Below, piece by piece: positions 1 through 64,000 of a stretch of 64,000 nt of DNA. Both the position numbers and the translations under genes were made by a program. How positions within the stretch are numbered: position 1 is the stretch's first letter; each line of letters opens with the position of its first letter. The notes below the pieces were generated by a model. The model was not told the DNA's origin and did not search any database. It saw only the letters and a program-made list of their open reading frames with translations. The DNA is from Acidimicrobiales bacterium (GTDB lineage Bacteria > Actinomycetota > Acidimicrobiia > Acidimicrobiales > CADCSY01): positions 5,256 to 69,255 of the forward strand of contig DATKDW010000052.1 in the NCBI GenBank assembly GCA_035512495.1, given 5' to 3'.

Positions 1-2
1 TG

Positions 3-677
3 GTGCCCGAGCTGTCGTCGGCAGCCGGCCGCGGGGACCTGGTGGCGTTCCGCTCCCGCTTCTCCGACGGCGTGCGGCTCATGGCCATCGTCGTCCTCCC
101 CGCCGCCACCGGGTACATCGTCCTCGCCCACCCGATCGTCACCGCCCTCCTCGAGCGGGGGGCGTTCACGGGCGCCTCCGCCGACCTCACCGCGACCACG
201 CTGGCGGCATTTGGTGCCGGGCTGTTCGGCTTCTCCGTGTACCTCTTCGCGCTGCGCGGGTTCTACGCCCTGCGCGACACCCGCACCCCGTTCCTGATCA
301 ACGTCGGCCAGAACGTGGCGCAGATCGCCCTTGCCCTCGCGCTGGCGCCGGTGTTCGGCGTGCCCGGCCTGGCGGCCGCCTACGGGAGCGCCTACACGGC
401 GGCGGCGGTGGTCGCCCTCGTTGTCCTGCACCGCCGGGTGGGCTCCTTGGAGGTGCGACGGGTCACCGCGACCGTGGCCCGCGTGCTCGTCGCGTGCGCC
501 GTCATGGCGGCCGCGGTGACGGTCGTGTCGGGCGCGGTCGGCGGCGACGGCACCGGCATGGAGGCCGTGGTGCGGACCGCCGCCGGGGTGGGGGTGGGAG
601 GCGTGGTCTATGTCACGGCGGTCTTCGCCCTTCGGGTGGAGGACGTCACCGCCCTGCTCGCCCGCCTTCGTCGGTGA
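3..677 (+). CDS. murJ: lipid II flippase MurJ/MviN, C-terminal part (5' end lies outside the window)
   Basis: Open from the window edge. Polytopic membrane sequence with the MurJ-typical stretch 'ALLERGAFTGASADLTATTLAAFGAGLFGFSVYLFALRGFYALRDTRTPF'. Confidence 0.8.
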   Translation: MPELSSAAGRGDLVAFRSRFSDGVRLMAIVVLPAATGYIVLAHPIVTALLERGAFTGASADLTATTLAAFGAGLFGFSVYLFALRGFYALRDTRTPFLINVGQNVAQIALALALAPVFGVPGLAAAYGSAYTAAAVVALVVLHRRVGSLEVRRVTATVARVLVACAVMAAAVTVVSGAVGGDGTGMEAVVRTAAGVGVGGVVYVTAVFALRVEDVTALLARLRR

Positions 678-707
678 GGAGGCGGGACACCCGCCTAGGC
701 TGGCGCC

Positions 708-1496
708 ATGTTCAAACTGCTCAAGCGGTCCTGGAAGTACCTGACGGCCTCGCTCACGGGGAAGTTCAACGCCGCTGCCGACCCCAAGGTCCAGCTGGAG
801 CAGGCGATCGCCGAGGGCCAGGACGCCCACCGCCGGCTCAAGGAGCAGGCGGCCAACGTCATCGCCAACCAGAAGCAGACCGAGATGCGCCTCAACCGGG
901 CCATGACCGAGCTCGAGAAGGCGCACGGCTCGGCCCAGCAGGCCGTGTTGATGGCCGAGGACGCGGCGACGTCGGGCAACGACAAGAAGGTCGAGGAATA
1001 CACCTCGGCCGCCGAGTCCTTCGCCAACCGGCTCATCGCGCTGGAGCAGGAGGTCGAGGACCTCAAGTCGCTCCACCTCCAGTCCGCCCAGGCGGCCGAC
1101 CAGGCCAAGACGGCGGTTGCCCAGAACGCCTCCGCCCTCCAGAAGCGCCTCTCGGAGCGTCAGCAGCTCCTCTCGCAGCTCGACCAGGCGGCCATGCAGG
1201 AGCAGGTCAACACGGCCATGGCCTCGCTGAGCGAGACCGTGGGCCAGGACGTTCCCACCTTCGACGAGGTGCGCGACAAGATCGAGGCGCGCTACGCCCG
1301 GGCCAAGGGCATGTCCGAGCTGCAGTCCGAGTCGGTCGAGACGCGCATGCTCGAGGTCGAGCAAGCCGCCCGCAACACCGAGGCCAAGGCCCGCCTCTCG
1401 CAGATCCGCTCACAGCTCGGGATCGGCGCCGCCAAGGCATCCAGCGACGCGCCCGAGGATGCACCGGCCGAGGCCGAGCCCGGGTCGGGCACCTGA
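708..1496 (+). CDS. pspA: PspA/IM30 (phage shock protein A / Vipp1) family protein
   Basis: 262-aa coiled-coil protein. The N-terminus 'MFKLLKRSWKYLTASLTGKFNAAADPKVQLEQAIAEGQ' is typical of PspA/IM30. Confidence 0.85.
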   Translation: MFKLLKRSWKYLTASLTGKFNAAADPKVQLEQAIAEGQDAHRRLKEQAANVIANQKQTEMRLNRAMTELEKAHGSAQQAVLMAEDAATSGNDKKVEEYTSAAESFANRLIALEQEVEDLKSLHLQSAQAADQAKTAVAQNASALQKRLSERQQLLSQLDQAAMQEQVNTAMASLSETVGQDVPTFDEVRDKIEARYARAKGMSELQSESVETRMLEVEQAARNTEAKARLSQIRSQLGIGAAKASSDAPEDAPAEAEPGSGT

Positions 1497-1505
1497 CCGA
1501 TCAGC

Positions 1506-2687
1506 TCAGCGGGGTGCGGGCTCCTTGGTGACCGACTGGTAGGAGCGGCCGGCGTGGGCCTCGGTGTCGAGCTCCTCGAGCTCGATGTCGCCGGCGAGGA
1601 CGGCCCGCTTCCATGCCTGGTGCTCGTCCTCCCGGCCGTGGAACTCGCCCATCACCTCGGTGGCGAAGAGCTCGAGGCTCGAGCAGATGTCCTCGTGGCG
1701 GTTCTTCCCGGCCTGGTTGAGCAGGATCACCTGGTCGACGTGGCTCTCCTCGAACTTGCGGAGGTGGCGGCGGATCGTCTCCGGTGAGCCGATGAGCCCT
1801 CCGAGGCGTTGGGCCTGACCCTTCGGGGTCTCCTTGAACACCTGGAACTGCTCCCACAGGTCGACGCTGCCCGGGTCGACCGGGCCGTGGCTGTTGTAGA
1901 AGCCGAGGGCGAACTGGAAGAACGAGGACCCCTCCGCCTTGGCCCGGGCCTCCTCGTCGGTGGGCGCGCACATGAACTGGCTCACCACCGCGATGGCGGG
2001 GTTGGGCACGTAGTCGGCCAGGGGGTCGAAGCCCTTGGTGTAGGCGTTGTAGTACGCGTGGACCCAGGCCTGGGCGGCCTCGGCGGACACGAACTGGAAC
2101 CCGAGGGCCCCCATCCCGCGCATCCCCGCCATGCGGATGGTCTCCATCTGCGAGCAGGCCACCCAGAGCGGCGGGTGGGGCTTCTGGCGGGGCTTGGGGA
2201 GCACGTTGCGGGCGGGGAAGTCGAACCACTCGCCGTGGTACTCGCATCCCCCGTCGCCGAACATGGGGATGAGGCAGCGCACCGCGTCCTCCCAGATCGA
2301 CCGCTTGTCGCGGAAGCGGCGGTCGAAGGGGTGCAGCTCGGTCACGCTCGACCCCTCCCCCAAGCCGAGCTCGACCCGGCCGTGGGAGAGCAGATCGAGG
2401 GTCGACACCCGCTCGGCGACGCGGGCCGGGTGGTTGGTGGTGAGCTGGATGATGCCGTGGCCGAGCCGGATGTCGGAGGTGCGCTGGCTGGCGGCGGCGA
2501 GGAACACCTCAGGCGCCGAGGAGTGCGAGTACTCCTCCATGAAGTGGTGCTCGACCTCCCACGCGTAGTCGTAGCCGAGGCGGTCGGCCAGCTCGACCTG
2601 GTCGAGTGCGTGCTGGAGGAGCTCGTACTCAGCGTCGGCGGTCCACGGCCGCGGCAGCTGGTGCTCGTAGAAGATCCCGAACCTCAT
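1506..2687 (-). CDS. LLM-class (luciferase-like) flavin-dependent oxidoreductase
   Basis: 'MRFGIFYEHQLPRPW...YDYAWEVEHHFMEEYSHSSAPEVFLAAAS...GHGIIQLTTNHPARVAE' is a luciferase-like monooxygenase pattern. Start placed at the ATG at 2687, preceded by AAGGGGG. Confidence 0.85.
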   Translation of the reverse strand: MRFGIFYEHQLPRPWTADAEYELLQHALDQVELADRLGYDYAWEVEHHFMEEYSHSSAPEVFLAAASQRTSDIRLGHGIIQLTTNHPARVAERVSTLDLLSHGRVELGLGEGSSVTELHPFDRRFRDKRSIWEDAVRCLIPMFGDGGCEYHGEWFDFPARNVLPKPRQKPHPPLWVACSQMETIRMAGMRGMGALGFQFVSAEAAQAWVHAYYNAYTKGFDPLADYVPNPAIAVVSQFMCAPTDEEARAKAEGSSFFQFALGFYNSHGPVDPGSVDLWEQFQVFKETPKGQAQRLGGLIGSPETIRRHLRKFEESHVDQVILLNQAGKNRHEDICSSLELFATEVMGEFHGREDEHQAWKRAVLAGDIELEELDTEAHAGRSYQSVTKEPAPR

Positions 2688-2742
2688 GGTGGCCCCCTTC
2701 GACGCGAGCCCGCATCGTGGCACAGCCCGCCGGTGGAGCGCT

Positions 2743-3840
2743 CTAACCGGGCAGGACGACGAGGTCGTCGCGGTGGATCACCTCGTGGGGCACGCCTTCG
2801 GGCAGGTCGGCGGTGCGCCTCCCCAGCAGCGTCGTCAGCGTCACCGAGTCGATCCGGACCAGGCCCTTGGCGAACACCTCGCCGTCGGGACCGGCCACCT
2901 CCACCGCCTCGTCGGCGGCGAAGCGCCCGCGCACCTCGCACACCCCCGCGGCGAGCAGCGAGACGCTGCGCTCCGTGAGGGCACGCCGGGCGCCGTCATC
3001 GACCAGCACCGTGCCCGACGAGCCGACGGCGAAGGCGATCCAGAGCTTGCGGGCGGGCAGACGCTTGGCCCTCGCCCGCACCACCGTGCCGACCCCGGGG
3101 GTGCCGGCGACGGCGTCGGCGAGCACACCAGGGCGGTCGGCGCCGGCGATCACCGCCCGGACACCGGACCAGGCGGCGATCTTGGCCGCCGCCAGCTTCG
3201 AGGCCATGCCCCCGCTGCCCCGTGCCGTGCCGCGGCCGCCGGCGACGGCCTCGAGCCGGGCGTCGACCTCGAGGATCTCCTCGATGAGGCTGGCCTGGTC
3301 GTCGAGTCGGGGGTCGGCGGTGTAGAGGCCCGGGGTGTCGGTGAGCAGCACGAGCACGTCGGCGGACACGAGGTGCGCGACGAGGGCGGCGATGCGATCG
3401 TTGTCGCCGAAGCGGATCTCGTCGTCGGCGATCACGTCGTTCTCGTTCACCACCGGCACCACCCCCAGCGCCAGCAGGCGGACCAGGGTCATCCGGGCGT
3501 GGAGGTACTGCTGGCGGACCATGAAGTCGAGAGGAGCGATGAGGACCTGGCCACCGACGATCCCGAGGGTGGCCAAGGTGTCCTCCCAGACCCGCATGAG
3601 CCGGGTCTGGCCCACCGCCGAGACGGCCTGGAGCGTGTTCACGTCACGGGCTTCGGCCCGGTCCATGCCGAGCGCGGGCAACCCGGCGGCGATGGCGCCG
3701 CTCGTGACCACGACCACCTGGTGGCCGTCGGCCCGTAGGTCGGCGAGCTCGCCGCACACCTTGGCGATGGCCGAGGCGTCGATCTGACCCGAGGCGCTGG
3801 TGATCGAGGAGGTGCCGATCTTGGCGACGACGACGGCCAT
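2743..3840 (-). CDS. proB: glutamate 5-kinase
   Basis: 'VVAKIGTSSIT...VVVVTSGAIAAG' kinase core plus a C-terminal PUA-like domain. Lies in the conserved position downstream of obg. Confidence 0.9.
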   Translation of the reverse strand: MAVVVAKIGTSSITSASGQIDASAIAKVCGELADLRADGHQVVVVTSGAIAAGLPALGMDRAEARDVNTLQAVSAVGQTRLMRVWEDTLATLGIVGGQVLIAPLDFMVRQQYLHARMTLVRLLALGVVPVVNENDVIADDEIRFGDNDRIAALVAHLVSADVLVLLTDTPGLYTADPRLDDQASLIEEILEVDARLEAVAGGRGTARGSGGMASKLAAAKIAAWSGVRAVIAGADRPGVLADAVAGTPGVGTVVRARAKRLPARKLWIAFAVGSSGTVLVDDGARRALTERSVSLLAAGVCEVRGRFAADEAVEVAGPDGEVFAKGLVRIDSVTLTTLLGRRTADLPEGVPHEVIHRDDLVVLPG

Positions 3841-3841
3841 G

Positions 3842-5068
3842 TCAGGACTCGAACTCGAAGGTGAGGCGGCCGATGCGCACCTCGTCGCCCTCGGAGGCGC
3901 CGGCCCGGGCGAGGGCGCGGTCGATGCCGAGGCGGCGGAGCCGGTCGTGGACCAGGGCGAGGGCGTCGGCGTTGGTGAGGTCGTTGAGCGCGACCGCCCG
4001 CTCGGCCTGGCGACCGATCACCACGTAGGCGCCGTCGTCGGCCCGCTCGATCCGGAAGCTCTCGGCGCCGGGACGGTGCACCGCGTAGGCGGTCCGCTCC
4101 GGCTGCTCGGCCCGGGCGGTCGCCACCAGCTCAGCCATGCGCCCCACGAGGTCGCGGACGCCCTCGTTGGTGGCGGCGGAGATGCGCATGCCGTCCCAAT
4201 CCTCGGTGGCGACATCGGCCTTGGAGCCGACCGTGAGGCGGGGCCGCTCGAGGAGGTCGGGCTGGTAGCGGCCGAGCTCGTTGAGGAGGATCCGCTCCTG
4301 GTCCTCGGGGGCGAGGCCGTCGACCGGGGCCAGGTCGACCAGGACCACCAGGGCTCGGGCCCGCTCGATGTGGCGGAGGAACTGGTGACCGAGCCCCTTG
4401 CCCTCGCTGGCGCCCTCGATCAGGCCGGGGATGTCGGCCACCACCATCTCGGTGTCGCCGTGTCGCACCACACCGAGGTTGGGGACCAGCGTGGTGAAGG
4501 GGTAGTCGGCGATCTTTGGCTTGGCCGCGGAGATCACGGAGATGAGCGTGCTCTTCCCGGCGTTGGGGACCCCCACCAGCGCCACGTCGGCCATGAGCTT
4601 GAGCTGCAGCTTGAGCCACCGCTCGACACCGGACTCGCCCTGCTCGGCGAAGGACGGGGCCCGACGGCGGTTGGAGAGGAACCGGGCGTTGCCCTTGCCG
4701 CCCTGGCCACCGGGCGCCGCCAGCCAGCGGTCGCCCTCGCCGACGAGGTCGGCGAGCACGGTGCCGTCGCGGTCGAGGACCACCGTGCCGACGGGCACCG
4801 GCACCTCGAGGTCGGCACCACCGCGGCCATGGGCCTTCTTGGAGGTGCCGTGTGCTCCGTCGTCGGCGCCACGGTGAGGGTGGTCACGGAACCCGAGGAG
4901 CGAGGCCACGTTGCGGTCGGCGACCAGCCACACGTCGCCGCCGTCACCGCCGTCACCGCCGTCGGGGCCCCCACGGGCCACGTGGGCTTCGCGCCGGAAC
5001 GACGCCGCACCCGCGCCACCGTCGCCTCCCTTGACGTGGAGACCGCTCTCGTCGACGAACTCGGACAC
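3842..5068 (-). CDS. obg: GTPase Obg/CgtA
   Basis: Obg fold 'FVDESGLHVKGGDGGAGAASFRREAHVARGGPDGGDGGDGGDV' and G domain 'GVPNAGKSTL'. Start set at GTG 5068, giving the canonical MSEFVDE N-terminus. The longer ORF to 5296 is upstream read-in. Confidence 0.9.
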   Translation of the reverse strand: MSEFVDESGLHVKGGDGGAGAASFRREAHVARGGPDGGDGGDGGDVWLVADRNVASLLGFRDHPHRGADDGAHGTSKKAHGRGGADLEVPVPVGTVVLDRDGTVLADLVGEGDRWLAAPGGQGGKGNARFLSNRRRAPSFAEQGESGVERWLKLQLKLMADVALVGVPNAGKSTLISVISAAKPKIADYPFTTLVPNLGVVRHGDTEMVVADIPGLIEGASEGKGLGHQFLRHIERARALVVLVDLAPVDGLAPEDQERILLNELGRYQPDLLERPRLTVGSKADVATEDWDGMRISAATNEGVRDLVGRMAELVATARAEQPERTAYAVHRPGAESFRIERADDGAYVVIGRQAERAVALNDLTNADALALVHDRLRRLGIDRALARAGASEGDEVRIGRLTFEFES

Positions 5069-5279
5069 GACCCCCGAGGATACGGGCCACCGGAGCCCCG
5101 ACCCCCTTCCGTTCCCCGCGAGGTGGCGGGGAGCGTCACCCAGCGTCGGTAGCCTCGACGTCGTGCGCGACCTCGACCCCCTCACCACGGCCACCGTCGC
5201 GCACTGGCCGGCGCCCGTCTCGGCCGGCCGCGCCACGGTGGTCGAGCGACCAGCCCGCGAATCGGCGGAGGACGCTGCC

Positions 5280-6239
5280 ATGGCACCGGGCGCCACCCGG
5301 GCCGAGGGCGCCGGCTACCGGGCCACACCCGAAGAGCCCGACCGGTTCCGCACCTGCTTCCAGCGCGACCTCGACCGCATCCAGCACAGCCGACCCTTCC
5401 GGCGGCTCGCCGGCAAGTGCCAGGTCTTCATCGCCCCGGACGACGACCACCTCCGCACCCGGCTGACCCATGCCATCGAGGTGACGCAGGTGGCGGCGTC
5501 GATCGCGCGAGGCGCCAACCTCAACGTGGCGCTCACCACCGCGGCCGCCATGGGCCACGACTGCGGCCACGGCCCGGCCGGGCACGCCAGCGAGGGCGCC
5601 CTGTCGCCCTTCCTGCCCGGCGGGTACCACCACGCCGTCTACGGCGCCGACGTGGTCCTGACGCCCCTCAACCTCTGTGCCGAGACCCTCGACGCCGTTC
5701 GCAACCACAGCTGGAACCGCCCCGCGCCGGCCACCCCCGAGGGGGAGGTCGTGGCCTGGGCCGACCGCATCGCCTACGTCTGCCACGACTTCGAGGACGC
5801 CCTCGACGCCGGCATCGTCACCCCGGCCGACCTGCCCGCCGAGGTGACCGAGGTGGTCGGGACCGGGCGGTCGCAGCAGCTCGGGTCGTTCGTGGCCGCC
5901 ATGCTCGACACCATCGCGGCCACCGGCACCGTCGCCCTGCGAGCGGAGGAGTCACAGGCGCTCGAGGCGTTCCGGGCCTTCAACTTCGAGCGGATCTACC
6001 TGCGGCCCGAGGCCCGCGAGCAGGCCGACCGGGTGATCGCCCTGCTGCGGTCGCTCACCGAGTGGTTCGTGGCCAACCCGCGGTCCATCGGCATCGACGG
6101 GGCGATCTCGGCGCCCGGGACCGAGGAGGCGGTGGCGGCGGCGGTCCGCTACGTCAGCGGCATGACCGACCGCTTCGCCCTCGCCCTGGCAGTCGAGCAC
6201 CTCGGCTGGGACCCCGCCGCCCTGCCGAGAGGCGTCTAG
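5280..6239 (+). CDS. dgt: dGTPase-like HD-domain triphosphohydrolase
   Basis: 'FQRDLDRIQHSRPFRRLAGKCQVF' and 'RLTHAIEVTQVA...GHDCGHGPAGH' (HD motif). ATG 5280 chosen. An upstream in-frame GTG cannot be excluded. Confidence 0.8.
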   Translation: MAPGATRAEGAGYRATPEEPDRFRTCFQRDLDRIQHSRPFRRLAGKCQVFIAPDDDHLRTRLTHAIEVTQVAASIARGANLNVALTTAAAMGHDCGHGPAGHASEGALSPFLPGGYHHAVYGADVVLTPLNLCAETLDAVRNHSWNRPAPATPEGEVVAWADRIAYVCHDFEDALDAGIVTPADLPAEVTEVVGTGRSQQLGSFVAAMLDTIAATGTVALRAEESQALEAFRAFNFERIYLRPEAREQADRVIALLRSLTEWFVANPRSIGIDGAISAPGTEEAVAAAVRYVSGMTDRFALALAVEHLGWDPAALPRGV

Positions 6240-6350
6240 TCAAGGACGCCTCGGCGCAGCCGAGTCCGATTCACCGGACCGCGAGCGGGTGGCGCCGACG
6301 GAAGGGGCCCGCCCGGAGCTTGCGGAGGGTGGGAAGGGCTCCCGTCGGGG

Positions 6351-6617
6351 TCAGGCCCCGTGAGCCCGTTGAGGGAGGACGTCGACGTGCTTGCGGCCCT
6401 TGCGGTCGGCGAACTTCACGAAGCCGTCGGCCGTGGCGTAGAGGGTGTCGTCGCTGCCCTTGCCGACGTTGTCGCCGGGGTGGACCCGGGTGCCTCGCTG
6501 GCGGATGATGATCGACCCGGCGGTGACCTGGTGGCCATCGTAGGCCTTGACGCCGAGGCGCTGGGCGTTGGAGTCGCGGCCGTTCCTGGTGGAACCGCCG
6601 CCCTTGGTCTTGGACAT
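6351..6617 (-). CDS. rpmA: 50S ribosomal protein L27
   Basis: '[24 protein letters not shown]...[13 protein letters not shown]' is the canonical L27 sequence. Confidence 0.95.
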
Positions 6618-6618
6618 G

Positions 6619-6933
6619 TCAGCTCCCCTTCGAGATGCCGGTGATCTCGATGGTCGTGTAGCCCTGGCGGTGTCCCCACCGGCGGCGCTGGTTGGACTTG
6701 TTCTTGTAGGTGAAGCCCCGGATCTTCGGACCCTTGACGTCGCCCACGACCTTTGCGGTCACGGAGGCGGCGGACAGGTCGGATCGGGCCGACACCACGG
6801 TGTCGCCGTCGACGAGCAGGATGGGGGTGAAGGAGAGCTCGGACCCGACGTCGCCGGTGAGGCGCTCGACCTGGACCTGCTGGCCCTCGGCCACCCGCGA
6901 CTGCTTGCCGCCGCTCTTGATGACTGCGTACAT
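6619..6933 (-). CDS. rplU: 50S ribosomal protein L21
   Basis: '[18 protein letters not shown]...[17 protein letters not shown]' is the canonical L21 sequence. Lies immediately upstream of rpmA. Confidence 0.95.
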
Positions 6934-7030
6934 AGGGCTGCAACGCTACCAGCGCGGCGGCGCCCCGGCGAAGTCGGGTCCCGCCCGACGCTCCGGGCAT
7001 CGCGCCCGCCGTGCCTGGCCCCGCCGGCGG

Positions 7031-7465
7031 TCATCGCTCGGCGCTGCTGCTCCCCTCGGCTTGGCGACTGCGCCACTGCTGACCGGCGGCGGCAAGGAGC
7101 AGCAGCGTCAGCACGGAGAACACGGGGATGTCCATCGCCGGCGTGCCCCCGAGGTCGGTGCCGACCGCGTGGGAGACGACGTGGGCTGCCGAGCCGATGC
7201 CGACACCGCCGAGGGCAGTGGCGAGCGCGTCGAGGCGCGTGAGCGCGGCGAGGAGGAGCACGGCGCCGAGCCCGATCTGGAAGGCGCCGATGTCCTGGAT
7301 GAGGTGCTGGTTGTACGGCTCGAAGGTCGCCAGGGCGTCGAAGAAGGACCTGGGCGCGACCATGGCCCACAGGCCCGTGGCCAGGAAGAAGCCGCCGCCG
7401 ACGGCGGCCACCACGCGAGGGAAGGTCCACGAGGTCTGCTTCGAGCGGTGATCGGTCTCGGGCAT
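7031..7465 (-). CDS. hypothetical small integral membrane protein (about 4 TM segments)
   Basis: Start at ATG 7465 preceded by GAGGAGG. Hydrophobic segments 'VVAAVGGGFFLATGLWAMV', 'IGAFQIGLGAVLLLAAL' and 'IPVFSVLTLLLLAAA'. No family recognised. Confidence 0.6.
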   Translation of the reverse strand: MPETDHRSKQTSWTFPRVVAAVGGGFFLATGLWAMVAPRSFFDALATFEPYNQHLIQDIGAFQIGLGAVLLLAALTRLDALATALGGVGIGSAAHVVSHAVGTDLGGTPAMDIPVFSVLTLLLLAAAGQQWRSRQAEGSSSAER

Positions 7466-7533
7466 CGGTGGCCTCCTCGGGATCGGAGCGGCGACCGTAC
7501 TCGCCGGGTGGACTGCGTGCCGACCCCACATGA

Positions 7534-7571
7534 TGATAGCGGATCGTCTATCAGTTGGGTAGGCTCGAAGC
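7534..7571 (+). promoter_or_regulatory. palindromic operator candidate plus leaderless-type -10 element upstream of the XRE gene
   Basis: The palindrome TGATAG-N8-CTATCA lies at 7534-7553. TAGGCT lies at 7560-7565, and its last T is 7 nt before the A of the ATG at 7572. Confidence 0.35.
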
Positions 7572-7901
7572 ATGGCGACGACGGCACCCTCGCTGCTCCT
7601 CCGAGCCCGCCGGGCGGGCGGGCTCTCGCAGCGCGAGCTGGCGGGGCGGGCGGGGGTCACCCAGCCGGTGATCGCCGCCTACGAGCGGGGACGACGCCAG
7701 CCCAGCCTCCCCACCCTGCGGCGGCTCGTCCGGGCGGCCGGCTACGACCTCGACATCGGGCTGCGCCCACTCCCCCCTCGCCCCGACCCCGAGCGGGCAG
7801 GCCGACACCTGGTGATGGCCCTGGAGCTGGCTGAGCACCTCCCCCGGCGGCGGCGCACCAAAGAGGTCGCCTTCCCGCGGTTCCCGGGTCCGGCCAGATG
7901 A
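7572..7901 (+). CDS. XRE-family helix-turn-helix protein (antitoxin-like)
   Basis: 'LRARRAGGLSQRELAGRAGVTQPVIAAYERGRRQPSLPTLRRLVRAAG' is an HTH_3/XRE motif. Its stop overlaps the next gene's start (ATGA). Confidence 0.8.
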   Translation: MATTAPSLLLRARRAGGLSQRELAGRAGVTQPVIAAYERGRRQPSLPTLRRLVRAAGYDLDIGLRPLPPRPDPERAGRHLVMALELAEHLPRRRRTKEVAFPRFPGPAR

Positions 7902-8437
7902 GCGCGGTCGTCGACCTCGTCCTCGACGTCCACGCCGCCCTGGAGGCGGCCGGCATCCCCCACGCCTTCGGCGGCGCCATCGCCCTCGCCTACGCCACCG
8001 AGGAGCCTCGGGGCACGATCGACGTCGACGTGAACGTCTTCGTGCGCCCCACCGACGCCACCCGGGTCTTCGAAGCCCTCCCGATCGGGGTCACCTGGGA
8101 CGGCGACGACGTTGCTGCGGTGGAGCGCGACGGCCAGGTCCGGGTGTTCTGCGGAGAGGTCCCCCTCGACCTGTTCTTCTCCACCCACGACTTCCACGAT
8201 CGCGCCGCGGACGACACCGTGGTGGTGCCCTTCGCCGGCGCCCGGATCGCCGTGCTGGCGCCCGACGACCTGGCCGTGTTCAAGGCGTTCTTCGACCGCA
8301 CCAAGGACTGGGCCGACATCGAGGCCATGGCCGCAGTCGACTCGTTCGACGCCGAGGTCGTCCTCGCCCGGCTCGGCGAGCTGCTCGGGCCCGGCGACCA
8401 CCGCATCGAGCGCCTGACCAGCATCACGACGTCGTAG
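7898..8437 (+). CDS. minimal nucleotidyltransferase-fold protein (AbiEii/DUF6036-like, toxin-like)
   Basis: NTase signature 'FGGAIALAYATEEPRGTIDVDVNVF' (GG-x12-D-x-D) and C-terminal 'DDLAVFKAFFDRTKDWADIEAM'. Translationally coupled to the XRE gene. Confidence 0.65.
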   Translation: MSAVVDLVLDVHAALEAAGIPHAFGGAIALAYATEEPRGTIDVDVNVFVRPTDATRVFEALPIGVTWDGDDVAAVERDGQVRVFCGEVPLDLFFSTHDFHDRAADDTVVVPFAGARIAVLAPDDLAVFKAFFDRTKDWADIEAMAAVDSFDAEVVLARLGELLGPGDHRIERLTSITTS

Positions 8438-8466
8438 AGAGAAGGCCCGGGCGACGCCCGGACTGG

Positions 8467-10305
8467 TCAGTCGTCGCCGAGGAGGCCGGTCTCGAAGACG
8501 AGGCCCCGGCCGTCGCAGGAGGGGCAGCCGGCCGACATCGACTCGATGAGGCCCTCGCCGATGCGCTTGCGAGTCATCTCGACCAGGCCGAGCTCGGAGA
8601 TGTCGAAGACCTGGGTGCGGGTCTTGTCCCGGGCGAGCGCCTCGCGGAAGACGCGGATCACGTCCTCCCGGTTCTTCTTGATCTCCATGTCGATGAAGTC
8701 GATGACGATGATGCCGCCGATGTCGCGCAGGCGCAGCTGTCGGGCGACCTCTTCGGCCGCCTCCAGGTTGTTGCGGTAGACGGTCTCCTCGAGGCTCGAC
8801 TTGCCGACGTTCTTGCCGGTGTTGACGTCGATCACGGTGAGCGCCTCGGTCCGCTCGATGATCAGCGACCCGCCCGAGGGCAGCCACACCTTCCGGTCGA
8901 GGGCCTTGTGGAGCTGCTCGTGCACCCGGTGGTGCTCGAAGAGCGGCAACGGCGACGACTCGGGGTCGTGGAGCTCGACCCTGTCGGCCAGCTCCGGAGT
9001 GATGGAGGCGACGTAGTCGCGCACCTCCTCGTAGAGCTTGGGGTCGTCGATCACCACGCTCCGGTATGAGCTGTTGAACTCCTCCCGGATCACCCGCACG
9101 GCCATGTCGGGCTCGCAGTAGAGCAGGGCAGGCGCCTGTGACCGCTTGGCCAGCGCGTCGATCTGCTCCCACTGGCCGAGGAGGCGGGCCACGTCGCGCT
9201 CGAGCTCCTCGCGGGTCGCGCCCTCGGCGGCGGTGCGAACGATCAGGCCGTGGTCGGCGGGCTTGACCTTGTCGAGGATGCTCCGGAGCCGCTTGCGCTC
9301 GTCGTCGGCGAGACGTTTGGAGATCCCGTAGGTCGCCGAGCTCGGGATCAGGACCACGAAGCGACCCGGCAAGGAGACCTCCTGGGTGAGGCGGGCCCCC
9401 TTCGCCCCGATCGGGTTCTTGGTCACCTGGCAGATGATCGACTGCCGGGCCTTGAGGATGTGCTCGATGCGGGCCTTGCCCCCCTCCTCGACGTCCTCGG
9501 GGTCGAACTGGAGGTCGCCGCGGTAGAGCACGGCGTTCTTCGGGGTGCCGATGTCGACGAACGCCGCCTCCATGCCCGGCAGGACGTTCTGGACGCGCCC
9601 GAGGTAGATGTTCCCGTGGATCTGTGTGGTGTCGTCCTGGGGCCGGGACACGTAGTGCTCGATCAGGGCACGGCCCTCGAGCACCGCGATCTGGGTGGCT
9701 TCGGGCTGCGCGTGCACGGCCATGAGGTAGCGACCGACCGGTCGGCCCTTGCGTTCGCGGCCCTTGCGTCGCTCGAGGACCTCGTCGTCGACCTCGACCG
9801 GATCCCCGTCGAGCACCGCCTCCACCGGCCGCTCGCGCCGGCCCTCGCCTCGGCCGCGGCCGCCTTGCTGGCGCCCACGGGGCTCACCGCCGCCACCACG
9901 GCCGCCGCCACCACGGCCGCGGCCGCCGCGACGGCGTCGCCGGCGCTGCCCACCGCCACCGTCACCATCACCCCGCCCGTCGGCCCCGTCGGGCCGCTTC
10001 TGGTCGCCCGAGGGAGCGGGCGGCGGCGGGGGCGGGGGCGGTGCAGGCATGGTGTCGCCGATGCGCGGCTTGCGCCGCACCAGTGCTCGCTCGGCCGCCT
10101 CGGCCGACGGGGTGTTCTCGCGGATCCGGTCGGGCAGGTCGTCGGGCATGCGGTCGGCGTCGCTGCTAGGCGCCGCCCCCTTGGCGTCCTCGGTCTCAGT
10201 CCGGTTCTCGGACTCGCGGCTCTGGTCCGGCGACGACGAGGTCGCCCCATCCGGGGTGGGTGCTGCCAGGTCCGGGGTCGGGTCCGGGGCGTGGAAGTCG
10301 GCCAT
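8467..10305 (-). CDS. rne: ribonuclease E/G family endoribonuclease
   Basis: S1 domain 'IYLGRVQNVLPGMEAAFVDIGTPKNAVLY', catalytic core 'DFIDM' and Zn-link 'CPSCDGRG'. ATG 10305 chosen; the alternative ATG 10149 would avoid overlap with the upstream gene. Confidence 0.85.
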   Translation of the reverse strand: MADFHAPDPTPDLAAPTPDGATSSSPDQSRESENRTETEDAKGAAPSSDADRMPDDLPDRIRENTPSAEAAERALVRRKPRIGDTMPAPPPPPPPPAPSGDQKRPDGADGRGDGDGGGGQRRRRRRGGRGRGGGGRGGGGEPRGRQQGGRGRGEGRRERPVEAVLDGDPVEVDDEVLERRKGRERKGRPVGRYLMAVHAQPEATQIAVLEGRALIEHYVSRPQDDTTQIHGNIYLGRVQNVLPGMEAAFVDIGTPKNAVLYRGDLQFDPEDVEEGGKARIEHILKARQSIICQVTKNPIGAKGARLTQEVSLPGRFVVLIPSSATYGISKRLADDERKRLRSILDKVKPADHGLIVRTAAEGATREELERDVARLLGQWEQIDALAKRSQAPALLYCEPDMAVRVIREEFNSSYRSVVIDDPKLYEEVRDYVASITPELADRVELHDPESSPLPLFEHHRVHEQLHKALDRKVWLPSGGSLIIERTEALTVIDVNTGKNVGKSSLEETVYRNNLEAAEEVARQLRLRDIGGIIVIDFIDMEIKKNREDVIRVFREALARDKTRTQVFDISELGLVEMTRKRIGEGLIESMSAGCPSCDGRGLVFETGLLGDD

Positions 10306-11047
10306 GGTGGAGGTCCCTTCTCGAGGCGGCAAGCGCCTCTGCCTGCGGGCGGTCCGTCGCGTCGGGAGCCGCGCACAGCGGTTCCTCCCGAGCGCCGTCG
10401 CGCCAGATCCATTGGGCTGTCCGCAGCACCGGCCCCTCGACGAGCCCCCCGTCCGGGGACAGAGCGCGGAGGAGCTCGGCGGGTCGGACACTGCGAGGGT
10501 GGACGGCGAGCTCGGCTCGGAGCTCGGCGCCCTGGGGGGTCGCCCCGGCCACGGTGAGGGCAAGGACGGCTGGGCGGAGGTCGTCGGTGACCTCACGTCC
10601 CTTGCGGGTGCGGGTGATGACCAGCTCGTCGGCCGCGAGGGCGGCCTCGACGAGCTCGTGGGCGCGGCTGGTGGCGAGGCCGCGCACGGCGATCCGCCAG
10701 TCGCAGGACGCGACCTCCTCCTGGAGCGAGGTGACGCCCGGGGCCACCGTCGTCGCTCCGGTGACGTCGATGCCGACGGGCAGCTCGGGGGACAGACGTC
10801 GGGGCAAGCCGGCCACGTCGACGGCCTCGCCGTCGACGAGGGTCACGTCGAGGAACTCCGCCACCGACTCGTGGCCGGTGGAGAGGGCGAGGCCGAACGC
10901 CACCTTGGGACGGGGGGTGAAGCCGGCGCTGCGGGCCACGGGCAGGCGGGCTCGGCGCAGGGCGCGCTCCCACATGCGGGCAACATCGCGGTGGCTCGTG
11001 AACCGGACCTTGCCGAGCTTGACGAAGCGGAGGCGGACGCGGGTCAC
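10196..11047 (-). CDS. TIGR03936-type (DUF2344) radical-SAM-associated protein
   Basis: 'VRLRFVKLGKVRFTSHRDVARMWERALRRARLPVARSAGFTPRPKVAFGLALSTGHES'. The GTG start overlaps the stop of the radical-SAM gene (GTGA). Confidence 0.8.
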   Translation of the reverse strand: MTRVRLRFVKLGKVRFTSHRDVARMWERALRRARLPVARSAGFTPRPKVAFGLALSTGHESVAEFLDVTLVDGEAVDVAGLPRRLSPELPVGIDVTGATTVAPGVTSLQEEVASCDWRIAVRGLATSRAHELVEAALAADELVITRTRKGREVTDDLRPAVLALTVAGATPQGAELRAELAVHPRSVRPAELLRALSPDGGLVEGPVLRTAQWIWRDGAREEPLCAAPDATDRPQAEALAASRRDLHHGRLPRPGPDPGPGSTHPGWGDLVVAGPEPRVREPD

Positions 11048-12969
11048 GATGACCGCCGTCCGATGGCGACCGCCACGCCGGCCACGCCCTGGGCGGTGCC
11101 CTGGGAGCCTCCGGCCGGAGGCACGGCGGACGCCACCACGTGCTCGATCGAGTAGCCGGTGCACGCACCGCAGTCGTAGCAGGGGGTCCAGCGGCAGTCC
11201 TCGAGACCCACCTCGTCGAGGGCGTCGCGCCAGTCCTGCCAGAGGAAGTCCTTGTGGAGACCTGCGGAGAGGTGGTCCCAGGGCAGGACCTCGTCTTCGG
11301 TGCGGTGGCGGTGCACGTGGTCGTCGACCGAGAGCCCGTGGTCGGCCATGGCGCCGGTCCAGCGGGCGAGGTCGAAGTGCTCGGACCACTCCTGGAAGAT
11401 CCCGCCCTCGCGCCACACCTGCTCGATGACCGGGCCGAGCCGGCGGTCGCCCCGGCTCATGATCCCCTCGACGAGGGTGGCCTCGGCGTCGTGCCAGCGC
11501 ACCTTGACGCCACGGTCGCCGCTGGTGGCCTTGCGGAGCAGGTCGATCTTGCGCTGCAGCTCCACCGTCGTGTTCTGGCCGAACCACTGGAACGGGGTGA
11601 AGGCCTTGGGCACGAAGCCGCCCACGGAGACCGTGACCGAGGCGCTGCCCGTGTGGCGGCGCCCGATCTCCACACAGCGACGTGCGAGGTCGGCGATGCC
11701 GAGCGTGTCCTCGTCGGTCTCGGTGGGCAGCCCCACGAGGAAGTAGAGCTTGATGCGTCGCCAGCCCTGGGAGAACGCGGCGTCGACCGCCTCGTAGAGG
11801 TCGTCCTCCACGATGAGCTTGTTGATGACCTGGCGCATCCGCCAGGTGCCGGCCTCGGGCGCGAAGGTGAGCCCGGTCCGCTTGGCCTTCTGGATCTGGG
11901 CGGCGATGCCAACGGTGAAGGCGTCGACCCGCAGGCTCGGCAGGCTCACCGACACCTGCCCGCAGGCGCCGGGGTCGTCGACGGTGTCGGCCACGACCTG
12001 CTCGATGCCGCTGAAGTCGGCGGTGGAGAGCGAGGTGAGGGCGACCTGGTCGTAGCCGGTCCGGCGCAGGCCGGCGTCGATCATGGAGCGGACCTGCTCG
12101 GCCGGGCGCTCGCGCACCGGGCGGGTGATCATGCCCGCCTGGCAGAAGCGGCAGCCCCGCGTGCAGCCCCGGAAGACCTCGACGTTGAGGCGGTCGTGCA
12201 CGACCTCCGTGAGCGGCACCAGCTGGGTCTTGGGGTAGGGCCAGTCGGCGAGGTCGGCGATGGTGCGCTTCTCGACCCGCTCGGGCGCCTCGGGGGCCCT
12301 GGGCGCGACCGAGGCAAGCCTGCCACCCTCGAAGGCGACGTCGTAGAGGGAAGGCACGTAGACCCCCGGGACACCGGCGAGGGCCCGCAGCACCTCGTCG
12401 CGCGAGCCCCGGCCGTTGGCCTTCCAGGCGGCGACGACCTCGGTGATCTCCCCCACCAGCTCCTCGCCGTCGCCGAGCGCCACAGCGTCGACGAAGTCGG
12501 CGAGCGGCTCGGGGTTGTAGCTGCAGTGGCCCCCGATGACCACGAGCGGATCTGCCGCCGTCCGGTCGGCAGCGCGCACCGCCACCCCCGCCAGGTCCAC
12601 CATGTTCAAGAGGTTGGTGTAGGTGAGCTCGGCGGCGAGGTTGAACGCCAGCAGGTCGAAGTCGGCCGCAGGGCGGTGGGTGTCGACCGAGAAGAGGGGC
12701 ACACCGTCCCGGCGCATGAGCGCCTCGAGGTCGACCCACGGGGCGTAGGTCCGCTCGGCCACCGCGTCGTCTCGCTCGTTCAGGATCTCGTAGAGGATCT
12801 GCAGGCCCTGGTTGGGCAGCCCCACCTCGTAGGTGTCGGGGTAGCCGAGGAGCCAGGCCACGGTCCCAGGGGTGTGCTCGGGCCGGCGGGCGCCGTCCTC
12901 GCACCCGATGTAGCGGGCCGGCTTCTGCACCTGGGCCAGCAGGGGCTCGAGCTGGGGCCAGACCGTCAT
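11044..12969 (-). CDS. TIGR03960-type B12-binding-domain radical SAM protein
   Basis: 'LLAQVQKPARYIGCE...GYPDTYEVGLPNQGLQILYEILN' and the Cys motif 'EVFRGCTRGCRFCQAGM'. Confidence 0.9.
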   Translation of the reverse strand: MTVWPQLEPLLAQVQKPARYIGCEDGARRPEHTPGTVAWLLGYPDTYEVGLPNQGLQILYEILNERDDAVAERTYAPWVDLEALMRRDGVPLFSVDTHRPAADFDLLAFNLAAELTYTNLLNMVDLAGVAVRAADRTAADPLVVIGGHCSYNPEPLADFVDAVALGDGEELVGEITEVVAAWKANGRGSRDEVLRALAGVPGVYVPSLYDVAFEGGRLASVAPRAPEAPERVEKRTIADLADWPYPKTQLVPLTEVVHDRLNVEVFRGCTRGCRFCQAGMITRPVRERPAEQVRSMIDAGLRRTGYDQVALTSLSTADFSGIEQVVADTVDDPGACGQVSVSLPSLRVDAFTVGIAAQIQKAKRTGLTFAPEAGTWRMRQVINKLIVEDDLYEAVDAAFSQGWRRIKLYFLVGLPTETDEDTLGIADLARRCVEIGRRHTGSASVTVSVGGFVPKAFTPFQWFGQNTTVELQRKIDLLRKATSGDRGVKVRWHDAEATLVEGIMSRGDRRLGPVIEQVWREGGIFQEWSEHFDLARWTGAMADHGLSVDDHVHRHRTEDEVLPWDHLSAGLHKDFLWQDWRDALDEVGLEDCRWTPCYDCGACTGYSIEHVVASAVPPAGGSQGTAQGVAGVAVAIGRRSS

Positions 12970-13070
12970 GGTCTGGCCAGCCTACCGGCTGGCCCTCCCC
13001 CGACCCTTGACCGGCCGCGCTGCGCGACCGACGGCGACGCGACGTGGCGCTCGGGTCGGGCCGGCGACCG

Positions 13071-15032
13071 TCATTGACCCACGGACAGGGCGGGGTCAGG
13101 ATCGGTGCTGGGATCCGGCGGCGGGCCGGCCCGGTCCGGGATCTCGAGGCCCGACAGCACGCCGAGGACCCGGCGAGCTGCGGGCGCGGCGGCGCTGGCG
13201 CCGAAGCCCGCCTGCTCCATGATCACGCTCACCGAGTAGCGGGGCTCGTTGGCCGGCGCCACGGCGGTGAAGAGGGCGGTGTCCTGCTTGCGGCCGGCCT
13301 GGCCGGTCCCCGTCTTGGCCGCCACCGGGTAAAGGTCGTGCGGCCACCCCTCGAACTGAGGACGGGCGGTGCCCCGGGGATCGGTGACCACCGCGACGAG
13401 GCCGGCCATGATCGGGGTGCGGACCTCAGGTGGCGTGGACAGGTCGGCCACCACACGGGCGCCGACCTCCCGAACGACTTGCTGCTCGCCGTCGACCCTG
13501 CGCTCCACCCGGAGCACCAGGTTGGGGGCGTGACGGGTGCCGGTGGCGAAGGCGGCGTAGGCGTTGGCCAGCTGGATCGGGGTGATCGCCAGCTCGCCCT
13601 GGCCGATGGCGAGGTTGACGTTGTCGCCGATGAACCACTGGCCCTCGGGGAAGGCGTCGGGGTTGTTCTCGTGGAGGCGCTTGCGGGACTCCGGCGTGGC
13701 GATGCGCCCCGCCGACTCCGACCCGAGCTCCACGCCGGTGCGCTCACCGATGCCCAGGCGCCGGGCCTCGTCCTGGATCCCCTCCTCGCCGAGGGTGCCC
13801 CGGCGCTCCCAGAACTTGGCGCCGATGTCGTAGAAGTACACGTTGCTCGACACGGCCAAGGCCCGGCGCATGTCGACCAGCCCGTACGCGGTCCCGCCCG
13901 AGTTGGACTTCACGCACCCGCGCGAGCAGTTGGGGATCGAGTAGCTGCCCGTGTCGTTGAAGGTCGACTGGGACGTCACGACCCCGGCGTGGAGCGCCGC
14001 TGAGGCCGTCATCAGCTTCCAGGTCGAACCCGGGGCATAGGTCCCCTGGGTGGCCCGGTTGGTGAACGGGGAGCCCGAGGCGTCACCGAAGAGGAACTCG
14101 GCCTGTTCGGGGGTGATCCGGTCGACCAGCTCGCGCGGGTCAAAGGTCGGGTAGCTGGCCATGGCCACCACCGTGCCCTCCATGGCGTCGAGCGCCACGA
14201 GGGCACCGGCATCGGCGACGAGGGGCGTGCCGTCGGTCGACGACGGCATTCCCCGGGCGGTCTCGAGACCGTCGGCGAGTGCTGCCTCGGCCTCTCGCTG
14301 GGCCTCCAGGTCGATGCTGAGCACGATGTCGGCGCCCTGCACGGGCGGTCGCTCGTCGACGATGCGGACCGGCCGGCCCAGGGCGTCGACCTCGAAGCGG
14401 GTCTCTCCGTCGCGCCCCCGAAGGTCGTCCTCGTACACGTGCTCGATGCCCGACTTCCCGATCCGGTCGCCGAGGCGGTAGCTGTCCTCGCGCTCGGCGA
14501 GCTCGGTGTCGTTGATCTCCCCGACGTAGCCGAGGACGTGGGCGGCGAGCGTCCCGTGGGGATAGGTGCGGACGGCGATCCGCCGGGCCACCACCGCCGG
14601 GTAGTCGGCCTGGCGCTCCCGAAGGTGCGCCATCACCTCGTTGGGGACGTCGGTGGCGAGCGGGACCGGCACGAGCCGGCTCACGCGCTGGTCGTCGAAG
14701 CGGGCCGCCAGGGTCCCCACGTCCACGCCGAGCACCACCGAGAGCCGGCGGATGAGGTCGGCTCGCTCCTCGGGCTCCTCGACCTTGGTGCGGTCGACCG
14801 CGACCACGTTGGACGCCCGGTTGTCGACCAGGACGACGCCGTTGCGGTCGAGGATCCGGCCGCGAGGCGCGGGGTCGTGCACCACGCGAACGGCATTGAC
14901 GCGCGCCGCCAGCCCGTAGTCCTCGGCGCTGAGGACCTGGAGGAACCACAGCCGCGCGAAGAGGGCGGCGAAGAGCGAGAGGACGATCACGCCCACGATC
15001 CCGAGGCGCAAGCGGGGGGTGTCGGGGCTCAC
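13071..15032 (-). CDS. mrdA: penicillin-binding protein 2 (elongasome transpeptidase)
   Basis: N-terminal TM, then 'PRGRILDRNGVVLVDN', 'STWK' (SxxK), 'SSN' and 'KTGT' motifs. Lies downstream of mreD. Confidence 0.9.
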   Translation of the reverse strand: MSPDTPRLRLGIVGVIVLSLFAALFARLWFLQVLSAEDYGLAARVNAVRVVHDPAPRGRILDRNGVVLVDNRASNVVAVDRTKVEEPEERADLIRRLSVVLGVDVGTLAARFDDQRVSRLVPVPLATDVPNEVMAHLRERQADYPAVVARRIAVRTYPHGTLAAHVLGYVGEINDTELAEREDSYRLGDRIGKSGIEHVYEDDLRGRDGETRFEVDALGRPVRIVDERPPVQGADIVLSIDLEAQREAEAALADGLETARGMPSSTDGTPLVADAGALVALDAMEGTVVAMASYPTFDPRELVDRITPEQAEFLFGDASGSPFTNRATQGTYAPGSTWKLMTASAALHAGVVTSQSTFNDTGSYSIPNCSRGCVKSNSGGTAYGLVDMRRALAVSSNVYFYDIGAKFWERRGTLGEEGIQDEARRLGIGERTGVELGSESAGRIATPESRKRLHENNPDAFPEGQWFIGDNVNLAIGQGELAITPIQLANAYAAFATGTRHAPNLVLRVERRVDGEQQVVREVGARVVADLSTPPEVRTPIMAGLVAVVTDPRGTARPQFEGWPHDLYPVAAKTGTGQAGRKQDTALFTAVAPANEPRYSVSVIMEQAGFGASAAAPAARRVLGVLSGLEIPDRAGPPPDPSTDPDPALSVGQ

Positions 15033-15084
15033 CCCGCGATCCTCCCACGGATGTTTCGGTCGTGTGACGTCGCGGCGCTCCCGA

Positions 15085-15591
15085 TCAGCGGAGGACGAGG
15101 CCGGGCGCCGAGCGGCTGAGCGTCGCCCAGCGCATCACCCGGACCGCGACCGGGCTGAGCACGGCGTTGAGCACCGCCACCACGGCGATGATCCCGACGA
15201 GGCGGCCCGAGACCAGGTGGCCCTGGCCGACCACGGCGCCGATCCCGGCGTAGAGCGCCACGCCGGCGGCGCTGGCGGCGGCCACCGTGACCACGGGGAT
15301 CCACCATGCCGCGTGCAGGATCGTCGACTGGAAGCTGCCGACACCCCACCCCACCAGGCAGTACGCCAGGGCGCTCAGCCCGAACGGCGTCTGCAGGAAG
15401 CAGTCGGCGAGGAGGCCGGCGCCGAACCCCACGATGGCGCCCCGGTCGGCGCCGGCGGCCACCCCAGCGGCAACCGCGATCAGGAGCATGAGGTCGGCCG
15501 CCACCCCGAAGACCCGCAGCTGGGGGGCCAGGGCGGTGTGGAGGAGCACCGCCACCAGGAGCACCGGCGGCAGCCGGGTCGCCATGGTCAT
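15085..15591 (-). CDS. mreD: rod shape-determining protein MreD
   Basis: 168-aa polytopic membrane protein. Its start overlaps the mreC stop, in the position expected for mreD. Confidence 0.8.
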   Translation of the reverse strand: MTMATRLPPVLLVAVLLHTALAPQLRVFGVAADLMLLIAVAAGVAAGADRGAIVGFGAGLLADCFLQTPFGLSALAYCLVGWGVGSFQSTILHAAWWIPVVTVAAASAAGVALYAGIGAVVGQGHLVSGRLVGIIAVVAVLNAVLSPVAVRVMRWATLSRSAPGLVLR

Positions 15592-16421
15592 CGCCGCACC
15601 TGCACGACCCGGACGTAGCGCAGGTTGGCCAGGTCCGCGACCGGCTCGATCCGGATGTCGAGCTGCTGTTCCCCGGGGGCCGGCTCGACCGACACGACGC
15701 GACCGACCACCAGACCGGCCGGGAAGTAGCTGGGCAGCGCGCTCCCCTCGAGGCCGCTGGTGACCACGACGTCACGCTCGGAGACATCAGCGCCGATGTC
15801 GATGAGCCCGAGCGATAGGGGCCGCCTGGGGCCGTCGCCCTCCGCCACGCCGGTCTCCCCCGAGTGCAGCCGTACGGCGACCGCCGAAGCGGGGTCGGTG
15901 ACGAGGCGCACCGTGGCACGAGAGCCCGAGACGTTGACGACCCGCCCGACGAGCCCGGCGCCGGTGACGACGGGCATGTCGACCGCGATGCCGTGCTTGG
16001 AGCCACGGTCGAGCTCGATGGTCTGCTCGAAGTTGGAGATCGGCGCCGACACCACCCGGGCGGCAACGGTGGGGGCACCGGCGACGTCGTCGAGGCGCAT
16101 GAGGCGCAACGCCTCGCCCAGCTCTGCGGCAGCGCCCTCATCGCGGTGGCCCTCGCCCTCCAGCTCGGCGATGCGGTCCCGCAGCCGGGCGTTCTCCTCC
16201 TCGAGCTCTCCGTAGCCGGTGATCCCGCCGACGGTGTCACCGACCGGCGAGAAGACTGCGCCGACCGCGTCGCGGACGGGGGCGAGGGCGTCGGCCGCAC
16301 CGTCGCGGACCGCGCCGAGGACCCCGGCGTCACTCCGGAAGTCGAGGGTGATGATGGTGATGGAGAACAGGACCAGGAACAGCAGCGTGAAGCGCGTGCG
16401 CCCGGGGGAGCGGAGTGCCAC
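15588..16421 (-). CDS. mreC: rod shape-determining protein MreC
   Basis: N-terminal TM, coiled coil 'ENARLRDRIAELE', then beta-rich domains 'GMPVVTGAGLVGRVVNV'. Confidence 0.9.
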   Translation of the reverse strand: MALRSPGRTRFTLLFLVLFSITIITLDFRSDAGVLGAVRDGAADALAPVRDAVGAVFSPVGDTVGGITGYGELEEENARLRDRIAELEGEGHRDEGAAAELGEALRLMRLDDVAGAPTVAARVVSAPISNFEQTIELDRGSKHGIAVDMPVVTGAGLVGRVVNVSGSRATVRLVTDPASAVAVRLHSGETGVAEGDGPRRPLSLGLIDIGADVSERDVVVTSGLEGSALPSYFPAGLVVGRVVSVEPAPGEQQLDIRIEPVADLANLRYVRVVQVRR

Positions 16422-16436
16422 GAGGCGCGGCCTCGG

Positions 16437-17474
16437 CTAGTGGTGACTCGATGAGAAGAGGACGCCCTTGAGCGCCTCGAACTCCTCCAGCGACTGACCC
16501 GCGCCGATCGCCACCGAGTGCAGGGGGTCGTCGGCCACGAAGATCGGCATGCCGGTCTCGGCCTGGAGCCGCTCGCTGAGCCCGAGCAGCAGGGCGCCAC
16601 CTCCGGTGAGCACGATGCCCTGCTCCATGATGTCGGCGGCCAGCTCGGGCGGCGTCTTGTCGAGGGTCGTCTTCACTGCGTCGACCACCGCGGCGACGGG
16701 CTCCTCGATCGCGGCGCGGATCTCCTCGGTGGAGGTGATGATCGTGCGCGGCAGCCCGGTGACCAGGTCGCGACCGCGGATCTCGGCGGTCAGCTCCTCC
16801 TCCAGCGGCCAGGCGGACCCGAGGTTGATCTTGATCTCCTCGGCCGTCCGCTCGCCGAGGGCGAGGCTGTACTCCTTCTTGACGTACTGGATGATGGCGT
16901 CGTCGAGCTCGTCGCCCGCCACCCGCACCGACTGGCTGGCCACGATGCCCCCGAGGGAGATGACGGCCACCTCGGTGGTGCCCCCGCCGATGTCGACGAT
17001 CATGTTGCCGGTGGGCTCCTGGACCGGCAGACCGGCTCCGATGGCTGCTGCCATCGGCTCTTCGATGATGTAGGCGGGCTTGCGGGCGCCGGCGTACTCC
17101 GCGGCCTCCTGCACGGCCCGCTGCTCGACGCCGGTGATGCCCGACGGGACGCAGACGACCATGCGGGGCTTGACCCACCGGCGCTGGTGCACCTTGTGGA
17201 TGAAGTAGCGCAGCATCTTCTCGCAGATCTCGAAGTCGGCGATCACGCCGTCCTTGAGCGGGCGGATGGCCTGGATGTGGCTCGGCGTGCGGCCGATCAT
17301 CCGCTTGGCCTCGACGCCGACGGCGAGGGGGCGGCCGTCCTTGACGTTGATGGCGACCACCGAGGGTTCGTTGAGCACGATGCCCCGCCCGCGCACGTAG
17401 ACGAGGGTGTTGGCCGTCCCAAGGTCGACGGCCATGTCGCGACCCATGATGTTGGTGAAGACGTTGTCGGACAC
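16437..17474 (-). CDS. mreB: rod shape-determining protein MreB
   Basis: Actin-like '[17 protein letters not shown]...[16 protein letters not shown]'. GTG 17474 is preceded by GGAGG with a 9-nt spacer. Confidence 0.95.
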
Positions 17475-17605
17475 GCGGACATGCCTCCGAGACGTTGTGG
17501 AGGGCGGAGACGCCAGGCTACGGCTCGGCTCGGAGGTCGACAAGCGCGGCCGCCGGGGCGAGTCCCGCCCCCACTGGTCGGTCGCCACCTGGATCCGGGC
17601 CCCGT

Positions 17606-18019
17606 TCAGCCGCTGAGGCCGGGGAAGAACAGCCCGATCTCGCGCTCGGCAGACTCCGGCCCGTCGGAGCCGTGGACCAGGTTCTCGGTGAGATCGACGG
17701 CCAGGTCGCCGCGGACGGTGCCGGGAGCCGCCTCGCGGGGGTTGGTGGCGCCCATCATCGTGCGCACGACCTTCCAGGTGTCGCTCGGGCCCTCGACCAC
17801 CGCCAGGATCGCAGGTGAGCGGGTGATGAAGGCCACGAGGTCGTCGAAGAACGGCTTGCCCTCGTGCTCGCCGTAGTGGCGACGGGCGATGTCGGCGTCG
17901 ATGGTGCGCAGCTCGACGGCGACGAGCCGCAGCCCCTTGCGCTCGAGCCGGCCGAGGATCTCCCCGGCGAGGCCCCGCTCGACGGCGTCGGGCTTGCAGA
18001 TCACGAAGGTGCGGTCCAT
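17606..18019 (-). CDS. ndk: nucleoside-diphosphate kinase
   Basis: '[28 protein letters not shown]...NLVHGSD' is the canonical NDK sequence. Confidence 0.95.
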
Positions 18020-18079
18020 AGGGGCACCGAGGCTACGGGCGCCGGTGACCGGAGCGAGAATCGCCTCGTCGGCCGGACC

Positions 18080-19396
18080 TCACGGTCTGGTGCGGCGCCG
18101 CCAGGCAGCGCGGGCGGCGCCCACCACGTACAGCGAGCCGGTCACCAGGACGATGTCGTCCTCGGTGGCGAGGGCCGTCGCCCGGTCGAGGGCGTCGGGC
18201 ACCGAACGGACCACGTCGGCCTCGACGCCGAGGGAGCGGGCCGCCGACGCGACCTCCTCGGCAGCCATGGCTCGGGGCATGTCGGCGGCGCAGGCCACGA
18301 CCACCCGTGCCGACGCGGCGCCGAGGGCCTGCAGCATCTCCACCGGATCGCGGCCCTGGTTCATCCCGACCACGAGGATGCGCTCCCCCGCCACCGAGAA
18401 GTCATCGAGGGTCGCCGATGCGGTCAGCGCGCCGGCGGGGTTGTGGGCACCGTCGATCACCACGAGGGGCTGTCGCCCGAGGACCTCGAAGCGGCCCGGC
18501 ACCTCGACGCTGGCCATCCCCTCGCGGACGAGGTCGTCCTCGAGCGGGCGGCCGAAGAACGCCTCGGCGGCGGCCACGGCGAGGGCGGCGTTGTCGCCCT
18601 GGTGGGCACCGTGGAGGGAGAGGAACACGTCGTCGTAGGTGGCACCCGGGGTACGCAGGCTGACGGAGCGTCCACCCACGGCCACCACGTTGTCGGTGCA
18701 GTCGAGCTCGCGGCCCCGCACCCACGTCGTGGCGGCGCCCGCACCCTCGAAGACCGCCGCCAGGGAGGGGTCGGTCTCGCCGAGCACCAGGCTCGCTCCC
18801 GGCTTGACGATGCCCGCCTTCTCCAGGGCGATGCTGTGGCGTGTGGGGCCGAGGTACTCGGTGTGGTCGAGGCTCACGTTGGTGACCACGGCGACCGCGC
18901 CGTCGGCGACGTTGGTGGCGTCCCACCGGCCCCCCATGCCGACCTCCAACACGGCGACGTCGACGGCGCTGTCGGCGAACCACCGGAACGCCGCCAGCGT
19001 CAGCAGCTCGAAGCGGGACGGCCGCAGGCCGCTCAGGGCCTCCAGCTCGACGACGGCCCCGATGGCCTCGGCCAGCGCCTCGTCGTCGATCGGCTCGCCG
19101 TTGCGCGAGAGCCGCTCGTTGACCCGTTCGAGGTCGGGGCTCGTGTAGGTACCGACCGACAGCCCCGATGCGGCGAGCAGGGCGCTCACCATCCGCACCA
19201 CCGAGCCCTTGCCGTTGGTGCCGGTCACGTGGATCACCGGCTGGGCGTGCTGCGGGTCGGCCATCAGGGCGCAGAGCGCGACCATCCGGTCGAGGGTGGG
19301 AGGCGCGCTGCGACCGCCGTCGGGTGACGGGGCCATGGCCTCGAGGTTGATGTGGTCGTCGAGCTCCGCCAGGGCCCGGTCGATGCTCCAGCCCAC
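18080..19396 (-). CDS. folC: bifunctional folylpolyglutamate synthase / dihydrofolate synthase
   Basis: 'VIHVTGTNGKGS' P-loop and a Mur-ligase fold. GTG 19396 chosen ('VGWSIDRALAELDDH'); the longer ORF upstream is Pro/Arg-rich read-in. Confidence 0.9.
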   Translation of the reverse strand: MGWSIDRALAELDDHINLEAMAPSPDGGRSAPPTLDRMVALCALMADPQHAQPVIHVTGTNGKGSVVRMVSALLAASGLSVGTYTSPDLERVNERLSRNGEPIDDEALAEAIGAVVELEALSGLRPSRFELLTLAAFRWFADSAVDVAVLEVGMGGRWDATNVADGAVAVVTNVSLDHTEYLGPTRHSIALEKAGIVKPGASLVLGETDPSLAAVFEGAGAATTWVRGRELDCTDNVVAVGGRSVSLRTPGATYDDVFLSLHGAHQGDNAALAVAAAEAFFGRPLEDDLVREGMASVEVPGRFEVLGRQPLVVIDGAHNPAGALTASATLDDFSVAGERILVVGMNQGRDPVEMLQALGAASARVVVACAADMPRAMAAEEVASAARSLGVEADVVRSVPDALDRATALATEDDIVLVTGSLYVVGAARAAWRRRTRP

Positions 19397-19415
19397 TCGA
19401 CGGCGAAGACGAGCG

Positions 19416-20012
19416 CTAGAGGGAGACGACGACGCGGCCGTCGCTCGCCTCGGCGAGGCGACGGAGGGCGTGCTCGGCAGCGTGCTCGACGTGGGGGCGG
19501 GCCTGCTCGGCCGCCTTGGTCGCCTTGCGCCTGGCGACCTCGACGTGGGGGCGGGCCTGCTCGGCGGCCTTCGCCGCCCCGACCATGGCCACCTCGGCGG
19601 CGTGCTCGACATGGGGGCGGGCCACCTCGGCCGCCTCGTTCGCCCGGTCCCTGGCCACCCCGGCGGCGTGGACCACGTGGGGGCGGGCCTGCTCGGCCGC
19701 CTTGGTGGCCCGATCCCTCGCCACCTCGGCGGCGTGCTCGACGTGCGGGCGCGCGGCCTCGGCGAGGGCACCGGCGCTGGCCAGCGCGGAAGCCAGCGAG
19801 GGGCGCTGGGCAGCAAGGGCGCGGGCCCGCTTGCGGTCGCGGCGGTCGAGGACCCACCCCACCAGACCACCCACGGCGGCGGCCTCGGCGGCGGCCTTCA
19901 GGACCCGCTCGGCGGCCTGGTCACCGGCGTCCTCGCTGCGGGCCGCCTGGACCCCGGCGACAGCCGCACCGACCGCACCTCCGAGCAGCACACCCTTCCA
20001 GACCTTGCGCAT
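19416..20012 (-). CDS. hypothetical glycine-zipper membrane-anchored protein with 5 tandem ~22-aa 'ARPHVEHAAEVARDRATKAAEQ' repeats
   Basis: ATG 20012 is preceded by GAGAGGGA. N-terminal 'KGVLLGGAVGAAVAGV' resembles YtxH, followed by the repeat array. No family recognised. Confidence 0.6.
   Translation of the reverse strand: MRKVWKGVLLGGAVGAAVAGVQAARSEDAGDQAAERVLKAAAEAAAVGGLVGWVLDRRDRKRARALAAQRPSLASALASAGALAEAARPHVEHAAEVARDRATKAAEQARPHVVHAAGVARDRANEAAEVARPHVEHAAEVAMVGAAKAAEQARPHVEVARRKATKAAEQARPHVEHAAEHALRRLAEASDGRVVVSL
19446..19763 (-). repeat. in-frame tandem coding repeat, 5 units (66, 54, 66, 66, 66 nt)
   Basis: The core 'gtgctcgacgtgggggcgggcctgctcggc' recurs on the plus strand at about 19482, 19537, 19600, 19666 and 19732. 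Confidence 0.8.
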
Positions 20013-20114
20013 CGTCCGCGTCCCTCTCGTCGTCATCAACCACGTCGGCTCACGCCAACGTACCGCAGCCGGTCCTACCCCTCCACGGGGGCGGGAACCC
20101 ACCCGGGCCAGCGG

Positions 20115-21395
<1,281 letters not shown>

Positions 21396-21422
21396 GTGTC
21401 CCCCGCCCTCGTCGTCTGGTGC

Positions 21423-22100
21423 TCAGGCCGTGGCGGCCGCGTCGGCAGGTGCCGGCACGCGGAAGCTCACGACCTCGTCGATGATGCCGTAGTCGAGCGC
21501 CTCGGTGGCGGACAGGATGAAATCGCGGTCCGTGTCCCGATGGATCCGGGCGACGTCCTGGCCGGTGTGGTCGGCGAGGAGCTCTTCGAGCATGGTGCGC
21601 ATGCGCTCGATCTCCTTGGCCGCCAGCTCGATGTCGACGGCCTGGCCCATGGCCTGGCCGTACGGCTGGTGGAGCAGCACCCGGGCACGCGGCAGGGCGA
21701 GGCGCTTGCCCTTGGTGCCGGCGGCGAGCAGCACTGCCGCGGCCGATGCGGCCTGGCCGAAGCAGATCGTCGAGATGTCGGGCTTGACGAACTGCATCGT
21801 GTCGTAGATCGCGAACAGCGCGGTGATGTCGCCGCCCGGGCTGTTGATGTAGATGTTGACGTCCTTGTCGGGGTTCTCCGACTCGAGGTGCAGCAGCTGG
21901 GCGACCATCAGGTTGGCGATCGTGTCGTCGATCGGGGTGCCCAGGAAGACGATGTTCTCCTTGAGCAACCGGCTGTAGAGGTCGAACGCTCGCTCCCCCC
22001 GGTTCGTCTGCTCGACCACGGTGGGCACGAGGTAGTTGAACGCCTCGAGCCGCTGGCGACCGCCGGCGAGGACCTCGAGGTTGCGGGTGGGGTCGGTCAT
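21423..22100 (-). CDS. clpP: ATP-dependent Clp protease proteolytic subunit (ClpP2-like)
   Basis: '[22 protein letters not shown]...[10 protein letters not shown]...MLLHQP-type' core with Ser/His/Asp context. The ATG overlaps the tig stop (ATGA). Confidence 0.9.
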
Positions 22101-23488
22101 CCGGTCTGCTCCTCGGCGGTCTCGCCAGTGGGGTCGTCGTCGTCGCCGCCGGCTGCGGCGTCGGGGGCGTCGGCGGGCGGCTCCAGCGCTGCCCGGTCGA
22201 CCGGTGCGCCCTGCTCGTCGACGACCTCGGCGTGCTCCGCGAGCCACTCCAGCGCCTTCGTCTTCTTGATGTCCGAGCGTACCGCCTGCACCTGTTCGCC
22301 GCGCTCGAGCTGGGACCGCACCTGAGCCGGCTTCATCTCCAGGCGCTCGGCCAGGCGGCCGATCTCCTCCTCGAGCTCGTCGTCGTCGGCCTCGATGCCC
22401 TCGGCGTCGATCACGGCGCGCAGGGCGAGGTCGGCCTTGGCCGATCCGATGGCCTGCGAGCGCAGCTCGGCGGTGAGCTCCTCAGCGCCCTGGCCGCTGG
22501 CCTCGAGGTACTGCGCCACGGTGGCGCCCTGGGCCTGGAGCCGGGCGACGAGGTCCTGGGCGCGCCGCTCGACCTCGCTCTCGACGAGCGCCTCTGGGGG
22601 GTCCTCGTCGACGAGCTGGACGAGGGCGTCGATCACGCCCTGGCGCAGCGCCATCTGGGCCTGCACCCGCTTCATGCCGCTCAGGCGGGTGCGGATGTCG
22701 GTCCGGAGCTCCTCGAGCGTCTCGAGCTCGGAGGCCTCTGCAGCCCAGGCGTCGTCAAGGTCCGGGAGCACGCGCTCCTGCACGTCCTTGACCAGCACGC
22801 GGAACGTCAGCGTCGAGTCCTCGTCCGGGTCGGGGTGCTCGGCGTCGAAGGTGAGGATGTCGCCGACCTTGGCTCCCCGGAGGTGCTCGTCGAGCTCGAC
22901 GACGACGGCCTCCGAGCCGAGCTCGTAGAGGTAGTCGTCGGCGGTGAGGCCCTCAACGGCCTCGCCGTCGATCGAGCCGCCGATGTCGATCTTGGCGTGG
23001 TCGCCGTCGACGGCCGGGCGGTCGACGCTGCTCAGCTCGCCCGACTGGGCCCGCATGCGCTCGAGGTGGCCCTCGACCTCCTCGTCGGTGGCCACGGGGC
23101 TCGGCACCTCGACCCGCAGGCTGGCGTAGCCGGGGACGTCGATGCGGGGGCGGACCTCGACGACCGCGTCGAAGGCGACGGCGCCGGACTCCTCGCCGGC
23201 GGTGATGTCGATCTCGGGTGGGGCGATCACGTCGGTGTCGGTCTCGGAGACGGCCTGGGCGTAGTACGTGGGCAGCGCCTCGCGGAGCGCCTCCTGGCGG
23301 GCCGCCTCCGGGCCGATGCGGGCCTCCAGGATGCGGCGGGGGGCCTTCCCCGGACGGAAGCCGGGGATGTTCACCTCCCGGGCGATCCGCTTGAACGCGG
23401 CGTCGAGGGCCTTGTCGAACTCGGCCTCGTCCACCTCGACGCTGAGCTTGACCTTGTTGTCTTCGAGGTTCTCGACGCTGGTCTTCAC
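22097..23488 (-). CDS. tig: trigger factor
   Basis: '[55 protein letters not shown]' is the canonical sequence. The GTG start gives the usual MKT-type N-terminus. Confidence 0.9.
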
Positions 23489-23605
23489 AAGCGGGGAAGT
23501 GTACCGGCCCCTTTGCCGCTCCTCGTCCGGGCAGTCACCCGAGGGCTGCGCGGGTGATGCCCGCGGCACCGTCCGGCCGAGGATGCGCGCCTAGCCTGGG
23601 CGCCC

Positions 23606-23678
23606 CGGGTAGTAGCGCAGTTGGTAGCGCACCACGTTTGGGACGTGGAGGTCGTGGGTTCAAGTCCCACCTACCCGA
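23606..23678 (+). tRNA. tRNA-Pro (anticodon UGG)
   Basis: Cloverleaf read by eye. Acceptor cgggtag/ctacccg, anticodon arm ccacg-tttggga-cgtgg, T arm gtggg-ttcaagt-cccac. No encoded CCA. Confidence 0.85.
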
Positions 23679-23720
23679 CCCAGGGGTCCGCGACTTGGGC
23701 GCGGTAGCGTGGTATCAGTT

Positions 23721-23794
<74 letters not shown>

Positions 23795-23808
23795 GACGAT
23801 GACCCGAG

Positions 23809-24288
23809 GTGATCGCGCTGCAACGTCGCATGCCCCCCGCACTCGCCGCTGCGATCCTCGTGGTGCTCCTCGCCGGGATCACCCTGGCCGTCCTCCAGCC
23901 GGGCGACCTCGGTGACGACGGCGCCGCGCCGGCGACGACCACGACCACCACCACGACCACCACCACGACGACCACCACGACCACCACCCCGGACAGCACC
24001 ACCACCCCCGACAGCACCACCACCCCCGACGGCACCGACGGCACCGACGGCACCACCACCCCCGACGGCACCGACGGCACCGCAGCGCCGACGACGCCGG
24101 GCGACGACTCGGCCCGGAGCCCCTCCGGGGGCGGTTCCGGGCTCGGCACCGGGGGCGCGGGCACGGTCCGGCCCGACGGCGACCTCGCCGACACCGGTGG
24201 CGTGACCTCCCCGCTCCTCCCCGCCGCCCTGGCGCTGGGCGCCCTGGGCCTCCACCGCCTCGCCCGGCGACGCCCGGCGGCGGGCTGA
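23809..24288 (+). CDS. small Thr-rich surface protein with LAxTG-type C-terminal sorting signal
   Basis: N-terminal signal/TM 'PPALAAAILVVLLAGITLAVL', a run of 18 Thr plus 'PDSTTT/PDGTDGT' repeats, and C-terminal 'LADTG' + hydrophobic segment + 'RLARRR'. Confidence 0.6.
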   Translation: MIALQRRMPPALAAAILVVLLAGITLAVLQPGDLGDDGAAPATTTTTTTTTTTTTTTTTTPDSTTTPDSTTTPDGTDGTDGTTTPDGTDGTAAPTTPGDDSARSPSGGGSGLGTGGAGTVRPDGDLADTGGVTSPLLPAALALGALGLHRLARRRPAAG

Positions 24289-24417
24289 GCACAGAGCACC
24301 TCGCGCACCTCTCCACGTCATCGGCAGACGATCTGCCCGTAGGGCCACCGAGACGCTGGACGATCCGGCATCGGTCACCCATGATGGGGGTACACGAACA
24401 CAGGCACGAGGTGCCCC

Positions 24418-25302
24418 ATGGCCGCTGGATCGCTGTACTCCCCCGTCCGCCGCTCCCTGGGCGGCGCCGTCGAGGTCGACCTGGGTGACGACCACCCGGG
24501 TGTCTCCGACCCCGCCTACCGGGCTCGGCGCAGCGAGCTGGCCTCGCTCTCGATCGACTGGCAGCCGGGCGATCCCGTGCCCCAGGCCGAGTACACCGAC
24601 GTCGAGCACGAGGTCTGGCGCCTGGTCAGCCGCGACCTCGGACCGCTCCACCAGCGCCACGCCTGCCGGGCGTTCCTCGACGCCAAGGAGGAGCTGGGCC
24701 TCCCCGAGGACCACGTCCCCCAGCTCGACGAGGTGACCGAGCGCCTGGGCCCGGTCTGCGGCTTCCGCTACCTGCCCGTTGCCGGACTCGCCCCGCTCCG
24801 GGGGTTCTACGGGGCCTTCGCCGACTCGTCGTTCTTCTCGACCCAGTACGTCCGCCACCACTCCGTGCCGCTCTACACGCCCGAGCCCGACATCATCCAC
24901 GAGGTCATCGGCCACGCAAACCAGCTGGCGCACCGACCCTTTGCCGAGCTCTACCGCCTGGTCGGCGACGCCGTCCGACGGGTCACCACCGACGAGGCGC
25001 TCCGGTTCCTGTCGCGGGTCTTCTGGTTCAGCTTCGAGTTCGGGGTCGTGTGGGAGGACGGCGAGCCCAGGGCCTACGGGGCCGGGATCCTGTCGTCGTC
25101 GGGCGAGTGCGCGAACTTCGCGGAGGCCGACCTGCGCCCGCTCGACGTGGCGGCCATGGGGACCCTCCCCTACGACATCACCCGGTACCAGCCGGTGCTC
25201 TTCGCCGCCCGCTCCACCGACGAGGTCGTCGACGCGATCGGCGCCGTCATGGCCGACTACGACGACGACACCTGCCGACGGCTCCTCCAGGAGGCCTCCT
25301 GA
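24418..25302 (+). CDS. phhA: phenylalanine 4-monooxygenase (aromatic amino acid hydroxylase)
   Basis: 'HPGVSDPAYRARR...YTDVEHEVW...FSTQYVRHHSVPLYTPEPDIIHEVIGH' contains the iron-binding His pair and Glu context. Confidence 0.9.
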   Translation: MAAGSLYSPVRRSLGGAVEVDLGDDHPGVSDPAYRARRSELASLSIDWQPGDPVPQAEYTDVEHEVWRLVSRDLGPLHQRHACRAFLDAKEELGLPEDHVPQLDEVTERLGPVCGFRYLPVAGLAPLRGFYGAFADSSFFSTQYVRHHSVPLYTPEPDIIHEVIGHANQLAHRPFAELYRLVGDAVRRVTTDEALRFLSRVFWFSFEFGVVWEDGEPRAYGAGILSSSGECANFAEADLRPLDVAAMGTLPYDITRYQPVLFAARSTDEVVDAIGAVMADYDDDTCRRLLQEAS

Positions 25303-26426
25303 TGACCACCATCGACACCACCGCTGGCAAGGTCGCCCCCCGGGAGCTCCTGCGGGGATGGGACTCGCTCGAGCTCTGGGTGGGCAACGCCCGGGCCTTC
25401 TCGGGTTGGCTCTGCGCCGCCTTCGGGTTTCGGGTGATCGCCTACGCCGGGCCCGAGACCGGACGCGACGACACCGCGTCGTACGTGCTCGCACAGGGAC
25501 GGGTCCGCCTCGTCGTCACCGCCGGCCTCGACGAAGACTCCCCCGTGGTCGACCACGTGCGGCGCCACGGCGACGGCGTGCGCGACGTCGCCTTCCAGGT
25601 CAGCGACGTCGACGCCACCTTCGCCTCGGCGATCGCCCGCGGGGCGACTCCGGTGCGGCCGCCGTCGAGCGTCGAGGATGGCGACGGGGTCGTGCGCCTC
25701 GCCACCATCGGCACCTACGGCGAGACGCAGCACACCTTCGTCGACACCTCGGCCTACCGGGGGATCCACCGGCCGGGGTACACCACCGAGGGCCTGCCCC
25801 CCGAGCCCGCCGGCGACCCGGTCGGGATCGAGGGCATCGACCACGTCGTCGGCAACATCGAGAAGGGCCGCCTCGACCACTGGGTCGAGTTCTACCGGTC
25901 GGTGCTGGGCTTCGAGGAGTTCCGGAGCTTCAGCGCTGACCAGATCTCCACCGAGTTCTCGGCCCTCATGTCGACGGTGGTCTGGGACGGGACCGAGATC
26001 AAGCTCCCGCTCAACGAGCCGGCGGACGGCAAGCGCAAGAGCCAGATCGCCGAGTACCTCGAGGCGTACCACGGGCCGGGCGTGCAGCACATCGCGATGG
26101 CCACCGACGACATCGTGGCCGCGGTCGCCTCCCTGCGGCGCCGGGGACTGCGCTTCCTCGAGGCACCGGCCAGCTACTACGACGACGCCCGTGCCCGCCT
26201 CGGCCACCTCGACCTGCCGTGGGACGACATCGAGCGGCTCGGGATCCTCGTCGACGAGGAACCCGACGGCTGGCTCCTGCAGATCTTCACCGAGATGGTC
26301 ACCGACCGGCCCACCGTCTTCATCGAGGTCATCCAGCGGGGTGGTGCAAGCGGGTTCGGGGAGGGGAACTTCAAGGCCCTCTTCGAGGCGATCGAGCGGG
26401 AGCAGGCCCGCCGGGGCCACCTGTGA
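25302..26426 (+). CDS. hppD: 4-hydroxyphenylpyruvate dioxygenase
   Basis: 'IDHVVGNIEKGRLDHWVEFY...LNEPADGKRKSQIAEYLEAYHGPGVQHIAMATDDI...IQRGGASGFGEGNFKALFEAIEREQ'. The ATG overlaps the phhA stop. Confidence 0.9.
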   Translation: MTTIDTTAGKVAPRELLRGWDSLELWVGNARAFSGWLCAAFGFRVIAYAGPETGRDDTASYVLAQGRVRLVVTAGLDEDSPVVDHVRRHGDGVRDVAFQVSDVDATFASAIARGATPVRPPSSVEDGDGVVRLATIGTYGETQHTFVDTSAYRGIHRPGYTTEGLPPEPAGDPVGIEGIDHVVGNIEKGRLDHWVEFYRSVLGFEEFRSFSADQISTEFSALMSTVVWDGTEIKLPLNEPADGKRKSQIAEYLEAYHGPGVQHIAMATDDIVAAVASLRRRGLRFLEAPASYYDDARARLGHLDLPWDDIERLGILVDEEPDGWLLQIFTEMVTDRPTVFIEVIQRGGASGFGEGNFKALFEAIEREQARRGHL

Positions 26427-26430
26427 CACC

Positions 26431-27672
26431 GTGAGCCGCTGGGCCGACGCCGCCACCGGCACCGGGTTCCCGATCGAGCACCTCCCGCTCGGCGTCGCCC
26501 GCCTCCCGGGTGGCGAGGTCCGCTGCGTGAGCGCCCTCGGCGACCGGGTGGTCGACCTCGCCTCGGTGCCGCTGCCGGTGGAGCCCGCGACGTTCGCTGC
26601 AGCCTCCCTCAACGGGTTCCTCGCCCTCGGCCCGATGGCATGGCGCGCGGTGCGGGGCGCGCTCCGCGACCTGCTGGCCGGACCGGACGACACCGCGATC
26701 GACGTAGCGCTGCACCCGCGGGCGGACGTCGAGATGCTCCTCCCCGTGGAGGTGGGCGACTACGTCGACTTCTACGCGTCGCTCCACCACGCCACCAACC
26801 TCGGCCGCCTCTTCCGCCCCGGGGGCGATCCCCTCCTGCCCAACTGGCGCCACCTACCGGTCGGCTACCACGGGCGCGCCGCCACGGTGGTCCCGTCGGG
26901 CACACCGGTCGTGCGCCCCCGCGGCCAGGTCGTCACCGGTGAGGGTCCACCCGAGCTGGTGGCCACCCGGGCACTCGACCTCGAGCTCGAGGTCGGCTTC
27001 GTGGTCGGGGCCGGCAACGAGCCCGGTCGCCCGATCCCCACCGGAGCGGTGGCCGAGCACGTGGCCGGGATCGTGCTGGTCAACGACTGGAGCGCCCGCG
27101 ACATCCAGGCCTTCGAGTACCAGCCCCTCGGTCCCTTCCTGGGCAAGTCGTTCGCCACCTCGGTGTCACCGTGGCTGGTCTCGCTCGAGGCGCTCGAGCC
27201 CTTCCGGGTGCCCGCACCGGTGCAGGAGCCCGAGCCGCTCGCGTACCTGGCGACCAGCGGCGACTGGGCCTACGACCTCACCCTCGAGGTGCTCCTCCAG
27301 ACCGCCACCATGGCCGATGCCGGCGAGGAGCCGGTGGTGGTGAGCCGCACCGGCTTCGCCGACCTGTACTGGACCATCCCCCAGCTGCTGACCCACGCCA
27401 CCGTCAACGGCGCCCGCACCCGCACGGGCGACCTCTACGCCTCGGGCACGGTGTCGGGTCCGGCCCCCGGCACCGAGGGGAGCCTCATCGAGCTGTCCCA
27501 TCGAGGAGAGCGGCCGATCGAGCTGCCCGACGGCTCCACTCGTGGCTTCCTCGAGGACGGCGACACGGTGGTGCTGCGAGGCTGGGCGGGAGGCGACGAC
27601 CGGCCCCGGATCGACCTGGGCGAGGTGCGAGGCACGGTTGTGCCCGCCCGCCCCCATCCCACGGAGGTCTGA
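26431..27672 (+). CDS. fahA: fumarylacetoacetase
   Basis: 'FPIEHLPLGV...VGDYVDFYASLHHATNLGRLFR...LPVGYHGRA...VNDWSARDIQAFEYQPLGPFLGKSF'. GTG start at 26431. Confidence 0.9.
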   Translation: MSRWADAATGTGFPIEHLPLGVARLPGGEVRCVSALGDRVVDLASVPLPVEPATFAAASLNGFLALGPMAWRAVRGALRDLLAGPDDTAIDVALHPRADVEMLLPVEVGDYVDFYASLHHATNLGRLFRPGGDPLLPNWRHLPVGYHGRAATVVPSGTPVVRPRGQVVTGEGPPELVATRALDLELEVGFVVGAGNEPGRPIPTGAVAEHVAGIVLVNDWSARDIQAFEYQPLGPFLGKSFATSVSPWLVSLEALEPFRVPAPVQEPEPLAYLATSGDWAYDLTLEVLLQTATMADAGEEPVVVSRTGFADLYWTIPQLLTHATVNGARTRTGDLYASGTVSGPAPGTEGSLIELSHRGERPIELPDGSTRGFLEDGDTVVLRGWAGGDDRPRIDLGEVRGTVVPARPHPTEV

Positions 27673-27673
27673 C

Positions 27674-28837
27674 GTGCCCCACTACCGCCGTACCGGCGAG
27701 GTCCCGGCGAAGCGCCACGTCCGCTCCCCCGGGCCCGACGGAGGCCTCCTGTTCGAGGAGGTGATGGGCGAGGAGGGCTTCTCCGGGGAGTCATCGATCC
27801 TGTACCACCTGCGCTCGCCGTCGGCCGTCCTCGCCGCCGAGGAGGTCACCCCACCCGACGACGGCCTGACCCCCAACCAACCCCTGCTCCCCCGCCACCT
27901 GCGCACGTCCGAGCTGCGAGCCGGTGGTGATGCCGTGACCGGGCGGCACCTGCTCGCGGGCAACGAGCAGGTCCGGCTGGCATGGGTTGCGGCCGACGCC
28001 ACCAGCCCCCTCTACCGCAACGCCGCCGGCGACGAGCTGCTCTTCGTGCAGGCCGGGTCGGGCAGCCTCGAGTCGGTCTTCGGCACGCTGGCCGTGGGCC
28101 CGGGCGACTACGTCGTGGTGCCCACCGGGACCACCCACCGCTGGGTCGTCCCAGACGGCGGCCACCTCGACCTCCTGGTGGCCGAGGCGGCCGGACACGT
28201 GCGCCCGCCCGCCCGGTACCTGTCGACCCGCGGGCAGCTCCTCGAGACCGCCCCGTACTGCGAGCGCGACCTCCGCAGCCCGGACGGGCCGCTCGTGGCG
28301 CCGCCCGACGGCGAGGTCGACGTGCTCGTGCGCCACCGGGGTGGACGAACCCGCTACACCCTCCCCTCGTCACCGTTCGACGTGGTGGGCTGGGACGGTT
28401 GCCTCTACCCGTGGGCGCTGTCGATCCACGACTTCGAGCCGATCGTCGGCCGGATCCACCAACCGCCCCACGTCCACCAGACCTTCGAGGGGCCCGGGTT
28501 CGTCGTGTGCTCGTTCGTCCCCCGCCCGTACGACTTCCACCCGGACGCGGTCAAGGTGCCCTACCACCACTCGAACGTCGACAGCGACGAGGTGATCTTC
28601 TACTCCGACGGCGACTTCATGAGCCGGGCCGGGGCGGGGATCGGCGTGGGCTCGATCTCGCTCCACCCCGGCGGGTTCGTCCACGGCCCGCAGCCGGGCA
28701 GCGTGGAGCGGGCCGCGGACCAGACCCACACCGAGGAGGTGGCGGTGATGATCGACACGTTCCGGCCGCTGCACCTCGGCGCGGCCGGTCGCAGCGTCGA
28801 GGACCCCGACTACCCCTGGACGTGGGCGAGGGGCTGA
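27674..28837 (+). CDS. hmgA: homogentisate 1,2-dioxygenase
   Basis: 'YRRTGEVPAKRH...FEEVMGEEGFSGESSILYH...YHHSNVDSDEVIFY...SLHPGGFVHGPQPG'. GTG start at 27674. Confidence 0.88.
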   Translation: MPHYRRTGEVPAKRHVRSPGPDGGLLFEEVMGEEGFSGESSILYHLRSPSAVLAAEEVTPPDDGLTPNQPLLPRHLRTSELRAGGDAVTGRHLLAGNEQVRLAWVAADATSPLYRNAAGDELLFVQAGSGSLESVFGTLAVGPGDYVVVPTGTTHRWVVPDGGHLDLLVAEAAGHVRPPARYLSTRGQLLETAPYCERDLRSPDGPLVAPPDGEVDVLVRHRGGRTRYTLPSSPFDVVGWDGCLYPWALSIHDFEPIVGRIHQPPHVHQTFEGPGFVVCSFVPRPYDFHPDAVKVPYHHSNVDSDEVIFYSDGDFMSRAGAGIGVGSISLHPGGFVHGPQPGSVERAADQTHTEEVAVMIDTFRPLHLGAAGRSVEDPDYPWTWARG

Positions 28838-28838
28838 G

Positions 28839-28912
28839 CGCCCCCGGGAGGACTCGAACCTCCGACCCGCTGCTTAGAAGGCAGCCGCTCTATCCATCTG
28901 AGCTACGGGAGC
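28839..28912 (-). tRNA. tRNA-Arg (anticodon UCU)
   Basis: Reverse complement reads gctcccgtagctcagatggatagagc-gctgc-cttctaa-gcagc-...ggagg-ttcgagt-cctcc-cgggggc-g. Confidence 0.9.
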
Positions 28913-29064
28913 ACGCCGACCGCGGGAATCGCCCAGGAGGCGCCCGGTGGCCAGGTCAGAGGATGCCACAGCCCCTCTCCGCGCTCGCGTGCGGCCGCCT
29001 GATCCACACGCTCGGTACCGATGGCAGCACCCTCGCCGCCCTGTGCCATCCTTGACGGGTCCTG

Positions 29065-29141
29065 GTGGCCGTAGCTCAGGTGGTTAGAGCGCCGCGTTGT
29101 GGTCGCGGAGGTCGGGGGTTCGAGTCCCCTCGGTCACCCCA
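29065..29141 (+). tRNA. tRNA-His (anticodon GUG) with encoded G-1 and CCA
   Basis: g-gtggccg...cggtcac-c-cca; anticodon loop ttgtggt. Confidence 0.9.
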
Positions 29142-29204
29142 GTCGGAGTGGGAACGTCCCCCGGTCGTCGCACCGGGGGGCGCCCGCTACGCTCCGGCAC
29201 CCTT

Positions 29205-29276
29205 GCGCCTCTAGCTCAATGGCAGAGCAACGGACTCTTAATCCGCAGGTTCTGGGTTCGAATCCCAGGGGGCGCA
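29205..29276 (+). tRNA. tRNA-Lys (anticodon CUU); integration target of the adjacent element
   Basis: Acceptor gcgcctc/ggggcgc, D arm gctc-aatggca-gagc, anticodon loop ctcttaa, T arm ctggg-ttcgaat-cccag. Confidence 0.9.
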
Positions 29277-29314
29277 CTCACCGACACTGCTCTGACCAGG
29301 GCTTGTGCTGGTCC
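29234..29314 (+). repeat. attL-type direct repeat (3' 43 nt of tRNA-Lys plus 38 nt downstream)
   Basis: Identical to 39386-39466 except for one position (a at 29298 versus t at 39450). Confidence 0.9.
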
Positions 29315-29350
29315 GGGCGGCCGTCCGCGGTGCATCGGATGCGCGCCTGG

Positions 29351-29414
29351 CGCGTATCCGGGCGCGATACACCTCCCGATACACCTCCCGATACACCTGC
29401 GCGATGCACCTCGG
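29351..29414 (+). promoter_or_regulatory. arm-type repeat cluster next to attL (candidate Int/Xis binding sites)
   Basis: GCGCGTATCC at 29351, then four tandem ~12-bp units GATACACCTCCC / GATACACCTCCC / GATACACCTGCGC / GATGCACCTC starting at 29366, 29378, 29390 and 29403. Confidence 0.45.
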
Positions 29415-29514
29415 CGCTACCGTGGTCTCTGCGGTCGACGGCCCCGCGATCCATCGAGTCGTCCTTCTCATCCCCGCCTGCCAGGTCGGCAGGCGAGCGG
29501 CACAGGAGGACGCC

Positions 29515-31188
29515 ATGGCATCGCTAGGAGCGCGCTTCGAGGCACAGGTCGACCGGTCGGGCGAGCACCACCGCTGGCTCGGCGCCACCAACCCTGCCCG
29601 GGGAACGGGCCGGCTGAAGGTCGACGGCCGCCAGGTCACCGCCCACCGGGTGGCGTGGGAGCTTGCCCACGGGCCGGTACCGGCCGGCGCTCGGGTGCTG
29701 GCGTGCGACGAGGAGCCGGCCTGCGTGCGGCTCGACCACCTGAAGCTCGACGGCCCTGATGCGGCCGATGAGGCGCCCAAGCCCCGTGCCCGCAAGGGCA
29801 TGGGGTCGCTCCGCCGGTTGGGCCCGGGCAGGTGGAAGCTCACGGTCACCGGCACCCATGCCGACGGGACGACCGACCGCCTGTACCGGGTCGTCCACGC
29901 CGACACGGAGCAGGCAGCGCGCGCCGAGCAAGCCCGCGTCGTCACCGAGGTGCGGGCGGCCGACGGGACGACCCGCGCCGAGGCACATCGGGTCGACCTC
30001 GACGCCGCCGTGAAGCGCTTCCTCTACGAGCACCTCCTCGACGAGCGCGGCCGGGAGCCCAAGACGGTCGACGACTACTGGAAGCTCCACCGCCGGTGGT
30101 TCGCGCCGGCCCTCGGCCGCCGGCCCGTCCGCGACCTCACCCGGCCGATGTTCGACGCCCGCTTCGGCGAGATGCGCCGTGCCGGGTTGAGCCGGTCCCG
30201 GATGAACCAGGCCCGCAGCCTCTACGCCCCGCTCTTCCGCTGGGCGATCCACCAGGGCATGACGGCGAGGAACCCCATGAGCGGCTTCGAGCTGCCGACG
30301 AGCACCCATGTCGCTCGTGAGATCACGCCGCCGGAGGTGGAGGAGGTCGCCCTGCTCTTGGGCACAGCGTTCGAGGTCGTCCCCGAGGTCGCCGAGGTGC
30401 TCGTGCTCGGGGCGACGACCGGGATGCGCCGCGGAGAGCTGGTCGGCGTGCGCGAGTCGGTGCTCCGACTGGACGAGGGGTGCCTCCGGGTGACGACCGC
30501 CGTCTCCGGCAAGCGGGTCAAGCCGACGAAGACGCGCACCGAGCGCGACGTCGCCCTCGACGACGACACGGTTGCGATGCTCCGGCGCATCCTCCAGCAG
30601 CGGTACGAGCTGGCCGAGGCAGCAGGTGTCCCGATCGCCGAGGATCCTTACCTGTTCAGCGTGGCCGTCGACTCGTCGACGCCCATGTCACCCGACTACG
30701 TGACCAGGCGGGTGGCCGTGCTCAAGAGCCACCTCGGCATCGAAGCGAAGCGCCCCGAGACGATCGCAGCCGAGGACGAAGCACTGCGCCTGCATCGGGA
30801 GGCTCGCCGCCCGCGTCCCTCCGGGCGGACCGGGCCGACGCCGAAGGGCGGGATGTCGTTCGCCGAGATCGGGCGCTCGCTCGGTCGCAGCGAGCGGTGG
30901 GCGGCGATGGCGGTCGCTGCCGCCGAGCGCCGCGAGGCGTGGGCGCCGGCCGGAACGACGAGCCGGTTCGACGGTTCGGTGCTCGCGCTGCGCAAGTTCA
31001 CCTCGAGCGAGCTGCTCGACGCCGGCTTCAGCGTGAGTGCCGTCGCGCAACGGCAGGGCCACGGTCCACAGGTCCTCGTCAAGCACTACGGCAAGCGTCG
31101 CCTGTCCGCCGACCGGAAGGCAGCCGAGCACCTCGGAAGAGTCGTCCACCTCCCGCTTGCACCGACCAGGATGGATGCGAATGGCTGA
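29515..31188 (+). CDS. int: tyrosine-type site-specific integrase (long form, 557 aa)
   Basis: ATG 29515 is preceded by AGGAGG. N-terminal HNH_3-like module 'HHRWLGATN...AHRVAWELAHGPVP...CVRLDHL', core-binding region, catalytic 'LGATTGMRRGEL', 'ALRKF' and 'GHGPQVLVKHYGK' (Tyr nucleophile context). Confidence 0.85.
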   Translation: MASLGARFEAQVDRSGEHHRWLGATNPARGTGRLKVDGRQVTAHRVAWELAHGPVPAGARVLACDEEPACVRLDHLKLDGPDAADEAPKPRARKGMGSLRRLGPGRWKLTVTGTHADGTTDRLYRVVHADTEQAARAEQARVVTEVRAADGTTRAEAHRVDLDAAVKRFLYEHLLDERGREPKTVDDYWKLHRRWFAPALGRRPVRDLTRPMFDARFGEMRRAGLSRSRMNQARSLYAPLFRWAIHQGMTARNPMSGFELPTSTHVAREITPPEVEEVALLLGTAFEVVPEVAEVLVLGATTGMRRGELVGVRESVLRLDEGCLRVTTAVSGKRVKPTKTRTERDVALDDDTVAMLRRILQQRYELAEAAGVPIAEDPYLFSVAVDSSTPMSPDYVTRRVAVLKSHLGIEAKRPETIAAEDEALRLHREARRPRPSGRTGPTPKGGMSFAEIGRSLGRSERWAAMAVAAAERREAWAPAGTTSRFDGSVLALRKFTSSELLDAGFSVSAVAQRQGHGPQVLVKHYGKRRLSADRKAAEHLGRVVHLPLAPTRMDANG

Positions 31189-31495
31189 CCCGCTCCCGCG
31201 ACCGAAGGTGTGGCGACATCGCAAGCTCATCAGCGAACACGCCTTCGACAAGCTGCGCCTCCTCGACTGCACCTTGGCCGAGTTCGAGACCGCCATCGAG
31301 TCGGCCGAGATCATCGAAGCGGTCGAACTTCCAGGGGCCTCCGGAGCCGCGAAGGAGCTGGTGCTTGCCATCGAGTGGACGCGGCCGCTCCACCTCGTCG
31401 TCGTCGTCGACGACGACCGGGCAGAGGAGCGGATCGTCACCGTCTACGAACCGGACCCGCAACGGTGGTCCGGGGACTACCGTAGGAGGCGCTGA
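31181..31495 (+). CDS. DUF4258-family toxin-like protein
   Basis: 'KLISEHAFDKLRLLDCTLAEFETAIESAEIIE...RPLHLVVVVDDDRAEERIVTVYEPD' matches the DUF4258 pattern. The start overlaps the integrase stop by 8 nt. Confidence 0.75.
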   Translation: MADPLPRPKVWRHRKLISEHAFDKLRLLDCTLAEFETAIESAEIIEAVELPGASGAAKELVLAIEWTRPLHLVVVVDDDRAEERIVTVYEPDPQRWSGDYRRRR

Positions 31496-31737
31496 TGCGA
31501 TGCGAACGCTGTGATCAAGGCGAGCGTCGGCCCGTGAAGCGGGCAAAGCTCGCGGAACGCGACGGCAGGGTCGCTGTGGTGCTCGGCGTGCCGATGGAGG
31601 AGTGCCCTGCGTGCGCAGAGCGATGGCTCGCTTGGGACGTCGCAAAGCAGCTCGACGCTCTCCTGAGGGACATGCTCGCGGGCGATGTCGAGGTAGCGAC
31701 TCGGCACTACACGGCGAGCGATCTCCCGGCGGCATAG
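31495..31737 (+). CDS. YgiT/MqsA-type zinc-ribbon antitoxin-like protein
   Basis: 'MRCERCDQGE...VVLGVPMEECPACAERW' has a CxxC...CxxC zinc ribbon. The ATG overlaps the stop of the DUF4258 gene (TGATG). Confidence 0.75.
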   Translation: MRCERCDQGERRPVKRAKLAERDGRVAVVLGVPMEECPACAERWLAWDVAKQLDALLRDMLAGDVEVATRHYTASDLPAA

Positions 31738-31748
31738 AGGCCTCTTCC

Positions 31749-33043
31749 TCACCGGCCGATGCCCATCCCTCGGCTCCTGCTGGCCATCTCCTGGGCGGCC
31801 GAGCGGGCGACCGCGTCCCGAAGGGTCACGAGCCCGTCCGGCGGCTGGTGCCCGACGCCGTGGGCCTCGATGGCGTCGGCGTCGTCGCTGACGACGTAGA
31901 CGCGGTTCGCCATGCGGCCGCGGGAGAGGCCGGTGTAGGCCGCCTCGCGGTAGGACAGGTCGTCGACGAGGAGCAGGCCGACGTCCACCGTGGCGCCCTG
32001 TGCCTTGTGGACCGTGGTGGCGTAGCCGTGGGCGAGGTGCCCGGCGGCGAGGTAGCGGTGTCGCACCTCGACCGTCCGGCCTTCGCAGGTCTGGACGATC
32101 AACGCCTTGCGCTTGGGATCGACGGCGGTGACGGTGGCCCGGGTGCCGTTGAGGAGGCCCATGCGGTAGTCGTTGCGGCCGGCGATGACGCTGTCGCCCA
32201 CGGCGAAGGCTCGGCCGGCCACCTGGACCTCCTTCCCGGTGAGCAGGCCGGCCTCCACGAGCTGGTGGCGTGCCCGGCGGTTGAGGGCATCCACCTGGGA
32301 CCGACGGCCGGCGAGCATGAGCACGTCCTCCCCGGCGCCTCGGGCGGTCGCCCAGTCAGCGACCATCGCGTCGTAGACGTCGTCGCTGTTGTCGGCGACT
32401 CGAACCCGTCCGGCGGCGAGGTAGGCGTCGACGGCCTGGTTCGGGTTCCCATCGCGGAGGGCGGCGAGGGCGGTCTGCTCCCAGGCCTCGGCCTGCCGGC
32501 GGTTCTGACGGAGCGTCACCGAGCCGAGCTCCGCTCCGAGGGCGGCGAAGGCCCCGCCGGCGTTGATCTCCGGCAGCTGGCGGTGATCGCCGACCAGGAC
32601 GACCTTGGCCCGACTCTCGGCTGCGAGGTCGAGGAGCCGGGCGAGGTGGCGAGTACCGACCATGCCGGCCTCGTCGATGACGAGCACGTCGCCGGGCAGT
32701 CGGCCGCCGTCGCGCTCCACGGCGCGCAGCAGCCGGTCGATGGTCGACGATTCGATGCCGGAGCTTCGCTGCAGCTCGGCGGCCGCACGGGCGGCCAGGG
32801 CACAGCCGATGACCCGGTACCCGGAGGTCGCCCAGCGCCGGTGAGGGCGTTGAGCGCCCTCGCAACCGTGTCCTTGTTCAGAGACACGGCCGCACCGAGG
32901 CTCCTCACGCTGGCGCGCACGACGACCGCATCGCCATCCTGTTCGCGCTGGCCGAGCAAGAGCTCCTCGAGCACGAACCATGCCACGGGCCCAAGGTCCC
33001 GTCGCAGCGGCGCCGACCGCGCGTCGAGCTGGAGGGCGCTCAT
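31749..33043 (-). pseudogene. frameshifted RecD/TraA-like (AAA_30 + UvrD_C-type) SF1 helicase lacking a relaxase domain
   Basis: Frame 1 runs from ATG 33043 to about 32830 and ends '...SLNKDTVARALNALTGA'. An offset frame then continues 'WATSGYRVIGCALAARAAAELQRSSGIESSTIDRLL...VLVIDEAGMV...VLVGDHRQLPEI...TVHKAQGATVD'. One missing nucleotide near 32830 would join the two. The Walker A position reads SLNKDT instead of GxGKT. Confidence 0.6.
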
Positions 33044-33222
33044 GCCGTGTCCGAGCGCTCTGCCCGGAGCAGGTCGTCCAGGCAGCGCCGAGGGATGATG
33101 AGGCGCCGACCGAGCCGGATCGACGGGATCTCGCCCCGCCGCACGAGGTCATAGGCGAAGGCACGGGAGATGCCGAGAAGCCGTGCGGCTTCGTCGACGG
33201 TGAGCGTGAGCCGCTCGTCCAT
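33040..33222 (-). CDS. xis: excisionase-family helix-turn-helix DNA-binding protein
   Basis: 'LTVDEAARLLGISRAFAYDLVRRGEIPSIRLGRRLIIPR' is the classic excisionase/MerR-like HTH. GGAGGA lies upstream of the ATG. Confidence 0.85.
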   Translation of the reverse strand: MDERLTLTVDEAARLLGISRAFAYDLVRRGEIPSIRLGRRLIIPRRCLDDLLRAERSDTA

Positions 33223-33356
33223 CAGGATCCTCCGAACACAGAGGGGCGCGGGGCGCCGTCAGATGGAAGGAGCGCTGCACGGCCGGCTCCTCGACGACCT
33301 CAGGCGGTTGAGGGGCACCAGGTGATCCTGAGAGACCCTCCAGTCCACTAGGCCGT

Positions 33357-33503
33357 TCAGCGGACCAAAATCTCGCGCCAGAAGTGAGAATCCATCCGAG
33401 GCGTCATCGGGCTCGGAGCGGCCACAGCGCCGTCGGGTCGGGCGTCGATCAGGGCAGGCCCCACTGCTCCAGCCGCAGCAAGCAGCGCTTCCTCGTCAAG
33501 CAT
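33357..33503 (-). CDS. hypothetical small protein (48 aa)
   Basis: ATG 33503 is preceded by GAGG, 20 nt after the upstream gene's stop. No similarity recognised. Weak call. Confidence 0.3.
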   Translation of the reverse strand: MLDEEALLAAAGAVGPALIDARPDGAVAAPSPMTPRMDSHFWREILVR

Positions 33504-33523
33504 GACGACCTCAAAGGCAGCTG

Positions 33524-33883
33524 TCAGGTGTCGTCTCTGCGACCAGCGCTCTCGGCCCACCAATCGCGCTCCTCGCCTCGGTCGCGCATGTGTGCAAGCG
33601 CGGTCGCGGCCTGCAGCCACTGGCCGCCGCTCGATCCACAGAAGGTCCAGAGCTGCCCCGCAGCCCGCTTGTAGCGGTGGATCAGATCGTCGAGCTCGAA
33701 CTCGTCGATCTCGCCCGCATCAAGCAGGTCGAAGCCCTCGCGAACGTGCTCGAGCAACACCCGGAGCTGTTCCTGGTGGTAGGCCCCGACAATCGCACGC
33801 GCCTCGCGCCGCTTCGCCTTCTCGCTCGAAGCGTCAGGGGCACGCTCTTTCTCGGCCATGAAGTCTGAACGTAGTTCTGCCAC
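33524..33883 (-). CDS. hypothetical protein (119 aa), island-borne
   Basis: Protein-like composition ('AYHQEQLRVLLEHVREGFDLLDAGEIDEFELDDLIHRYKRAAGQLW'). No family recognised. The start may instead be the second ATG (33859). Confidence 0.5.
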   Translation of the reverse strand: MAELRSDFMAEKERAPDASSEKAKRREARAIVGAYHQEQLRVLLEHVREGFDLLDAGEIDEFELDDLIHRYKRAAGQLWTFCGSSGGQWLQAATALAHMRDRGEERDWWAESAGRRDDT

Positions 33884-33980
33884 ACCCTGAGACGCTCGCG
33901 AATGGCTGATCGGAAGAGGTGGGCCGCGCCGAGTATCGAAGGCACGTCGGTGCGGCGTCGCGGGACTTCGTTGGGGCCGG

Positions 33981-35114
33981 TCAGTAGACGATCAGGCGTG
34001 CAGGTTTGCGAAGTGCTTCGCCATTCTCCAGGTGGAGAACAATCACCCCTTCGTACTCGCCGGGTGGCAGGTCGATCGGCCCGAACGTGGCGTAGGCCAC
34101 GGTCCGGTCGGCGTCCGTGGTGTACCAGCGTTGGGCTCCGTCGATGAAGGTGCGCTCCGCAGCGGCGGGATCGCCCTCTGGGCGGAGAGTGAGCCGGGTG
34201 TCGGTGATGCGGACGGTGCAGGAACGCTGGACGGCAGCGATCGAGATGTAGGCGGAGGTTGTGTCGTTGCGGGAGACGCCTGCCTCGTCTGGCTGCTGGT
34301 CGACGGTAAGCGTTCCGGGGTCGCAGGCGGGAATCTGCGGCTCGAGACGGATCGGAAGGCTGGCAACACGGCCGTCGTGCTGAGGCACACGCAACTCGTA
34401 AGCCCCCGGCTTCGTGAACAGCTCGGCGGTGAACACGTCTTGGCGTGACTCCCCAGGGGCCAGGTCAACAGGCGCATGGCGGATCATTGGACAGGCAGGA
34501 CCCGTTCGGGGTGCCGGCTCCCCCTCAGCAGTGAAGAGCACCCCCGGGCCAGGACAGCGCTCGAAGATCATGGAGCAGGTCTCCGTGCCTTCGTTCGTGA
34601 CGGTCTCGACGTAGTCGGCCCGGCCGCCCGCTGCTGCGGCGATCTCATCGGGCGTGCCCGTCGTGGCCCAGACGGTCTGGCTGCGAAGGCCCTGGCAGTT
34701 CTCACCGTCCGGTGGATCGACGATTTCTGACACGGTTCCCACACGAGCCGGCGCTGCGGGCGTCGTGGAGGACGTTGTGGTCGCTGCCGTGGTTGTAGTT
34801 GTTGTCGTCTCGTCCGGGGTCTCTGTAGCTGCGCTGGTCGGTGCTGTCGAGGTTTCTGGCGCCGTGCTCGCTTCGTCATCGGCCGAATCGGCGACGGTCT
34901 CGAGGCTGGAGGAGCTTCCGGTGGTGGCGAGGACCGCGACGAGGCCAGCGACGAGCAGGAGGACCGCTGCAGCGGCGAGCACGACGGGACCCCGCCTGGC
35001 GTCTGAGGCCCACGAGGTCTTCCGGCGTTGATGGAGTCGTACGTCGTCGATCGGGATCGGGTCGTCGATGTCTTCACTCCAAGCTCGGATCTGCGGTTCG
35101 AGATCGTCGGTCAC
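33981..35114 (-). CDS. anti-sigma-like single-pass membrane protein with Thr/Ser-rich linker and two Cys-containing DUF4232-like extracytoplasmic domains
   Basis: Short cytoplasmic N-terminus, TM 'VVLAAAAVLLLVAGLVAVLA', linker 'ETTTTTTTAATTTSSTT', then two modules with the pattern C...N.G...C (for example 'PACDPGTLTV...RSCTVRITD'). Start overlaps the stop of the sigma-like gene (ATGA). Confidence 0.65.
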   Translation of the reverse strand: MTDDLEPQIRAWSEDIDDPIPIDDVRLHQRRKTSWASDARRGPVVLAAAAVLLLVAGLVAVLATTGSSSSLETVADSADDEASTAPETSTAPTSAATETPDETTTTTTTAATTTSSTTPAAPARVGTVSEIVDPPDGENCQGLRSQTVWATTGTPDEIAAAAGGRADYVETVTNEGTETCSMIFERCPGPGVLFTAEGEPAPRTGPACPMIRHAPVDLAPGESRQDVFTAELFTKPGAYELRVPQHDGRVASLPIRLEPQIPACDPGTLTVDQQPDEAGVSRNDTTSAYISIAAVQRSCTVRITDTRLTLRPEGDPAAAERTFIDGAQRWYTTDADRTVAYATFGPIDLPPGEYEGVIVLHLENGEALRKPARLIVY

Positions 35115-35455
35115 AGGACCACCCCCAGTCGTTGACGAAGTGCGGTCACGCCTCGCTCGACATGGCTCTGCACCGTGGACTTTGTGACCCCGAGCACCTC
35201 GGCCGCCTCGACGAAGGACCAGCCGTAGCCATGCACCAAAGCGACAGCGGATCGCTGCTTCGTCGGCAGCGCTGCCAGCGCGGACGGGAGACCCGGCTCG
35301 TATCTCGTCTCTCCGTCACTGATCGGCGCGCCGAGCCATCCTTGACGGCGTCGACGGGCCTTGGACTGCCCGACGCGGTAGAGGTAGCCGACTTCGTTGT
35401 CCAATGACCGCAACCGATCCCGGTCGCCGCCCGACGCAGGTTCGGCCCGCCACAC
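35111..35455 (-). CDS. sigma-70/ECF-family fragment retaining only the linker and region 4 (N-terminally truncated)
   Basis: 'GYLYRVGQSKARRRRQ' matches the end of region 2, and 'LPTKQRSAVALVHGYGWSFVEAAEVLGVTKSTVQSHVERGVTALRQRL' matches the region 4 HTH. No region 2.1-2.2 lies upstream. Confidence 0.6.
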   Translation of the reverse strand: MWRAEPASGGDRDRLRSLDNEVGYLYRVGQSKARRRRQGWLGAPISDGETRYEPGLPSALAALPTKQRSAVALVHGYGWSFVEAAEVLGVTKSTVQSHVERGVTALRQRLGVVL

Positions 35456-35641
35456 CTACAGATTCTGCCTCTCTTCTGCCATCTCGAGTCGCTGCTCCAC
35501 TGAGACAAGCCGCTCTTCAAGCTCAGGATCGCGCCGCCCGGTGAACCAGAGCACCAACGCGATGATCATGAGAACAGGCGAGAGGAAGTAGGCGACTGTC
35601 TGCAACCCAGCAAGATCCACGACTACCTCCGAGGCTGTCAT
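35456..35641 (-). CDS. hypothetical small single-TM protein (61 aa)
   Basis: TM 'VAYFLSPVLMIIALVLWF' followed by a charged helix. Its stop abuts the start of the sigma fragment. Confidence 0.4.
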   Translation of the reverse strand: MTASEVVVDLAGLQTVAYFLSPVLMIIALVLWFTGRRDPELEERLVSVEQRLEMAEERQNL

Positions 35642-35892
35642 CGGCCGTGGTCAAGATTGGCCTCGACCCTTTCTTATCATTTCGGCACCGACCCCCTGAT
35701 GTCCTTGTAGGAACCCCTTCGCGGAGCCTGTCTTTCTAATCGCGCAGGCACCGAGTGGACGGGCCGGGCATCGCCGGACGCTGCGCACCGAGTCCGCGCC
35801 GACCTGAGAATCGCGAGCGGTCAGCTGCCACGTGCGGCTGGCCATTCCCGCACCATCAAGCGGCACGTAGGGGCGGTCATCCCGGAGCGCGC

Positions 35893-36471
35893 TCAGTTGT
35901 CGTAGCGGCCAGTCAGGGTCGTCGCGAGTTCGAGCAGCTGGCCCCGGCTGATTCCTGACTGGTAGGCCGTGAGTCCGAAGTTGTCGCCTTCGTCGTTGAC
36001 CAGCACGGAAACGGCCCCGTCGATGCGTGGTTCTTCACTGGGTCGGGAGTAGGTCGCCGCCAGCCCAGGCGTGTCGAGAATCTCCACGTCATCTCCCCAC
36101 GCGCTTCGGAACGTCTCGATATCCGGGAATCTGCCGAAGTTCAGCTGAACGATGATCGCAGCATCCCCGCCGACAGCCCGATAGATGCAGTGCTGCCCCG
36201 CCGCTGCGTCGACCATCGGGATGTCTTCATCGGGGATCCGCTCACCTTCGCTCTCGGCGAACTCGACGAATCCAACCTCGGCGACCTCTGCCCCGAACAG
36301 CTCACTTGCATCAGCTTCTCGAAGCAGTCCGCAAGGGCCGTCGAGCGCGACTTCCTCACCTGAGTCGCTACAGCCGGCCGCTCCGAGCACCGCCAGTAGT
36401 GCTCCCAGACCGACCGCTCGCTGCCATCTGGTTCGAAGCATGCTTGGAGCCACGGGGTACGGATTCGACAT
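35893..36471 (-). CDS. hypothetical lipoprotein
   Basis: Signal peptide with lipobox 'LLAVLGAAGC'. No family recognised. Confidence 0.65.
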   Translation of the reverse strand: MSNPYPVAPSMLRTRWQRAVGLGALLAVLGAAGCSDSGEEVALDGPCGLLREADASELFGAEVAEVGFVEFAESEGERIPDEDIPMVDAAAGQHCIYRAVGGDAAIIVQLNFGRFPDIETFRSAWGDDVEILDTPGLAATYSRPSEEPRIDGAVSVLVNDEGDNFGLTAYQSGISRGQLLELATTLTGRYDN

Positions 36472-36631
36472 CAGACTCGTGCAATCCTCCTCATCGGGTA
36501 CTGCCTATCGCTGACAGCGGTGTGCCTCCGCGCGGTTCCCGGCTCGAGGGCGTCCGCGCCACGCCGATCAGGCTTGGTCGCGTGCGGCTACCACATCCGG
36601 AGAACCGGCTTGCGTCGCCGCCACCGAGCAC

Positions 36632-37252
36632 TTATGTATCGAGTGAGACCTCGTCCCAGTCCTCGCTCGATAGGAGCCACTCGAGTGCTCGACGTCGTTC
36701 CACGATTGCCAGCGGCACTGCACGGGAGCTCCAAGCCGTCCCCCTAAGCGTCGCTTCGACAACGCCCCAGTGAAGACAGAAGGCAAGGTCGAGCGCAGCG
36801 ATCAGCTCGGCCTTGCTTCGGAGGTGAGCACGCGTCACCGCAGCCTCAACACCCTGCGGATCAGGGGGAGGGTGCGGCACCGCCTTCACCAGGTGATTCG
36901 GTGCTTCGACTGTGAAGTCGAGCGCGTCGGGAATGAGCTGGACCGCCCAGGCAAGAGCAAAAATCGCTTCGGGTCGGGCCGCCTCCTCGTCGTCCGGCGA
37001 GTGAGCCTCTGCGAGTAGGTACGCAACCTCGGTATCCGACAGCGCCTCGTCGAGACCTTCACCCGCGACCCAAGCTCGAGCGACGGCGGGCTGACATCCG
37101 TACGCGGTCGCGGCGACTGCTGACAGCACGCCGATGCGGCGCACGACGGCGTCAGTCGATCTCGGACGGAGTCCGCCATCGAGGAGTGGGAAGTGCTCGG
37201 GAGGCGTAGCAGCACCGACTTCCTGCACATCGGCCAGCGACTTCGCACGCAC
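36632..37252 (-). CDS. DUF4272-like protein (start uncertain)
   Basis: C-terminal 'CLHWGVVEA...IVERRRALEWLLSSEDWDEVSLDT' resembles the DUF4272 signature as I recall it. Candidate GTG starts lie at 37252 and 37288. Confidence 0.5.
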   Translation of the reverse strand: MRAKSLADVQEVGAATPPEHFPLLDGGLRPRSTDAVVRRIGVLSAVAATAYGCQPAVARAWVAGEGLDEALSDTEVAYLLAEAHSPDDEEAARPEAIFALAWAVQLIPDALDFTVEAPNHLVKAVPHPPPDPQGVEAAVTRAHLRSKAELIAALDLAFCLHWGVVEATLRGTAWSSRAVPLAIVERRRALEWLLSSEDWDEVSLDT

Positions 37253-37508
37253 CTCACGGAGCTTCGGCCGACGTCGCAACACCCGCACAGATTGCCGGTT
37301 GAGCCAGCGTCGCCGCCACTGCGAACTGGGTGATCGGAGCGGTCGCGTCCAGATGGCGCTCCGAGGCCACCAACACACGGCACCTCGGCGCGTCCTCTAC
37401 CCGGTGATGGGGGCACATCGCAGTGCGGCTCCACGACCAGGACGTCGTGCTTCCGGCGTTGTGGCACCTTGCTGCGACGTAACCACCGACGGCGGGAGAC
37501 GAGACCGC

Positions 37509-38882
37509 CTACGCGCCGGCGCTGGGGGCGATGTTCGGGTTCAGGTGGAAGATGTTGTCGGGGTCGTAGCGGCGCTTCAGCTCAACCAGGCGCTCCCAGC
37601 ACGGGCCGTAGGCGGCGCGCACTCGGTCGGTTTCGTCGTCGCCCAGGTAGTTCATGTACACGGAGTCGGCCATGTACGGCGCGAGCTCTTGGAACGTCTC
37701 GCGCACCCAGGCGATGTTGGCCTCGTCGCCGCCCGGGTCGGGCCAGACGCCTGCCATCACGAGGTTGTAGCCCGGTTCGCGATGCGGGAACGCGGTGGCG
37801 GTGGCCGGCACGCGGCTGACCGCGCCGTGTAAGTGCTCGATGACCATGCCGGTCATGATCGACGGTGTCTTCTCGAACGCCTCGGCCATTAGGGCGACTG
37901 TGTCAGAGGAGATGTCCTTGAAGAACGCGGACTTCCAGTAGTTGCGGGCGCCCTTCGGGAAGCCGTCGTCGAGCAGCGTGTTCTGCACGGGATATGGGAG
38001 GGGCCCGAGCATGTCCATCAGTGGCGTGGCCGCGGAGCGGAGAGCGTTCGCCGCCTTCTCACCCTCCTCGAGATCGCCGCAGTGGCACATGGCCATGGCA
38101 GCGATCTTGTGACCGGACCCGTCGGGGGCGTGAGTCATCGCCATCACCATGACCAGCTCGTCGGGGTTCTCGGCCGAGAACTCTCCGAAGAACTCCCACA
38201 CCTTCGGTGCGTCGGCGAGCGCAAACGCGATGAGGCCGCCATAAACCATGGACACCGGGTGTGCGTCGTACTCGAACGAGGACGCCACACCGAAGTTACC
38301 GCCGCCGCCCCGGACCGCCCAGTAGAGGTCGGCGTCTTCCACGGCGCTCGCGGTGCGGATGTCTCCTTCGGCCGTGATGAGCTCGACCGATCGGACGTTG
38401 TCGACGGCCATGCCGTACTTGCCCATCAGCCACCCGAGGCCGCCGCCCAACGTGAGCCCAGCGATGCCGGTCGTCGAGATCATGCCTCCGGTCGTGGCCA
38501 ACCCGTAAGCGTGGGTGGCCCGGTTGTACTCGTTCCACGTGAGTCCGGCCTGGGCGCGAACTGTGCGGCTCTTCGGGTCGACATGGAGCCCCTTCATCGG
38601 TTGCACGTCGATCATCAGCCCGCCTTCGGTGACGGCTCGGCCCGCAACGTTGTGACCGCCCCCGCGGCTCGAGATCTCGAGATCATGCTCGCGGGCGAAC
38701 TTCACCGCATCGGCGATGTCGGCGGTGTTCTGGCAGCGCACGATCAGCGAGGGTCGCTTGTCGATCAATCCGTTGTGGACCTGCCGGACGTCGTCATAGG
38801 CCACGTCGGAGGCGGTCAGCACCTGACCGGAAAGCCCAGCCCGGAGCTGGTCGAGTGACTCCTGAGGAATCGATCCACTCAT
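37509..38882 (-). CDS. FAD-binding oxidoreductase (PCMH-type FAD domain with C-terminal BBE-like domain)
   Basis: 'PSLIVRCQNTADIADAVKFAREHDLEISSRGGGHNVAGRAV...' and C-terminal 'YMNYLGDDE...RLVELKRRYDPDNIFHLNPNI'. Confidence 0.88.
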   Translation of the reverse strand: MSGSIPQESLDQLRAGLSGQVLTASDVAYDDVRQVHNGLIDKRPSLIVRCQNTADIADAVKFAREHDLEISSRGGGHNVAGRAVTEGGLMIDVQPMKGLHVDPKSRTVRAQAGLTWNEYNRATHAYGLATTGGMISTTGIAGLTLGGGLGWLMGKYGMAVDNVRSVELITAEGDIRTASAVEDADLYWAVRGGGGNFGVASSFEYDAHPVSMVYGGLIAFALADAPKVWEFFGEFSAENPDELVMVMAMTHAPDGSGHKIAAMAMCHCGDLEEGEKAANALRSAATPLMDMLGPLPYPVQNTLLDDGFPKGARNYWKSAFFKDISSDTVALMAEAFEKTPSIMTGMVIEHLHGAVSRVPATATAFPHREPGYNLVMAGVWPDPGGDEANIAWVRETFQELAPYMADSVYMNYLGDDETDRVRAAYGPCWERLVELKRRYDPDNIFHLNPNIAPSAGA

Positions 38883-39263
38883 GACGTATCTGCCCCCATA
38901 TAAGTTTGGCTCGGGTCCCCCACAGACGCGGTGTTCCCGTCTCCGGAGGAGGACCGTGCGTTACAACCGTTACACCCTGAACCCTAACGCTGTGCGTCTT
39001 GCGACGCGGCCGGGCGTGTAGCCCACCGTCGACGACGGTCCCGGCGGAGCCTGCCCTCTGTCGACCACTCACAATCGCCCGCTCTCGCAGATCCGTCGTG
39101 AGATGCGGCCCGTTGACTGCAGCCTGACGCGACCCATCTCGAAGCGCAACACATCCAGACATGGGACACCGACGCCTTCGGTGAGGTAAGTCCGCGCGAT
39201 TGCCGGCTCGCGCGCTTCCAAGGCCAGCGCGACTGAATGATCGGACCTCAGCGCCGCTCCTTG

Positions 39264-39308
39264 GCGCGTATCCAGGCGCGTATCCCTGTGCTACAAGGTG
39301 TATCGGGA
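39264..39308 (+). promoter_or_regulatory. arm-type repeats next to attR
   Basis: GCGCGTATCC occurs twice (39264 and 39276). AGGTGTATCGGGA at 39296 is the reverse complement of the GATACACCT units next to attL. Confidence 0.4.
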
Positions 39309-39385
39309 AGGACAGGATGGACGAGCGAGCAGACGAAAGCGCAGGTCAGAGCACTGCAGCGCTCTCGGTGGACGCTCCAGGGCCA

Positions 39386-39466
39386 ACTCTTAATCCGCAG
39401 GTTCTGGGTTCGAATCCCAGGGGGCGCACTCACCGACACTGCTCTGACCTGGGCTTGTGCTGGTCC
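39386..39466 (+). repeat. attR-type direct repeat (partial tRNA-Lys copy, not a functional tRNA)
   Basis: 80/81 identical to 29234-29314. The sequence 5' of it does not fold into a D arm or anticodon stem. Confidence 0.9.
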
Positions 39467-39502
39467 TGTGCAATGCGCCGATGCCTGACTCATGCTGGCC
39501 GT

Positions 39503-39607
39503 GTGCGGCGCATCTCGGTGGTGGGAAACTCAGGCTCGGGGAAGACGACCCTGGCGCGCTGCACAAGACCCGGCCCCCCCTCGGCAAACTCGGTGCCTAC
39601 TGGTTGA
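39503..39607 (+). pseudogene. remnant of a small P-loop NTPase gene (only the first ~19 codons are recognisable)
   Basis: GTG-initiated 'VRRISVVGNSGSGKTTLAR' is a typical N-terminus of small kinase-like ATPases. It is followed by non-protein-like sequence and an early stop. Confidence 0.35.
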
Positions 39608-39610
39608 CGG
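39571..39610 (+). repeat. left copy of an imperfect ~40-bp inverted repeat
   Basis: 'ccccctcggcaaactcggtgccTACtggttgacgg' versus the reverse complement of 40534-40575, 'ccccctcggcaaactcggtgccCGAtggttgacgg'. Confidence 0.7.
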
Positions 39611-39966
39611 TGAGACGAGTGGATGGTGCCGGGAAGCGGTGCACCCACGTCCCATCCTTGCGGTTGCGCTCCCGCATGGCCGCTCACGCGAACCTCTGTG
39701 CCCGCCGAACGTGACGGAACGGCCCATTGAGCGGATCTCCAGCGTCGTAGTCGTCGCCTCGGATAGCCCTCATGAACGCATCCGCCTGCATGGCGGTCGC
39801 CACAGCCCTTTCCCCCGGTGCGAGCCCGTGACCTGGTGCGCTCACGATTCGAGGGGCGCCAGCGGGAGCGTCCGAGAGGTCTTCAGCAGGACACGGCTTC
39901 CTAACCCGGACCGTTCAAAGGGCGCGCCTATCCGCTCGAGTCCTAAGCGAGCGAGGACCGGTCGCT

Positions 39967-40359
39967 CTAGCCCTCGAGGCGCTCCTTGAGAGCGACGAGG
40001 CCCTGATCGAACATCGGCTCCAGCGCAGGACCGATCTCATCGGGGGTCACCTCGGTGACCCACGTGACGGTCGACGACCCGTCGTTGTCGGCGACCTCCA
40101 TCGTGGCGCGGTGGCTATCGATCGGCATCGGTGCGGTGGTGATCGTGTACTCGAGCCGCCTGTTCGCGTCGTCGACGCTGGTGATCTCCTCCTCGAGGTC
40201 ACCACCGCCTTCCATCGTGCACTGCCGGTTGCCGTTGTCCAGCTTCTTCGATGCCGACAACGCCGGGAGCCAGTCGGCGATGTTGTAGACGTCGCCGACG
40301 ACGTTCCAGACCTCGCCCGGTGAACGGTCGATCTCGATGGTCTTCTCGATGCGTGCCAT
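39967..40359 (-). CDS. SRPBCC-family (polyketide cyclase/dehydrase-like) protein
   Basis: 'MARIEKTIEIDRSPGEVWNVVGDVYNIADWLPAL...RLEYTITTAPMPIDSHRATMEV' is a START/Bet v1-like pattern. Confidence 0.85.
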   Translation of the reverse strand: MARIEKTIEIDRSPGEVWNVVGDVYNIADWLPALSASKKLDNGNRQCTMEGGGDLEEEITSVDDANRRLEYTITTAPMPIDSHRATMEVADNDGSSTVTWVTEVTPDEIGPALEPMFDQGLVALKERLEG

Positions 40360-40533
40360 GGTGGCTTGCCCCCCTGTGTTTACGGTGCCCCGACGTTAGC
40401 CACTATCCGCGGACGAGGTGATCGGCTTCCTCAGCGTCCGCCGAACGGACATGGCGGCACATCACCGCTGCTCGTGAACCTGCCTCCTACGCGTCCCCCA
40501 TGCCACTTACTGCACGCCCTGGGGGGGCGTCTA

Positions 40534-40575
40534 CCGTCAACCATCGGGCACCGAGTTTGCCGAGGGGGCCCGGCC
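40534..40575 (-). repeat. right copy of the imperfect inverted repeat
   Basis: See 39571-39610. The two copies bracket the SRPBCC gene. Confidence 0.7.
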
Positions 40576-40650
40576 CATTCGCATCTCCACTTCGTGCTGC
40601 TGTGCTCGCGTGCGGAAGTCGACGCCTTTCTCGCCGCGGCCAATTGACGG

Positions 40651-41631
40651 TCACCGGGCCGGAGGGGTTCCGACGTGGTTGCGACGGCCAGGCGCGATCC
40701 GTGGCACGACTCGCAGGTACACCACGATGCCGAGGAGTTCGACCAGCGACTGGAACACCACGACCACCGCTGCCGCCGACCAGGGACCCGGGAGCGCCAG
40801 CGCGAGTGGTAGGACCACGAACGAGTTGCGGGTCCCGGCACTGAAGATCAGCGTGCGGGTGGCCGGCGGTTCCAGACGAGCGACCGCGGCGATCCCTCGG
40901 CCGAGAACGAGTGCTGCGACGAGGAACCCGAGATAGATCACGCCGACCCGTCCGAGGATCTCGACCGAGTCGGTCACGACCGACGCCTGAGACGCGGCGA
41001 TGAGGAAGACCACGGTCGCGACCAGCACCACCGGCAGCGCAGAGAGCCGCGGGAGCAGTCGACCCGTCGGCTCATGACGCTCCGCTCGTCGCTGCGTCAC
41101 CCATGCGGCGACGAGCGGGACGACGATGAGGGTGACGAAGACGGTCACCGCAGTGCGAAGTCCGGTGAGCTCTCCGAAGGACTCCCCGACCAGCACGCGC
41201 ACGTACACCGGCAGCAGGAACAGCTGCACGGCGAGCAGGACCGGGGTCACCGCGAGGGCCCGTCTGGTGTCGCCGCCGCCCAGGTGGCTGAACGTGAGGA
41301 ACCAGTCGGTGCAGGGCATCACCAGGACCAGCACCACACCGAGACGTACCGCTGGATCGTCGGGGGCGAGCGGCAACAGTGCCCACACCACCACGGGCAG
41401 CACCGCGAAGTTGGTGACCAAGACGGTGATGACGAACCGCGCGTCGCGCACGACGCCGGGTACGTGCGCAAGCGGCATCTGGAGGAAGGTCACGTACAGG
41501 AGCAGACCGAGCGACGGCCACACCGCCACCTCCACGGCATCGCCGATGCTGGGAGCAGCGAGGCCCAGCGCAAGTCCTGCGGTGATCGCGCTCAGGTACA
41601 GCCAGACCTGATGTCGCTCCAGATGCTGCAT
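40651..41631 (-). CDS. ACR3 / bile-acid:sodium-symporter-fold transporter (arsenic-resistance-protein-like)
   Basis: About 10 TM segments. 'LYVTFLQMP', 'MPCTDWFLTF' and 'FSAGTRNSFVVLPLALAL' are typical of the SBF/ACR3-like fold. Substrate is not inferable. Confidence 0.7.
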   Translation of the reverse strand: MQHLERHQVWLYLSAITAGLALGLAAPSIGDAVEVAVWPSLGLLLYVTFLQMPLAHVPGVVRDARFVITVLVTNFAVLPVVVWALLPLAPDDPAVRLGVVLVLVMPCTDWFLTFSHLGGGDTRRALAVTPVLLAVQLFLLPVYVRVLVGESFGELTGLRTAVTVFVTLIVVPLVAAWVTQRRAERHEPTGRLLPRLSALPVVLVATVVFLIAASQASVVTDSVEILGRVGVIYLGFLVAALVLGRGIAAVARLEPPATRTLIFSAGTRNSFVVLPLALALPGPWSAAAVVVVFQSLVELLGIVVYLRVVPRIAPGRRNHVGTPPAR

Positions 41632-41748
41632 CGTTCCAGAGTGTCACCGCCCCGTGCCCGATCGGTATGCCGGCAGCTCAGCAGTCACGATGCGACTCTG
41701 ACCGCGCCGGGGCCGGCCCGCGCTCCCGGCCGGGGTCCCGTGCCCTGC

Positions 41749-41775
41749 ATGCCATGTCCGTGGCATACTCATGCC
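41749..41775 (+). promoter_or_regulatory. operator-like ATGCCA/TGGCAT repeats and leaderless-type -10 upstream of the antitoxin gene
   Basis: ATGCCA (41749-54) -N6- TGGCAT (41761-66) -N4- ATGCCA (41771-76). CATACT at 41764-41769 ends 7 nt before the A of the ATG at 41776. Confidence 0.35.
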
Positions 41776-42012
41776 ATGGCCCGGGAACGAGTGAGCACGA
41801 CCGTTGACGGAGATCTTCTCGCGGAGGCGCGGGCGCGCCAGGCGGGACTGAATGACTCCTCCCTGTTCGACGCGGCGCTTGCAGCTCTGGTCCGCGCAGG
41901 TCGCGCAGCCGAGATCGACGCCGCCTATGCCGCGTACGACGAACACCCACTCGCCGAAGCGGACGAGTGGGGCGATCTTGCATCCTTCCGGGACGCGAAT
42001 GCGGCCTCGTGA
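41776..42012 (+). CDS. type II antitoxin (ribbon-helix-helix / MazE-like)
   Basis: 'MARERVSTTVDGDLLAEARARQAGLNDSSLFDAAL' is an RHH-like N-terminus. The stop overlaps the toxin start (GTGA). Confidence 0.75.
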   Translation: MARERVSTTVDGDLLAEARARQAGLNDSSLFDAALAALVRAGRAAEIDAAYAAYDEHPLAEADEWGDLASFRDANAAS

Positions 42013-42338
42013 CCGGCGTTCCTGAGCGGGGCGAGGTCTGGTGGTGCGAGCTGCCGGATGTCGGTCGGCGGCCAGTCGTCGTGCTGTCCCGCGACGCGGC
42101 CATCCCACGACTGCACCGAGCGCTGGTCGGACCGTGCACCACGACGATTCGCGGCCTGCCGAGCGAGGTCGTTCTCGAGCCGGGCGACGACCCGGTGCCC
42201 CGTCGGTCTGCCGTCAACCTGGACTCGCTCGAGAGCGTCAGCATCGGCGTTCTCGTCGAGCGGCTCGGACGACTGAGTGACGACCGAATGGAAGAGGTCT
42301 GCGACGCCGTGGCCATTGCAGTCGATTGCCGACGCTGA
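42009..42338 (+). CDS. mazF: PemK/MazF-family endoribonuclease toxin
   Basis: 'PERGEVWWCELPDVGRRPVVVLSRDAAIPRL...TTIRGLPSEVVLEPGDDPVPRRSAVNLDSLESV' is the MazF/PemK signature. Confidence 0.85.
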   Translation: MTGVPERGEVWWCELPDVGRRPVVVLSRDAAIPRLHRALVGPCTTTIRGLPSEVVLEPGDDPVPRRSAVNLDSLESVSIGVLVERLGRLSDDRMEEVCDAVAIAVDCRR

Positions 42339-42475
42339 CGAGCCGCACCAACGGCCGGGGCTTGCGGCGACGAGCGGACCACGTCGCGATCGGGCAATCT
42401 CTACGGGTGGCAACCGCCACCATGGCGACGAGCGGGGGCGAGCGTGGTCGAGGTTCGCAGAGCCAGCACGGGTGT

Positions 42476-42775
42476 TTAGCGCTGAGGATGCTCACGTCGA
42501 TGGAGACGCGCCACAAGATGCAGAGCGAGCCGCACTACTACCTGCCCTTCATCGGTACCGACCCTGACCACCGGGGCAAAGGCCAGGGGACCGCTCTGCT
42601 CGCCGACATGTTGCTTCGTTGCGACGAAGAGGGCATGCCCGCGTATCTGGAATCGACGAGGATCGAGAACCGGGCGCTCTATCACCGCCACGGCTTCCAG
42701 GTCCTCGACGAAATGCACTGGCCCAGGGGCGGCCCCCCTTGGTGGCCGATGTGGCGAAAGCCTCGGGCCACCTGA
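42476..42775 (+). pseudogene. GNAT N-acetyltransferase, C-terminal fragment only
   Basis: 'METRHKMQSEPHYYLPFIGTDPDHRGKGQGTALLADMLLRCDEEGMPAYLESTRIENRALYHRHGFQV' covers motifs A/B only. I could not read the N-terminal ~100 aa of a normal GNAT in any frame upstream. Confidence 0.55.
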
Positions 42776-42864
42776 CCGACTTCTACGAAGCCGAGCTCAG
42801 CGGAGACTTCGACTGTGTCTGTTACCTACCACAGGCGCGGCCCGAGTCCCGTACCATCCCCTCC

Positions 42865-43854
42865 GTGAAGCTGCGCCGCTTGATCATCGCGTCCACGCTC
42901 GCTCTGGTCGCCGCCTGCTCCTCCGGTGGTGACGAGACTGATGTCGCGACCGTCGACTTCGGCGCCGCGCTCAGCGCTACGGCGGAGATCACCCACTACC
43001 GGCTGACCCAGTCGACGGGGCAGACCACCGACGTCGCCGCGCTGGGACTGTCGGGGTCGACCGAGCCCGACCCGGATCAGCCGACCGTGATCGGCCAGGT
43101 CACGCCCGAGCGTTCCTACGTGGAGATCGACTTCGACGCCGTGTTCGCCAGCTTCCCCGGAAGCGAGGCCGGCAAGATGCGGATCTGGTCCGACCCCGAG
43201 CGGGTCGTCATCGACACCACCGACCTCGGCGCAGCCTTCGCTGGTGTCGATGCCGGCCCGATGGAACCGGGGATCGGCTACGTCGACCTCACCAGAGTCG
43301 AGTCGGAGGCCTCGGACCTGGTGGCCGCGATCACAGGCGGGGGCATGCCCGACCTCACCGAACTGGCTACCTCGCTTCCCGCTGCGCTCTCCGGGGTCAC
43401 CGAGACCGAGACCGGCGTGTTCACGGGCGCCATCAGCCACGCCGATTTCCTCACCACGATGGGCCAGGACGTCGAGACGCTATCCCGCACGACCGCCGCA
43501 GGCCTCGCCCTCACCTTGGACGTTGACGTGAACGCGCTCACCCGCGTCTACGTCGACGCGTTCACGAACTCGGCGGCCGAGATGACCGTGGTGGTCGAAG
43601 GCGGCGTCGTCCGCGAGATCCGCGAGGTCTTCGACGTCACGGTCGTGTTCGATGCCATGCTGCGTGACGACTCCCTGTTCGACTCCGCAGCAGAACAGTC
43701 CGAGTTTGAGACGACGTTCGCCGACGCCGTGTGGATCATCGAGACCGTGATGACGTTCGAGCCGGACCCCGCGCTGGTGGTCGAACCGCTACCGGCGACC
43801 GACGACGACCGCACCGACGCCTGGGTCGAGTTCCTCCGCGGCGCCGGATTCTGA
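42865..43854 (+). CDS. hypothetical lipoprotein (329 aa)
   Basis: GTG start. Signal with lipobox 'LIIASTLALVAAC', acidic mature part. No family recognised. Confidence 0.7.
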   Translation: MKLRRLIIASTLALVAACSSGGDETDVATVDFGAALSATAEITHYRLTQSTGQTTDVAALGLSGSTEPDPDQPTVIGQVTPERSYVEIDFDAVFASFPGSEAGKMRIWSDPERVVIDTTDLGAAFAGVDAGPMEPGIGYVDLTRVESEASDLVAAITGGGMPDLTELATSLPAALSGVTETETGVFTGAISHADFLTTMGQDVETLSRTTAAGLALTLDVDVNALTRVYVDAFTNSAAEMTVVVEGGVVREIREVFDVTVVFDAMLRDDSLFDSAAEQSEFETTFADAVWIIETVMTFEPDPALVVEPLPATDDDRTDAWVEFLRGAGF

Positions 43855-43950
43855 TCGGAAGTCGTCGGGCCTGCCTGCTGATCGCGGGCGCTTCTGACCT
43901 TCACCGTGGCGGAGCGGCGCGTCGCTGGGCATCGGCACGTAGGGGCGGCA

Positions 43951-44391
43951 TCACGAGGGCGCGGGCGGTGACCACCGAGAGCCGTCAGTTCCTGGCAGGA
44001 CGGTGACTGCGATCTGCTCGTGATGGCACGCATCCAGGAGCGCCGGGTCAGAGGTTGCGAGCGGTCGGTCGATGCGTCGGGCGACTTCGGCTGCCATGCA
44101 GTCCGCCAGGCTGATCGGACAACGTGTTCGGTGGTAGCGGCGAGCACGGAAGCGGCCGGCCGCTGAGGCCACCTCGCCATCAATCACGACGGCGTCGTCA
44201 AGACCCAGCTGCGCGAGGTCAAGGCTGGCTTCCTCTTCATCGGCCCCTCCGAGCCGAACAAGGTGGTCGATCACCTCGGCGACTCCGACTGCCGTCAGTG
44301 CACCGCCGGCATGGATGAGATCCTCGACTTCGCCGGCAGCCGCTTCGTCCTTGAGGAACGCAAGTACCGCGTAGGCGTCGAGGATCGTCAA
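43951..44391 (-). CDS. vapC: PIN-domain ribonuclease toxin (VapC-like)
   Basis: 'ILDAYAVLAFL...AVGVAEVIDHL...ISLADCMAAEVA...LATSDPALLD' carries PIN acidic residues. The start overlaps the antitoxin stop. Confidence 0.85.
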   Translation of the reverse strand: MTILDAYAVLAFLKDEAAAGEVEDLIHAGGALTAVGVAEVIDHLVRLGGADEEEASLDLAQLGLDDAVVIDGEVASAAGRFRARRYHRTRCPISLADCMAAEVARRIDRPLATSDPALLDACHHEQIAVTVLPGTDGSRWSPPAPS

Positions 44392-44636
44392 CGACGGCTC
44401 GGTCGGTCGGTGTCCACTCGCCGCGAAGCCCGCCGGGCACGACTCGTTGCCGGTCCCTGCTTCGCGTACTTGCCACGCAGCTCTCCGACCGGTTCAGCTC
44501 CAACCGGTCGCATGACGACACGGTCGCCGAGGTCGACGACGAGGACCTGCCGAGTGTTCCACCGGGCTCTCGTCTCGGCCGGGATCGAGACTTGGCCGTT
44601 CCGGGACACCGTCATCACGTGCGAGGCCTCGCTCAT
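44388..44636 (-). CDS. vapB: AbrB/MazE/SpoVT-family antitoxin
   Basis: 'VMTVSRNGQVSIPAETRARWNTRQVLVVDLGDRVVMRP' is a swapped-hairpin AbrB fold. ATG 44636 chosen; ATG 44678 is also possible. Confidence 0.8.
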   Translation of the reverse strand: MSEASHVMTVSRNGQVSIPAETRARWNTRQVLVVDLGDRVVMRPVGAEPVGELRGKYAKQGPATSRARRASRRVDTDRPSRR

Positions 44637-44845
44637 CGCCTCATTGTACGCCACGCGTGCAGTGTTGTATGCGGCCATGCCGAGTGCTGCCGGCTTGCCG
44701 ACGACCACGCCGAGATCAGATGATCGCGAGCGCAGCCGAGGCGCGAGTGGATGATCGGAGCGGTCAGCTCCCGAAGCGGTCCCGCCTGGAGAGCTGTTGG
44801 TCAACGGCACCTCGGTACGGCGTCCAGCGCCGACCAGGAAGGCGC

Positions 44846-45886
44846 TTACGCAGTCAGGACGCGGTACGTCTCGTTCACGAGATCAGCTGCCCCACCGCTG
44901 GCCATCTGGTTCATGACGTACCCGATTCCGAGCCGACGCGACGCATCGCCCATACCGACGGAACCGCCCATGCCGGTGTGGCCGAATGTCGACGTGTTCA
45001 TTCCGGGGAAGAGCTTCCAGAACAGCTGATAGCCGAGCCCAAACTCGCCAGCCGGCCCGTCCCCGTTTAGCAGCGGCTGCTCCTGGATGGCGCCTTCGAT
45101 CGTCTTGGCTCGAAGCACCCGCACACCGTCCAGTTCACCCCCGCACGCGAGAGCGGCGTACACGCGTGCGAGGCCGTGGGCGGTGCCATGGCCTGTCGCA
45201 GCGCCGTCTCCAGCGGCACGCCACTCGCGGGTGTTCACCAAGTCGTCATCGCCGATGATCTCAGCGCATCGGGAATCGTGCTCAGGCCCGAAGGCCATCA
45301 TGAAGTCCGCACCGAGCGGCTCGGCGATCTCTTCGCGGAAGAACACATCGAGCGAGCGTCCGTCAATCCGCCGGACAATTTCCCCTATGAGATAGCCGAA
45401 GGTTCCCCCGTGATATTCACTGCGGGAGCCGGGCCTCCAGACCGGCGCCGACCGAGCGAGCGCTGTCGTGAGTATCTCCCAGTCGAACCGCTTGTCCGGC
45501 GGGTACGGCGCCGTCGTCCACGGGAGCCCGGCCTGATGGCTGAGCACCATCCGCACGGTGACCTGATCCTTGCCTTCCTGGGCGAATTCGGGCCAGTAGG
45601 TGGCGACGGCTTCGTCTACGTCAAGCAGACCACGGTCGACGAGCACTTGAGCGCACGTCGCCGTCATTCCCTTCGTTGCCGAATAGACGGTGGCGATGGT
45701 GTCGCGCTGCCACGCACAAGTCCGGTGCGCGTCCGCCCAGCCGCCCCACAGATCGACGACCTTGCGCCCGTCCACGTACACGCAGACTGCTGCGCCCACC
45801 TCGCTTCCCTTGAAGCTCCGCTCGAAGATCTCATACACCGACTCGAACGCAGGCTCGACGGTTCCATCGACGTGTCCCTCGCTCAC
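44846..45886 (-). CDS. serine hydrolase, beta-lactamase/esterase (class C-like) family
   Basis: 'VYSATKGMTA' (SxxK), 'YHGGTFGYLIGE' and 'FGHTGMGGS'. GTG 45886 is preceded by AGGAG. Confidence 0.85.
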   Translation of the reverse strand: MSEGHVDGTVEPAFESVYEIFERSFKGSEVGAAVCVYVDGRKVVDLWGGWADAHRTCAWQRDTIATVYSATKGMTATCAQVLVDRGLLDVDEAVATYWPEFAQEGKDQVTVRMVLSHQAGLPWTTAPYPPDKRFDWEILTTALARSAPVWRPGSRSEYHGGTFGYLIGEIVRRIDGRSLDVFFREEIAEPLGADFMMAFGPEHDSRCAEIIGDDDLVNTREWRAAGDGAATGHGTAHGLARVYAALACGGELDGVRVLRAKTIEGAIQEQPLLNGDGPAGEFGLGYQLFWKLFPGMNTSTFGHTGMGGSVGMGDASRRLGIGYVMNQMASGGAADLVNETYRVLTA

Positions 45887-46041
45887 AGCGATCTCGCTCC
45901 TGAGTCCTCGCACTGAGAACCTCGACGACCGGCATGAACAAGATTCTGCCACGCCGCAACCGAGCAGCACTCCGCATGCGTCAGAGCGTAAGTTTGGACG
46001 GTGAGCGGAGACGGGCCTTCCGCACCAGGGAGTCTCGCCCC

Positions 46042-46431
46042 ATGACTGAATACGCAGACGTGCCCTCCGAAATCGTCCGCCGTGTCCGTGCAGCATGCGC
46101 TCACTTGCCGGAGGCATACGAGGAGCAGGCGTTCGAAGGGGTCCGGTGGCGGATCCGCGGCAGCACGCTGGCCCACGTAATCGCGAGGGACTACGGGGAG
46201 GGGCCGGTCTCCCACGTGACCTTCCACGCACTCAGTGAGGAGCTTGACGCGCTGGTCGCAACCGGCGATCCATTCTTCCCGGGGTGGGGCGCTGGTCTCG
46301 TCGCAATGGTGCTACGCAGCGACGGAACGACTGATTGGGACGAGGTCCGGGAATTGCTCACGGAGAGCTACTGCTTGCTCGCTCCGAAGAAGCTGGTCGC
46401 TCGCCTCGATACATTTCGACCCGACGTATAG
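46042..46431 (+). CDS. MmcQ/YjbR-family protein
   Basis: 'RVRAACAHLPEAYEEQAFEGVRWRIRGSTLAHV...WDEVRELLTESYCLLAPKKL' matches the YjbR pattern. Confidence 0.75.
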   Translation: MTEYADVPSEIVRRVRAACAHLPEAYEEQAFEGVRWRIRGSTLAHVIARDYGEGPVSHVTFHALSEELDALVATGDPFFPGWGAGLVAMVLRSDGTTDWDEVRELLTESYCLLAPKKLVARLDTFRPDV

Positions 46432-46456
46432 AGGGCCTGGCGGTAGGGTCACGCCC

Positions 46457-47659
46457 GTGGTGGTCGGGCACGTCGTCGTCGTCGGAGCGTCGCTCGGCGG
46501 CCTGCGCACCGTGCAGAGCCTGCGGTCGGCCGGCTTCGAGGGGCGGGTCACGCTCGTCGGCGACGAGGTCCACGCCCCCTACAACCGCCCGCCGCTGTCC
46601 AAGCAGGTCCTCGCCGGTGAGTGGGAGTCCGGGCGGACCGCGCTGACCGACGACGCCGGGCTGGCGAAGCTCGACATGGACCTCCGCCTCGGGCAGCGGG
46701 CCACCGACCTCGACCTTGACGACCGCAGCATCGGCCTCGCCGATGGCGAGCGCATCGGCTTCGACGCCCTGGTTGTGGCCACGGGGGCGTCGCCGCGCCA
46801 GCTGCCCGACACCCCCTCCCTCGAGGGGATCCACCTGCTGCGGACCCTCGACGACGCCCTCGCCCTGCGTGCCGCCTTCGACGATGCCGCCCGGCTGGTG
46901 GTCGTCGGTGCGGGCTTCATCGGCGCCGAGGTGGCGGCGACGGCGCGGGAACGCGGTCTCGAGGTCACCGTGCTCGAGGCACTGCCGGTGCCGCTCTCCA
47001 GAGGGCTCGGGCCGACCCTCGGCCCGGCCGTCGCCGCCATCCACGGGGACCACGGCGTCGACCTCCGATGCGGCGCCGCCGTCGCTGCCATCGAGGGTGA
47101 CGCACGGGTCGAACGGGTGCTGCTGAGCGACGGGAGCACGGTCGAAGCCGACCTGGTGGTCGTCGGCATCGGGGTCGTGCCTAAGACGCAGTGGCTCGAG
47201 GGCTCGGGGCTCGAGCTGCGCGACGGCGTGGTCTGCGACGAGACGTGCCAAGCGGTGGGCGCCCCTGGCGTCTGGGCAGTCGGCGACGTGGCCCGATGGC
47301 ACAACCCGCTGTTCGAGGAGGAGATGCGGGTCGAGCACTGGACCAACGCCGTCGACCAGGCCCGGGCCGTCGCCTCCAACATCGTCGGCGACCCCGCCCC
47401 CTACGCCCCCGTGCCCTACGTGTGGTCCGACCCGTACGGGTCCAAGATCCAGGTCCTCGGTCGTCCCGGCCCGACCGACGACGTCGAGGTGGTCAGCGGA
47501 TCCTTCGAGGAGCGCCGTTTCGTCGCCCTCACCCACCGCGACGACCGCCTCACCGCCGTCGTCGGGCTCGACGAGCCCCGGAACGTCATGCGCTTCATGC
47601 GCCTGCTCTCCTCCCGCTCGTCGTCGGCGGATGCCCGGGCCTTCGCCACCGACCTCTGA
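46457..47659 (+). CDS. NAD(P)/FAD-dependent oxidoreductase, ferredoxin-reductase type
   Basis: 'VVVVGASLGGLRTV...YNRPPLSKQVL...LVVVGAGFIGAEVAA...AVGDVA' has two Rossmann motifs. GTG start. Confidence 0.85.
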   Translation: MVVGHVVVVGASLGGLRTVQSLRSAGFEGRVTLVGDEVHAPYNRPPLSKQVLAGEWESGRTALTDDAGLAKLDMDLRLGQRATDLDLDDRSIGLADGERIGFDALVVATGASPRQLPDTPSLEGIHLLRTLDDALALRAAFDDAARLVVVGAGFIGAEVAATARERGLEVTVLEALPVPLSRGLGPTLGPAVAAIHGDHGVDLRCGAAVAAIEGDARVERVLLSDGSTVEADLVVVGIGVVPKTQWLEGSGLELRDGVVCDETCQAVGAPGVWAVGDVARWHNPLFEEEMRVEHWTNAVDQARAVASNIVGDPAPYAPVPYVWSDPYGSKIQVLGRPGPTDDVEVVSGSFEERRFVALTHRDDRLTAVVGLDEPRNVMRFMRLLSSRSSSADARAFATDL

Positions 47660-47750
47660 GGCCCTCCCGCTGAGACCGGCCGCGTAGGGTCCCGATCACG
47701 ACGACGGAGGGAGCGGGGACCGTGGGCGAGGGAGAGGGCCTGTCCGTCTT

Positions 47751-48251
47751 CTACCCCCGGGCAGGCGGGACCCGCTTGGCGCGTGAGGCGTCGGCCATGG
47801 TGGCCCGGAGCGTCCGCAGGCGCTCGGCCAGCTCGGGGTCGCCCACGGCAAGGATCTGGGCGGCGAGGAGGCCGGCGTTGCGGGCGCCATCGACGGCGAC
47901 GGTGGCCACGGGGATCCCCGCGGGCATCTGGACGATGGAGAGCAGCGAGTCGAGACCCGACAGGGCGGTGATCGACACGGGCACCCCGATCACCGGGAGC
48001 ACGGTGGTGGACGCCAGCATCCCGGGCAGGTGGGCGGCGCCACCGGCGCCGGCCACGATCACCTTGGTGCCGCGCTCGTGGGCGGTGGTGCCGAAGTCGA
48101 TCATGTCGTGGGGCGTCCGGTGGGCCGACAGCACCCTGGTCTCTGCCTCCACCCCGACCTCGGCCAGGGCGTCGACGGCGGCGCCCATGACCTTCCAGTC
48201 GCTGTCGCTTCCCATCACCACCGCCACCGGCGGCACCGTAGCGGCGCTCAC
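47751..48251 (-). CDS. purE: 5-(carboxyamino)imidazole ribonucleotide mutase
   Basis: '[14 protein letters not shown]...SAHRTP...[10 protein letters not shown]...PVIGVP' is the canonical PurE sequence. Confidence 0.95.
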
Positions 48252-49378
48252 GGTGCATCCCGCCCGATGAGCACGTCGGCGGCCCGACGAGCAAGGTCGG
48301 CCGCCACGTCGAGGTCGTCTGCAAGCACCGTCACGTGCCCGACCTTACGACCCGGCCGGGGTGACTTGCCGTAGAGGTGCACGTGCACGGGTCCGAGGGC
48401 CAGCGCGTCCGGCAGTCGGGCGTGCAGATCGTCGTCGCTCGACTCCGTGATGACGTTGGCCATGGCGACTGCCGGTGCCCGCAGGTCGGTGGGGCCGAGT
48501 GGCCAGTCGAGGACAGCGCGAAGGTGGTTCTCGAACTGGGACGTCACCGCCCCCTCGATGGTGAGGTGGCCGCTGTTGTGGGGCCGCGCCGCCAGCTCGT
48601 TGACGAGCACCGCACCGTCGACCACAAAGAGCTCGACGGCGAGCAGCCCCGTGGCGTCGAGGTGCTCGGCGATGCCACGAGCCACCTCCGCCGCTTCGGC
48701 GGCGATGGCCGGGTCGACGCGGGCCGGGGCCAGGACCTCCCGGCAGATGCCGGCGCGCTGGACGGTCTCGACCACCGGGTACACCACGGCCTCACCGCCG
48801 GGGCGGCGCGCGACGATCACCGCGAGCTCGCGGTCGAGGTCGAGCACCGGCTCGAGGACCACGCGACCGCAGCGCTCGAGCACGGCGACCGCCTCGTCGG
48901 CACCCTCGACGAACCACACGCCCCGGCCGTCGTAGCCGCCGGTGGCGGCCTTGACCACGACGGCGGGACCATGCCGCTCGACGAAGTCGGCCACCGCTGA
49001 CCGGTCCTCGGCGACGGCGAATGTCGGCACGGGGAACCCTGCCTCCGCCAGCCGCCAGCGCTGCTCCGACTTGTCGACCGCCAGCGCCAGGGTGCGCCCC
49101 GCCGGCCGCACGGCGATCCCCTCGGCCTCGACAGCGGCCACCGACGCCGCCGCCACGCCCTCGTGGTCGAAGGTCACCACGTCGCAGGTGCGCCCGAAGG
49201 CGATCAGCTCCGCGGGGGTGGTGGCTCCACGGGCCACCTCCACCCCCGCCGGGGTGACCGGCACCTCGTCGGGCCCGGCGAGGATGCGCATCCGGACATC
49301 GAGCGAGACCGCCGCCTGGGCGGTCATCCGCGCCAGCTGCCCCGCCCCCACCATCCCCACGATCGGCGCCTGCGCCAC
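48248..49378 (-). CDS. purK: 5-(carboxyamino)imidazole ribonucleotide synthase
   Basis: ATP-grasp fold: '[12 protein letters not shown]...[15 protein letters not shown]...[12 protein letters not shown]'. Overlaps the purE start. Confidence 0.9.
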
Positions 49379-49531
49379 CCGGTCTCCTCCTCGACTCGTG
49401 CCGTCGACCTCATGATCGCCCAGACCGCCCGCCAGGAGCAGATCCGCCGACGGCTAGGTTCGCGGCACCCGAGGCAGCCAAGGAGCCCAGGTGGTCGAGA
49501 CCTCCAGTCGAACCGGAGAGGACGGAGCGAC

Positions 49532-50248
49532 GTGAGCACCGACCTCGTCTACCTGCGCGACGCGTACCTCCGTCGCGTCGACGCCATCGTCACCGACGTC
49601 GACCGCGGTGCCCGACGCGTGGCGCTCGACCGCACCGTGTTCTATGCCACCGGTGGTGGCCAGCCCCACGACACCGGCACCCTCGCCGGTCTCGAGGTGA
49701 CCGACGTCTCCAAGGTGGGCGAGGTCGTCTGGCACACCGTCGGCGAGGGCGACCTCCCCGAGGTCGGCGCCAGCGTGACCGGCGAGATCGACTGGGACCG
49801 CCGCCACGCCCTAATGCGGACCCACACCGCCCTCCACGTGCTGTGCGGCGTCATCTGGCACACCTACGGCAAGGCGGTCACGGGCGGGAACATGGAGCCG
49901 CTGACGGCCCGGATGGACTTCGAGTTCGACCCGCTCCCCGAGGACTTCAAGGCCGAGGTCGAGCGGCTGGTCAACGCCGAGCTCGAGGCCGCCCGGCCCA
50001 TCGAGGTGGGGTTCCTGCCCGTCGACGCAGGCGGCGAGGTCGACGCCGAGTGGATCCGCACCAAGGTCAACATGATCCCCGAGGGCGTGACCGAGGTGCG
50101 CTACGTCGACATCGTCGGCCTCGACAAGCAGGCCGACGGCGGAACCCACGTGGCGTCCACCGACGAGGTCGGGCGCATCCGGGTGCTGAAGACCGAGTCG
50201 AAGGGCAAGGGCAACAAGCGCATCCGCATCGAGGTCACCGACCCGTAG
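49532..50248 (+). CDS. alaX: alanyl-tRNA editing protein (AlaX-M type)
   Basis: 'FYATGGGQPHDTG', 'RTHTALHVL' and 'ADGGTHV' are the zinc/editing-site motifs shared with the AlaRS editing domain. GTG 49532 follows GGAGAGGA. Confidence 0.85.
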   Translation: MSTDLVYLRDAYLRRVDAIVTDVDRGARRVALDRTVFYATGGGQPHDTGTLAGLEVTDVSKVGEVVWHTVGEGDLPEVGASVTGEIDWDRRHALMRTHTALHVLCGVIWHTYGKAVTGGNMEPLTARMDFEFDPLPEDFKAEVERLVNAELEAARPIEVGFLPVDAGGEVDAEWIRTKVNMIPEGVTEVRYVDIVGLDKQADGGTHVASTDEVGRIRVLKTESKGKGNKRIRIEVTDP

Positions 50249-50270
50249 GTCGCGACCAGCCAGCCGTGGT

Positions 50271-50990
50271 TCAGAGCCTGCGGCGCAGGAGCGAGTGGAC
50301 CCGCTCCCAGTGGAGCTCGGAGGCGGCCCGGTCGTAGCGCGGGCCGGCCGGTGCGAAGCCGTGCTCGGCGCCGGTGATGAGGTCGAGGGTGTACGGGGCC
50401 CCCGCCTGCTCGAGGGCGTCGCACATGACGGGGATGGTCTCCGGCGGGGCCGTCGGGTCACCGTCGACCCAGGCCATGTAGACCTCGGCCTTCACCGTGT
50501 CGAGTCCCACGTGCGGCGAGTCGGGTGTGTCGCGGACCATCCATGCCCCGTGGATCGAGGCGACCGCAGCCACGCGGTCCGGCAGCGACCGGGCCAGGCT
50601 GATCACCAGGCCACCGCTCATGCAGAACCCGACGGCGCCGACCGCGCCGTCCCGGGCGGCGGGATCGTCGGCGGCGGCCGCGAGCAGCGCCTCGGCGTCA
50701 CCCACGATGTTGGTCGGGGTGATGGTGTCCATCAGATCGCGCCGGGCGTGCATGTCCTCGTCGCTCTGGCCGAACTCCCGGTACGGCCCGCCGCGGTAGA
50801 AGAGGTAGGGCATCATCACGAAGTAGCCGGCGCTCGCCAGCCGCGACGCCATGTCCTTGAGCGCCGGCCGGATGCTCGGCGCATCCATCAGGTACAGCAC
50901 GACAGGGTGAGGCCCGTCGTGCTCGGGGTGGACGAGGAACGTGGGCATCTCGCCCTCGGGGGTGGTGACCTCGATGCGGCGCTCGATCAT
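50271..50990 (-). CDS. dienelactone hydrolase family protein
   Basis: 'PTFLVHPEHDGPHPVVLYLMDAPSIRPALKDMASRLASAGYFV...GFCMSGG...HGF' has alpha/beta-hydrolase DLH motifs. Confidence 0.85.
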   Translation of the reverse strand: MIERRIEVTTPEGEMPTFLVHPEHDGPHPVVLYLMDAPSIRPALKDMASRLASAGYFVMMPYLFYRGGPYREFGQSDEDMHARRDLMDTITPTNIVGDAEALLAAAADDPAARDGAVGAVGFCMSGGLVISLARSLPDRVAAVASIHGAWMVRDTPDSPHVGLDTVKAEVYMAWVDGDPTAPPETIPVMCDALEQAGAPYTLDLITGAEHGFAPAGPRYDRAASELHWERVHSLLRRRL

Positions 50991-51036
50991 GGGACGAGTC
51001 TGGCACCTCCCCCAGCCACCTCACCGGGGTCCCGAA

Positions 51037-51813
51037 TCAGGCTTCGCGGTCGATGGAGCCGTAGACGACCAGGGGCTGCTCGGACGAGATCACCCCGCCG
51101 GCCTGCTCCTCGGTGATGGCGAGCTGGATGAACTCGCCCGACACCGAGAAGGCGGCGTAGTCCGGCGCCGGGCCGAAGACGCCCAGGGAGACGGCACGGA
51201 GGTCGGGCGTCACGCCCCAGAGCTGGTAGGTCCGGTCGTCGGGCAGCCGGGGCAGGGTCGTCCCCCGGAGGAAGCCGACACCGTCGCGGCTGAGGACCGC
51301 CCGGGCGTCGATGCTTCCGTCGGCCGAGACGAGGTCGACCCGAACGGAGTCGCCGGAGGCGATGGCCGTCTGGTAGCCGCGCTCGACCGCCTCGATGGCG
51401 AGGTCGTGCTCGACCCGGTTGATCTGCTCGTTGAGGTCGCGGACCTGGAAGGCGAGCACGGCGATGACCACGCTGGCGGCCACGGCGAGGAGGCCGCCGC
51501 CGGCGCGGGTGACCCACGCCGGCCGGGTGCTGCGGTCGGGCCGGCGGGGCGCCGAGAAGAGCGGCAGGGCGGGGGCCGGCGGCGCCGCCTCGAGGTTCTC
51601 GGCGATGCGGTCCCAGATGCCGTCGGGCGCCGGCTCACCGCTGTAGGCGAGCATGGCTGCGACCTCGCGGTGCTGCTCGACCTCGGCCCGGCAGCGTGCG
51701 CAGGTGGTCAGGTGGGCGGCGACGAGGTGGCGCTCGTCGTCCTCGACGGCGTCGAGGGCGTAGGCGCCGAGGAGCTCCTCGATCGAGTCGTGTGACTGCT
51801 GTGGAGAGTTCAC
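51037..51813 (-). CDS. rskA: anti-sigma factor (zf-HC2 N-terminus, RskA-like C-terminal domain)
   Basis: 'LLGAYALDAVEDDERHLVAAHLTTCARCRAEV', a TM segment, then 'YQLWGV' in the RskA-type domain. The GTG start overlaps the sigma gene stop (GTGA) and follows GGAGG. Confidence 0.8.
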   Translation of the reverse strand: MNSPQQSHDSIEELLGAYALDAVEDDERHLVAAHLTTCARCRAEVEQHREVAAMLAYSGEPAPDGIWDRIAENLEAAPPAPALPLFSAPRRPDRSTRPAWVTRAGGGLLAVAASVVIAVLAFQVRDLNEQINRVEHDLAIEAVERGYQTAIASGDSVRVDLVSADGSIDARAVLSRDGVGFLRGTTLPRLPDDRTYQLWGVTPDLRAVSLGVFGPAPDYAAFSVSGEFIQLAITEEQAGGVISSEQPLVVYGSIDREA

Positions 51814-52433
51814 GATGGGCCTCCGACACCCGCATCGGCCAGTGATCGGCGCATCCTGCCGAGACCAGCCCGGATCCTTGACTTCACGGTACCTTCGGGC
51901 TGGTCGAGCTTCATCGCGACCTCGCGGTAGGTGAGGCCCCCGAAGTAGGCGAGCTCGATGGCCCGGCGCTCGTCCTCGGGCAGATCCACCAGGGCGTCCT
52001 TGACGTAGTCGGCGACGGCGAGGTCCCACACCTCGTGCTCCAGGTCGTAGCCGGCCTCGGCGGTGCGACGGTGGTCCTTGGACTCGCGGTTGCGACGCGA
52101 GCTCTCGGAGCGGATGAGGTCGACCGAGCGGCCGTGGCACTGGGCGAGCAGGTACGACCGCAGCGAGCCGCGGTCGGGGTCGAACTTGTCGGGCGCATCC
52201 CAGAGGCGGATGAAGACCTCCTGGACGACCTCCTCGGCGAGGGTGGCGTCGTTGAGGAGACGGCGGGCGAGGGCGAACACCGACCCGGCGTGGCGGCGGT
52301 ACGCCTCGGCCAGAGCATCCTGGCGCCAGCGACCGATGGCCACCACCACGGTGGCGTCACTGGCCTGGCTGAGATCCTGCGGGGTGGTCATGCCCTCGGT
52401 CTTCGGAGCCGCTGGCTCGTCCGGATGGCTCAT
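51810..52433 (-). CDS. sigK: ECF-type RNA polymerase sigma factor (SigK-like)
   Basis: Region 2 'LLNDATLAEEVVQEVFIRLW' and region 4 'LPEDERRAIELAYFGGLTYREVAMKLDQPEGTVKSRIRAGL'. ATG 52433 or 52391. Confidence 0.85.
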   Translation of the reverse strand: MSHPDEPAAPKTEGMTTPQDLSQASDATVVVAIGRWRQDALAEAYRRHAGSVFALARRLLNDATLAEEVVQEVFIRLWDAPDKFDPDRGSLRSYLLAQCHGRSVDLIRSESSRRNRESKDHRRTAEAGYDLEHEVWDLAVADYVKDALVDLPEDERRAIELAYFGGLTYREVAMKLDQPEGTVKSRIRAGLGRMRRSLADAGVGGPS

Positions 52434-52440
52434 GTCGCCC

Positions 52441-53640
52441 TCAGCCGTCGACGGGACGCCGGAACGCCGAGACGACTTCGACGTGTGGGGTGTGCGGGAA
52501 CAGGTCGACCGTCGCGCACCGCTCCAGCGTGTACCCCTCGGCAGCGAGGAGCGAAGCATCCCGCCCGAGTGCCGCCGGGTCGCAGCTGACCACCACGACG
52601 AGCGGCGCGCCGGTGCCCGCCACCGCCGCCACCCCGCGCCGCCCGAGACCGCTGCGCGCGGGGTCGGCGATCACCAGGTCGGCGGGCGACGGACGCCACC
52701 GGTCGACGTCGAGGCGGAGCACGCGGGCGTCGAGGCCGTCGAGGTTCACCCGGGCATCGGCCACCGCCGACGCGCTGCGCTCGACGAACGTGGTGCGCGC
52801 CGGCGCGCCCACCGTGCCGGCGAAGAGGCCCACCCCGCCGTAGAGGTCGACGACCCGGTCACCGGGGGCGACGGGCCCGGCGGCCTCGGCCACTGCGGCC
52901 ACCAGCGCCTCCGCGCCCTCGGGGCTGGCCTGGAAGAAGGACCGGGCCGAGACCCGCCACCGCCGCCCGGCAGCCTCCTCGGTGATCCAGGCCCGGCGCC
53001 CCCCGGCCAGCTCGTCCTCGCCCACCAGCACCACACCGTCGGGCACGTCGACCCCGGCCGCCCCGGGGTGGGCGAGCACGAGCCGCTCACCGGTGCGGGC
53101 GCCGCAGCGCAGGGTCAGCTCGTCGGCCTCACCCGCATCGCAGCGCACCAGGAGGTCCGAGAGGAGGGGGTGGGCGACCAAGCAGTCGTCGACGTCGACG
53201 ACCTCGTGGCTGCGCAGCCGGCGGAAGCCGAGCCGCCCGCCCGCCGCCGCCCCCACCCGCAACGTGGTGCGTCGGGCGTCGGGGCCGAGGGACGGACCCG
53301 CGGACACCTCGGGGTCCGGGATGCGACCCTGGCGGCGGAGGGCGTCCGCCACGATGTCGGCCTTGAGTCGGCGTTGGGCGCCTGGCTCCACGTGCTGCCA
53401 CGTGCAGCCGCCGCACCCTCGGCCGACGTGTGGGCACGGCGGGGCGACGCGCTCGGCGGCGGCGTCGACGACCTCGACCACCCGCGCCCGGGCGAAGTCC
53501 TTGCGCTCCTCGGTGACCTCGGCCCGCACCCGCTCGCCGGGCAGGGCGCCGGTGACGAAGACCACCCGTCCGTCGGCGTCGCGCGCCACGGCGTCGCCAC
53601 CGGCGGCGATCGCCGTGGTCGTCACCTCGATCGCACCCAC
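52441..53640 (-). CDS. TRAM-domain class I SAM-dependent RNA (uracil-5) methyltransferase, RumA/TrmA family
   Basis: TRAM 'GGDAVARDADGRVVFVTGALPGERVRAEV', Cys cluster 'CPHVGRGCGGCTWQH', SAM motif 'VVDLYGGVGLF' and 'DPARSG...SCDPA'. Confidence 0.85.
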   Translation of the reverse strand: MGAIEVTTTAIAAGGDAVARDADGRVVFVTGALPGERVRAEVTEERKDFARARVVEVVDAAAERVAPPCPHVGRGCGGCTWQHVEPGAQRRLKADIVADALRRQGRIPDPEVSAGPSLGPDARRTTLRVGAAAGGRLGFRRLRSHEVVDVDDCLVAHPLLSDLLVRCDAGEADELTLRCGARTGERLVLAHPGAAGVDVPDGVVLVGEDELAGGRRAWITEEAAGRRWRVSARSFFQASPEGAEALVAAVAEAAGPVAPGDRVVDLYGGVGLFAGTVGAPARTTFVERSASAVADARVNLDGLDARVLRLDVDRWRPSPADLVIADPARSGLGRRGVAAVAGTGAPLVVVVSCDPAALGRDASLLAAEGYTLERCATVDLFPHTPHVEVVSAFRRPVDG

Positions 53641-53693
53641 GACGACGCAGCCTACGGCCAGCCTGTCGGCGCGGTGGCCGTATCCTGCGGCCC

Positions 53694-54374
53694 ATGCCGC
53701 GCCACGTCGAGATCGCCCCGTCCGTCCTCCCCGCCGACTTCTCCCGCCTCGGCGAGGAGGTCGCCGCCCTCGAGGAGGCCGGGGTCGACCGCATCCAGTG
53801 GGACGTCATGGACGGTCGCTTCGTGCCGAACCTCACCTTCGGCCCCGATGTGATCGCTGCCGCCCGCCCGCACACCTCGCTGCCCTTCGAGGCCCACCTG
53901 ATGGTGGAGGAACCCGACGAGCTCCTCCACCGCTACGTGGAGGCCGGCTGCCGGTTGCTCATCGTCCACGCCGAGTCCACTCGTCACCTCCACCGCACGC
54001 TTGGGCGCGTGGCCGAGCTCGGTGCCGCAGCAGCCGTGGCCCTCAACCCCGCCACGCCCGCCTCCGCCGTCGCCCACGTCCTCGACCTCGTCGAGATGGT
54101 GCTGGTGATGACGGTGAACCCGGGCTTCGGAGGCCAGGACTACCTCGCGACCATGGAGCCCAAGGTGGCCGAGGTGGCGGCCCTCGTCGCCGCCGGCGGC
54201 CACGACGTCGACGTCGAGGTCGACGGCGGCATCGGGCCGGCGACCATCGCCGGCGCGGCGTCGGCCGGCGCCAACGTCCTGGTGGCCGGCAGCGCCCTCT
54301 ACCGGGACCCCGAGGGCCTCGCCCACGCCGTCACCGACCTCCGCGAGCGCGCCGAGCGGGCGCGGGCGGCCTGA
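53694..54374 (+). CDS. rpe: ribulose-phosphate 3-epimerase
   Basis: 'IAPSVLPADFSRLGEEV...DRIQWDVMDGRFVPNLTFGP...MTVNPGFGGQ' is the canonical Rpe sequence. Confidence 0.95.
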   Translation: MPRHVEIAPSVLPADFSRLGEEVAALEEAGVDRIQWDVMDGRFVPNLTFGPDVIAAARPHTSLPFEAHLMVEEPDELLHRYVEAGCRLLIVHAESTRHLHRTLGRVAELGAAAAVALNPATPASAVAHVLDLVEMVLVMTVNPGFGGQDYLATMEPKVAEVAALVAAGGHDVDVEVDGGIGPATIAGAASAGANVLVAGSALYRDPEGLAHAVTDLRERAERARAA

Positions 54375-54440
54375 CCACGGGGCCCACCCACGGGCTACGG
54401 CGGTGGGGAGCACCCGTCTCCGACGGCCCGAGTGCTGCCC

Positions 54441-55673
54441 TCAGTGGCGGACGGTGTGGCCCAGCGAGAGGCCGGCGGCGGCGTAGGCGCTGGCGTGGCC
54501 CAACACGTTGCTGACGTAGACCGACGATCGGTTGTAGGAGAGGATCGCCCGGCCCAGGTCACCGCCGGCCGGGAGGGCTCGGCACAGGTAGGTCGCGGCG
54601 CTGGCGGCGGCGTCGTAGAGGTTGTGGGGGTCGGCGACGCCGTCGCCGTTGCCATCGACGCCGTGGGCGCGCCAGGTCGACGGGATGAACTGCATCGGCC
54701 CCACAGCCCGGTCGACCACGGCGTCGCCGTCGACGGCACCACCGTCGGTGTCGGGGATGTGCATGGTGTTGCTGGTGCCGTCGAGCGGGATCCCGATGAT
54801 GCGCGGCGACACTCGTCCCCACTCGTCCGGCGCCGACCCCCCGAAGGTTCCGTGGCGGCTCTCGACCCGGCCGATGCCCGCCAGCACCTCCCACGGCAGG
54901 CGGCAGCTCGCGGCCGGGTGCTGGCTGCCACGCCAGTAGGCGTCGAGCACGGCGGTCGGCAGGCCGACGGCGACGGCTCGCGTCGACCGCGCCACCGCCG
55001 CCATCGTCTGACGCTGCTGGTCGGCGACGGCGAGCCAGCGCTGGTGGAGGGCGAGGGCGTCGTCGCGGCGCACGACGGCCGCGCCGTGCTCGGCGACCAC
55101 GTCGGTGAGGCGGCTGAGCACGTGCTCGGCGGTGGCCCGGGTCAGCATCGCCTGCTCGGTCGCCCGCTCCAGCCCTTCGACGACCTCGACCTCCACGGCG
55201 CCCCCGAGCACGCCCCGCCGGAGGTGGGCGTTCTCGTCTCCGCGGCCGAGGACGGCGTCGAGGTGGGCGCGGGCATCGTCGCTGCGGAAGGCAGCGACGG
55301 CGACCCCGACGAGGCGCTGGCGGGCAGCCGCCTCGCGCACTTCGGCGTCGCGGGCGTGGCCGCGGGCCACGTCGAGCGCCTCGACGAGGAGGTCGCGCAC
55401 GGCGGTGAGCTCCTCGGCCCGGGCATCGGCCCGCGCCGCCTCGGATGCAGCCACCCCCGACTGGCGACCGGCCTCCAGCCACCCATGGTGGGCCGCCGGG
55501 TAGCCCGCCCCCTCGACGATCACTCCGACGAGTCCGGGCGACAGGTCGCCGAGCGCCTCGGCAACGAGTGGGGCCCCCGTGGGCGCGGTGGGCTCCTGGG
55601 CATCGGCCGGGCGCGCCGGCAGCGCGACGAGCAGGACGGCGACGAGCGCGGCGAGGATCGGACGAAGGGGCAT
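54441..55673 (-). CDS. secreted lytic transglycosylase-domain protein (MltB/SLT_2-like) with N-terminal coiled-coil region
   Basis: Signal 'PILAALVAVLLVALPARPADA'. C-terminal 'LAGIGRVESRHG...GPMQFIPSTWRAHGVDGNGDGVADPHNLYDAAASAATYL'. Confidence 0.8.
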   Translation of the reverse strand: MPLRPILAALVAVLLVALPARPADAQEPTAPTGAPLVAEALGDLSPGLVGVIVEGAGYPAAHHGWLEAGRQSGVAASEAARADARAEELTAVRDLLVEALDVARGHARDAEVREAAARQRLVGVAVAAFRSDDARAHLDAVLGRGDENAHLRRGVLGGAVEVEVVEGLERATEQAMLTRATAEHVLSRLTDVVAEHGAAVVRRDDALALHQRWLAVADQQRQTMAAVARSTRAVAVGLPTAVLDAYWRGSQHPAASCRLPWEVLAGIGRVESRHGTFGGSAPDEWGRVSPRIIGIPLDGTSNTMHIPDTDGGAVDGDAVVDRAVGPMQFIPSTWRAHGVDGNGDGVADPHNLYDAAASAATYLCRALPAGGDLGRAILSYNRSSVYVSNVLGHASAYAAAGLSLGHTVRH

Positions 55674-55726
55674 GCCACGTGTTCTGTCGGCGCAATCCGG
55701 GCCCCCCTTGAGGTGGGACGGCCCGG

Positions 55727-58700
55727 TCAGGCGACGGGCGTGGCCACCTCGACCAGGCGGCACAGCGCGTTGACGAGCCGCAGCTGCTGCGGCGAGTGGC
55801 AGCGCGCCGCGAGCAGGCGCGGGTTCGCCACCACCACGGCCAGCGACCGGGCCCGGGAGATGGCGACGTTGAGGCGGTTGAGGTTGTAGAGGAACTCGAT
55901 CCCGCGGGGGACGTCGACCGCCGAGGAGGCCGCGAGGGAGTAGAGGACCACCGGCGCCTCCTGGCCCTGGAACCGGTCGACCGTGCCCACGCGCGCGCCA
56001 GAGGGGAGCGCCTCGACCAGGCAGGCCACCTGAGCGTTGAAGGGCGCGATCACGAGGAGGTCGTCGAGGGTCAGGGGCCGGGTCGTGCCGTCGGCCGCGG
56101 TCCAGGGCCGGCCGAGCAACGAGGTGACGAGGGCGGACACGACGTCGGCCTCCTCCGGGGACCGTGTCCGGTTGCCCTCGTGGGTGACCGGGTGGAATCG
56201 GATGCCCGCACCGCCCAGGAGGGGGCCATCGGCCACCACCTGGCAGGCGGTGGAGGGATGGGGCCGGAGGCGGCCGCCGTAGGCGACCTCGGAGACGAAG
56301 CCGCAGACCTCGGGGTGCATGCGCCAGGTGGTGTCGAGGAACAGCCCCTGTTCGGGGGCGACGGTGCGACGGCCGGCGAGGACGTGCTCGAGCGCTGAGG
56401 CGCCGGCACCGGAAGGGTGGGTGCCCTGCGACACCTGGGGCAGCTGCTGGGGGTCGCCGAGGAGCACGACGTCGTCGGCCGTCCCGGCCATCGCCACGAC
56501 GTTGGCCAGTGACACCTGGCTGGCCTCGTCGACCACCAGCAGGTCGACGGCACCGGCCATCTCGGGCCGGGCGAAGAGCCAGGCCGTGCCCGCCGCCACC
56601 CGAGCACCGTCGGCGAGGGCGTCGAGCACGTCGTCGGCGCTCCCGGCGCGGGTCACGTGGGGGTCGTCTGCCACCTGGCCCTCGGGGCACCGCTGGACGG
56701 CGCGGAGCCCGACGCCGTCGGCGTCGGCCCGGGCCCCCACGGCCATGAGGAGGTTGCTGATCGCCTTGTGGCTGTTGGCGGCGACGCCCACCCGCCTGCC
56801 GGCACGGACGGCGTCGACGACCAGCGCCGCCCCGATCCAGGTCTTGCCGGAACCGGGCGGCCCCTGGATGGCGAGCACGGCGCCGTCGAGCAGGGGCACC
56901 AGGCGGCGGGCGGCGGCGGAGGGGTCCTCGTCGGGCGGGACCAGCGCGGTGCCGGCCTCGTGGCCACGGACGCGGGGTGGGCGACGGAGGAGCAGGTCGC
57001 GCGCCGCCCGGTGCTCGGGCCGGTCCGAGTCGAGGCCGTGTTCGACCACCCAGGTGCCGAGCACCCCGATCGCCTGGCGCATCACCTTGTCGTCGAGGGG
57101 GCGTGGCGGGATGAGGGCACGAGGATGAGGCGCGACGGAGGTGGCCGACCGGCGCAGGTCGACGGTGCCGGACGCGGCGTCGAGGGCCTCCACGGTGCCC
57201 GCGCCCCTACCCGTGGCCGGGTCGAGCGGCGCGTCGCCCACCCGGAGCTTGTGCTCCTGGCGAGGGTCGAAGCAGTACCGGTGCACCACCGACCGGGCGA
57301 CGCGGCCGACCTCGCCCTCCGGGCGCAGCGACCCGATCGAGTCGTGATCGTCGACCAGCTCCTCGGGGGTGCGCTCGAGGCGCTCGAAGTGCCACCACCA
57401 CGCCGGGCGGGCTTCCCGCCGGTGGTGGTCGACCAGGCCCGACAGCAGGGCGAGGCCGGCCTCGGCGGCGTCGCGCTCGTGCGGTTCCTCGGGAACACCG
57501 TGGAGGAGACCGGAGGCGAGGGCCGCGGTGGCGGCCTCGGCCGCCGCCTGGTCGGCGCTCGGCTCGCCTTCCCGTGGCGCGGGCCGCGGGAGGGGACGGC
57601 CCCGCAGCGCCTCGAGCTCGCCACGGCGCTCCTCGAGCCAGTCGCGCAGGCCGAGGGTGGACTCGCAGTCGACCCGGTTGTAGGCCTCGATGTCGGCGAG
57701 GATCGCCTCGTCGCCGGTGGAGAGGAACCGCTCGTACTCGACGATGCTCGAGCCGCCGTCGGTGATGGCCCCCTCCCGCTGCCCGAGGTAGAGCGGCTCG
57801 AGCTTCTTGAGGCCGTAGCCCTCCTGGGAGACCCGGACCGAGTGGCGCACGACCCGGTAGAGGTCGACGAAGACCTCGGCGCGCAGGAGGCGGTCGAGCT
57901 CGGCACCCCGGGTGGCGTGACGGCCCATGAGGGTCCGCAACGCCGTCACCTCGTAGGGCGCGTAGTGGTACACGTGCATGTCGGGGTGAGCGTCGAGGCG
58001 GGCCACCAGGAGGTCGACGACCGCCTCGAACGCCCGCTTCTCCTCGAGGTGGCTGTGGGCCCACACCGGCACGAAGCAGGCGTCGTCGCCCTCTGGCGCG
58101 TCCAGGACGAGGCCGAAGAGGTACTCGAGACCGTCCTCCCCCACCCACGGGTCGCCCTCGATGTCGAAGAAGACGTCACCCGGCGAGGGCTCGGGGAGCC
58201 ACGACAGGCCCGAGGGAGCGACATCGGCGTCGTCGTCGGCCGCAGGGTCGCGGCCGGCCTCCACCAGCTCGTGGCGGACCCGGCCGTCGGCCCGCTGGAG
58301 GAGCTGGAGGCGGGCCTGGTGGCGCAGGCGGTCGACCGTGGCCAGCCCCATCCGCCGCACCGGTGCACCGAGGGGGCTGGCGGCGAGCTCGGCGACGGTG
58401 GTGATGCCCTCCGACGCCAGCTTCGGGAGCATGTCGCGCCGCATCCCGGCGACGAGCGACAGGTGGTCGTCGGCCCGGCGTTGCTCGTCGCAGCGGTGGT
58501 CCCACGGACACCCTCGGCAATGGTCGACCCGGAGGGGATAGGTGGCGTCACCGGTGGCGCCGGCGGCGAGGGCCGCCTCGAGGCGCGACCGGGCGGCGCG
58601 GAAGTACGCCATGGCGTCGGCGACGCGGAACCGGTGGAGGCCGCCGTCGCCCGTCACCACGGCCATGGTCTCCGGTGCCACCCCTTGGATGCGGGTGACG

Positions 58701-59185
58701 TGCTCGGTGTAGGAGCACATCTGGAGCAGGGCGTCGGGCTTGGCCCGCCGCGCCAGCTTGGTGTCGACGACCTCGTAGCCCCACGGTCCGAGTGCCGTCT
58801 CGCCGGGGACGCGATGGAGGAAGTCGGCCTGGCCTCGCCAGCGTCCGTCGAAGAACGAGGCCTGGAAGACCACGTCGACCCCCTCGGCCATGGCCGCCGC
58901 GGTGCGGGCCTCAGCCCGGCGGAGCCCGGCGACGGTGGGCGGGGCGGGATCGATGCGGGCGATGCGCAGGCCGAGCGCCTCGAGCCGAGCCAGCTCGGCG
59001 GCCTCGTGCTCCTCGCCGCGACGACGAAGGACGTCGACCTCCCGGAGGTCGTCGGGACGTGGTTCGGGGCGCTCGGTGCCCCCCGCCGCCCGGAGCTGCT
59101 CGAGGGTGGTGAGGTGCTCGCACGCCAAGTGCCCGACCAGGTCGGTCGGGCTGAGGATCAGCGTGCCGTCGTCGCCCCGGTGCAT
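55727..59185 (-). CDS. fusion of a TM0106-type RecB-like nuclease and an SF1 (Upf1/DNA2-like) helicase, 1152 aa
   Basis: N-terminal 'LSPTDLVGHLACEHLTTLE' and Cys motif 'HCRGCPWDHRC'. C-terminal 'IQGPPGSGKT', 'LLVVDEASQ' and 'TVDRFQGQEAPVV...NVAISRAR'. Confidence 0.85.
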   Translation of the reverse strand: MHRGDDGTLILSPTDLVGHLACEHLTTLEQLRAAGGTERPEPRPDDLREVDVLRRRGEEHEAAELARLEALGLRIARIDPAPPTVAGLRRAEARTAAAMAEGVDVVFQASFFDGRWRGQADFLHRVPGETALGPWGYEVVDTKLARRAKPDALLQMCSYTEHVTRIQGVAPETMAVVTGDGGLHRFRVADAMAYFRAARSRLEAALAAGATGDATYPLRVDHCRGCPWDHRCDEQRRADDHLSLVAGMRRDMLPKLASEGITTVAELAASPLGAPVRRMGLATVDRLRHQARLQLLQRADGRVRHELVEAGRDPAADDDADVAPSGLSWLPEPSPGDVFFDIEGDPWVGEDGLEYLFGLVLDAPEGDDACFVPVWAHSHLEEKRAFEAVVDLLVARLDAHPDMHVYHYAPYEVTALRTLMGRHATRGAELDRLLRAEVFVDLYRVVRHSVRVSQEGYGLKKLEPLYLGQREGAITDGGSSIVEYERFLSTGDEAILADIEAYNRVDCESTLGLRDWLEERRGELEALRGRPLPRPAPREGEPSADQAAAEAATAALASGLLHGVPEEPHERDAAEAGLALLSGLVDHHRREARPAWWWHFERLERTPEELVDDHDSIGSLRPEGEVGRVARSVVHRYCFDPRQEHKLRVGDAPLDPATGRGAGTVEALDAASGTVDLRRSATSVAPHPRALIPPRPLDDKVMRQAIGVLGTWVVEHGLDSDRPEHRAARDLLLRRPPRVRGHEAGTALVPPDEDPSAAARRLVPLLDGAVLAIQGPPGSGKTWIGAALVVDAVRAGRRVGVAANSHKAISNLLMAVGARADADGVGLRAVQRCPEGQVADDPHVTRAGSADDVLDALADGARVAAGTAWLFARPEMAGAVDLLVVDEASQVSLANVVAMAGTADDVVLLGDPQQLPQVSQGTHPSGAGASALEHVLAGRRTVAPEQGLFLDTTWRMHPEVCGFVSEVAYGGRLRPHPSTACQVVADGPLLGGAGIRFHPVTHEGNRTRSPEEADVVSALVTSLLGRPWTAADGTTRPLTLDDLLVIAPFNAQVACLVEALPSGARVGTVDRFQGQEAPVVLYSLAASSAVDVPRGIEFLYNLNRLNVAISRARSLAVVVANPRLLAARCHSPQQLRLVNALCRLVEVATPVA

Positions 59186-59246
59186 GCAACGAGGATGGCA
59201 GGCGCGTGTGACACCGAGCCGTCGGCGACGGGCCGGCGGACCTCGA

Positions 59247-59858
59247 TCAGGACCCTGACTGGCCCCGCTTGGTGATCACGTGGTCGATGAGGCCGTAGTC
59301 CTTGGCGGCTTCGGCCGAGAACCACCGGTCGCGGTCGGAGTCGGCCTCGATCTGGTCCACCGCCTGCCCGGTGTGGTGCGAGATGCGCTCCATGAGGATG
59401 CGCTTGGTGTAGGCCATCTGCTCGGCCTGGATGGCGATGTCGCTCGCCTGGCCCCGGACCCCGCCGGAGGGCTGGTGCATCATGATCCGGGCGTGCGGGA
59501 GGCTGTAGCGCTTGCCGGCGGCCCCGGCGCACAGCAGGAACTGGCCCATCGAGGCGGCCAGGCCCATGCAGATCGTCGCCACGTCGCACTTGACGAACTG
59601 CATGGTGTCGTACATGGCCATGCCGGCGGTGACCACGCCCCCGGGGCTGTTGATGTACAGCCAGATGTCCTTCGAGTCGTCCTGACCCTCGAGGTACAGC
59701 AGCTGGGCGATGACCATGTTGGCGACCTGATCGTCCACCTCGCTGCCGAGGACGACGATCCGATCCTGGAGGAGGCGGTTGAAGACCTCCATCTGGGGCG
59801 AGGTGTTGAGGTCCTTCATGACCGGGGCGGTCAGGGGGCCGGGGAGCGCGGGGTCCAT
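59247..59858 (-). CDS. clpP: ATP-dependent Clp protease proteolytic subunit (ClpP1-like paralogue)
   Basis: '[63 protein letters not shown]...MMHQPSGG'. ATG 59858 or 59819. Confidence 0.9.
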
Positions 59859-59993
59859 GTCGAGGGAGGCTACCGGGCGACGCCGCGCCCCACGCACGGC
59901 GCCCAGGACCTGGTGGGCGCGGGCCGGCGCCCGCAGGTGACGTGGACCCGCCTACGTTGGCGTCGACCGCACGACCAACGAAGCGAGGTACCG

Positions 59994-60419
59994 ATGCCCA
60001 CCACCCGCACCGCCACCACGACCTGGCAGGGCTCCCTGACCGAGGGCCAGGGCCGTGTCGAGCTCGAGTCGTCCGGTCTCGGCGGCTTCGACGTCACCTG
60101 GGCGTCGCGCGCCGAGGACCCCGCCGGGCGCACCAGCCCCGAGGAGCTCATCGGCGCCGCCCACTCGTCGTGTTACTCCATGGCGCTGTCGAGCGCCCTC
60201 ACCAAGGCGGGGACACCGCCCGAGCGACTCGAGACGACCGCCGCCGTGACGTTCCAGCCCGGTGAGGGCATCACGGGGGTCCACCTCACGGTGAAGGGCG
60301 AGGTGCCGGGGCTGTCGCCGGAGGCGTTCACCGAGGCCGCCGAGGGCGCCAAGGCCGGGTGCCCGGTGAGCAAGGCACTCACCGGCACCACCATCACCCT
60401 CACCGCCACCCTCGCCTGA
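59994..60419 (+). CDS. osmC: OsmC-family peroxiredoxin
   Basis: 'TATTTWQGSLTEGQGRVE...PEELIGAAHSSCYSMAL...AKAGCPVSKAL' contains the two conserved Cys. Confidence 0.9.
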   Translation: MPTTRTATTTWQGSLTEGQGRVELESSGLGGFDVTWASRAEDPAGRTSPEELIGAAHSSCYSMALSSALTKAGTPPERLETTAAVTFQPGEGITGVHLTVKGEVPGLSPEAFTEAAEGAKAGCPVSKALTGTTITLTATLA

Positions 60420-60435
60420 CGATCGCCCTCGGGGT

Positions 60436-60480
60436 CACGTTCACTGCCGAGAAGGGGTGGGCGCGGAGAGACTCGAACTC
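60436..60480 (-). repeat. distal direct repeat (partial tRNA-Leu 3'-end copy)
   Basis: 'cacgTtcacTgccgagaaggggtgggcgcggagagaCtcgaactc' is 42/45 identical to 62293-62337. Confidence 0.85.
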
Positions 60481-60483
60481 GCG

Positions 60484-62118
60484 TTACGACGGGCGGAGGG
60501 TGTCGACGGCCCGGACCGGATGTGACGGCGGTGAAGATCCCAGTGAGCCGTGGAACTCCACCCCACCGAACGTAAAGATGCCGCCGTCAGCGCCAACCAT
60601 CAGATAGCCGCTCGTCCCGGGGCTGCTCATTCCGACCACCGCGCGGTTGAGCGGCGTCCCGCCCATCGAGCCATGGAACGGAGCATCGAAAGCGAAGATC
60701 CCGCCATCGGAGGCGACGAGCCAGTAACCCGATCCATCGTGGTCCGGGACGATCGCATTGACGGGCTGGTTGAGCCGCATCGACCCCGTGCTGCCCCGAA
60801 ACGCCGCATCACCGAAGGTGAACACACCACCGTCTGTGCCAACCATGTAGTACCCGCGCCCCGAGGGTGTGGCAGCGGCTGCGACGACCGGACCATTCAG
60901 CTTTACCTGGCCGAGATCGCCATGATGGACAGCTGTTCCGAACGGGAACACGCGTCCAAGGGTCGTGAAGATCCAGTAGCCATCGCCTGTTGGCAGCGCG
61001 GCGATGGTCGAGACCCGCTCGCCCGGTCGCAGGGCACCGGCGGGAACGCTCCCCCGGTGAGGAGCGAGGCCGAAGACTCCAACCGTTCCTCGGTCGTCGA
61101 CGAGCCAGTACCCGGCTCCGCCAGGACGACTCGCGATGCCGACGGTTGGGTGGGGCTGTCCGCGCCAGTCACCGTGCCACCGGCTGTCGCCGAACGCGAA
61201 CACCTGGCCGTCGGAGGTGACCATCCAGTGACCGGATGGCGCGGGTGGCTCAGCCGGGGACGGATCGCTCTGCGGAGGGTTTCCACCGTTCTCGCCTACT
61301 TGTTGTTGCAGGTTGGTGATCCAGTGGACGTATGTGCCGACCCGAGTGAAGTTGCCGGGCGCACTTCCGCAAGGCGAACGGCCGAAGCTCACGATGCCAG
61401 CAACGACAAGCCAACCGCTGTCGTTGTACGCCAACAAGGGGCCACCGCTGTCGCCGTCGCAGGCTGTCCGCTCAGAGCTGCCGGCACACATGTTGACGCC
61501 GATTGTGTACTTGTCGGTCCATGACTGACAGTAACCATCGCTCCAAATGGGAAGCGACGCGCTCTGAAGACGAGCTGGATAGGAACCTCCGCGCGGGTCT
61601 CTGCTTCCCCAGCCAGCGACCACACCGTCGTCGTCGTTCCAGACTGGTTCGTCTGTTCCCATGCGAGCGATGGATTGATATCGCGACTGATACGGAAGTT
61701 GGATCAGCGCCAAGTCGTGCGGGTGAGCCGTGGTCGGTCGGTAGTCGGGGTGCACGTAGATGTGCTTCGGGACGATGCTCTCCCCGTCATTGGCGTAGAG
61801 GTCTTGTCGTCCGATCACCATCTCGAGACTGCTGGGGCTGTCGACGAACTCTGTCACGCAATGGGCTGCCGTCAGCACCCAGTGGCCACGGCCGATCAGT
61901 GTGCCGCCGCAGTAGAACCGATCGCCGAAGGGTCCGGGGCCTGGCCTGGCAAGCGCCACGATGAAGGGAAAGCTTCCGGGTGGAGCGTCTTCCCCACCCA
62001 CGACGGCCGATTCGTAGCTCGCTTCGCCCGAGGGTTCAGCTAGAGCCGGTGCGGCGACGCCCAGTGTCAGCGCGAGGAGCACGCAGACAATCGACGCCAC
62101 CCGCTTGCGGAACCTCAA
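60484..62118 (-). CDS. secreted trypsin-like (S1) serine protease fused to six ~40-aa 'GYW..DGG.F.FG' beta-propeller-type repeats
   Basis: A TTG at 62118, preceded by GAAGGGA, gives the signal peptide 'MRFRKRVASIVCVLLALTLGVAAPALA'; ATG 62172 or 62184 are alternatives. 'VVGGEDAPPGSFPF...TAAHC' and 'CDGDSGGPL' mark the catalytic triad. Six repeats follow, such as 'GYWLVASDGGIFAFDAPFHGSMGG'. Confidence 0.8.
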   Translation of the reverse strand: MRFRKRVASIVCVLLALTLGVAAPALAEPSGEASYESAVVGGEDAPPGSFPFIVALARPGPGPFGDRFYCGGTLIGRGHWVLTAAHCVTEFVDSPSSLEMVIGRQDLYANDGESIVPKHIYVHPDYRPTTAHPHDLALIQLPYQSRYQSIARMGTDEPVWNDDDGVVAGWGSRDPRGGSYPARLQSASLPIWSDGYCQSWTDKYTIGVNMCAGSSERTACDGDSGGPLLAYNDSGWLVVAGIVSFGRSPCGSAPGNFTRVGTYVHWITNLQQQVGENGGNPPQSDPSPAEPPAPSGHWMVTSDGQVFAFGDSRWHGDWRGQPHPTVGIASRPGGAGYWLVDDRGTVGVFGLAPHRGSVPAGALRPGERVSTIAALPTGDGYWIFTTLGRVFPFGTAVHHGDLGQVKLNGPVVAAAATPSGRGYYMVGTDGGVFTFGDAAFRGSTGSMRLNQPVNAIVPDHDGSGYWLVASDGGIFAFDAPFHGSMGGTPLNRAVVGMSSPGTSGYLMVGADGGIFTFGGVEFHGSLGSSPPSHPVRAVDTLRPS

Positions 62119-62292
62119 GTCGAATCCCTTCGTCACCGTCGGGAACAAAAGGGACGATAAGGAGCAGGGCATGGCGACGGCCATAGGTCGTAAGGCCCTA
62201 CCGAAGCCGGCCCCTGGAGCAGACCGGAACGCGCGGGAGCAGCAGCCGGGCGGTGACTTCGTGTCATCCCAGAGCCGCAACACCGTGACCAG

Positions 62293-62337
62293 CACGCTCA
62301 CGGCCGAGAAGGGGTGGGCGCGGAGAGATTCGAACTC
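62293..62337 (-). repeat. proximal direct repeat (last 23 nt of tRNA-Leu plus 22 nt downstream)
   Basis: See 60436-60480. Confidence 0.85.
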
Positions 62338-63338
62338 TCATGCCGTGAGGCACTGGCACCTAAAGCCAGCGTGTCTGCCAGTTCCACCACGCGCCCGCTG
62401 AGGCGCCGAGGATACTGCGCCACCCGCACCCGTCGCCGGACGAGCACCACGCCGTTGGCGAGGAGGCCGAGAGCCGCAAGGAGGGCGACGGCGGCGTGGG
62501 GGGCGATGCTGGGGAACAGTCCCGACTGGAGGTCGACCTCGACGGCCTCGCCGGCGGCGGTCATCCCCACCGCACGACCTGCGAGCTCGGCGTCGGCGTC
62601 GGCGTCGGCGACCGGGACGGCGACCTCGAGCGGCTCCGACTCGGGAGCCGGAGCCGCAGCCGCAGCCGCAGCCGGGGTCGGAGCGGGAGCAGGGGCCGGG
62701 GCGGGCGCCGGGGTCGGAGCGGGAGCAGGGGCCGGGGCCGGGGCCGGGGCAGGCGCCGGGGTCGGGGCCGGAGCGGGAGCCGGGGCCGGGGCCGGGGCCG
62801 GGGCAGGAGCAGGAGCCGGGGCGGGCGCCGGGGCGCTGGCCGGCTGCACGAAGTTGTGGGTGCCCCACCAGAGGCGGCCGTCGTGGACCATGGCGAGGCC
62901 GACGACGGTGAAGCGGGCGTCGAGGATGTTGTTGCGGTGGCCCTCGCTCGCCATCAGGCGACGGTGCATGTCGTCGACGCTGCCGTTGTAGGCGACGTTC
63001 TCGCCCAGCGCCCTGGCGTCGAGGCGCTGGCGGGTCTCCTCGGTGAAGTAGGCGTCGTTGTGGCGCAGCACCTTGTCCTCGGACATCGCCCGGGAGTGGC
63101 CGGTGGCGATGTCCACCACGTCGGAGCGCATCGAAGCGGCGGGGAGTCCCCGGCTGGTGCGCTCCTCGTTGATCAGGCGGAGCATCTGCTGGGCTGCGGC
63201 GGCGGGGTCCGGGGCGCTGGCGGCGGTGAACTCGCACTCGTCGGTGCAGGAGCTGGCCATCCCGGGGACGATGCCGGCGAACCAGATGACTACTGCGAGG
63301 AGTGCCGAGAGGATGAGGTGCGAGGTAGTCCGGGTCAT
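62298..63338 (-). CDS. CAP/SCP (PR-1-like) domain protein with long (Ala-Pro)n linker and C-terminal TM anchor
   Basis: Signal 'LILSALLAVVIWFAGIVPGMA'. CAP motifs 'MLRLINEERTSRGLP...HSRAMSE...GENVAY...SEGHRNNIL'. About 60 residues of AP/TP repeats, then TM 'AVALLAALGLLANGVVLV' followed by RRRV. The only in-frame stop lies beyond the tRNA-Leu gene. Confidence 0.75.
   Translation of the reverse strand: MTRTTSHLILSALLAVVIWFAGIVPGMASSCTDECEFTAASAPDPAAAAQQMLRLINEERTSRGLPAASMRSDVVDIATGHSRAMSEDKVLRHNDAYFTEETRQRLDARALGENVAYNGSVDDMHRRLMASEGHRNNILDARFTVVGLAMVHDGRLWWGTHNFVQPASAPAPAPAPAPAPAPAPAPAPAPAPTPAPAPAPAPAPAPAPTPAPAPAPAPAPTPAAAAAAAPAPESEPLEVAVPVADADADAELAGRAVGMTAAGEAVEVDLQSGLFPSIAPHAAVALLAALGLLANGVVLVRRRVRVAQYPRRLSGRVVELADTLALGASASRHESSNLSAPTPSRP
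62315..62396 (-). tRNA. tRNA-Leu (anticodon UAG), class II with long variable arm
   Basis: Reverse complement: gggcgcg-tg-gtgg..gacac-ctggc-tttaggt-gccag-tgcctcacggca-t-gagag-ttcgaat-ctctc-cgcgccc-a. Confidence 0.9.
62640..62835 (-). repeat. GC-rich hexanucleotide-type coding repeat encoding (AP)n/(TP)
   Basis: Plus strand reads '...gccggggccggggccggggcaggcgccggggtcggggccggagcgggagcc...'. Confidence 0.8.
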
Positions 63339-63479
63339 GACTTGACTATCGGGACCACCACTCTTCGCGGTTGAGACAACGTTCCGACAACACCCGTAGT
63401 GAAAAAATAGGGACGCGAAGCGCGTCATGGAACGCCACCTCGGACGTCAGCTCCCGATGGCGGCCCGGTAGCGTCCGGC

Positions 63480-64000
63480 CATGCACGTCGCCGACCTCAC
63501 CACCCCCGCCCTCGTTGTCGACGCCGACCGGCTCGACGACAACATCGCCACCATGGCGGCACGGTTGCCCGGCCCGCGGCTGCGCCCGCACGTGAAGGCG
63601 CACAAGACCACCCTGCTGGCGGCCCGGCAGGCCGCCGCCGGGCACCTGGGGTTCACCTGCGCCACGGTCCGCGAGGTCGAGGGGATGGCAGCCGCCGGCC
63701 TCGGCCACGACCTGCTGCTGGCCAACGAGGTCGTCGACGCCCGCCGGCTCGGCGCCGCGGCCGCCGGTGGGGCCCGGGTCACCCTGGCGGTCGACTCGGA
63801 GGCCACGGTCGAGGCGGCGGCCGCCGGTGGGGTCCGGGAGGTCCTGATCGACGTGAACGTGGGACTCCCCCGCTGCGGCTGCCGGCCTGACGACGCCGGT
63901 CGCCTCGCCGACCTCGCCCGGTCACGCGGCCTCGAGGTCCGTGGCGTCATGGGCTACGAGGGCCACGTGACGATCATCGAGGACCGGGCCGAGCGGGCGG
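63480..64000 (+). CDS. PLP-dependent D-threonine aldolase / D-serine dehydratase-like enzyme (alanine racemase N-terminal fold), 3' end outside the window
   Basis: Read directly from the sequence; it is not in the ORF track because it has no stop in the window. 'MHVADLTTPALVVDADRLDDNIATMAARLPGPRLRPHVKAHKTTLLA...CATVREVEGMAAAG...DLLLANEV' contains the PLP-lysine motif HVKAHK. Confidence 0.8.

Follow-up and report, generated by a model that had tools for sequence, protein, structure and literature searches.

Integrative mobilizable elements (IMEs) with a MobF-family relaxase are small elements integrated at tRNA genes, which carry one relaxase gene and no mating-pair-formation genes, and the MobF relaxase is typical of ssDNA conjugation. 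Actinomycete integrative and conjugative elements (AICEs) are also small and tRNA-integrated, and carry int/xis. Here we analyzed a stretch of 64,000 nucleotides (hereafter, the window) from an Acidimicrobiales bacterium, which includes an island at a tRNA-Lys(CUU) gene. We consider it likely that this island was integrated site-specifically, descended from a small IME of uncultured Acidimicrobiia, and is still excisable, although it has lost its relaxase domain.

A repeat search identified an 81-nt direct repeat at 29234-29314 and 39386-39466, with 80/81 identical positions and a spacing of 10,152, the number of bp that the pair encloses. The sole mismatch is an A at 29298 versus a T at 39450. 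No other direct repeat within 28-41 kb comes close to this pair in length, and a sensitive blastn-short scan of the entire 64-kb window detected no third copy. From 3 nt 5′ of the anticodon (29237-29239) of an intact tRNA-Lys(CUU) gene (29205-29277, + strand; predicted by ARAGORN and matching Rfam RF00005 with 69.2 bits over the full-length model), the repeat spans the last 44 nt of the tRNA, its 3′ part, and the 37 nt that follow. A tRNA-Lys(CUU) of identical sequence is carried by L002, one of the relatives of the island (designated by L numbers below), which come from Acidimicrobiia metagenomes. In the attL copy (repeat search and blastn-short), the part downstream of the tRNA includes a GACCAG/CTGGTC hairpin, as read from the sequence; the attR copy has the tRNA 3′ part alone, without the 5′ half (repeat search and Rfam). 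The integrase gene starts with an ATG at 29515, 201 nt past the left repeat and just after an AGGAGG, and points away from the tRNA. An earlier note on this DNA had reported the same repeat pair with the same mismatch, had read it as running from the tRNA-Lys anticodon loop to the 3′ end and beyond, and had placed the integrase gene ~200 nt inside the left repeat in this orientation. Its proposal of a tRNA-targeting integrative element is upheld by the repeat, the intact tRNA, attL/attR and the integrase.

Further motifs are found inside both termini. The int-proximal (P′) arm (29350-29412, +; motif scan) consists of GCGCGTATCC followed by three copies of CGATACACC and one of CGATGCACC in 12-nt phase, detected by TRF as a period-12 array. 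These repeats are putative arm-type integrase binding sites. The distal (P) arm (39263-39356, +; motif scan, TRF, and blastn-short) has two copies of GGCGCGTATCC with a 12-nt period, an inverted CGATACACC (39297-39305) and GCAGGTCAGAGCACTG (39341-39356), the last of which is an inverted near-copy of 39437-39452 within the repeat. Across the 64-kb window CGATACACC and GCGCGTATC are confined to the two island ends, as all four occurrences of the former (0.25 expected) and all three of the latter (0.62 expected) are ≤~130 nt from the island termini. L001, L002, and L165 have the int-proximal motifs at matching positions, and L003 has a variant. The GCAGGTCAGAGCACTG motif also occurs in an attP-like junction of L165.

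The tyrosine integrase (29515-31188, +; 557 aa) was recognized by Pfam matches to HNH_3 and Phage_integrase, and its AF2 model (pLDDT 73.5) has Foldseek matches to Tn1549 Int, lambda Int, and XerA. The architecture is unusual. At the N-terminus (about residues 1-80; Pfam HNH_3) is a nuclease-dead HNH_3-like module, in which the HNH catalytic His is gone based on alignment to a phage HNH endonuclease. A sheet-plus-helix, arm-binding-like domain (residues 98-148) and a core-binding domain follow, and the catalytic domain bears a helical insertion of ~75 aa (about 410-485). R305, K336/K339, R493, H516, and Y525 are invariant across the family, and all members have Leu in the HxxR box where His is usual. 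The YR classification paper that we searched mentions neither the HNH-like module nor the insertion (“HNH” has 0 occurrences). The family comprises >500 clusters and is limited to uncultured Acidimicrobiia; the window protein is full-length and shares 76-80% identity with its relatives. The family targets mostly tRNA-Lys(CUU), which adjoins the integrase in L001-L003 and in 31 of the 46 surveyed metagenome loci (other tRNAs adjoin it in six more).

The earlier note had also listed a toxin-antitoxin pair, an excisionase-type HTH gene and a decayed helicase inside the island, and we recovered all three. The pair (31175-31737, +) consists of a 106-aa DUF4258 protein (31175-31495, +; Pfam DUF4258, 26.2 bits at a cutoff of 25), a putative type II toxin, and an 80-aa YgiT-type zinc-finger protein of the MqsA N-terminal type (31495-31737, +; TIGR03831, 22.9 bits at a cutoff of 20.2), a putative antitoxin. 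The DUF4258 ORF overlaps the int stop codon and is 73% identical to its same-position counterpart in L165. The zinc-finger protein shares 83% identity with that of L165 and is present in L001 and L002 too. The pair probably stabilizes the island. The HTH gene (33040-33222, −) encodes a full-length, 60-aa HTH_17 protein of the excisionase family (Pfam HTH_17, 1.2e-16; TIGR01764 “excise,” 51.6 bits), with 62-65% identity to its counterparts in L002 and L165. The truncated helicase (31749-32834, −) is the remnant of a MobF relaxase-helicase.

The origin of this remnant is apparent from the relatives. An intact backbone has int, cargo, an 839-aa MobF (TrwC) relaxase-helicase, an ORF of ~190 aa and HTH_17, and the arrangement of int followed by MobF relaxase, ~190-aa ORF and HTH_17, with the ORF between the other two, is common to L002/L164, L160/161, L162, and L165. 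L165 shares the gene order of the island, with int, DUF4258, 80-aa ORF, relaxase, 182-aa ORF, and HTH_17. The 839-aa protein matches NF041492 MobF at 249 bits, and its nearest annotated relatives are MobF relaxases of actinobacterial plasmids, with only ~30-34% identity. Comparison with L002, L160, L162, and L165 (tblastn and blastn) indicated that the window copy is a pseudogene of the 3′ 354 codons (equivalent to aa 479-832), without the TrwC relaxase domain and without the Walker A motif (GAAGTGKT), which is at aa 462-469 in intact copies, inside the deleted part; the Pfam AAA_30 match starts at profile position 41. The junction of a clean internal deletion of ~1.8 kb is at 32835-32855, where window positions 32834/32856 correspond to 17522/19344 of L002, 7636/9463 of L160, 6459/8274 of L162, and 4165/2356 of L165, and no clear microhomology was seen there. 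As mapped in both DNA and protein, the deletion took the Walker A motif of the helicase together with the relaxase domain, and of the conserved ~190-aa ORF it left no more than the first ~70 codons (32831-33043, −; residues 1-70 of the 192-aa L002 protein by tblastn, 55% identity). The deletion is recent: the 354 codons contain no stop, and the dN/dS of the remnant is 0.19-0.25, versus 0.12-0.22 for intact copies.

The former xis/~190-aa ORF/relaxase operon starts with HTH_17. This gene accompanies the relaxase even beside an integrase of a different type (L168), and its product may be a regulator of the relaxase operon or a relaxosome accessory instead of an excisionase. L168 is a complete relative that spans 9,892 bp, has a 44-nt repeat beginning in the anticodon loop of a tRNA-Glu, and encodes an integrase, a toxin-antitoxin pair, HTH_17, a 175-aa ORF, the relaxase, and two ABC ATPases; it has no transfer apparatus. 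Given this complete relative of ~9.9 kb with a relaxase cassette and without transfer apparatus, we assign the element type as IME. No attR was found within the available sequence of the tRNA-Lys relatives, and thus the window is the sole fully bounded tRNA-Lys example.

The remaining genes are cargo. They include a GC3-supported ORF of 119 aa (33524-33883, −) with no family match in Pfam, NCBIfam, or PHROGs, a DUF4272 protein of 248 aa (36632-37378, −; Pfam, 1.2e-29), and a 457-aa FAD-linked oxidase of the BBE type (37509-38882, −; Pfam FAD_binding_4, 4.7e-34, and BBE). An ECF sigma-factor fragment (35111-35455, −) has region 4 alone (Pfam Sigma70_r4_2; TIGR02983 positions 48-158 of 162), with approximately the first 47 profile positions missing. 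Its stop overlaps the start of a called ORF for a 377-aa protein with a Thr/Ala-rich linker and no significant Pfam family (33981-35114, −), which from this position is possibly an anti-sigma-like membrane protein. The region of 35.5-36.6 kb is gene-poor. In composition, the right-hand 6 kb of low-GC accessory cargo is foreign and the rest of the island is not; low GC runs on for ~6.5 kb past attR.

In the history that we propose, a heterobivalent tyrosine integrase would have recombined an attP, bearing the tRNA 3′ part and arm-type sites on either side, with tRNA-Lys(CUU) in the region of its anticodon loop. The tRNA would thereby have been made whole again at attL, and attR would have received only a part of it. 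Evidence for this step comes from the direct repeat and the intact tRNA, as well as from the arm repeats and the conserved pairing of integrase and target. The ancestor would have had the operon of HTH_17, ~190-aa ORF, and MobF relaxase-helicase; once the circle was excised, the operon would nick oriT and the circle would use the conjugation machinery of another element. The intact relatives and the complete 9.9-kb relative without transfer apparatus are the basis for this ancestral transfer step.

The integration/excision module looks intact, given that arm-type repeats are confined to the ends of the island and that relatives have them too. With integrase, HTH_17 gene, both arms and cores all intact in the window, the island can probably still be excised as a circle of 10,152 bp. 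Alternatively, it could be a fixed and inert remnant that does not excise, in which int and HTH_17 are intact only because inactivation (e.g., loss of expression or of a host factor) was too recent. One large deletion has already occurred, and the sigma-factor fragment and the gene-poor region suggest continuing decay. Moreover, the dN/dS of the window integrase versus its relatives (0.17-0.23) is slightly above that among the relatives (0.13-0.15). Evidence of attP or attB was also not found: no empty attB turned up, for lack of close host relatives in the collections searched (GTDB representatives have ≤64% Tig identity, and the 26-nt att-flank pattern is absent from metagenome and viral contigs), and no attP junction or excised circle was observed there. 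However, the dN/dS values are well under 1, the full-length integrase has every family-invariant catalytic residue, HTH_17 is full-length, the cores match at 80/81 positions, and neither side has lost its arm repeats, so we consider an inert relic unlikely.

Regarding transfer, the island is most likely unable to mobilize itself, because of the relaxase domain, Walker A motif, and ORF sequence lost in the deletion; at best, a related relaxase might mobilize it in trans, if its oriT survives. A functional oriT could have been kept and the island transferred in trans by a related MobF relaxase and the mating apparatus of co-resident elements; a high frequency has been reported for helper-dependent islands with only an oriT (“iOriT”; bioRxiv 10.64898/2026.01.13.699239). 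In Acidimicrobiia, closely related relaxase cassettes are common (2,022 matches at E ≤ 1e-20), and in the L165 contig they lie next to one another. Alignment of the regions upstream of HTH_17 indicated that a conserved promoter-proximal region and one diverged CCTAGTAGG motif survive in the window (33223-33360, −), a possible remnant of an operator or oriT. However, the conserved non-coding region of ~200 nt in intact relatives, a candidate oriT or operator, has mostly been replaced or has diverged in the window, which keeps only ~75 nt and this one motif, and no helper was seen within the 64 kb. We therefore regard this lifestyle as doubtful.

Other origins have little in their favor. In PHROGs, the integrase and HTH_17 have matches to integrase and excisionase families, and the N-terminus of the former is similar to phage HNH endonucleases, but a remnant of a prophage or phage satellite whose structural genes were lost is very improbable, as the island has no capsid, terminase, portal, primase, or repressor matches, the integrase family is absent from IMG/VR (2.9 M contigs) and INPHARED (and from the plasmid collections searched), and the relatives bear a conjugative MobF relaxase instead. 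The contig is metagenome-derived, and the Logan contigs of L160-L163 all end inside att sequence, so assemblers struggle at the repeat; however, misjoining of contigs at the repeated tRNA sequence, giving the repeat and the 10 kb between, can hardly explain copies that differ by one base and have distinct flanks, an attR without the tRNA 5′ half, matching arm motifs inside both ends (one inverted, as expected of a real attP split by integration), or an int-beside-tRNA-Lys layout that recurs in independent assemblies. An AICE, or a complete ICE with unrecognized transfer genes, would suit the actinobacterial host and the small size, tRNA integration, and int/xis of AICEs, but is scarcely plausible, because no FtsK/SpoIIIE-type Tra, RepSA/RepAM/prim-pol, or T4SS component was detected in the island or L168 and the conserved gene for DNA processing encodes a MobF relaxase. 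Capsid, terminase, FtsK/SpoIIIE, and T4SS domains were all absent from the island ORFs scanned (Pfam, NCBIfam, and PHROGs), consistent with the view of the earlier note that this is neither an obvious prophage nor a complete AICE/ICE.

We return to an IME that lost its relaxase domain, and compare it with known systems. The integrase is like heterobivalent integrases of the lambda type (lambda Int and Tn916/Tn1549 Int) in its tyrosine-recombinase fold (top Foldseek matches Tn1549 and lambda), its catalytic R, K, R, H, and Y, and a predicted three-strand-plus-helix domain ahead of the core-binding domain, and the element shares with those systems arm-type repeats flanking the core on both sides and a small accessory HTH protein. 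It differs in the added N-terminal HNH_3-like module with replaced catalytic His, the conserved helical insertion of ~75 aa that separates the beta-hairpin from the R493 box, the Leu for His in the HxxR box, and a length of ~550 aa versus ~350-400 aa. The island resembles AICEs of the pSAM2 type in actinobacterial host, tRNA 3′-end integration, small size, and int/xis pair, but it has no FtsK-like TraB, rolling-circle Rep, or spread genes, and carries or formerly carried a MobF relaxase instead. Similar to iOriT-type islands (bioRxiv 10.64898/2026.01.13.699239), it is att-bounded, has an integrase and no functional relaxase or transfer apparatus, and is kin to relaxase-bearing elements; unlike in those islands, the lack of a relaxase comes from a recent deletion that can be seen in the sequence and does not represent a stable lifestyle, and the oriT is only a candidate. 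Like IMEs with a MobF relaxase, the element is small (~10-12 kb), is integrated in a tRNA gene and flanked by a direct repeat, and has a tyrosine integrase with an excisionase-type HTH protein and cargo of toxin-antitoxin, restriction-modification, and defense genes; its intact relatives also have one relaxase gene without mating-pair-formation genes. The window copy itself is without the relaxase domain, and so lies outside a class defined by having a relaxase, and both its host clade (uncultured Acidimicrobiales) and its integrase architecture are other than those of characterized IMEs. Overall, we view the island as an ordinary instance of an already known kind of element.

We recovered the 81-nt direct repeat reported in the earlier note at 29234-29314 (attL) and 39386-39466 (attR), with 80 of 81 positions identical and a spacing of 10,152 bp; the lone mismatch is the one claimed there (A at 29298, T at 39450). 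The repeat begins 3 nt 5′ of the anticodon of tRNA-Lys(CUU) and spans the 44-nt 3′ part of this tRNA plus 37 nt downstream. Read from the sequence, these extra 37 nt contain a GACCAG/CTGGTC hairpin whose stem holds the mismatch. The attL copy lies inside an intact tRNA-Lys(CUU) gene (29205-29277; 69.2 bits, full-length Rfam model) and attR lacks the tRNA 5′ half. Neither a third copy nor a degenerate remnant was found within the 64-kb window. The integrase gene (int) that had been noticed beside the tRNA end occupies 29515-31188, 201 nt from attL, and its catalytic residues are conserved. Repeat, intact tRNA and adjacent recombinase together support, and sharpen, the interpretation of the region as a tRNA-targeting integrative element.

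Matched motifs were detected just inside both ends of the island. Next to attL (29350-29412) is GCGCGTATCC, followed by a 12-nt-phased array of three copies of CGATACACC and one of CGATGCACC. Inside attR there are two copies of GGCGCGTATCC (39263-39285), an inverted CGATACACC (39297-39305) and GCAGGTCAGAGCACTG (39341-39356). All four matches to CGATACACC in the 64-kb window are at the island ends (0.25 expected by chance), as are all three matches to GCGCGTATC (0.62 expected). The motifs occur at the equivalent position in three relative loci from metagenome or MAG assemblies (L001, L002 and L165), with a variant, CGATACC, in the divergent L003. In L165, an arm of the right-end type that includes the GCAGGTCAGAGCACTG motif is connected across the core to the arm on the integrase side. 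This attP-like or tandem junction supports reading the two end regions of the window's island as putative P (distal) and P′ (int-proximal) arms of a lambda-type attP. Putative arm-type sites would thus flank the core, and the predicted structure of Int includes an arm-binding-like domain.

The repeat-bounded 10 kb could in principle have been produced by misassembly. We consider this unlikely, because the two repeat copies differ at one base, have distinct flanks and are accompanied by matched arm motifs inside both island ends. The island is a clean, fully bounded reference for accessory-gene gain in uncultured Acidimicrobiia, with attL, attR, both arms, an integrase and an excisionase-type gene. 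As a separate observation, four independent Logan contigs with close integrase relatives (L160-L163) all begin inside the att/tRNA-Lys sequence, at the equivalent of window positions 29248-29250. These starts fit either breaks in the assembly graph where att is duplicated or a mixture of populations with occupied and with empty sites.

In the search for an empty attB, neither an unoccupied site, an attP junction of the window's element nor a near-identical strain was found, and exact-protein searches with the integrase and the flanking SRPBCC protein had no match. Through the syntenic trigger-factor gene (tig), GTDB genomes yielded 76 loci, all from Acidimicrobiia MAGs and with identities of ≤64%. 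The tRNA-Arg/His/Lys cluster is absent near trigger factor in these loci, which are too distant for comparison. Only L075 among the 76 has a tRNA-Lys(CUU); it has no integrase there, and the site is not comparable to that of the window. Synteny from tig to tRNA-Lys is kept only in L002, where a related element fills the site. Metagenome and viral contigs gave no match to the exact 26-nt att-flank pattern. Within the available sequence, we found no attR bounding any of the tRNA-Lys relatives; beyond the window, the only bounded relatives are L114 (tRNA-Gln, ~9.5 kb) and L168 (tRNA-Glu, 9.9 kb).

Because the genome has a GC content of 71%, genes were called by third-position GC bias and then by family searches. 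On the plus strand, int encodes 557 aa from an ATG preceded by AGGAGG, and is followed by genes for a DUF4258 protein (31175-31495, identified by family match) and an 80-aa YgiT-type zinc-finger protein of the MqsA N-terminal type (31495-31737). All other genes called are on the minus strand: a helicase fragment that is a relaxase-helicase remnant (31749-32834), the remnant of a ~190-aa ORF (32831-33043), an HTH_17/excisionase-family gene of 60 aa (33040-33222; TIGR01764, 51.6 bits), a 119-aa ORF of no assigned function (33524-33883), a 377-aa ORF (33981-35114) that overlaps the stop of an upstream sigma-factor fragment comprising region 4 only (35111-35455), a DUF4272 protein (36632-37378) and an FAD/BBE oxidase (37509-38882). 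The toxin–antitoxin (TA) pair proposed earlier is supported by sequence, as the DUF4258 and YgiT genes are small, abut at 31495, match both families (26.2 bits against a cutoff of 25, and 22.9 bits against 20.2, respectively) and are conserved as a pair in L165. The putative antitoxin is without the MqsA HTH half. If active, the pair would favor retention of the island. PADLOC identified no credible defense system in the cargo, Rfam returned only tRNAs, and PHROGs matches on the island were confined to the integrase, its HNH-like N-terminus and the excisionase-type gene, with no phage genes. The relatives carry restriction-modification systems, TA pairs and a pPIWI-associated nuclease as cargo.

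The GC content from int to HTH_17 (29.3-33.3 kb) is 0.70-0.74 and thus host-like (host 0.71-0.75). The right-hand cargo has a GC content of 0.63-0.67, and low GC runs on to ~46 kb, well outside attR. The ~6.5 kb past attR (39467-46200; GC 0.65-0.69) encodes SRPBCC, an SBF-family transporter, MazF/PemK, GNAT, a 411-aa unknown protein, a MazE-like protein, a beta-lactamase-family protein and YjbR. This region may derive from older island insertions at this tRNA hotspot; a search for remnants of earlier att sites or for arm motifs across the low-GC 39.5-48 kb found none. Just outside attR, a 130-aa SRPBCC/polyketide-cyclase-type gene (39967-40359, minus strand) is flanked by a 36-nt inverted repeat (39576-39611 and 40533-40568; 33 of 36 positions complementary) that is unique in the window (0 expected by chance) and might be a cassette or MITE-like boundary. 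Elsewhere in the window, a 35-nt direct repeat whose copies differ at one position (60446-60480 and 62303-62337) forms a further att-like pair. The repeat consists of the 3′-terminal 25 nt of tRNA-Leu(UAG) (62313-62396, minus strand) and the adjoining 10 nt. Between the copies is ~1.86 kb of DNA with low GC (0.61-0.68) whose only gene encodes a 605-aa trypsin-like serine protease (60484-62301, minus strand). Given this single gene and the lack of an integrase, the segment looks like a minimal island or an island remnant.

What had been described as a decayed helicase can now be defined more precisely, as residues 479-832 of an 839-aa MobF relaxase-helicase (TrwC+AAA_30). Protein and DNA alignments show that the window also keeps residues 1-70 of the ~190-aa ORF. 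The deletion junction is at 32835-32855, and ~1.8 kb has been lost relative to all four close relatives (L002/L164, L160/161, L162 and L165). No clear microhomology was seen at the junction. The helicase Walker A motif (GAAGTGKT, aa 462-469) falls within the deletion and the TrwC relaxase domain, the MobF N-terminal catalytic domain, is absent from the remnant. The window copy therefore has no relaxase of its own, and one is present in L002, L160, L162, L165 and L168. The intact homolog in L160 belongs to the MobF relaxases (NF041492, 249 bits; cutoff 100), and the nearest annotated relatives of the 839-aa protein are MobF relaxases of Nocardia, Corynebacterium and Gordonia plasmids (30-34% identity). 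On this timescale the deletion is recent, as the 354 codons of the remnant contain no internal stop and its dN/dS is 0.19-0.25, versus 0.12-0.22 among intact copies. We also considered whether 31749-33164 is a real helicase gene of 471 aa. Its first ~110 codons are an out-of-frame read through HTH_17 and the ~190-aa ORF remnant, and the Walker A motif is missing; with the relaxase part deleted as well, this ORF is a pseudogene. The island captures an element in the course of losing self-mobilization: a datable deletion of 1.8 kb has removed part of a relaxase gene whose remaining reading frame is still open.

The four close relatives make up the subclade nearest to the window, have integrases 75-80% identical to its own and share a backbone of int, variable cargo, the 839-aa TrwC+AAA_30 protein, a 171-192-aa ORF and the 60-aa HTH_17. 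The genes from the relaxase to HTH_17 overlap tightly as one operon on the strand opposite int. The gene order of L165 is that of the window (int, DUF4258, 80-aa ORF, relaxase, 182-aa ORF, HTH_17) at ~78% nucleotide identity, with the relaxase intact. The same cassette (HTH_17, a 175-aa ORF and the 839-aa relaxase) occurs in L168 (GCA_023264975.1, 6622-16557) with a different, conventional 390-aa integrase. This locus is completely bounded: the two copies of an exact 44-nt repeat, which begins within the tRNA-Glu(CUC) anticodon loop, are spaced by 9,892 bp. The element contains int, a DUF433/PIN pair, the relaxase cassette and two ABC ATPases. As no transfer apparatus was found in the complete 9.9-kb L168 and its integrase is of another type, we conclude that the natural vehicle of the cassette is a ~10-kb integrative mobilizable element (IME), and that the cassette is modular relative to the integrase. 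L168 is evidence for exchange between integration and mobilization modules. In this modular system, a single HTH_17/~190-aa ORF/MobF cassette is found with more than one type of integrase and tRNA target, and the cargo is of the restriction-modification, TA and pPIWI types.

Two further arrangements were noted among the relatives. At 7834-8360 of L165 (GCA_973786505.1), an attP-like junction comprises a right-end-type arm, the tRNA-Lys 3′ part and an int-proximal arm, and was called by ARAGORN as a 69-nt pseudo-tRNA-Lys. On one side of it is the window-like element and on the other a module encoding a 1,081-aa TrwC relaxase, a 232-aa ORF and a 69-aa HTH_17. On this part of a 36.9-kb contig, the arrangement is either a tandem array or an excised/plasmid form. 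In L001 (GCA_030447445.1, 196-2557), a second integrase of 394 aa (Arm-DNA-bind_4 + Phage_integrase) and an HTH_17 gene are at the 3′ end of tRNA-Arg(UCU), the neighbor of the tRNA-Lys island. Given this second integrase at the adjoining tRNA, the Arg/His/Lys tRNA cluster appears to be a double integration hotspot.

Intact relatives have a ~200-nt non-coding block ahead of the operon of HTH_17 and the relaxase (L164 8500-8770, L160 9821-10135, L162 8638-8950, L165 1700-1991) that is more conserved than the flanking proteins and holds two CCTAGTAGG motifs ~90 nt apart. The window keeps only the proximal ~75 nt and one diverged CCTAGTAGG motif. On sequence grounds, the block is a candidate for the oriT, or for an operator, in this IME family. 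In the ancestral element, the MobF relaxase would have nicked oriT and the mating apparatus of a helper would have exported the strand; the present copy would no longer be able to self-mobilize in cis. Integrases that target tRNA genes are described as using anticodon-stem sequences as core sites. Int would recombine within the anticodon-loop region, with the anticodon-stem sequences as its putative core sites. HTH_17, acting as a recombination directionality factor, would release a 10,152-bp circle and restore attB. The role of HTH_17 may be that of an excisionase or, since it travels with the relaxase even beside the different integrase of L168, that of a regulator or relaxosome accessory protein.

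The integrase belongs to a large family, with >500 homolog clusters (90% identity) of ~550 aa that are 55-79% identical to the window protein, all from metagenomes or MAGs labeled Acidimicrobiales or Actinomycetota. The family is absent from IMG/VR, and no full-length relatives were found in INPHARED phages or PLSDB plasmids. In L001-L003, the integrase is directly 3′ of tRNA-Lys(CUU), in a tRNA-Arg(−)/His/Lys cluster like that of the window. We surveyed targets at 80 metagenome loci, 46 of which had upstream sequence. The integrase was next to tRNA-Lys(CUU) in 31 of these and next to other tRNAs in six (three Gln, two Met and one Lys-UUU), with no tRNA call in the remaining nine. The ~550-aa integrase and arm motifs can be used to delimit islands when annotating Acidimicrobiia MAGs.

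Among 20 aligned family members, R305, K336/K339, R493, H516 and Y525 are invariant. The first His of HxxR is Leu490 in all 20, and five of the six R-K-H-R-H/W-Y positions are canonical. In the AlphaFold2 model (pLDDT 73.5), residues 1-80 form a beta-beta-alpha module and residues 98-148 a sheet of three strands plus a helix (moderate confidence), followed by a helical core-binding domain and a catalytic domain with extra helices at 414-479; the family shares a conserved helical insertion of ~75 aa in the catalytic domain. By structure, Foldseek matched the integrase best to Tn1549 Int, lambda Int and XerA in the PDB, and a search of PDB sequences with its N-terminal 160 aa returned nothing significant. 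Residues 1-148 (window 29515-29960) correspond to an HNH-like module followed by the sheet-plus-helix domain. The N-terminus has a match to Pfam HNH_3 and is 31-40% identical to HNH endonucleases of phages. Aligned with gp76 of Arthrobacter phage Hestia, it retains the Cys/His knuckle, has “LA” in place of the catalytic “DH” and is missing the Asn-bearing C-terminal helix, so the module is probably nuclease-dead, with a role in DNA binding. A survey of His-Me-finger proteins groups HNH_3 with homing endonucleases, inteins and AP2 proteins, and a text search of the published YR classification found no mention of HNH.

We propose, tentatively and with more doubt than conviction, that this integrase is the first example of a subgroup of arm-binding tyrosine recombinases that is abundant and so far undescribed. 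In this subgroup, the arm-binding domain would still be fused to a nuclease-dead HNH module with homology to homing endonucleases of the phage HNH(-AP2) type, and the catalytic domain carries a conserved helical insertion. If so, the subgroup would represent a surviving intermediate in the origin that has been proposed for integrase arm-binding/AP2 domains, namely from homing endonucleases. The integrase would also be the marker of the main family among mobilizable islands that are specific to tRNA-Lys(CUU) and move restriction-modification, TA and defense genes within this poorly known class. The HNH-derived N-terminus is a possible point of evolutionary interest.

The earlier note had seen no capsid, terminase or FtsK/Tra-type gene in the island; none was found among the ORFs scanned, and neither was any SpoIIIE, Rep or T4SS domain. 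It had also taken the island to be neither a complete ICE or AICE nor an obvious prophage, and each exclusion held. For an ICE, VirB4/T4CP and other mating-pair-formation genes are absent between the att sites, and a 10.2-kb element has no room for them. For an AICE, Pfam and NCBIfam searches of the ORFs found no FtsK/SpoIIIE-domain Tra and no RepSA, RepAM or prim-pol. A prophage or phage satellite is argued against by the lack of virion, packaging and phage-replication genes among the ORFs scanned and of family members in IMG/VR. In keeping with an IME, mating-pair-formation, T4SS and coupling-protein domains are absent from all island ORFs scanned. We conclude that the island is a recently crippled MobF-type IME in tRNA-Lys(CUU) of an uncultured Acidimicrobiales bacterium. 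Its overall significance is modest and it leaves the current understanding of such elements in place; its most unusual aspect is the architecture of the integrase and the size of a family confined to uncultured bacteria.

Follow-up and report, generated by a model that had tools for sequence, protein, structure and literature searches.

A one-gene islet at the 3′ end of tRNA-Leu(UAG) in an uncultured actinobacterium is probably the remnant of an integrative element

In the window (the whole 64,000-nucleotide stretch of DNA analysed here), a single gene for a secreted protease is lodged between a functional tRNA-Leu(UAG) gene and a displaced second copy of that tRNA's 3′ end. We assign a probability of about 0.6 to a history in which a tyrosine integrase integrated an element site-specifically at the tRNA and the integrase module was subsequently lost, leaving a CIME-like islet. 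The leader of clpP keeps the last 11–12 nt of the ancestral tRNA at 59911–59922, and the locus is therefore a two-layer stack, which reads tRNA, protease, 45-nt repeat, osmC, 12-nt vestige and clpP; on its far side the inserted stack ends at clpP. The features of the locus are as follows.

62313–62396, minus strand: functional tRNA-Leu(UAG) (ARAGORN, tRNA-Leu(tag); 62315–62396 by Rfam RF00005, 54 bits)
62293–62337, minus strand: DR-A, the proximal 45-nt att repeat (attL-like; repeat search and alignment)
62119–62292, minus strand: non-coding spacer of 174 nt, from DR-A to the probable protease start (sequence)
60484–62184, minus strand: the cargo, a gene for a secreted S1 (trypsin-family) serine protease (Pfam Trypsin, 1.6e-43)
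60436–60480, minus strand: DR-B, the distal 45-nt repeat (attR-like; repeat search and alignment)
59994–60419, plus strand: osmC, encoding an OsmC-family peroxiredoxin (Pfam OsmC; TIGR03562, 3e-50)
59911–59922, minus strand: DR-C, a vestige of 11–12 nt (CCGCGCCCACCA) from the 3′ end of the ancestral tRNA-Leu (alignment with relative L069)
59247–59858, minus strand: clpP, a native gene (Pfam CLP_protease, 4e-79)

The two 45-nt copies, at 60436–60480 and 62293–62337, are direct repeats identical at 42 of 45 positions. An earlier note on this DNA had described them in the same terms, and its coordinates, orientation and identity were all reproduced; none of 100 dinucleotide-preserving shuffles contained a match with three or fewer mismatches, so that the window holds two copies where chance predicts 0. 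The repeat extends from the T-stem of the tRNA-Leu(UAG) through its 3′ end and 20 nt downstream, and the similarity ends abruptly on both sides of the alignment. DR-A comprises the last 25 nt of the tRNA, from the T-stem on, and 20 nt beyond it; the division into 23 and 22 nt given earlier is the other of two valid counts, ours including the encoded CC that follows the discriminator base. What the earlier note had said of the interval also stands. It contains one real gene only (Trypsin, PF00089, E=1.6e-43), its GC content is lower than that of the flanks (0.59–0.68 versus 0.73–0.79; 0.648 over the 1812 nt between the repeats and 0.710 over the whole window), and a Pfam profile search and the synteny of relatives revealed no recombinase between the repeats or anywhere in 47–64 kb.

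The two copies differ in a manner that reveals their polarity. The T-loop of the window tRNA-Leu reads TTCGAAT, and a G>A change in this loop is all that separates the gene from its counterpart in L069, the closest relative (98.8% identity over 85 nt). DR-A combines the non-ancestral A with GTGAGCG; DR-B and the distal repeat of another relative, L064, both have G with GTGAACG, and the L064 repeat sides with DR-B at two of the three positions at which DR-A and DR-B disagree. The T-loop G of DR-B is present in every close relative, and is found in the tRNA-Leu genes of L069, L070, L073 and L078 and in those of Acidimicrobiia MAGs. We infer that DR-A was supplied by the incoming element; DR-B is the displaced original tRNA 3′ end together with 20 nt of pre-insertion flank. 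The T-loop mismatch reflects host versus element origin, not age, and the second mismatch probably likewise distinguishes the att of the element from that of the host. The mismatches had previously been taken to mean that the event is not very recent, a conclusion we do not retain: they are not a clock, and at least the one in the T-loop separates element att from host att. That mismatches between att copies can record origin instead of age is relevant to the dating of islands in general. At its 3′ end the tRNA reads ACCC, and CCA is therefore not encoded.

Relatives provide both empty and differently occupied versions of this site. An empty site, with tRNA-Leu followed by clpP within 52–70 nt and no osmC, is present in L069 (ClpP 95% identical) and L073 (90%). 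Direct adjacency of tRNA-Leu and clpP is seen in L069 and L073 and in at least 10 more distant Acidimicrobiia/Actinomycetota MAGs, the further loci that show it including L022, L053, L028, L031, L037, L036, L059, L007, L055 and L024, and osmC is missing from the interval in L069, L073 and at least 10 more distant MAGs. The earlier note had predicted an empty site in which osmC is followed directly by tRNA-Leu. An empty site does exist, with tRNA-Leu directly upstream of clpP, but the predicted arrangement, which would lack the protease layer alone, was not found among the contexts of OsmC homologues or in contigs from the source runs. Nor do relatives all carry the protease without the distal repeat, an outcome that the note had named as one that would overturn an insertion; relatives without the protease were found.

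The L064 locus is 92% identical in nucleotide sequence over clpP–osmC and has the same distal repeat at 857–902. Beyond this repeat the element is a different one; it carries a gene for an excisionase-like HTH protein (phrog_597, 5e-10; phrog_66, 3.5e-6), whose relatives in IMG/VR contigs are located 2–4 kb from tyrosine integrases. In the window the tRNA-internal edge of the repeat coincides with the start of the T-stem, and in L064 it lies within 2 nt of that point; the adjoining element sequences are unrelated. Other relatives have three genes (L070/L072) or one gene (L078–L083) between tRNA-Leu and clpP without a detectable tRNA-end repeat; the only candidates for such repeats around the L070 and L078 cargo were 10-mer matches, located in all loci at or inside clpP and judged to be chance. 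Among relatives whose ClpP is 87–99% identical, a single 50-nt intergenic spacer was recovered in five states of occupancy. The 20-nt flank portion of the 45-nt identity block is not native to the empty-site relatives, and the att of the element must therefore have matched a lineage-specific flank.

The protease gene as called begins with an ATG at 62184 and encodes 566 aa; the probable start is the TTG at 62118, preceded by GAAGGGA, which yields a protein of 544 aa. The protein aligns over its full length with homologues, the nearest full-length one being 47% identical, and the catalytic His/Asp/Ser residues are invariant. Foldseek comparison of the AlphaFold model retrieved actinobacterial trypsins (TM 0.88–0.92), and the C-terminal domain, modelled with a pLDDT of 96 and with propeller-like matches in the PDB, is predicted to be a six-repeat beta-propeller-like domain. 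GC3 of the gene is 0.73 versus 0.94–0.97 for clpP, osmC and the helicase, and the codon composition of the gene is foreign. No PHROG matches were obtained, and the JGI proteins contained no match above 47% identity and no member of the osmC–clpP lineage. None of the protease homologues in other genomes adjoins a tRNA-Leu. We rejected the idea that the family is typically island-borne, as a homologue on a 1-Mb contig sits amid ordinary chromosomal genes. The earlier interpretation of the repeats as attL and attR of a tRNA-targeted insertion without an integrase of its own is supported by the empty site, the ancestral T-loop base in the distal copy, the foreign codons and the L064 occupant.

Beneath the protease lies an older layer, 59923–60435, which holds a single gene, osmC. 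Its composition is host-like (GC3 0.94), and its homologues at 83–87% identity are found in unrelated genomic contexts. Native leader of about 52 nt separates DR-C from clpP, and a blastn alignment of window positions 59246–59922 with L069 positions 8892–8216 reaches into the L069 tRNA (8143–8227). The 11-mer of DR-C occurs four times in the window against an expectation of 0.33, and the copy at 55262 is unrelated; a chance origin of the copy at 59912 was rejected, because by alignment it is orthologous to the end of the L069 tRNA. Judged from these sequence comparisons, osmC is part of an older inserted layer bounded by the 11–12 nt vestige of a tRNA end.

The window itself offers an internal comparison. 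Its integrase, at 29305–31188, is part of a separate 10-kb element at tRNA-Lys, in which the tyrosine integrase directly adjoins the tRNA and the repeat, 81 nt in length and identical at 80 of 81 positions, runs 37 nt past the tRNA; the att is unrelated in sequence to that at tRNA-Leu. This element displays the same anatomy intact, and with it the position of the integrase that is missing at tRNA-Leu. By analogy, the spacer between DR-A and the protease would be expected to be the place where an intact element carries its integrase gene. The spacer (GC 0.649 over 62122–62292) contains no match to promoter or terminator consensus sequences, and does not fold significantly (z=−1.6). Neither the spacer nor, by blastn, the cassette as a whole resembles any phage or plasmid record; the 174 nt yielded no trace of an integrase remnant, and the tRNA was the only RNA identified by Rfam over the interval.

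The history we prefer would unfold as follows. Positions 60481–62292 would be the leftover of an integrative element, either a temperate phage or an actinomycete integrative element, that a tyrosine integrase inserted site-specifically into the region of tRNA-Leu(UAG) from the T-stem to the 3′ end. The att copy of the element would have rebuilt the tRNA's 3′ end as DR-A (T-loop A, CCA not encoded), and the original 3′ end with its 20-nt flank would have been displaced by 1.86 kb to become DR-B (T-loop G). The integrase and everything else in the element would then have been lost in a single internal deletion that ran from just within DR-A to a point upstream of the protease, sparing the last cargo gene (for the intact, secreted, trypsin-like protease), the two att copies and the 174-nt spacer. 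The protease gene is complete and is transcribed towards the distal att, and a single deletion therefore explains the present structure. This insertion was the second event at tRNA-Leu: osmC had already come to lie between the tRNA and clpP by an earlier one, of which DR-C is the trace. The repeats and their polarity, the empty site, the foreign composition, the layering and the turnover of occupants are all observed, and the action of an integrase is deduced from them. Because the spacer holds no integrase trace and none of the collections searched (IMG/VR, JGI metagenomes, phage and plasmid records) yielded a parent element, we infer the deletion rather than see it. It is also somewhat coincidental, for two independent decays, that the protease and osmC layers should each consist of one intact gene without a mobility gene.

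This coincidence speaks for an alternative that we consider unlikely, namely that the islet is a minimal att-flanked cassette of 1.8 kb (spacer, protease and one 45-nt att), excised and inserted as a circle by an integrase acting in trans, with single-gene units piling up at the site. Each of the two layers consists of a single intact gene between tRNA-end repeats and has no mobility gene, the unit is compact (the protease stop codon is 3 nt from DR-B), and a close relative carries at the same att the L064-type element, a possible source of the integrase. CIMEs, which keep attL and attR, lack an integrase and are moved by helpers, are moreover documented (PMC5704250). Against a mobile cassette, neither the unit nor its att was encountered a second time: the att 35-mer had 0 matches in IMG/VR and the att 32-mer 0 in JGI metagenomes, and of 58 GTDB loci with this tRNA end, none from Acidimicrobiia carries it twice. 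Two IMG/VR matches to the 25-nt tRNA end proved to be a tRNA-Val gene and a partial tRNA-Val, and are irrelevant to tRNA-Leu. Contigs from the source runs never join across the cassette (Logan contigs from four soil runs over 58.8–63.8 kb show no joint skipping 60481–62337, although contigs cannot show rare forms); a few long ‘skips' rest on sides of 21–50 nt from other organisms and were discarded. A 3058-nt contig of the source soil run is identical to 59643–62700. The osmC layer, with a repeat of only 11–12 nt and host-like composition, makes the two layers unlike members of one cassette family, and the sole integrase of the window is tied to its own, unrelated tRNA-Lys att. We favour a deletion remnant over a cassette mobilized in trans.

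Still more doubtful is the extension of this idea in which the whole tRNA-Leu/clpP interval would be an integron-like stacking site, capturing integrase-less single-gene units tipped with tRNA 3′ ends by means of an integrase in trans; the array would consist of the protease followed by osmC here, and of other single or few genes in relatives. If true, cassette stacking would be an undescribed route of single-gene acquisition at tRNAs, but the evidence does not favour it.

It is similarly improbable that site-specific recombination played no part, and that protease DNA linked to the tRNA-Leu of a relative entered with the tRNA as a homologous anchor and an illegitimate joint at the opposite end, leaving part of a second tRNA end. 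Sequences of this tRNA are nearly identical throughout the clade and could provide such an anchor, and the cargo of L070/L072 and L078–L083, which lacks a tRNA-end repeat, indicates that gene gain at this site is not always scarred by att sequences. However, the repeat edge at the T-stem, common to the window and L064 within 2 nt, is expected of an integrase core and would otherwise be a coincidence, a length of 45 nt is typical of the identity segments of actinomycete att sites, and protease homologues elsewhere are not beside tRNA-Leu. That nothing was inserted, the protease being native and the 45-mer a local duplication or the common, dispersed intergenic repeat that the earlier note had allowed for, is a bare possibility to which the further copy of the 11-mer core at 55262 lends itself, but this reading is effectively refuted by the presence of the 45-mer only twice in the window (0 expected by chance) and its absence from the IMG/VR viral and JGI metagenome collections, by the relatives that have an empty site and no protease, and by the foreign composition of the interval.

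The locus offers a nucleotide-resolved example of a tRNA hot spot gaining and shedding cargo in an uncultured soil actinobacterial lineage. Two other classes of mobile DNA were considered and set aside. An integron gene cassette does not fit, as a tRNA 3′ end makes up the boundary repeat, no IntI-type gene is nearby and the repeat listing of the window contains no inverted pair joining the two ends of the islet. A transposon, insertion sequence or MITE is likewise rejected: among the inverted pairs of that listing neither 60481 nor 62292 has a terminal inverted repeat, the duplication is 45 nt long (versus 2–15 bp) and there is no transposase.

Among actinobacteria, pSAM2, SLP1, pMEA-type elements and mycobacteriophage L5 integrate at tRNA 3′ ends, with att identity of a few tens of nucleotides. 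The hosts of these elements and phages belong to the same phylum as that of the islet, and the intact tRNA-Lys element displays their layout of an integrase beside the tRNA; the tRNA-Leu islet differs in that no int, xis, rep or tra gene is left. Layers at the tmRNA gene of Dehalococcoides, in islands that unlike the islet are larger and integrase-associated, are reportedly each delimited by a short repeat of the 3′ end of that gene. In these vcr islands, which serve as an analogue only, several cargo layers gather at the tmRNA gene (PMC3146451).

The closest parallels are with islands of the Islander type, in which att sites beginning in the T-stem are the commonest class (1836 of 3919 islands; PMC4383910), and with CIMEs. 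As in the former, the two ends of the islet are marked by a complete tRNA and, in the same orientation, by a displaced piece of its 3′ end (tRNA-Leu and the 25-nt fragment within 60436–60480), the att core begins at the T-stem, the composition is distinct (GC3 0.73 versus 0.94–0.97), and relatives display an empty site (L069, L073) or alternative occupants. It differs from them in its size of 1.8 kb and in the absence of integrase, phage or conjugation genes from the interval, the protease being the sole gene, and Islander-type filters would therefore reject it. Islets of this sort will escape finders of tRNA-fragment islands that insist on an integrase, and here the cargo is a complete secreted protease. 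CIMEs, together with a model of tandem accretion, have been described for ICESt1/ICESt3-related elements of Streptococcus thermophilus (PMC5704250). Like them, the islet forms a tandem stack with a second layer at its target gene's 3′ end, retains at the sequence level both attL and attR (two 45-nt copies, 42/45) and has no integration or transfer genes by Pfam and PHROG; unlike those of S. thermophilus, it resides in an uncultured Acidimicrobiia-type actinobacterium, its target is a tRNA, and the repeat of its older layer is only 11–12 nt long. The phage-like occupant of the same att in L064 makes, by analogy, an ICE- or IME-type parent plausible. The islet is of an ordinary kind, a decayed or hitch-hiking genomic islet seated on an older osmC insertion.

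The 45-nt direct repeat that the earlier note had placed at the tRNA-Leu(UAG) gene was recovered at 60436-60480 (DR-B, the distal copy) and 62293-62337 (DR-A, the tRNA-proximal copy). The copies agree at 42 of 45 positions, and no match at ≤3 mismatches arose in any of 100 dinucleotide-preserving shuffles of the whole window. Read in the sense of the tRNA, the repeat starts with the 5' strand of the T-stem (GAGTTCGA...) and continues through the acceptor stem, passing the end of the gene by 20 nt if that end is taken from ARAGORN and by 22 nt if it is taken from Rfam, which accounts for the 22 downstream nucleotides first counted. Pairwise alignment of both copies revealed no similarity beyond either edge. 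As had also been claimed, the interval between the copies (60481-62292, hereafter the islet) contains a single real gene, encoding a Trypsin-family protease (PF00089, 1.6e-43), and its GC content is lower, at 0.59-0.68 compared with 0.73-0.79 in the flanks.

Features of the tRNA-Leu locus, in order along the tRNA strand
62398-63452, 5' of tRNA-Leu, gene for a CAP/YkwD-domain protein that includes a long Pro-Ala repeat
62313-62396 (ARAGORN) or 62315-62396 (Rfam), minus strand, tRNA-Leu(tag)
174-nt spacer
Protease gene
60484-61260 (last 258 aa of the protease), C-terminal domain of six three-strand repeats, motif GYW-LV-x-DGG-IF-x-FGDA-x-F-x-GS
60436-60480, DR-B, 45 nt
59994-60419, plus strand (opposite to the tRNA), osmC
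59911-59922, DR-C, 12 nt, vestige of a tRNA end
59247-59858, minus strand, clpP

Scanning one genome per GTDB species with the last 23 nt of tRNA-Leu returned 58 loci, and in at least 10 Acidimicrobiia or Actinomycetota MAGs clpP lies directly downstream of tRNA-Leu(UAG) on the same strand. Nearer relatives were found through ClpP homologues and then their contigs.

Content of the tRNA-Leu/clpP interval in nearer relatives (ClpP identity in brackets)
L069 (95%), empty; tRNA-Leu 8143-8227, clpP from 8280
L073 (90%), empty; tRNA 298-380, clpP from 451
L070/L072 (94%), three other genes (FtsX/MacB-type permease, ABC ATPase, glyoxalase-family protein; L070 2259-5111)
L078-L083 (87%), a single membrane protein of 470 aa (weak PMT-like match; L078 2139-3726)
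L064 (98.9% over 87 aa; 92% nucleotide identity across clpP-osmC), clpP, osmC and a tRNA-end repeat at 857-902, no complete tRNA

No tRNA-end repeat was detectable around the cargo of L070/L072 or L078-L083. The tRNA-Leu/clpP interval is a general hot spot of gene gain in which not every gain leaves att scars. The predicted state, osmC followed directly by tRNA-Leu, was not found; the empty sites of L069 and L073 also lack osmC, and OsmC homologues from other Acidimicrobiales (83-86% identity) sit in unrelated neighbourhoods without tRNA-Leu. In L064 the sequence past the tRNA-end repeat is unrelated to the protease and encodes a 74-aa helix-turn-helix protein matching phage DNA-binding/excisionase families (phrog_597, 5e-10; phrog_66, 3.5e-6). 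In two IMG/VR contigs, relatives of its gene lie 2-4 kb from tyrosine integrases.

Comparison with L069 uncovered an older layer at the same site. On the clpP side, the blastn match covers window positions 59246-59922 and ends at L069 position 8216, within the L069 tRNA; in the residue-level alignment, window 59922-59911 reads CCGCGCCCACCA, and the leader that follows is homologous to, and as long as, the tRNA-clpP spacer of L069. Together these alignments indicate that 11-12 nt of the ancestral tRNA end survive just upstream of clpP as DR-C and, relative to L069, the whole of 59923-62312 is inserted. The 20 nt after the tRNA, CCTTCTCRGCNGTGARCG, are common to DR-A, DR-B and the L064 repeat but unlike the native flank of L069, L070, L073 and L078, so this flank came with, or after, the osmC layer. 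A GC-rich hairpin (59913-59940, GCGGGC-cggc-GCCCGC) overlaps DR-C in the divergent osmC/clpP promoter region and could be an operator or a product of chance.

The three mismatches between DR-A and DR-B had been taken as a sign of age. The window tRNA differs from that of L069 by one base (98.8% identity over 85 nt), a T-loop position that is also one of these mismatches: the working tRNA reads TTCGAAT, whereas DR-B, the L064 repeat, four close relatives (L069, L070, L073 and L078) and all the Acidimicrobiia MAGs compared read TTCGAGT. At a second mismatch DR-A has GTGAGCG and DR-B GTGAACG, and L064 again sides with DR-B. In the standard model the incoming element brings the new tRNA 3' end and displaces the one that the host had (PMC4383910). 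The observed polarity is the one predicted, and the mismatches therefore mostly reflect differences between element and host att rather than elapsed time; they are not a clock. L009 and L034, two Actinomycetota MAGs at a greater distance, have the A-type T-loop in their tRNA-Leu(UAG). A side effect shows at the 3' end: L069 (8222-8227) and DR-C (59911-59914) carry ACCA, with an encoded CCA, whereas the working tRNA has ACCC (62310-62315), having lost the encoded CCA because its 3' flank was replaced. This tRNA now depends on CCA addition; the CCA-encoding end is the ancestral state. A viral contig (IMGVR_UViG_3300035136_000050, 930-990) carries a partial tRNA-Val, from anticodon loop to 3' end and without a complete tRNA, that has a 25-nt T-arm/acceptor sequence in common with the window tRNA-Leu and resembles an attP or an att junction.

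The protease is complete, aligning end to end, C-terminus included, with homologues of 44-49% identity, and the catalytic residues (His, Asp and Ser) do not vary among them. Its N-terminus is signal peptide-like; the gene caller placed the start at ATG 62184, while the N-termini of homologues and a GAAGGGA motif favour TTG 62118 as the probable start. The modelled protein (AlphaFold) has a trypsin fold, with Saccharopolyspora and Streptomyces trypsins as best matches (TM 0.88-0.92). Its GC3 of 0.73 contrasts with 0.97 for clpP and 0.94 for both osmC and the helicase, and among 5.8 billion clusters there is no protein above 47% identity. One homologue, on a 1-Mb contig, is surrounded by ordinary chromosomal genes. 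The C-terminal domain has no sequence match in Pfam, NCBIfam or the PDB; its very confident all-beta model (pLDDT 96, pTM 0.92) is only loosely beta-propeller-like (TM 0.5-0.65 against the PDB). Homology searching returned 7466 proteins at E≤1e-10, a count that applies to the whole protein, and, judging from the top matches, thousands of Acidimicrobiia/Actinomycetota proteins carry this domain joined to a wide range of extracellular enzymes, including S8 peptidases, L,D-transpeptidases, SpoIID/LytB, CAP domains and glycoside hydrolases.

The report of a missing integrase holds for the locus itself: there is no recombinase between DR-A and DR-B, nor among the genes that lie between 47 kb and the end of the window. 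The latter either serve housekeeping functions or share synteny with relatives (purE, purK, AlaX-like, dienelactone hydrolase, a sigma/anti-sigma pair, TRAM methyltransferase, Rpe, SLT_2, helicase, clpP and a D-serine-dehydratase-like protein) except for the CAP-domain gene, a ~1.05-kb insertion absent from both L069 and L070, whose frame is stop-free before the tRNA and through the whole tRNA gene, ending at 62298 inside DR-A. Elsewhere the window does encode a tyrosine integrase, for a different att, in a second integrated element (29205-39466).

Features of the tRNA-Lys element
29205-29277, plus strand, tRNA-Lys(ctt)
29234-29314 and 39386-39466, 81-nt direct repeat bounding the element, 80/81 identical
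29305-31188, tyrosine integrase (PF00589, 5.6e-9; HNH_3 region), directly after tRNA-Lys(ctt)
31749-33164, minus strand, TraI/RecD-like helicase

Its repeat spans tRNA-Lys from the anticodon loop onward and a further 37 nt past the tRNA end. This element looks intact and is the intact form of the islet's anatomy: it shows att identity blocks overrunning the tRNA in this genome, and the integrase adjoining the regenerated tRNA; at the equivalent position the islet has only its spacer. GC content falls to 0.64-0.685 over ~13 kb (33000-46000; 0.71-0.76 elsewhere), overrunning the distal repeat at 39466 by ~6.5 kb and taking in genes for a beta-lactamase-family protein (44846-46231), an SBF transporter, a GNAT protein and a polyketide-cyclase-like protein. 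Beyond 39466 there may be an older island, the second of a tandem pair; the search turned up no additional tRNA-Lys repeat.

The empty sites in L069 and L073, the mismatch polarity and the foreign GC3 support reading the repeats, as the earlier note did, as attL and attR of a tRNA-targeted insertion. A tyrosine integrase probably inserted the element into tRNA-Leu, at its T-stem-to-3'-end core, and a deletion reaching from the proximal att to the promoter end of the last cargo gene would then have removed the integrase module. One such event would be enough, because the protease reads toward the distal att and its stop codon lies 3 nt from DR-B. Less probably, a minimal cassette was moved in trans by a related integrase, as the compact unit and the two single-gene layers might suggest; we found no second copy in IMG/VR, in JGI metagenomes or at the Acidimicrobiia loci among the 58 GTDB ones, and no joined form in contigs of four soil runs, and the osmC layer is dissimilar. 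Illegitimate recombination anchored by homology fits less well, since the inner edge of the repeat is at the start of the T-stem not only in the window but also in L064, despite unrelated adjoining sequences. Neither a local duplication nor a dispersed repeat is compatible with the shuffle null, the empty sites and the foreign GC3.

Among known systems, an integron cassette is ruled out for the islet by the lack of attC and IntI, and a transposon or MITE by the absence of terminal inverted repeats among the inverted pairs listed and the 45-nt length of the duplication. The locus resembles a tRNA-integrated island in having a tDNA and its displaced fragment, but differs in having no integrase. 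At the level of sequence it is like a cis-mobilizable element (CIME), with both att copies and no integration or transfer genes, and it fits the accretion model, in which a target gene gathers layers in tandem at its end (PMC5704250); its main, modest value is as a well-resolved case, from an uncultured lineage, of layers stacking and turning over at a single tRNA.
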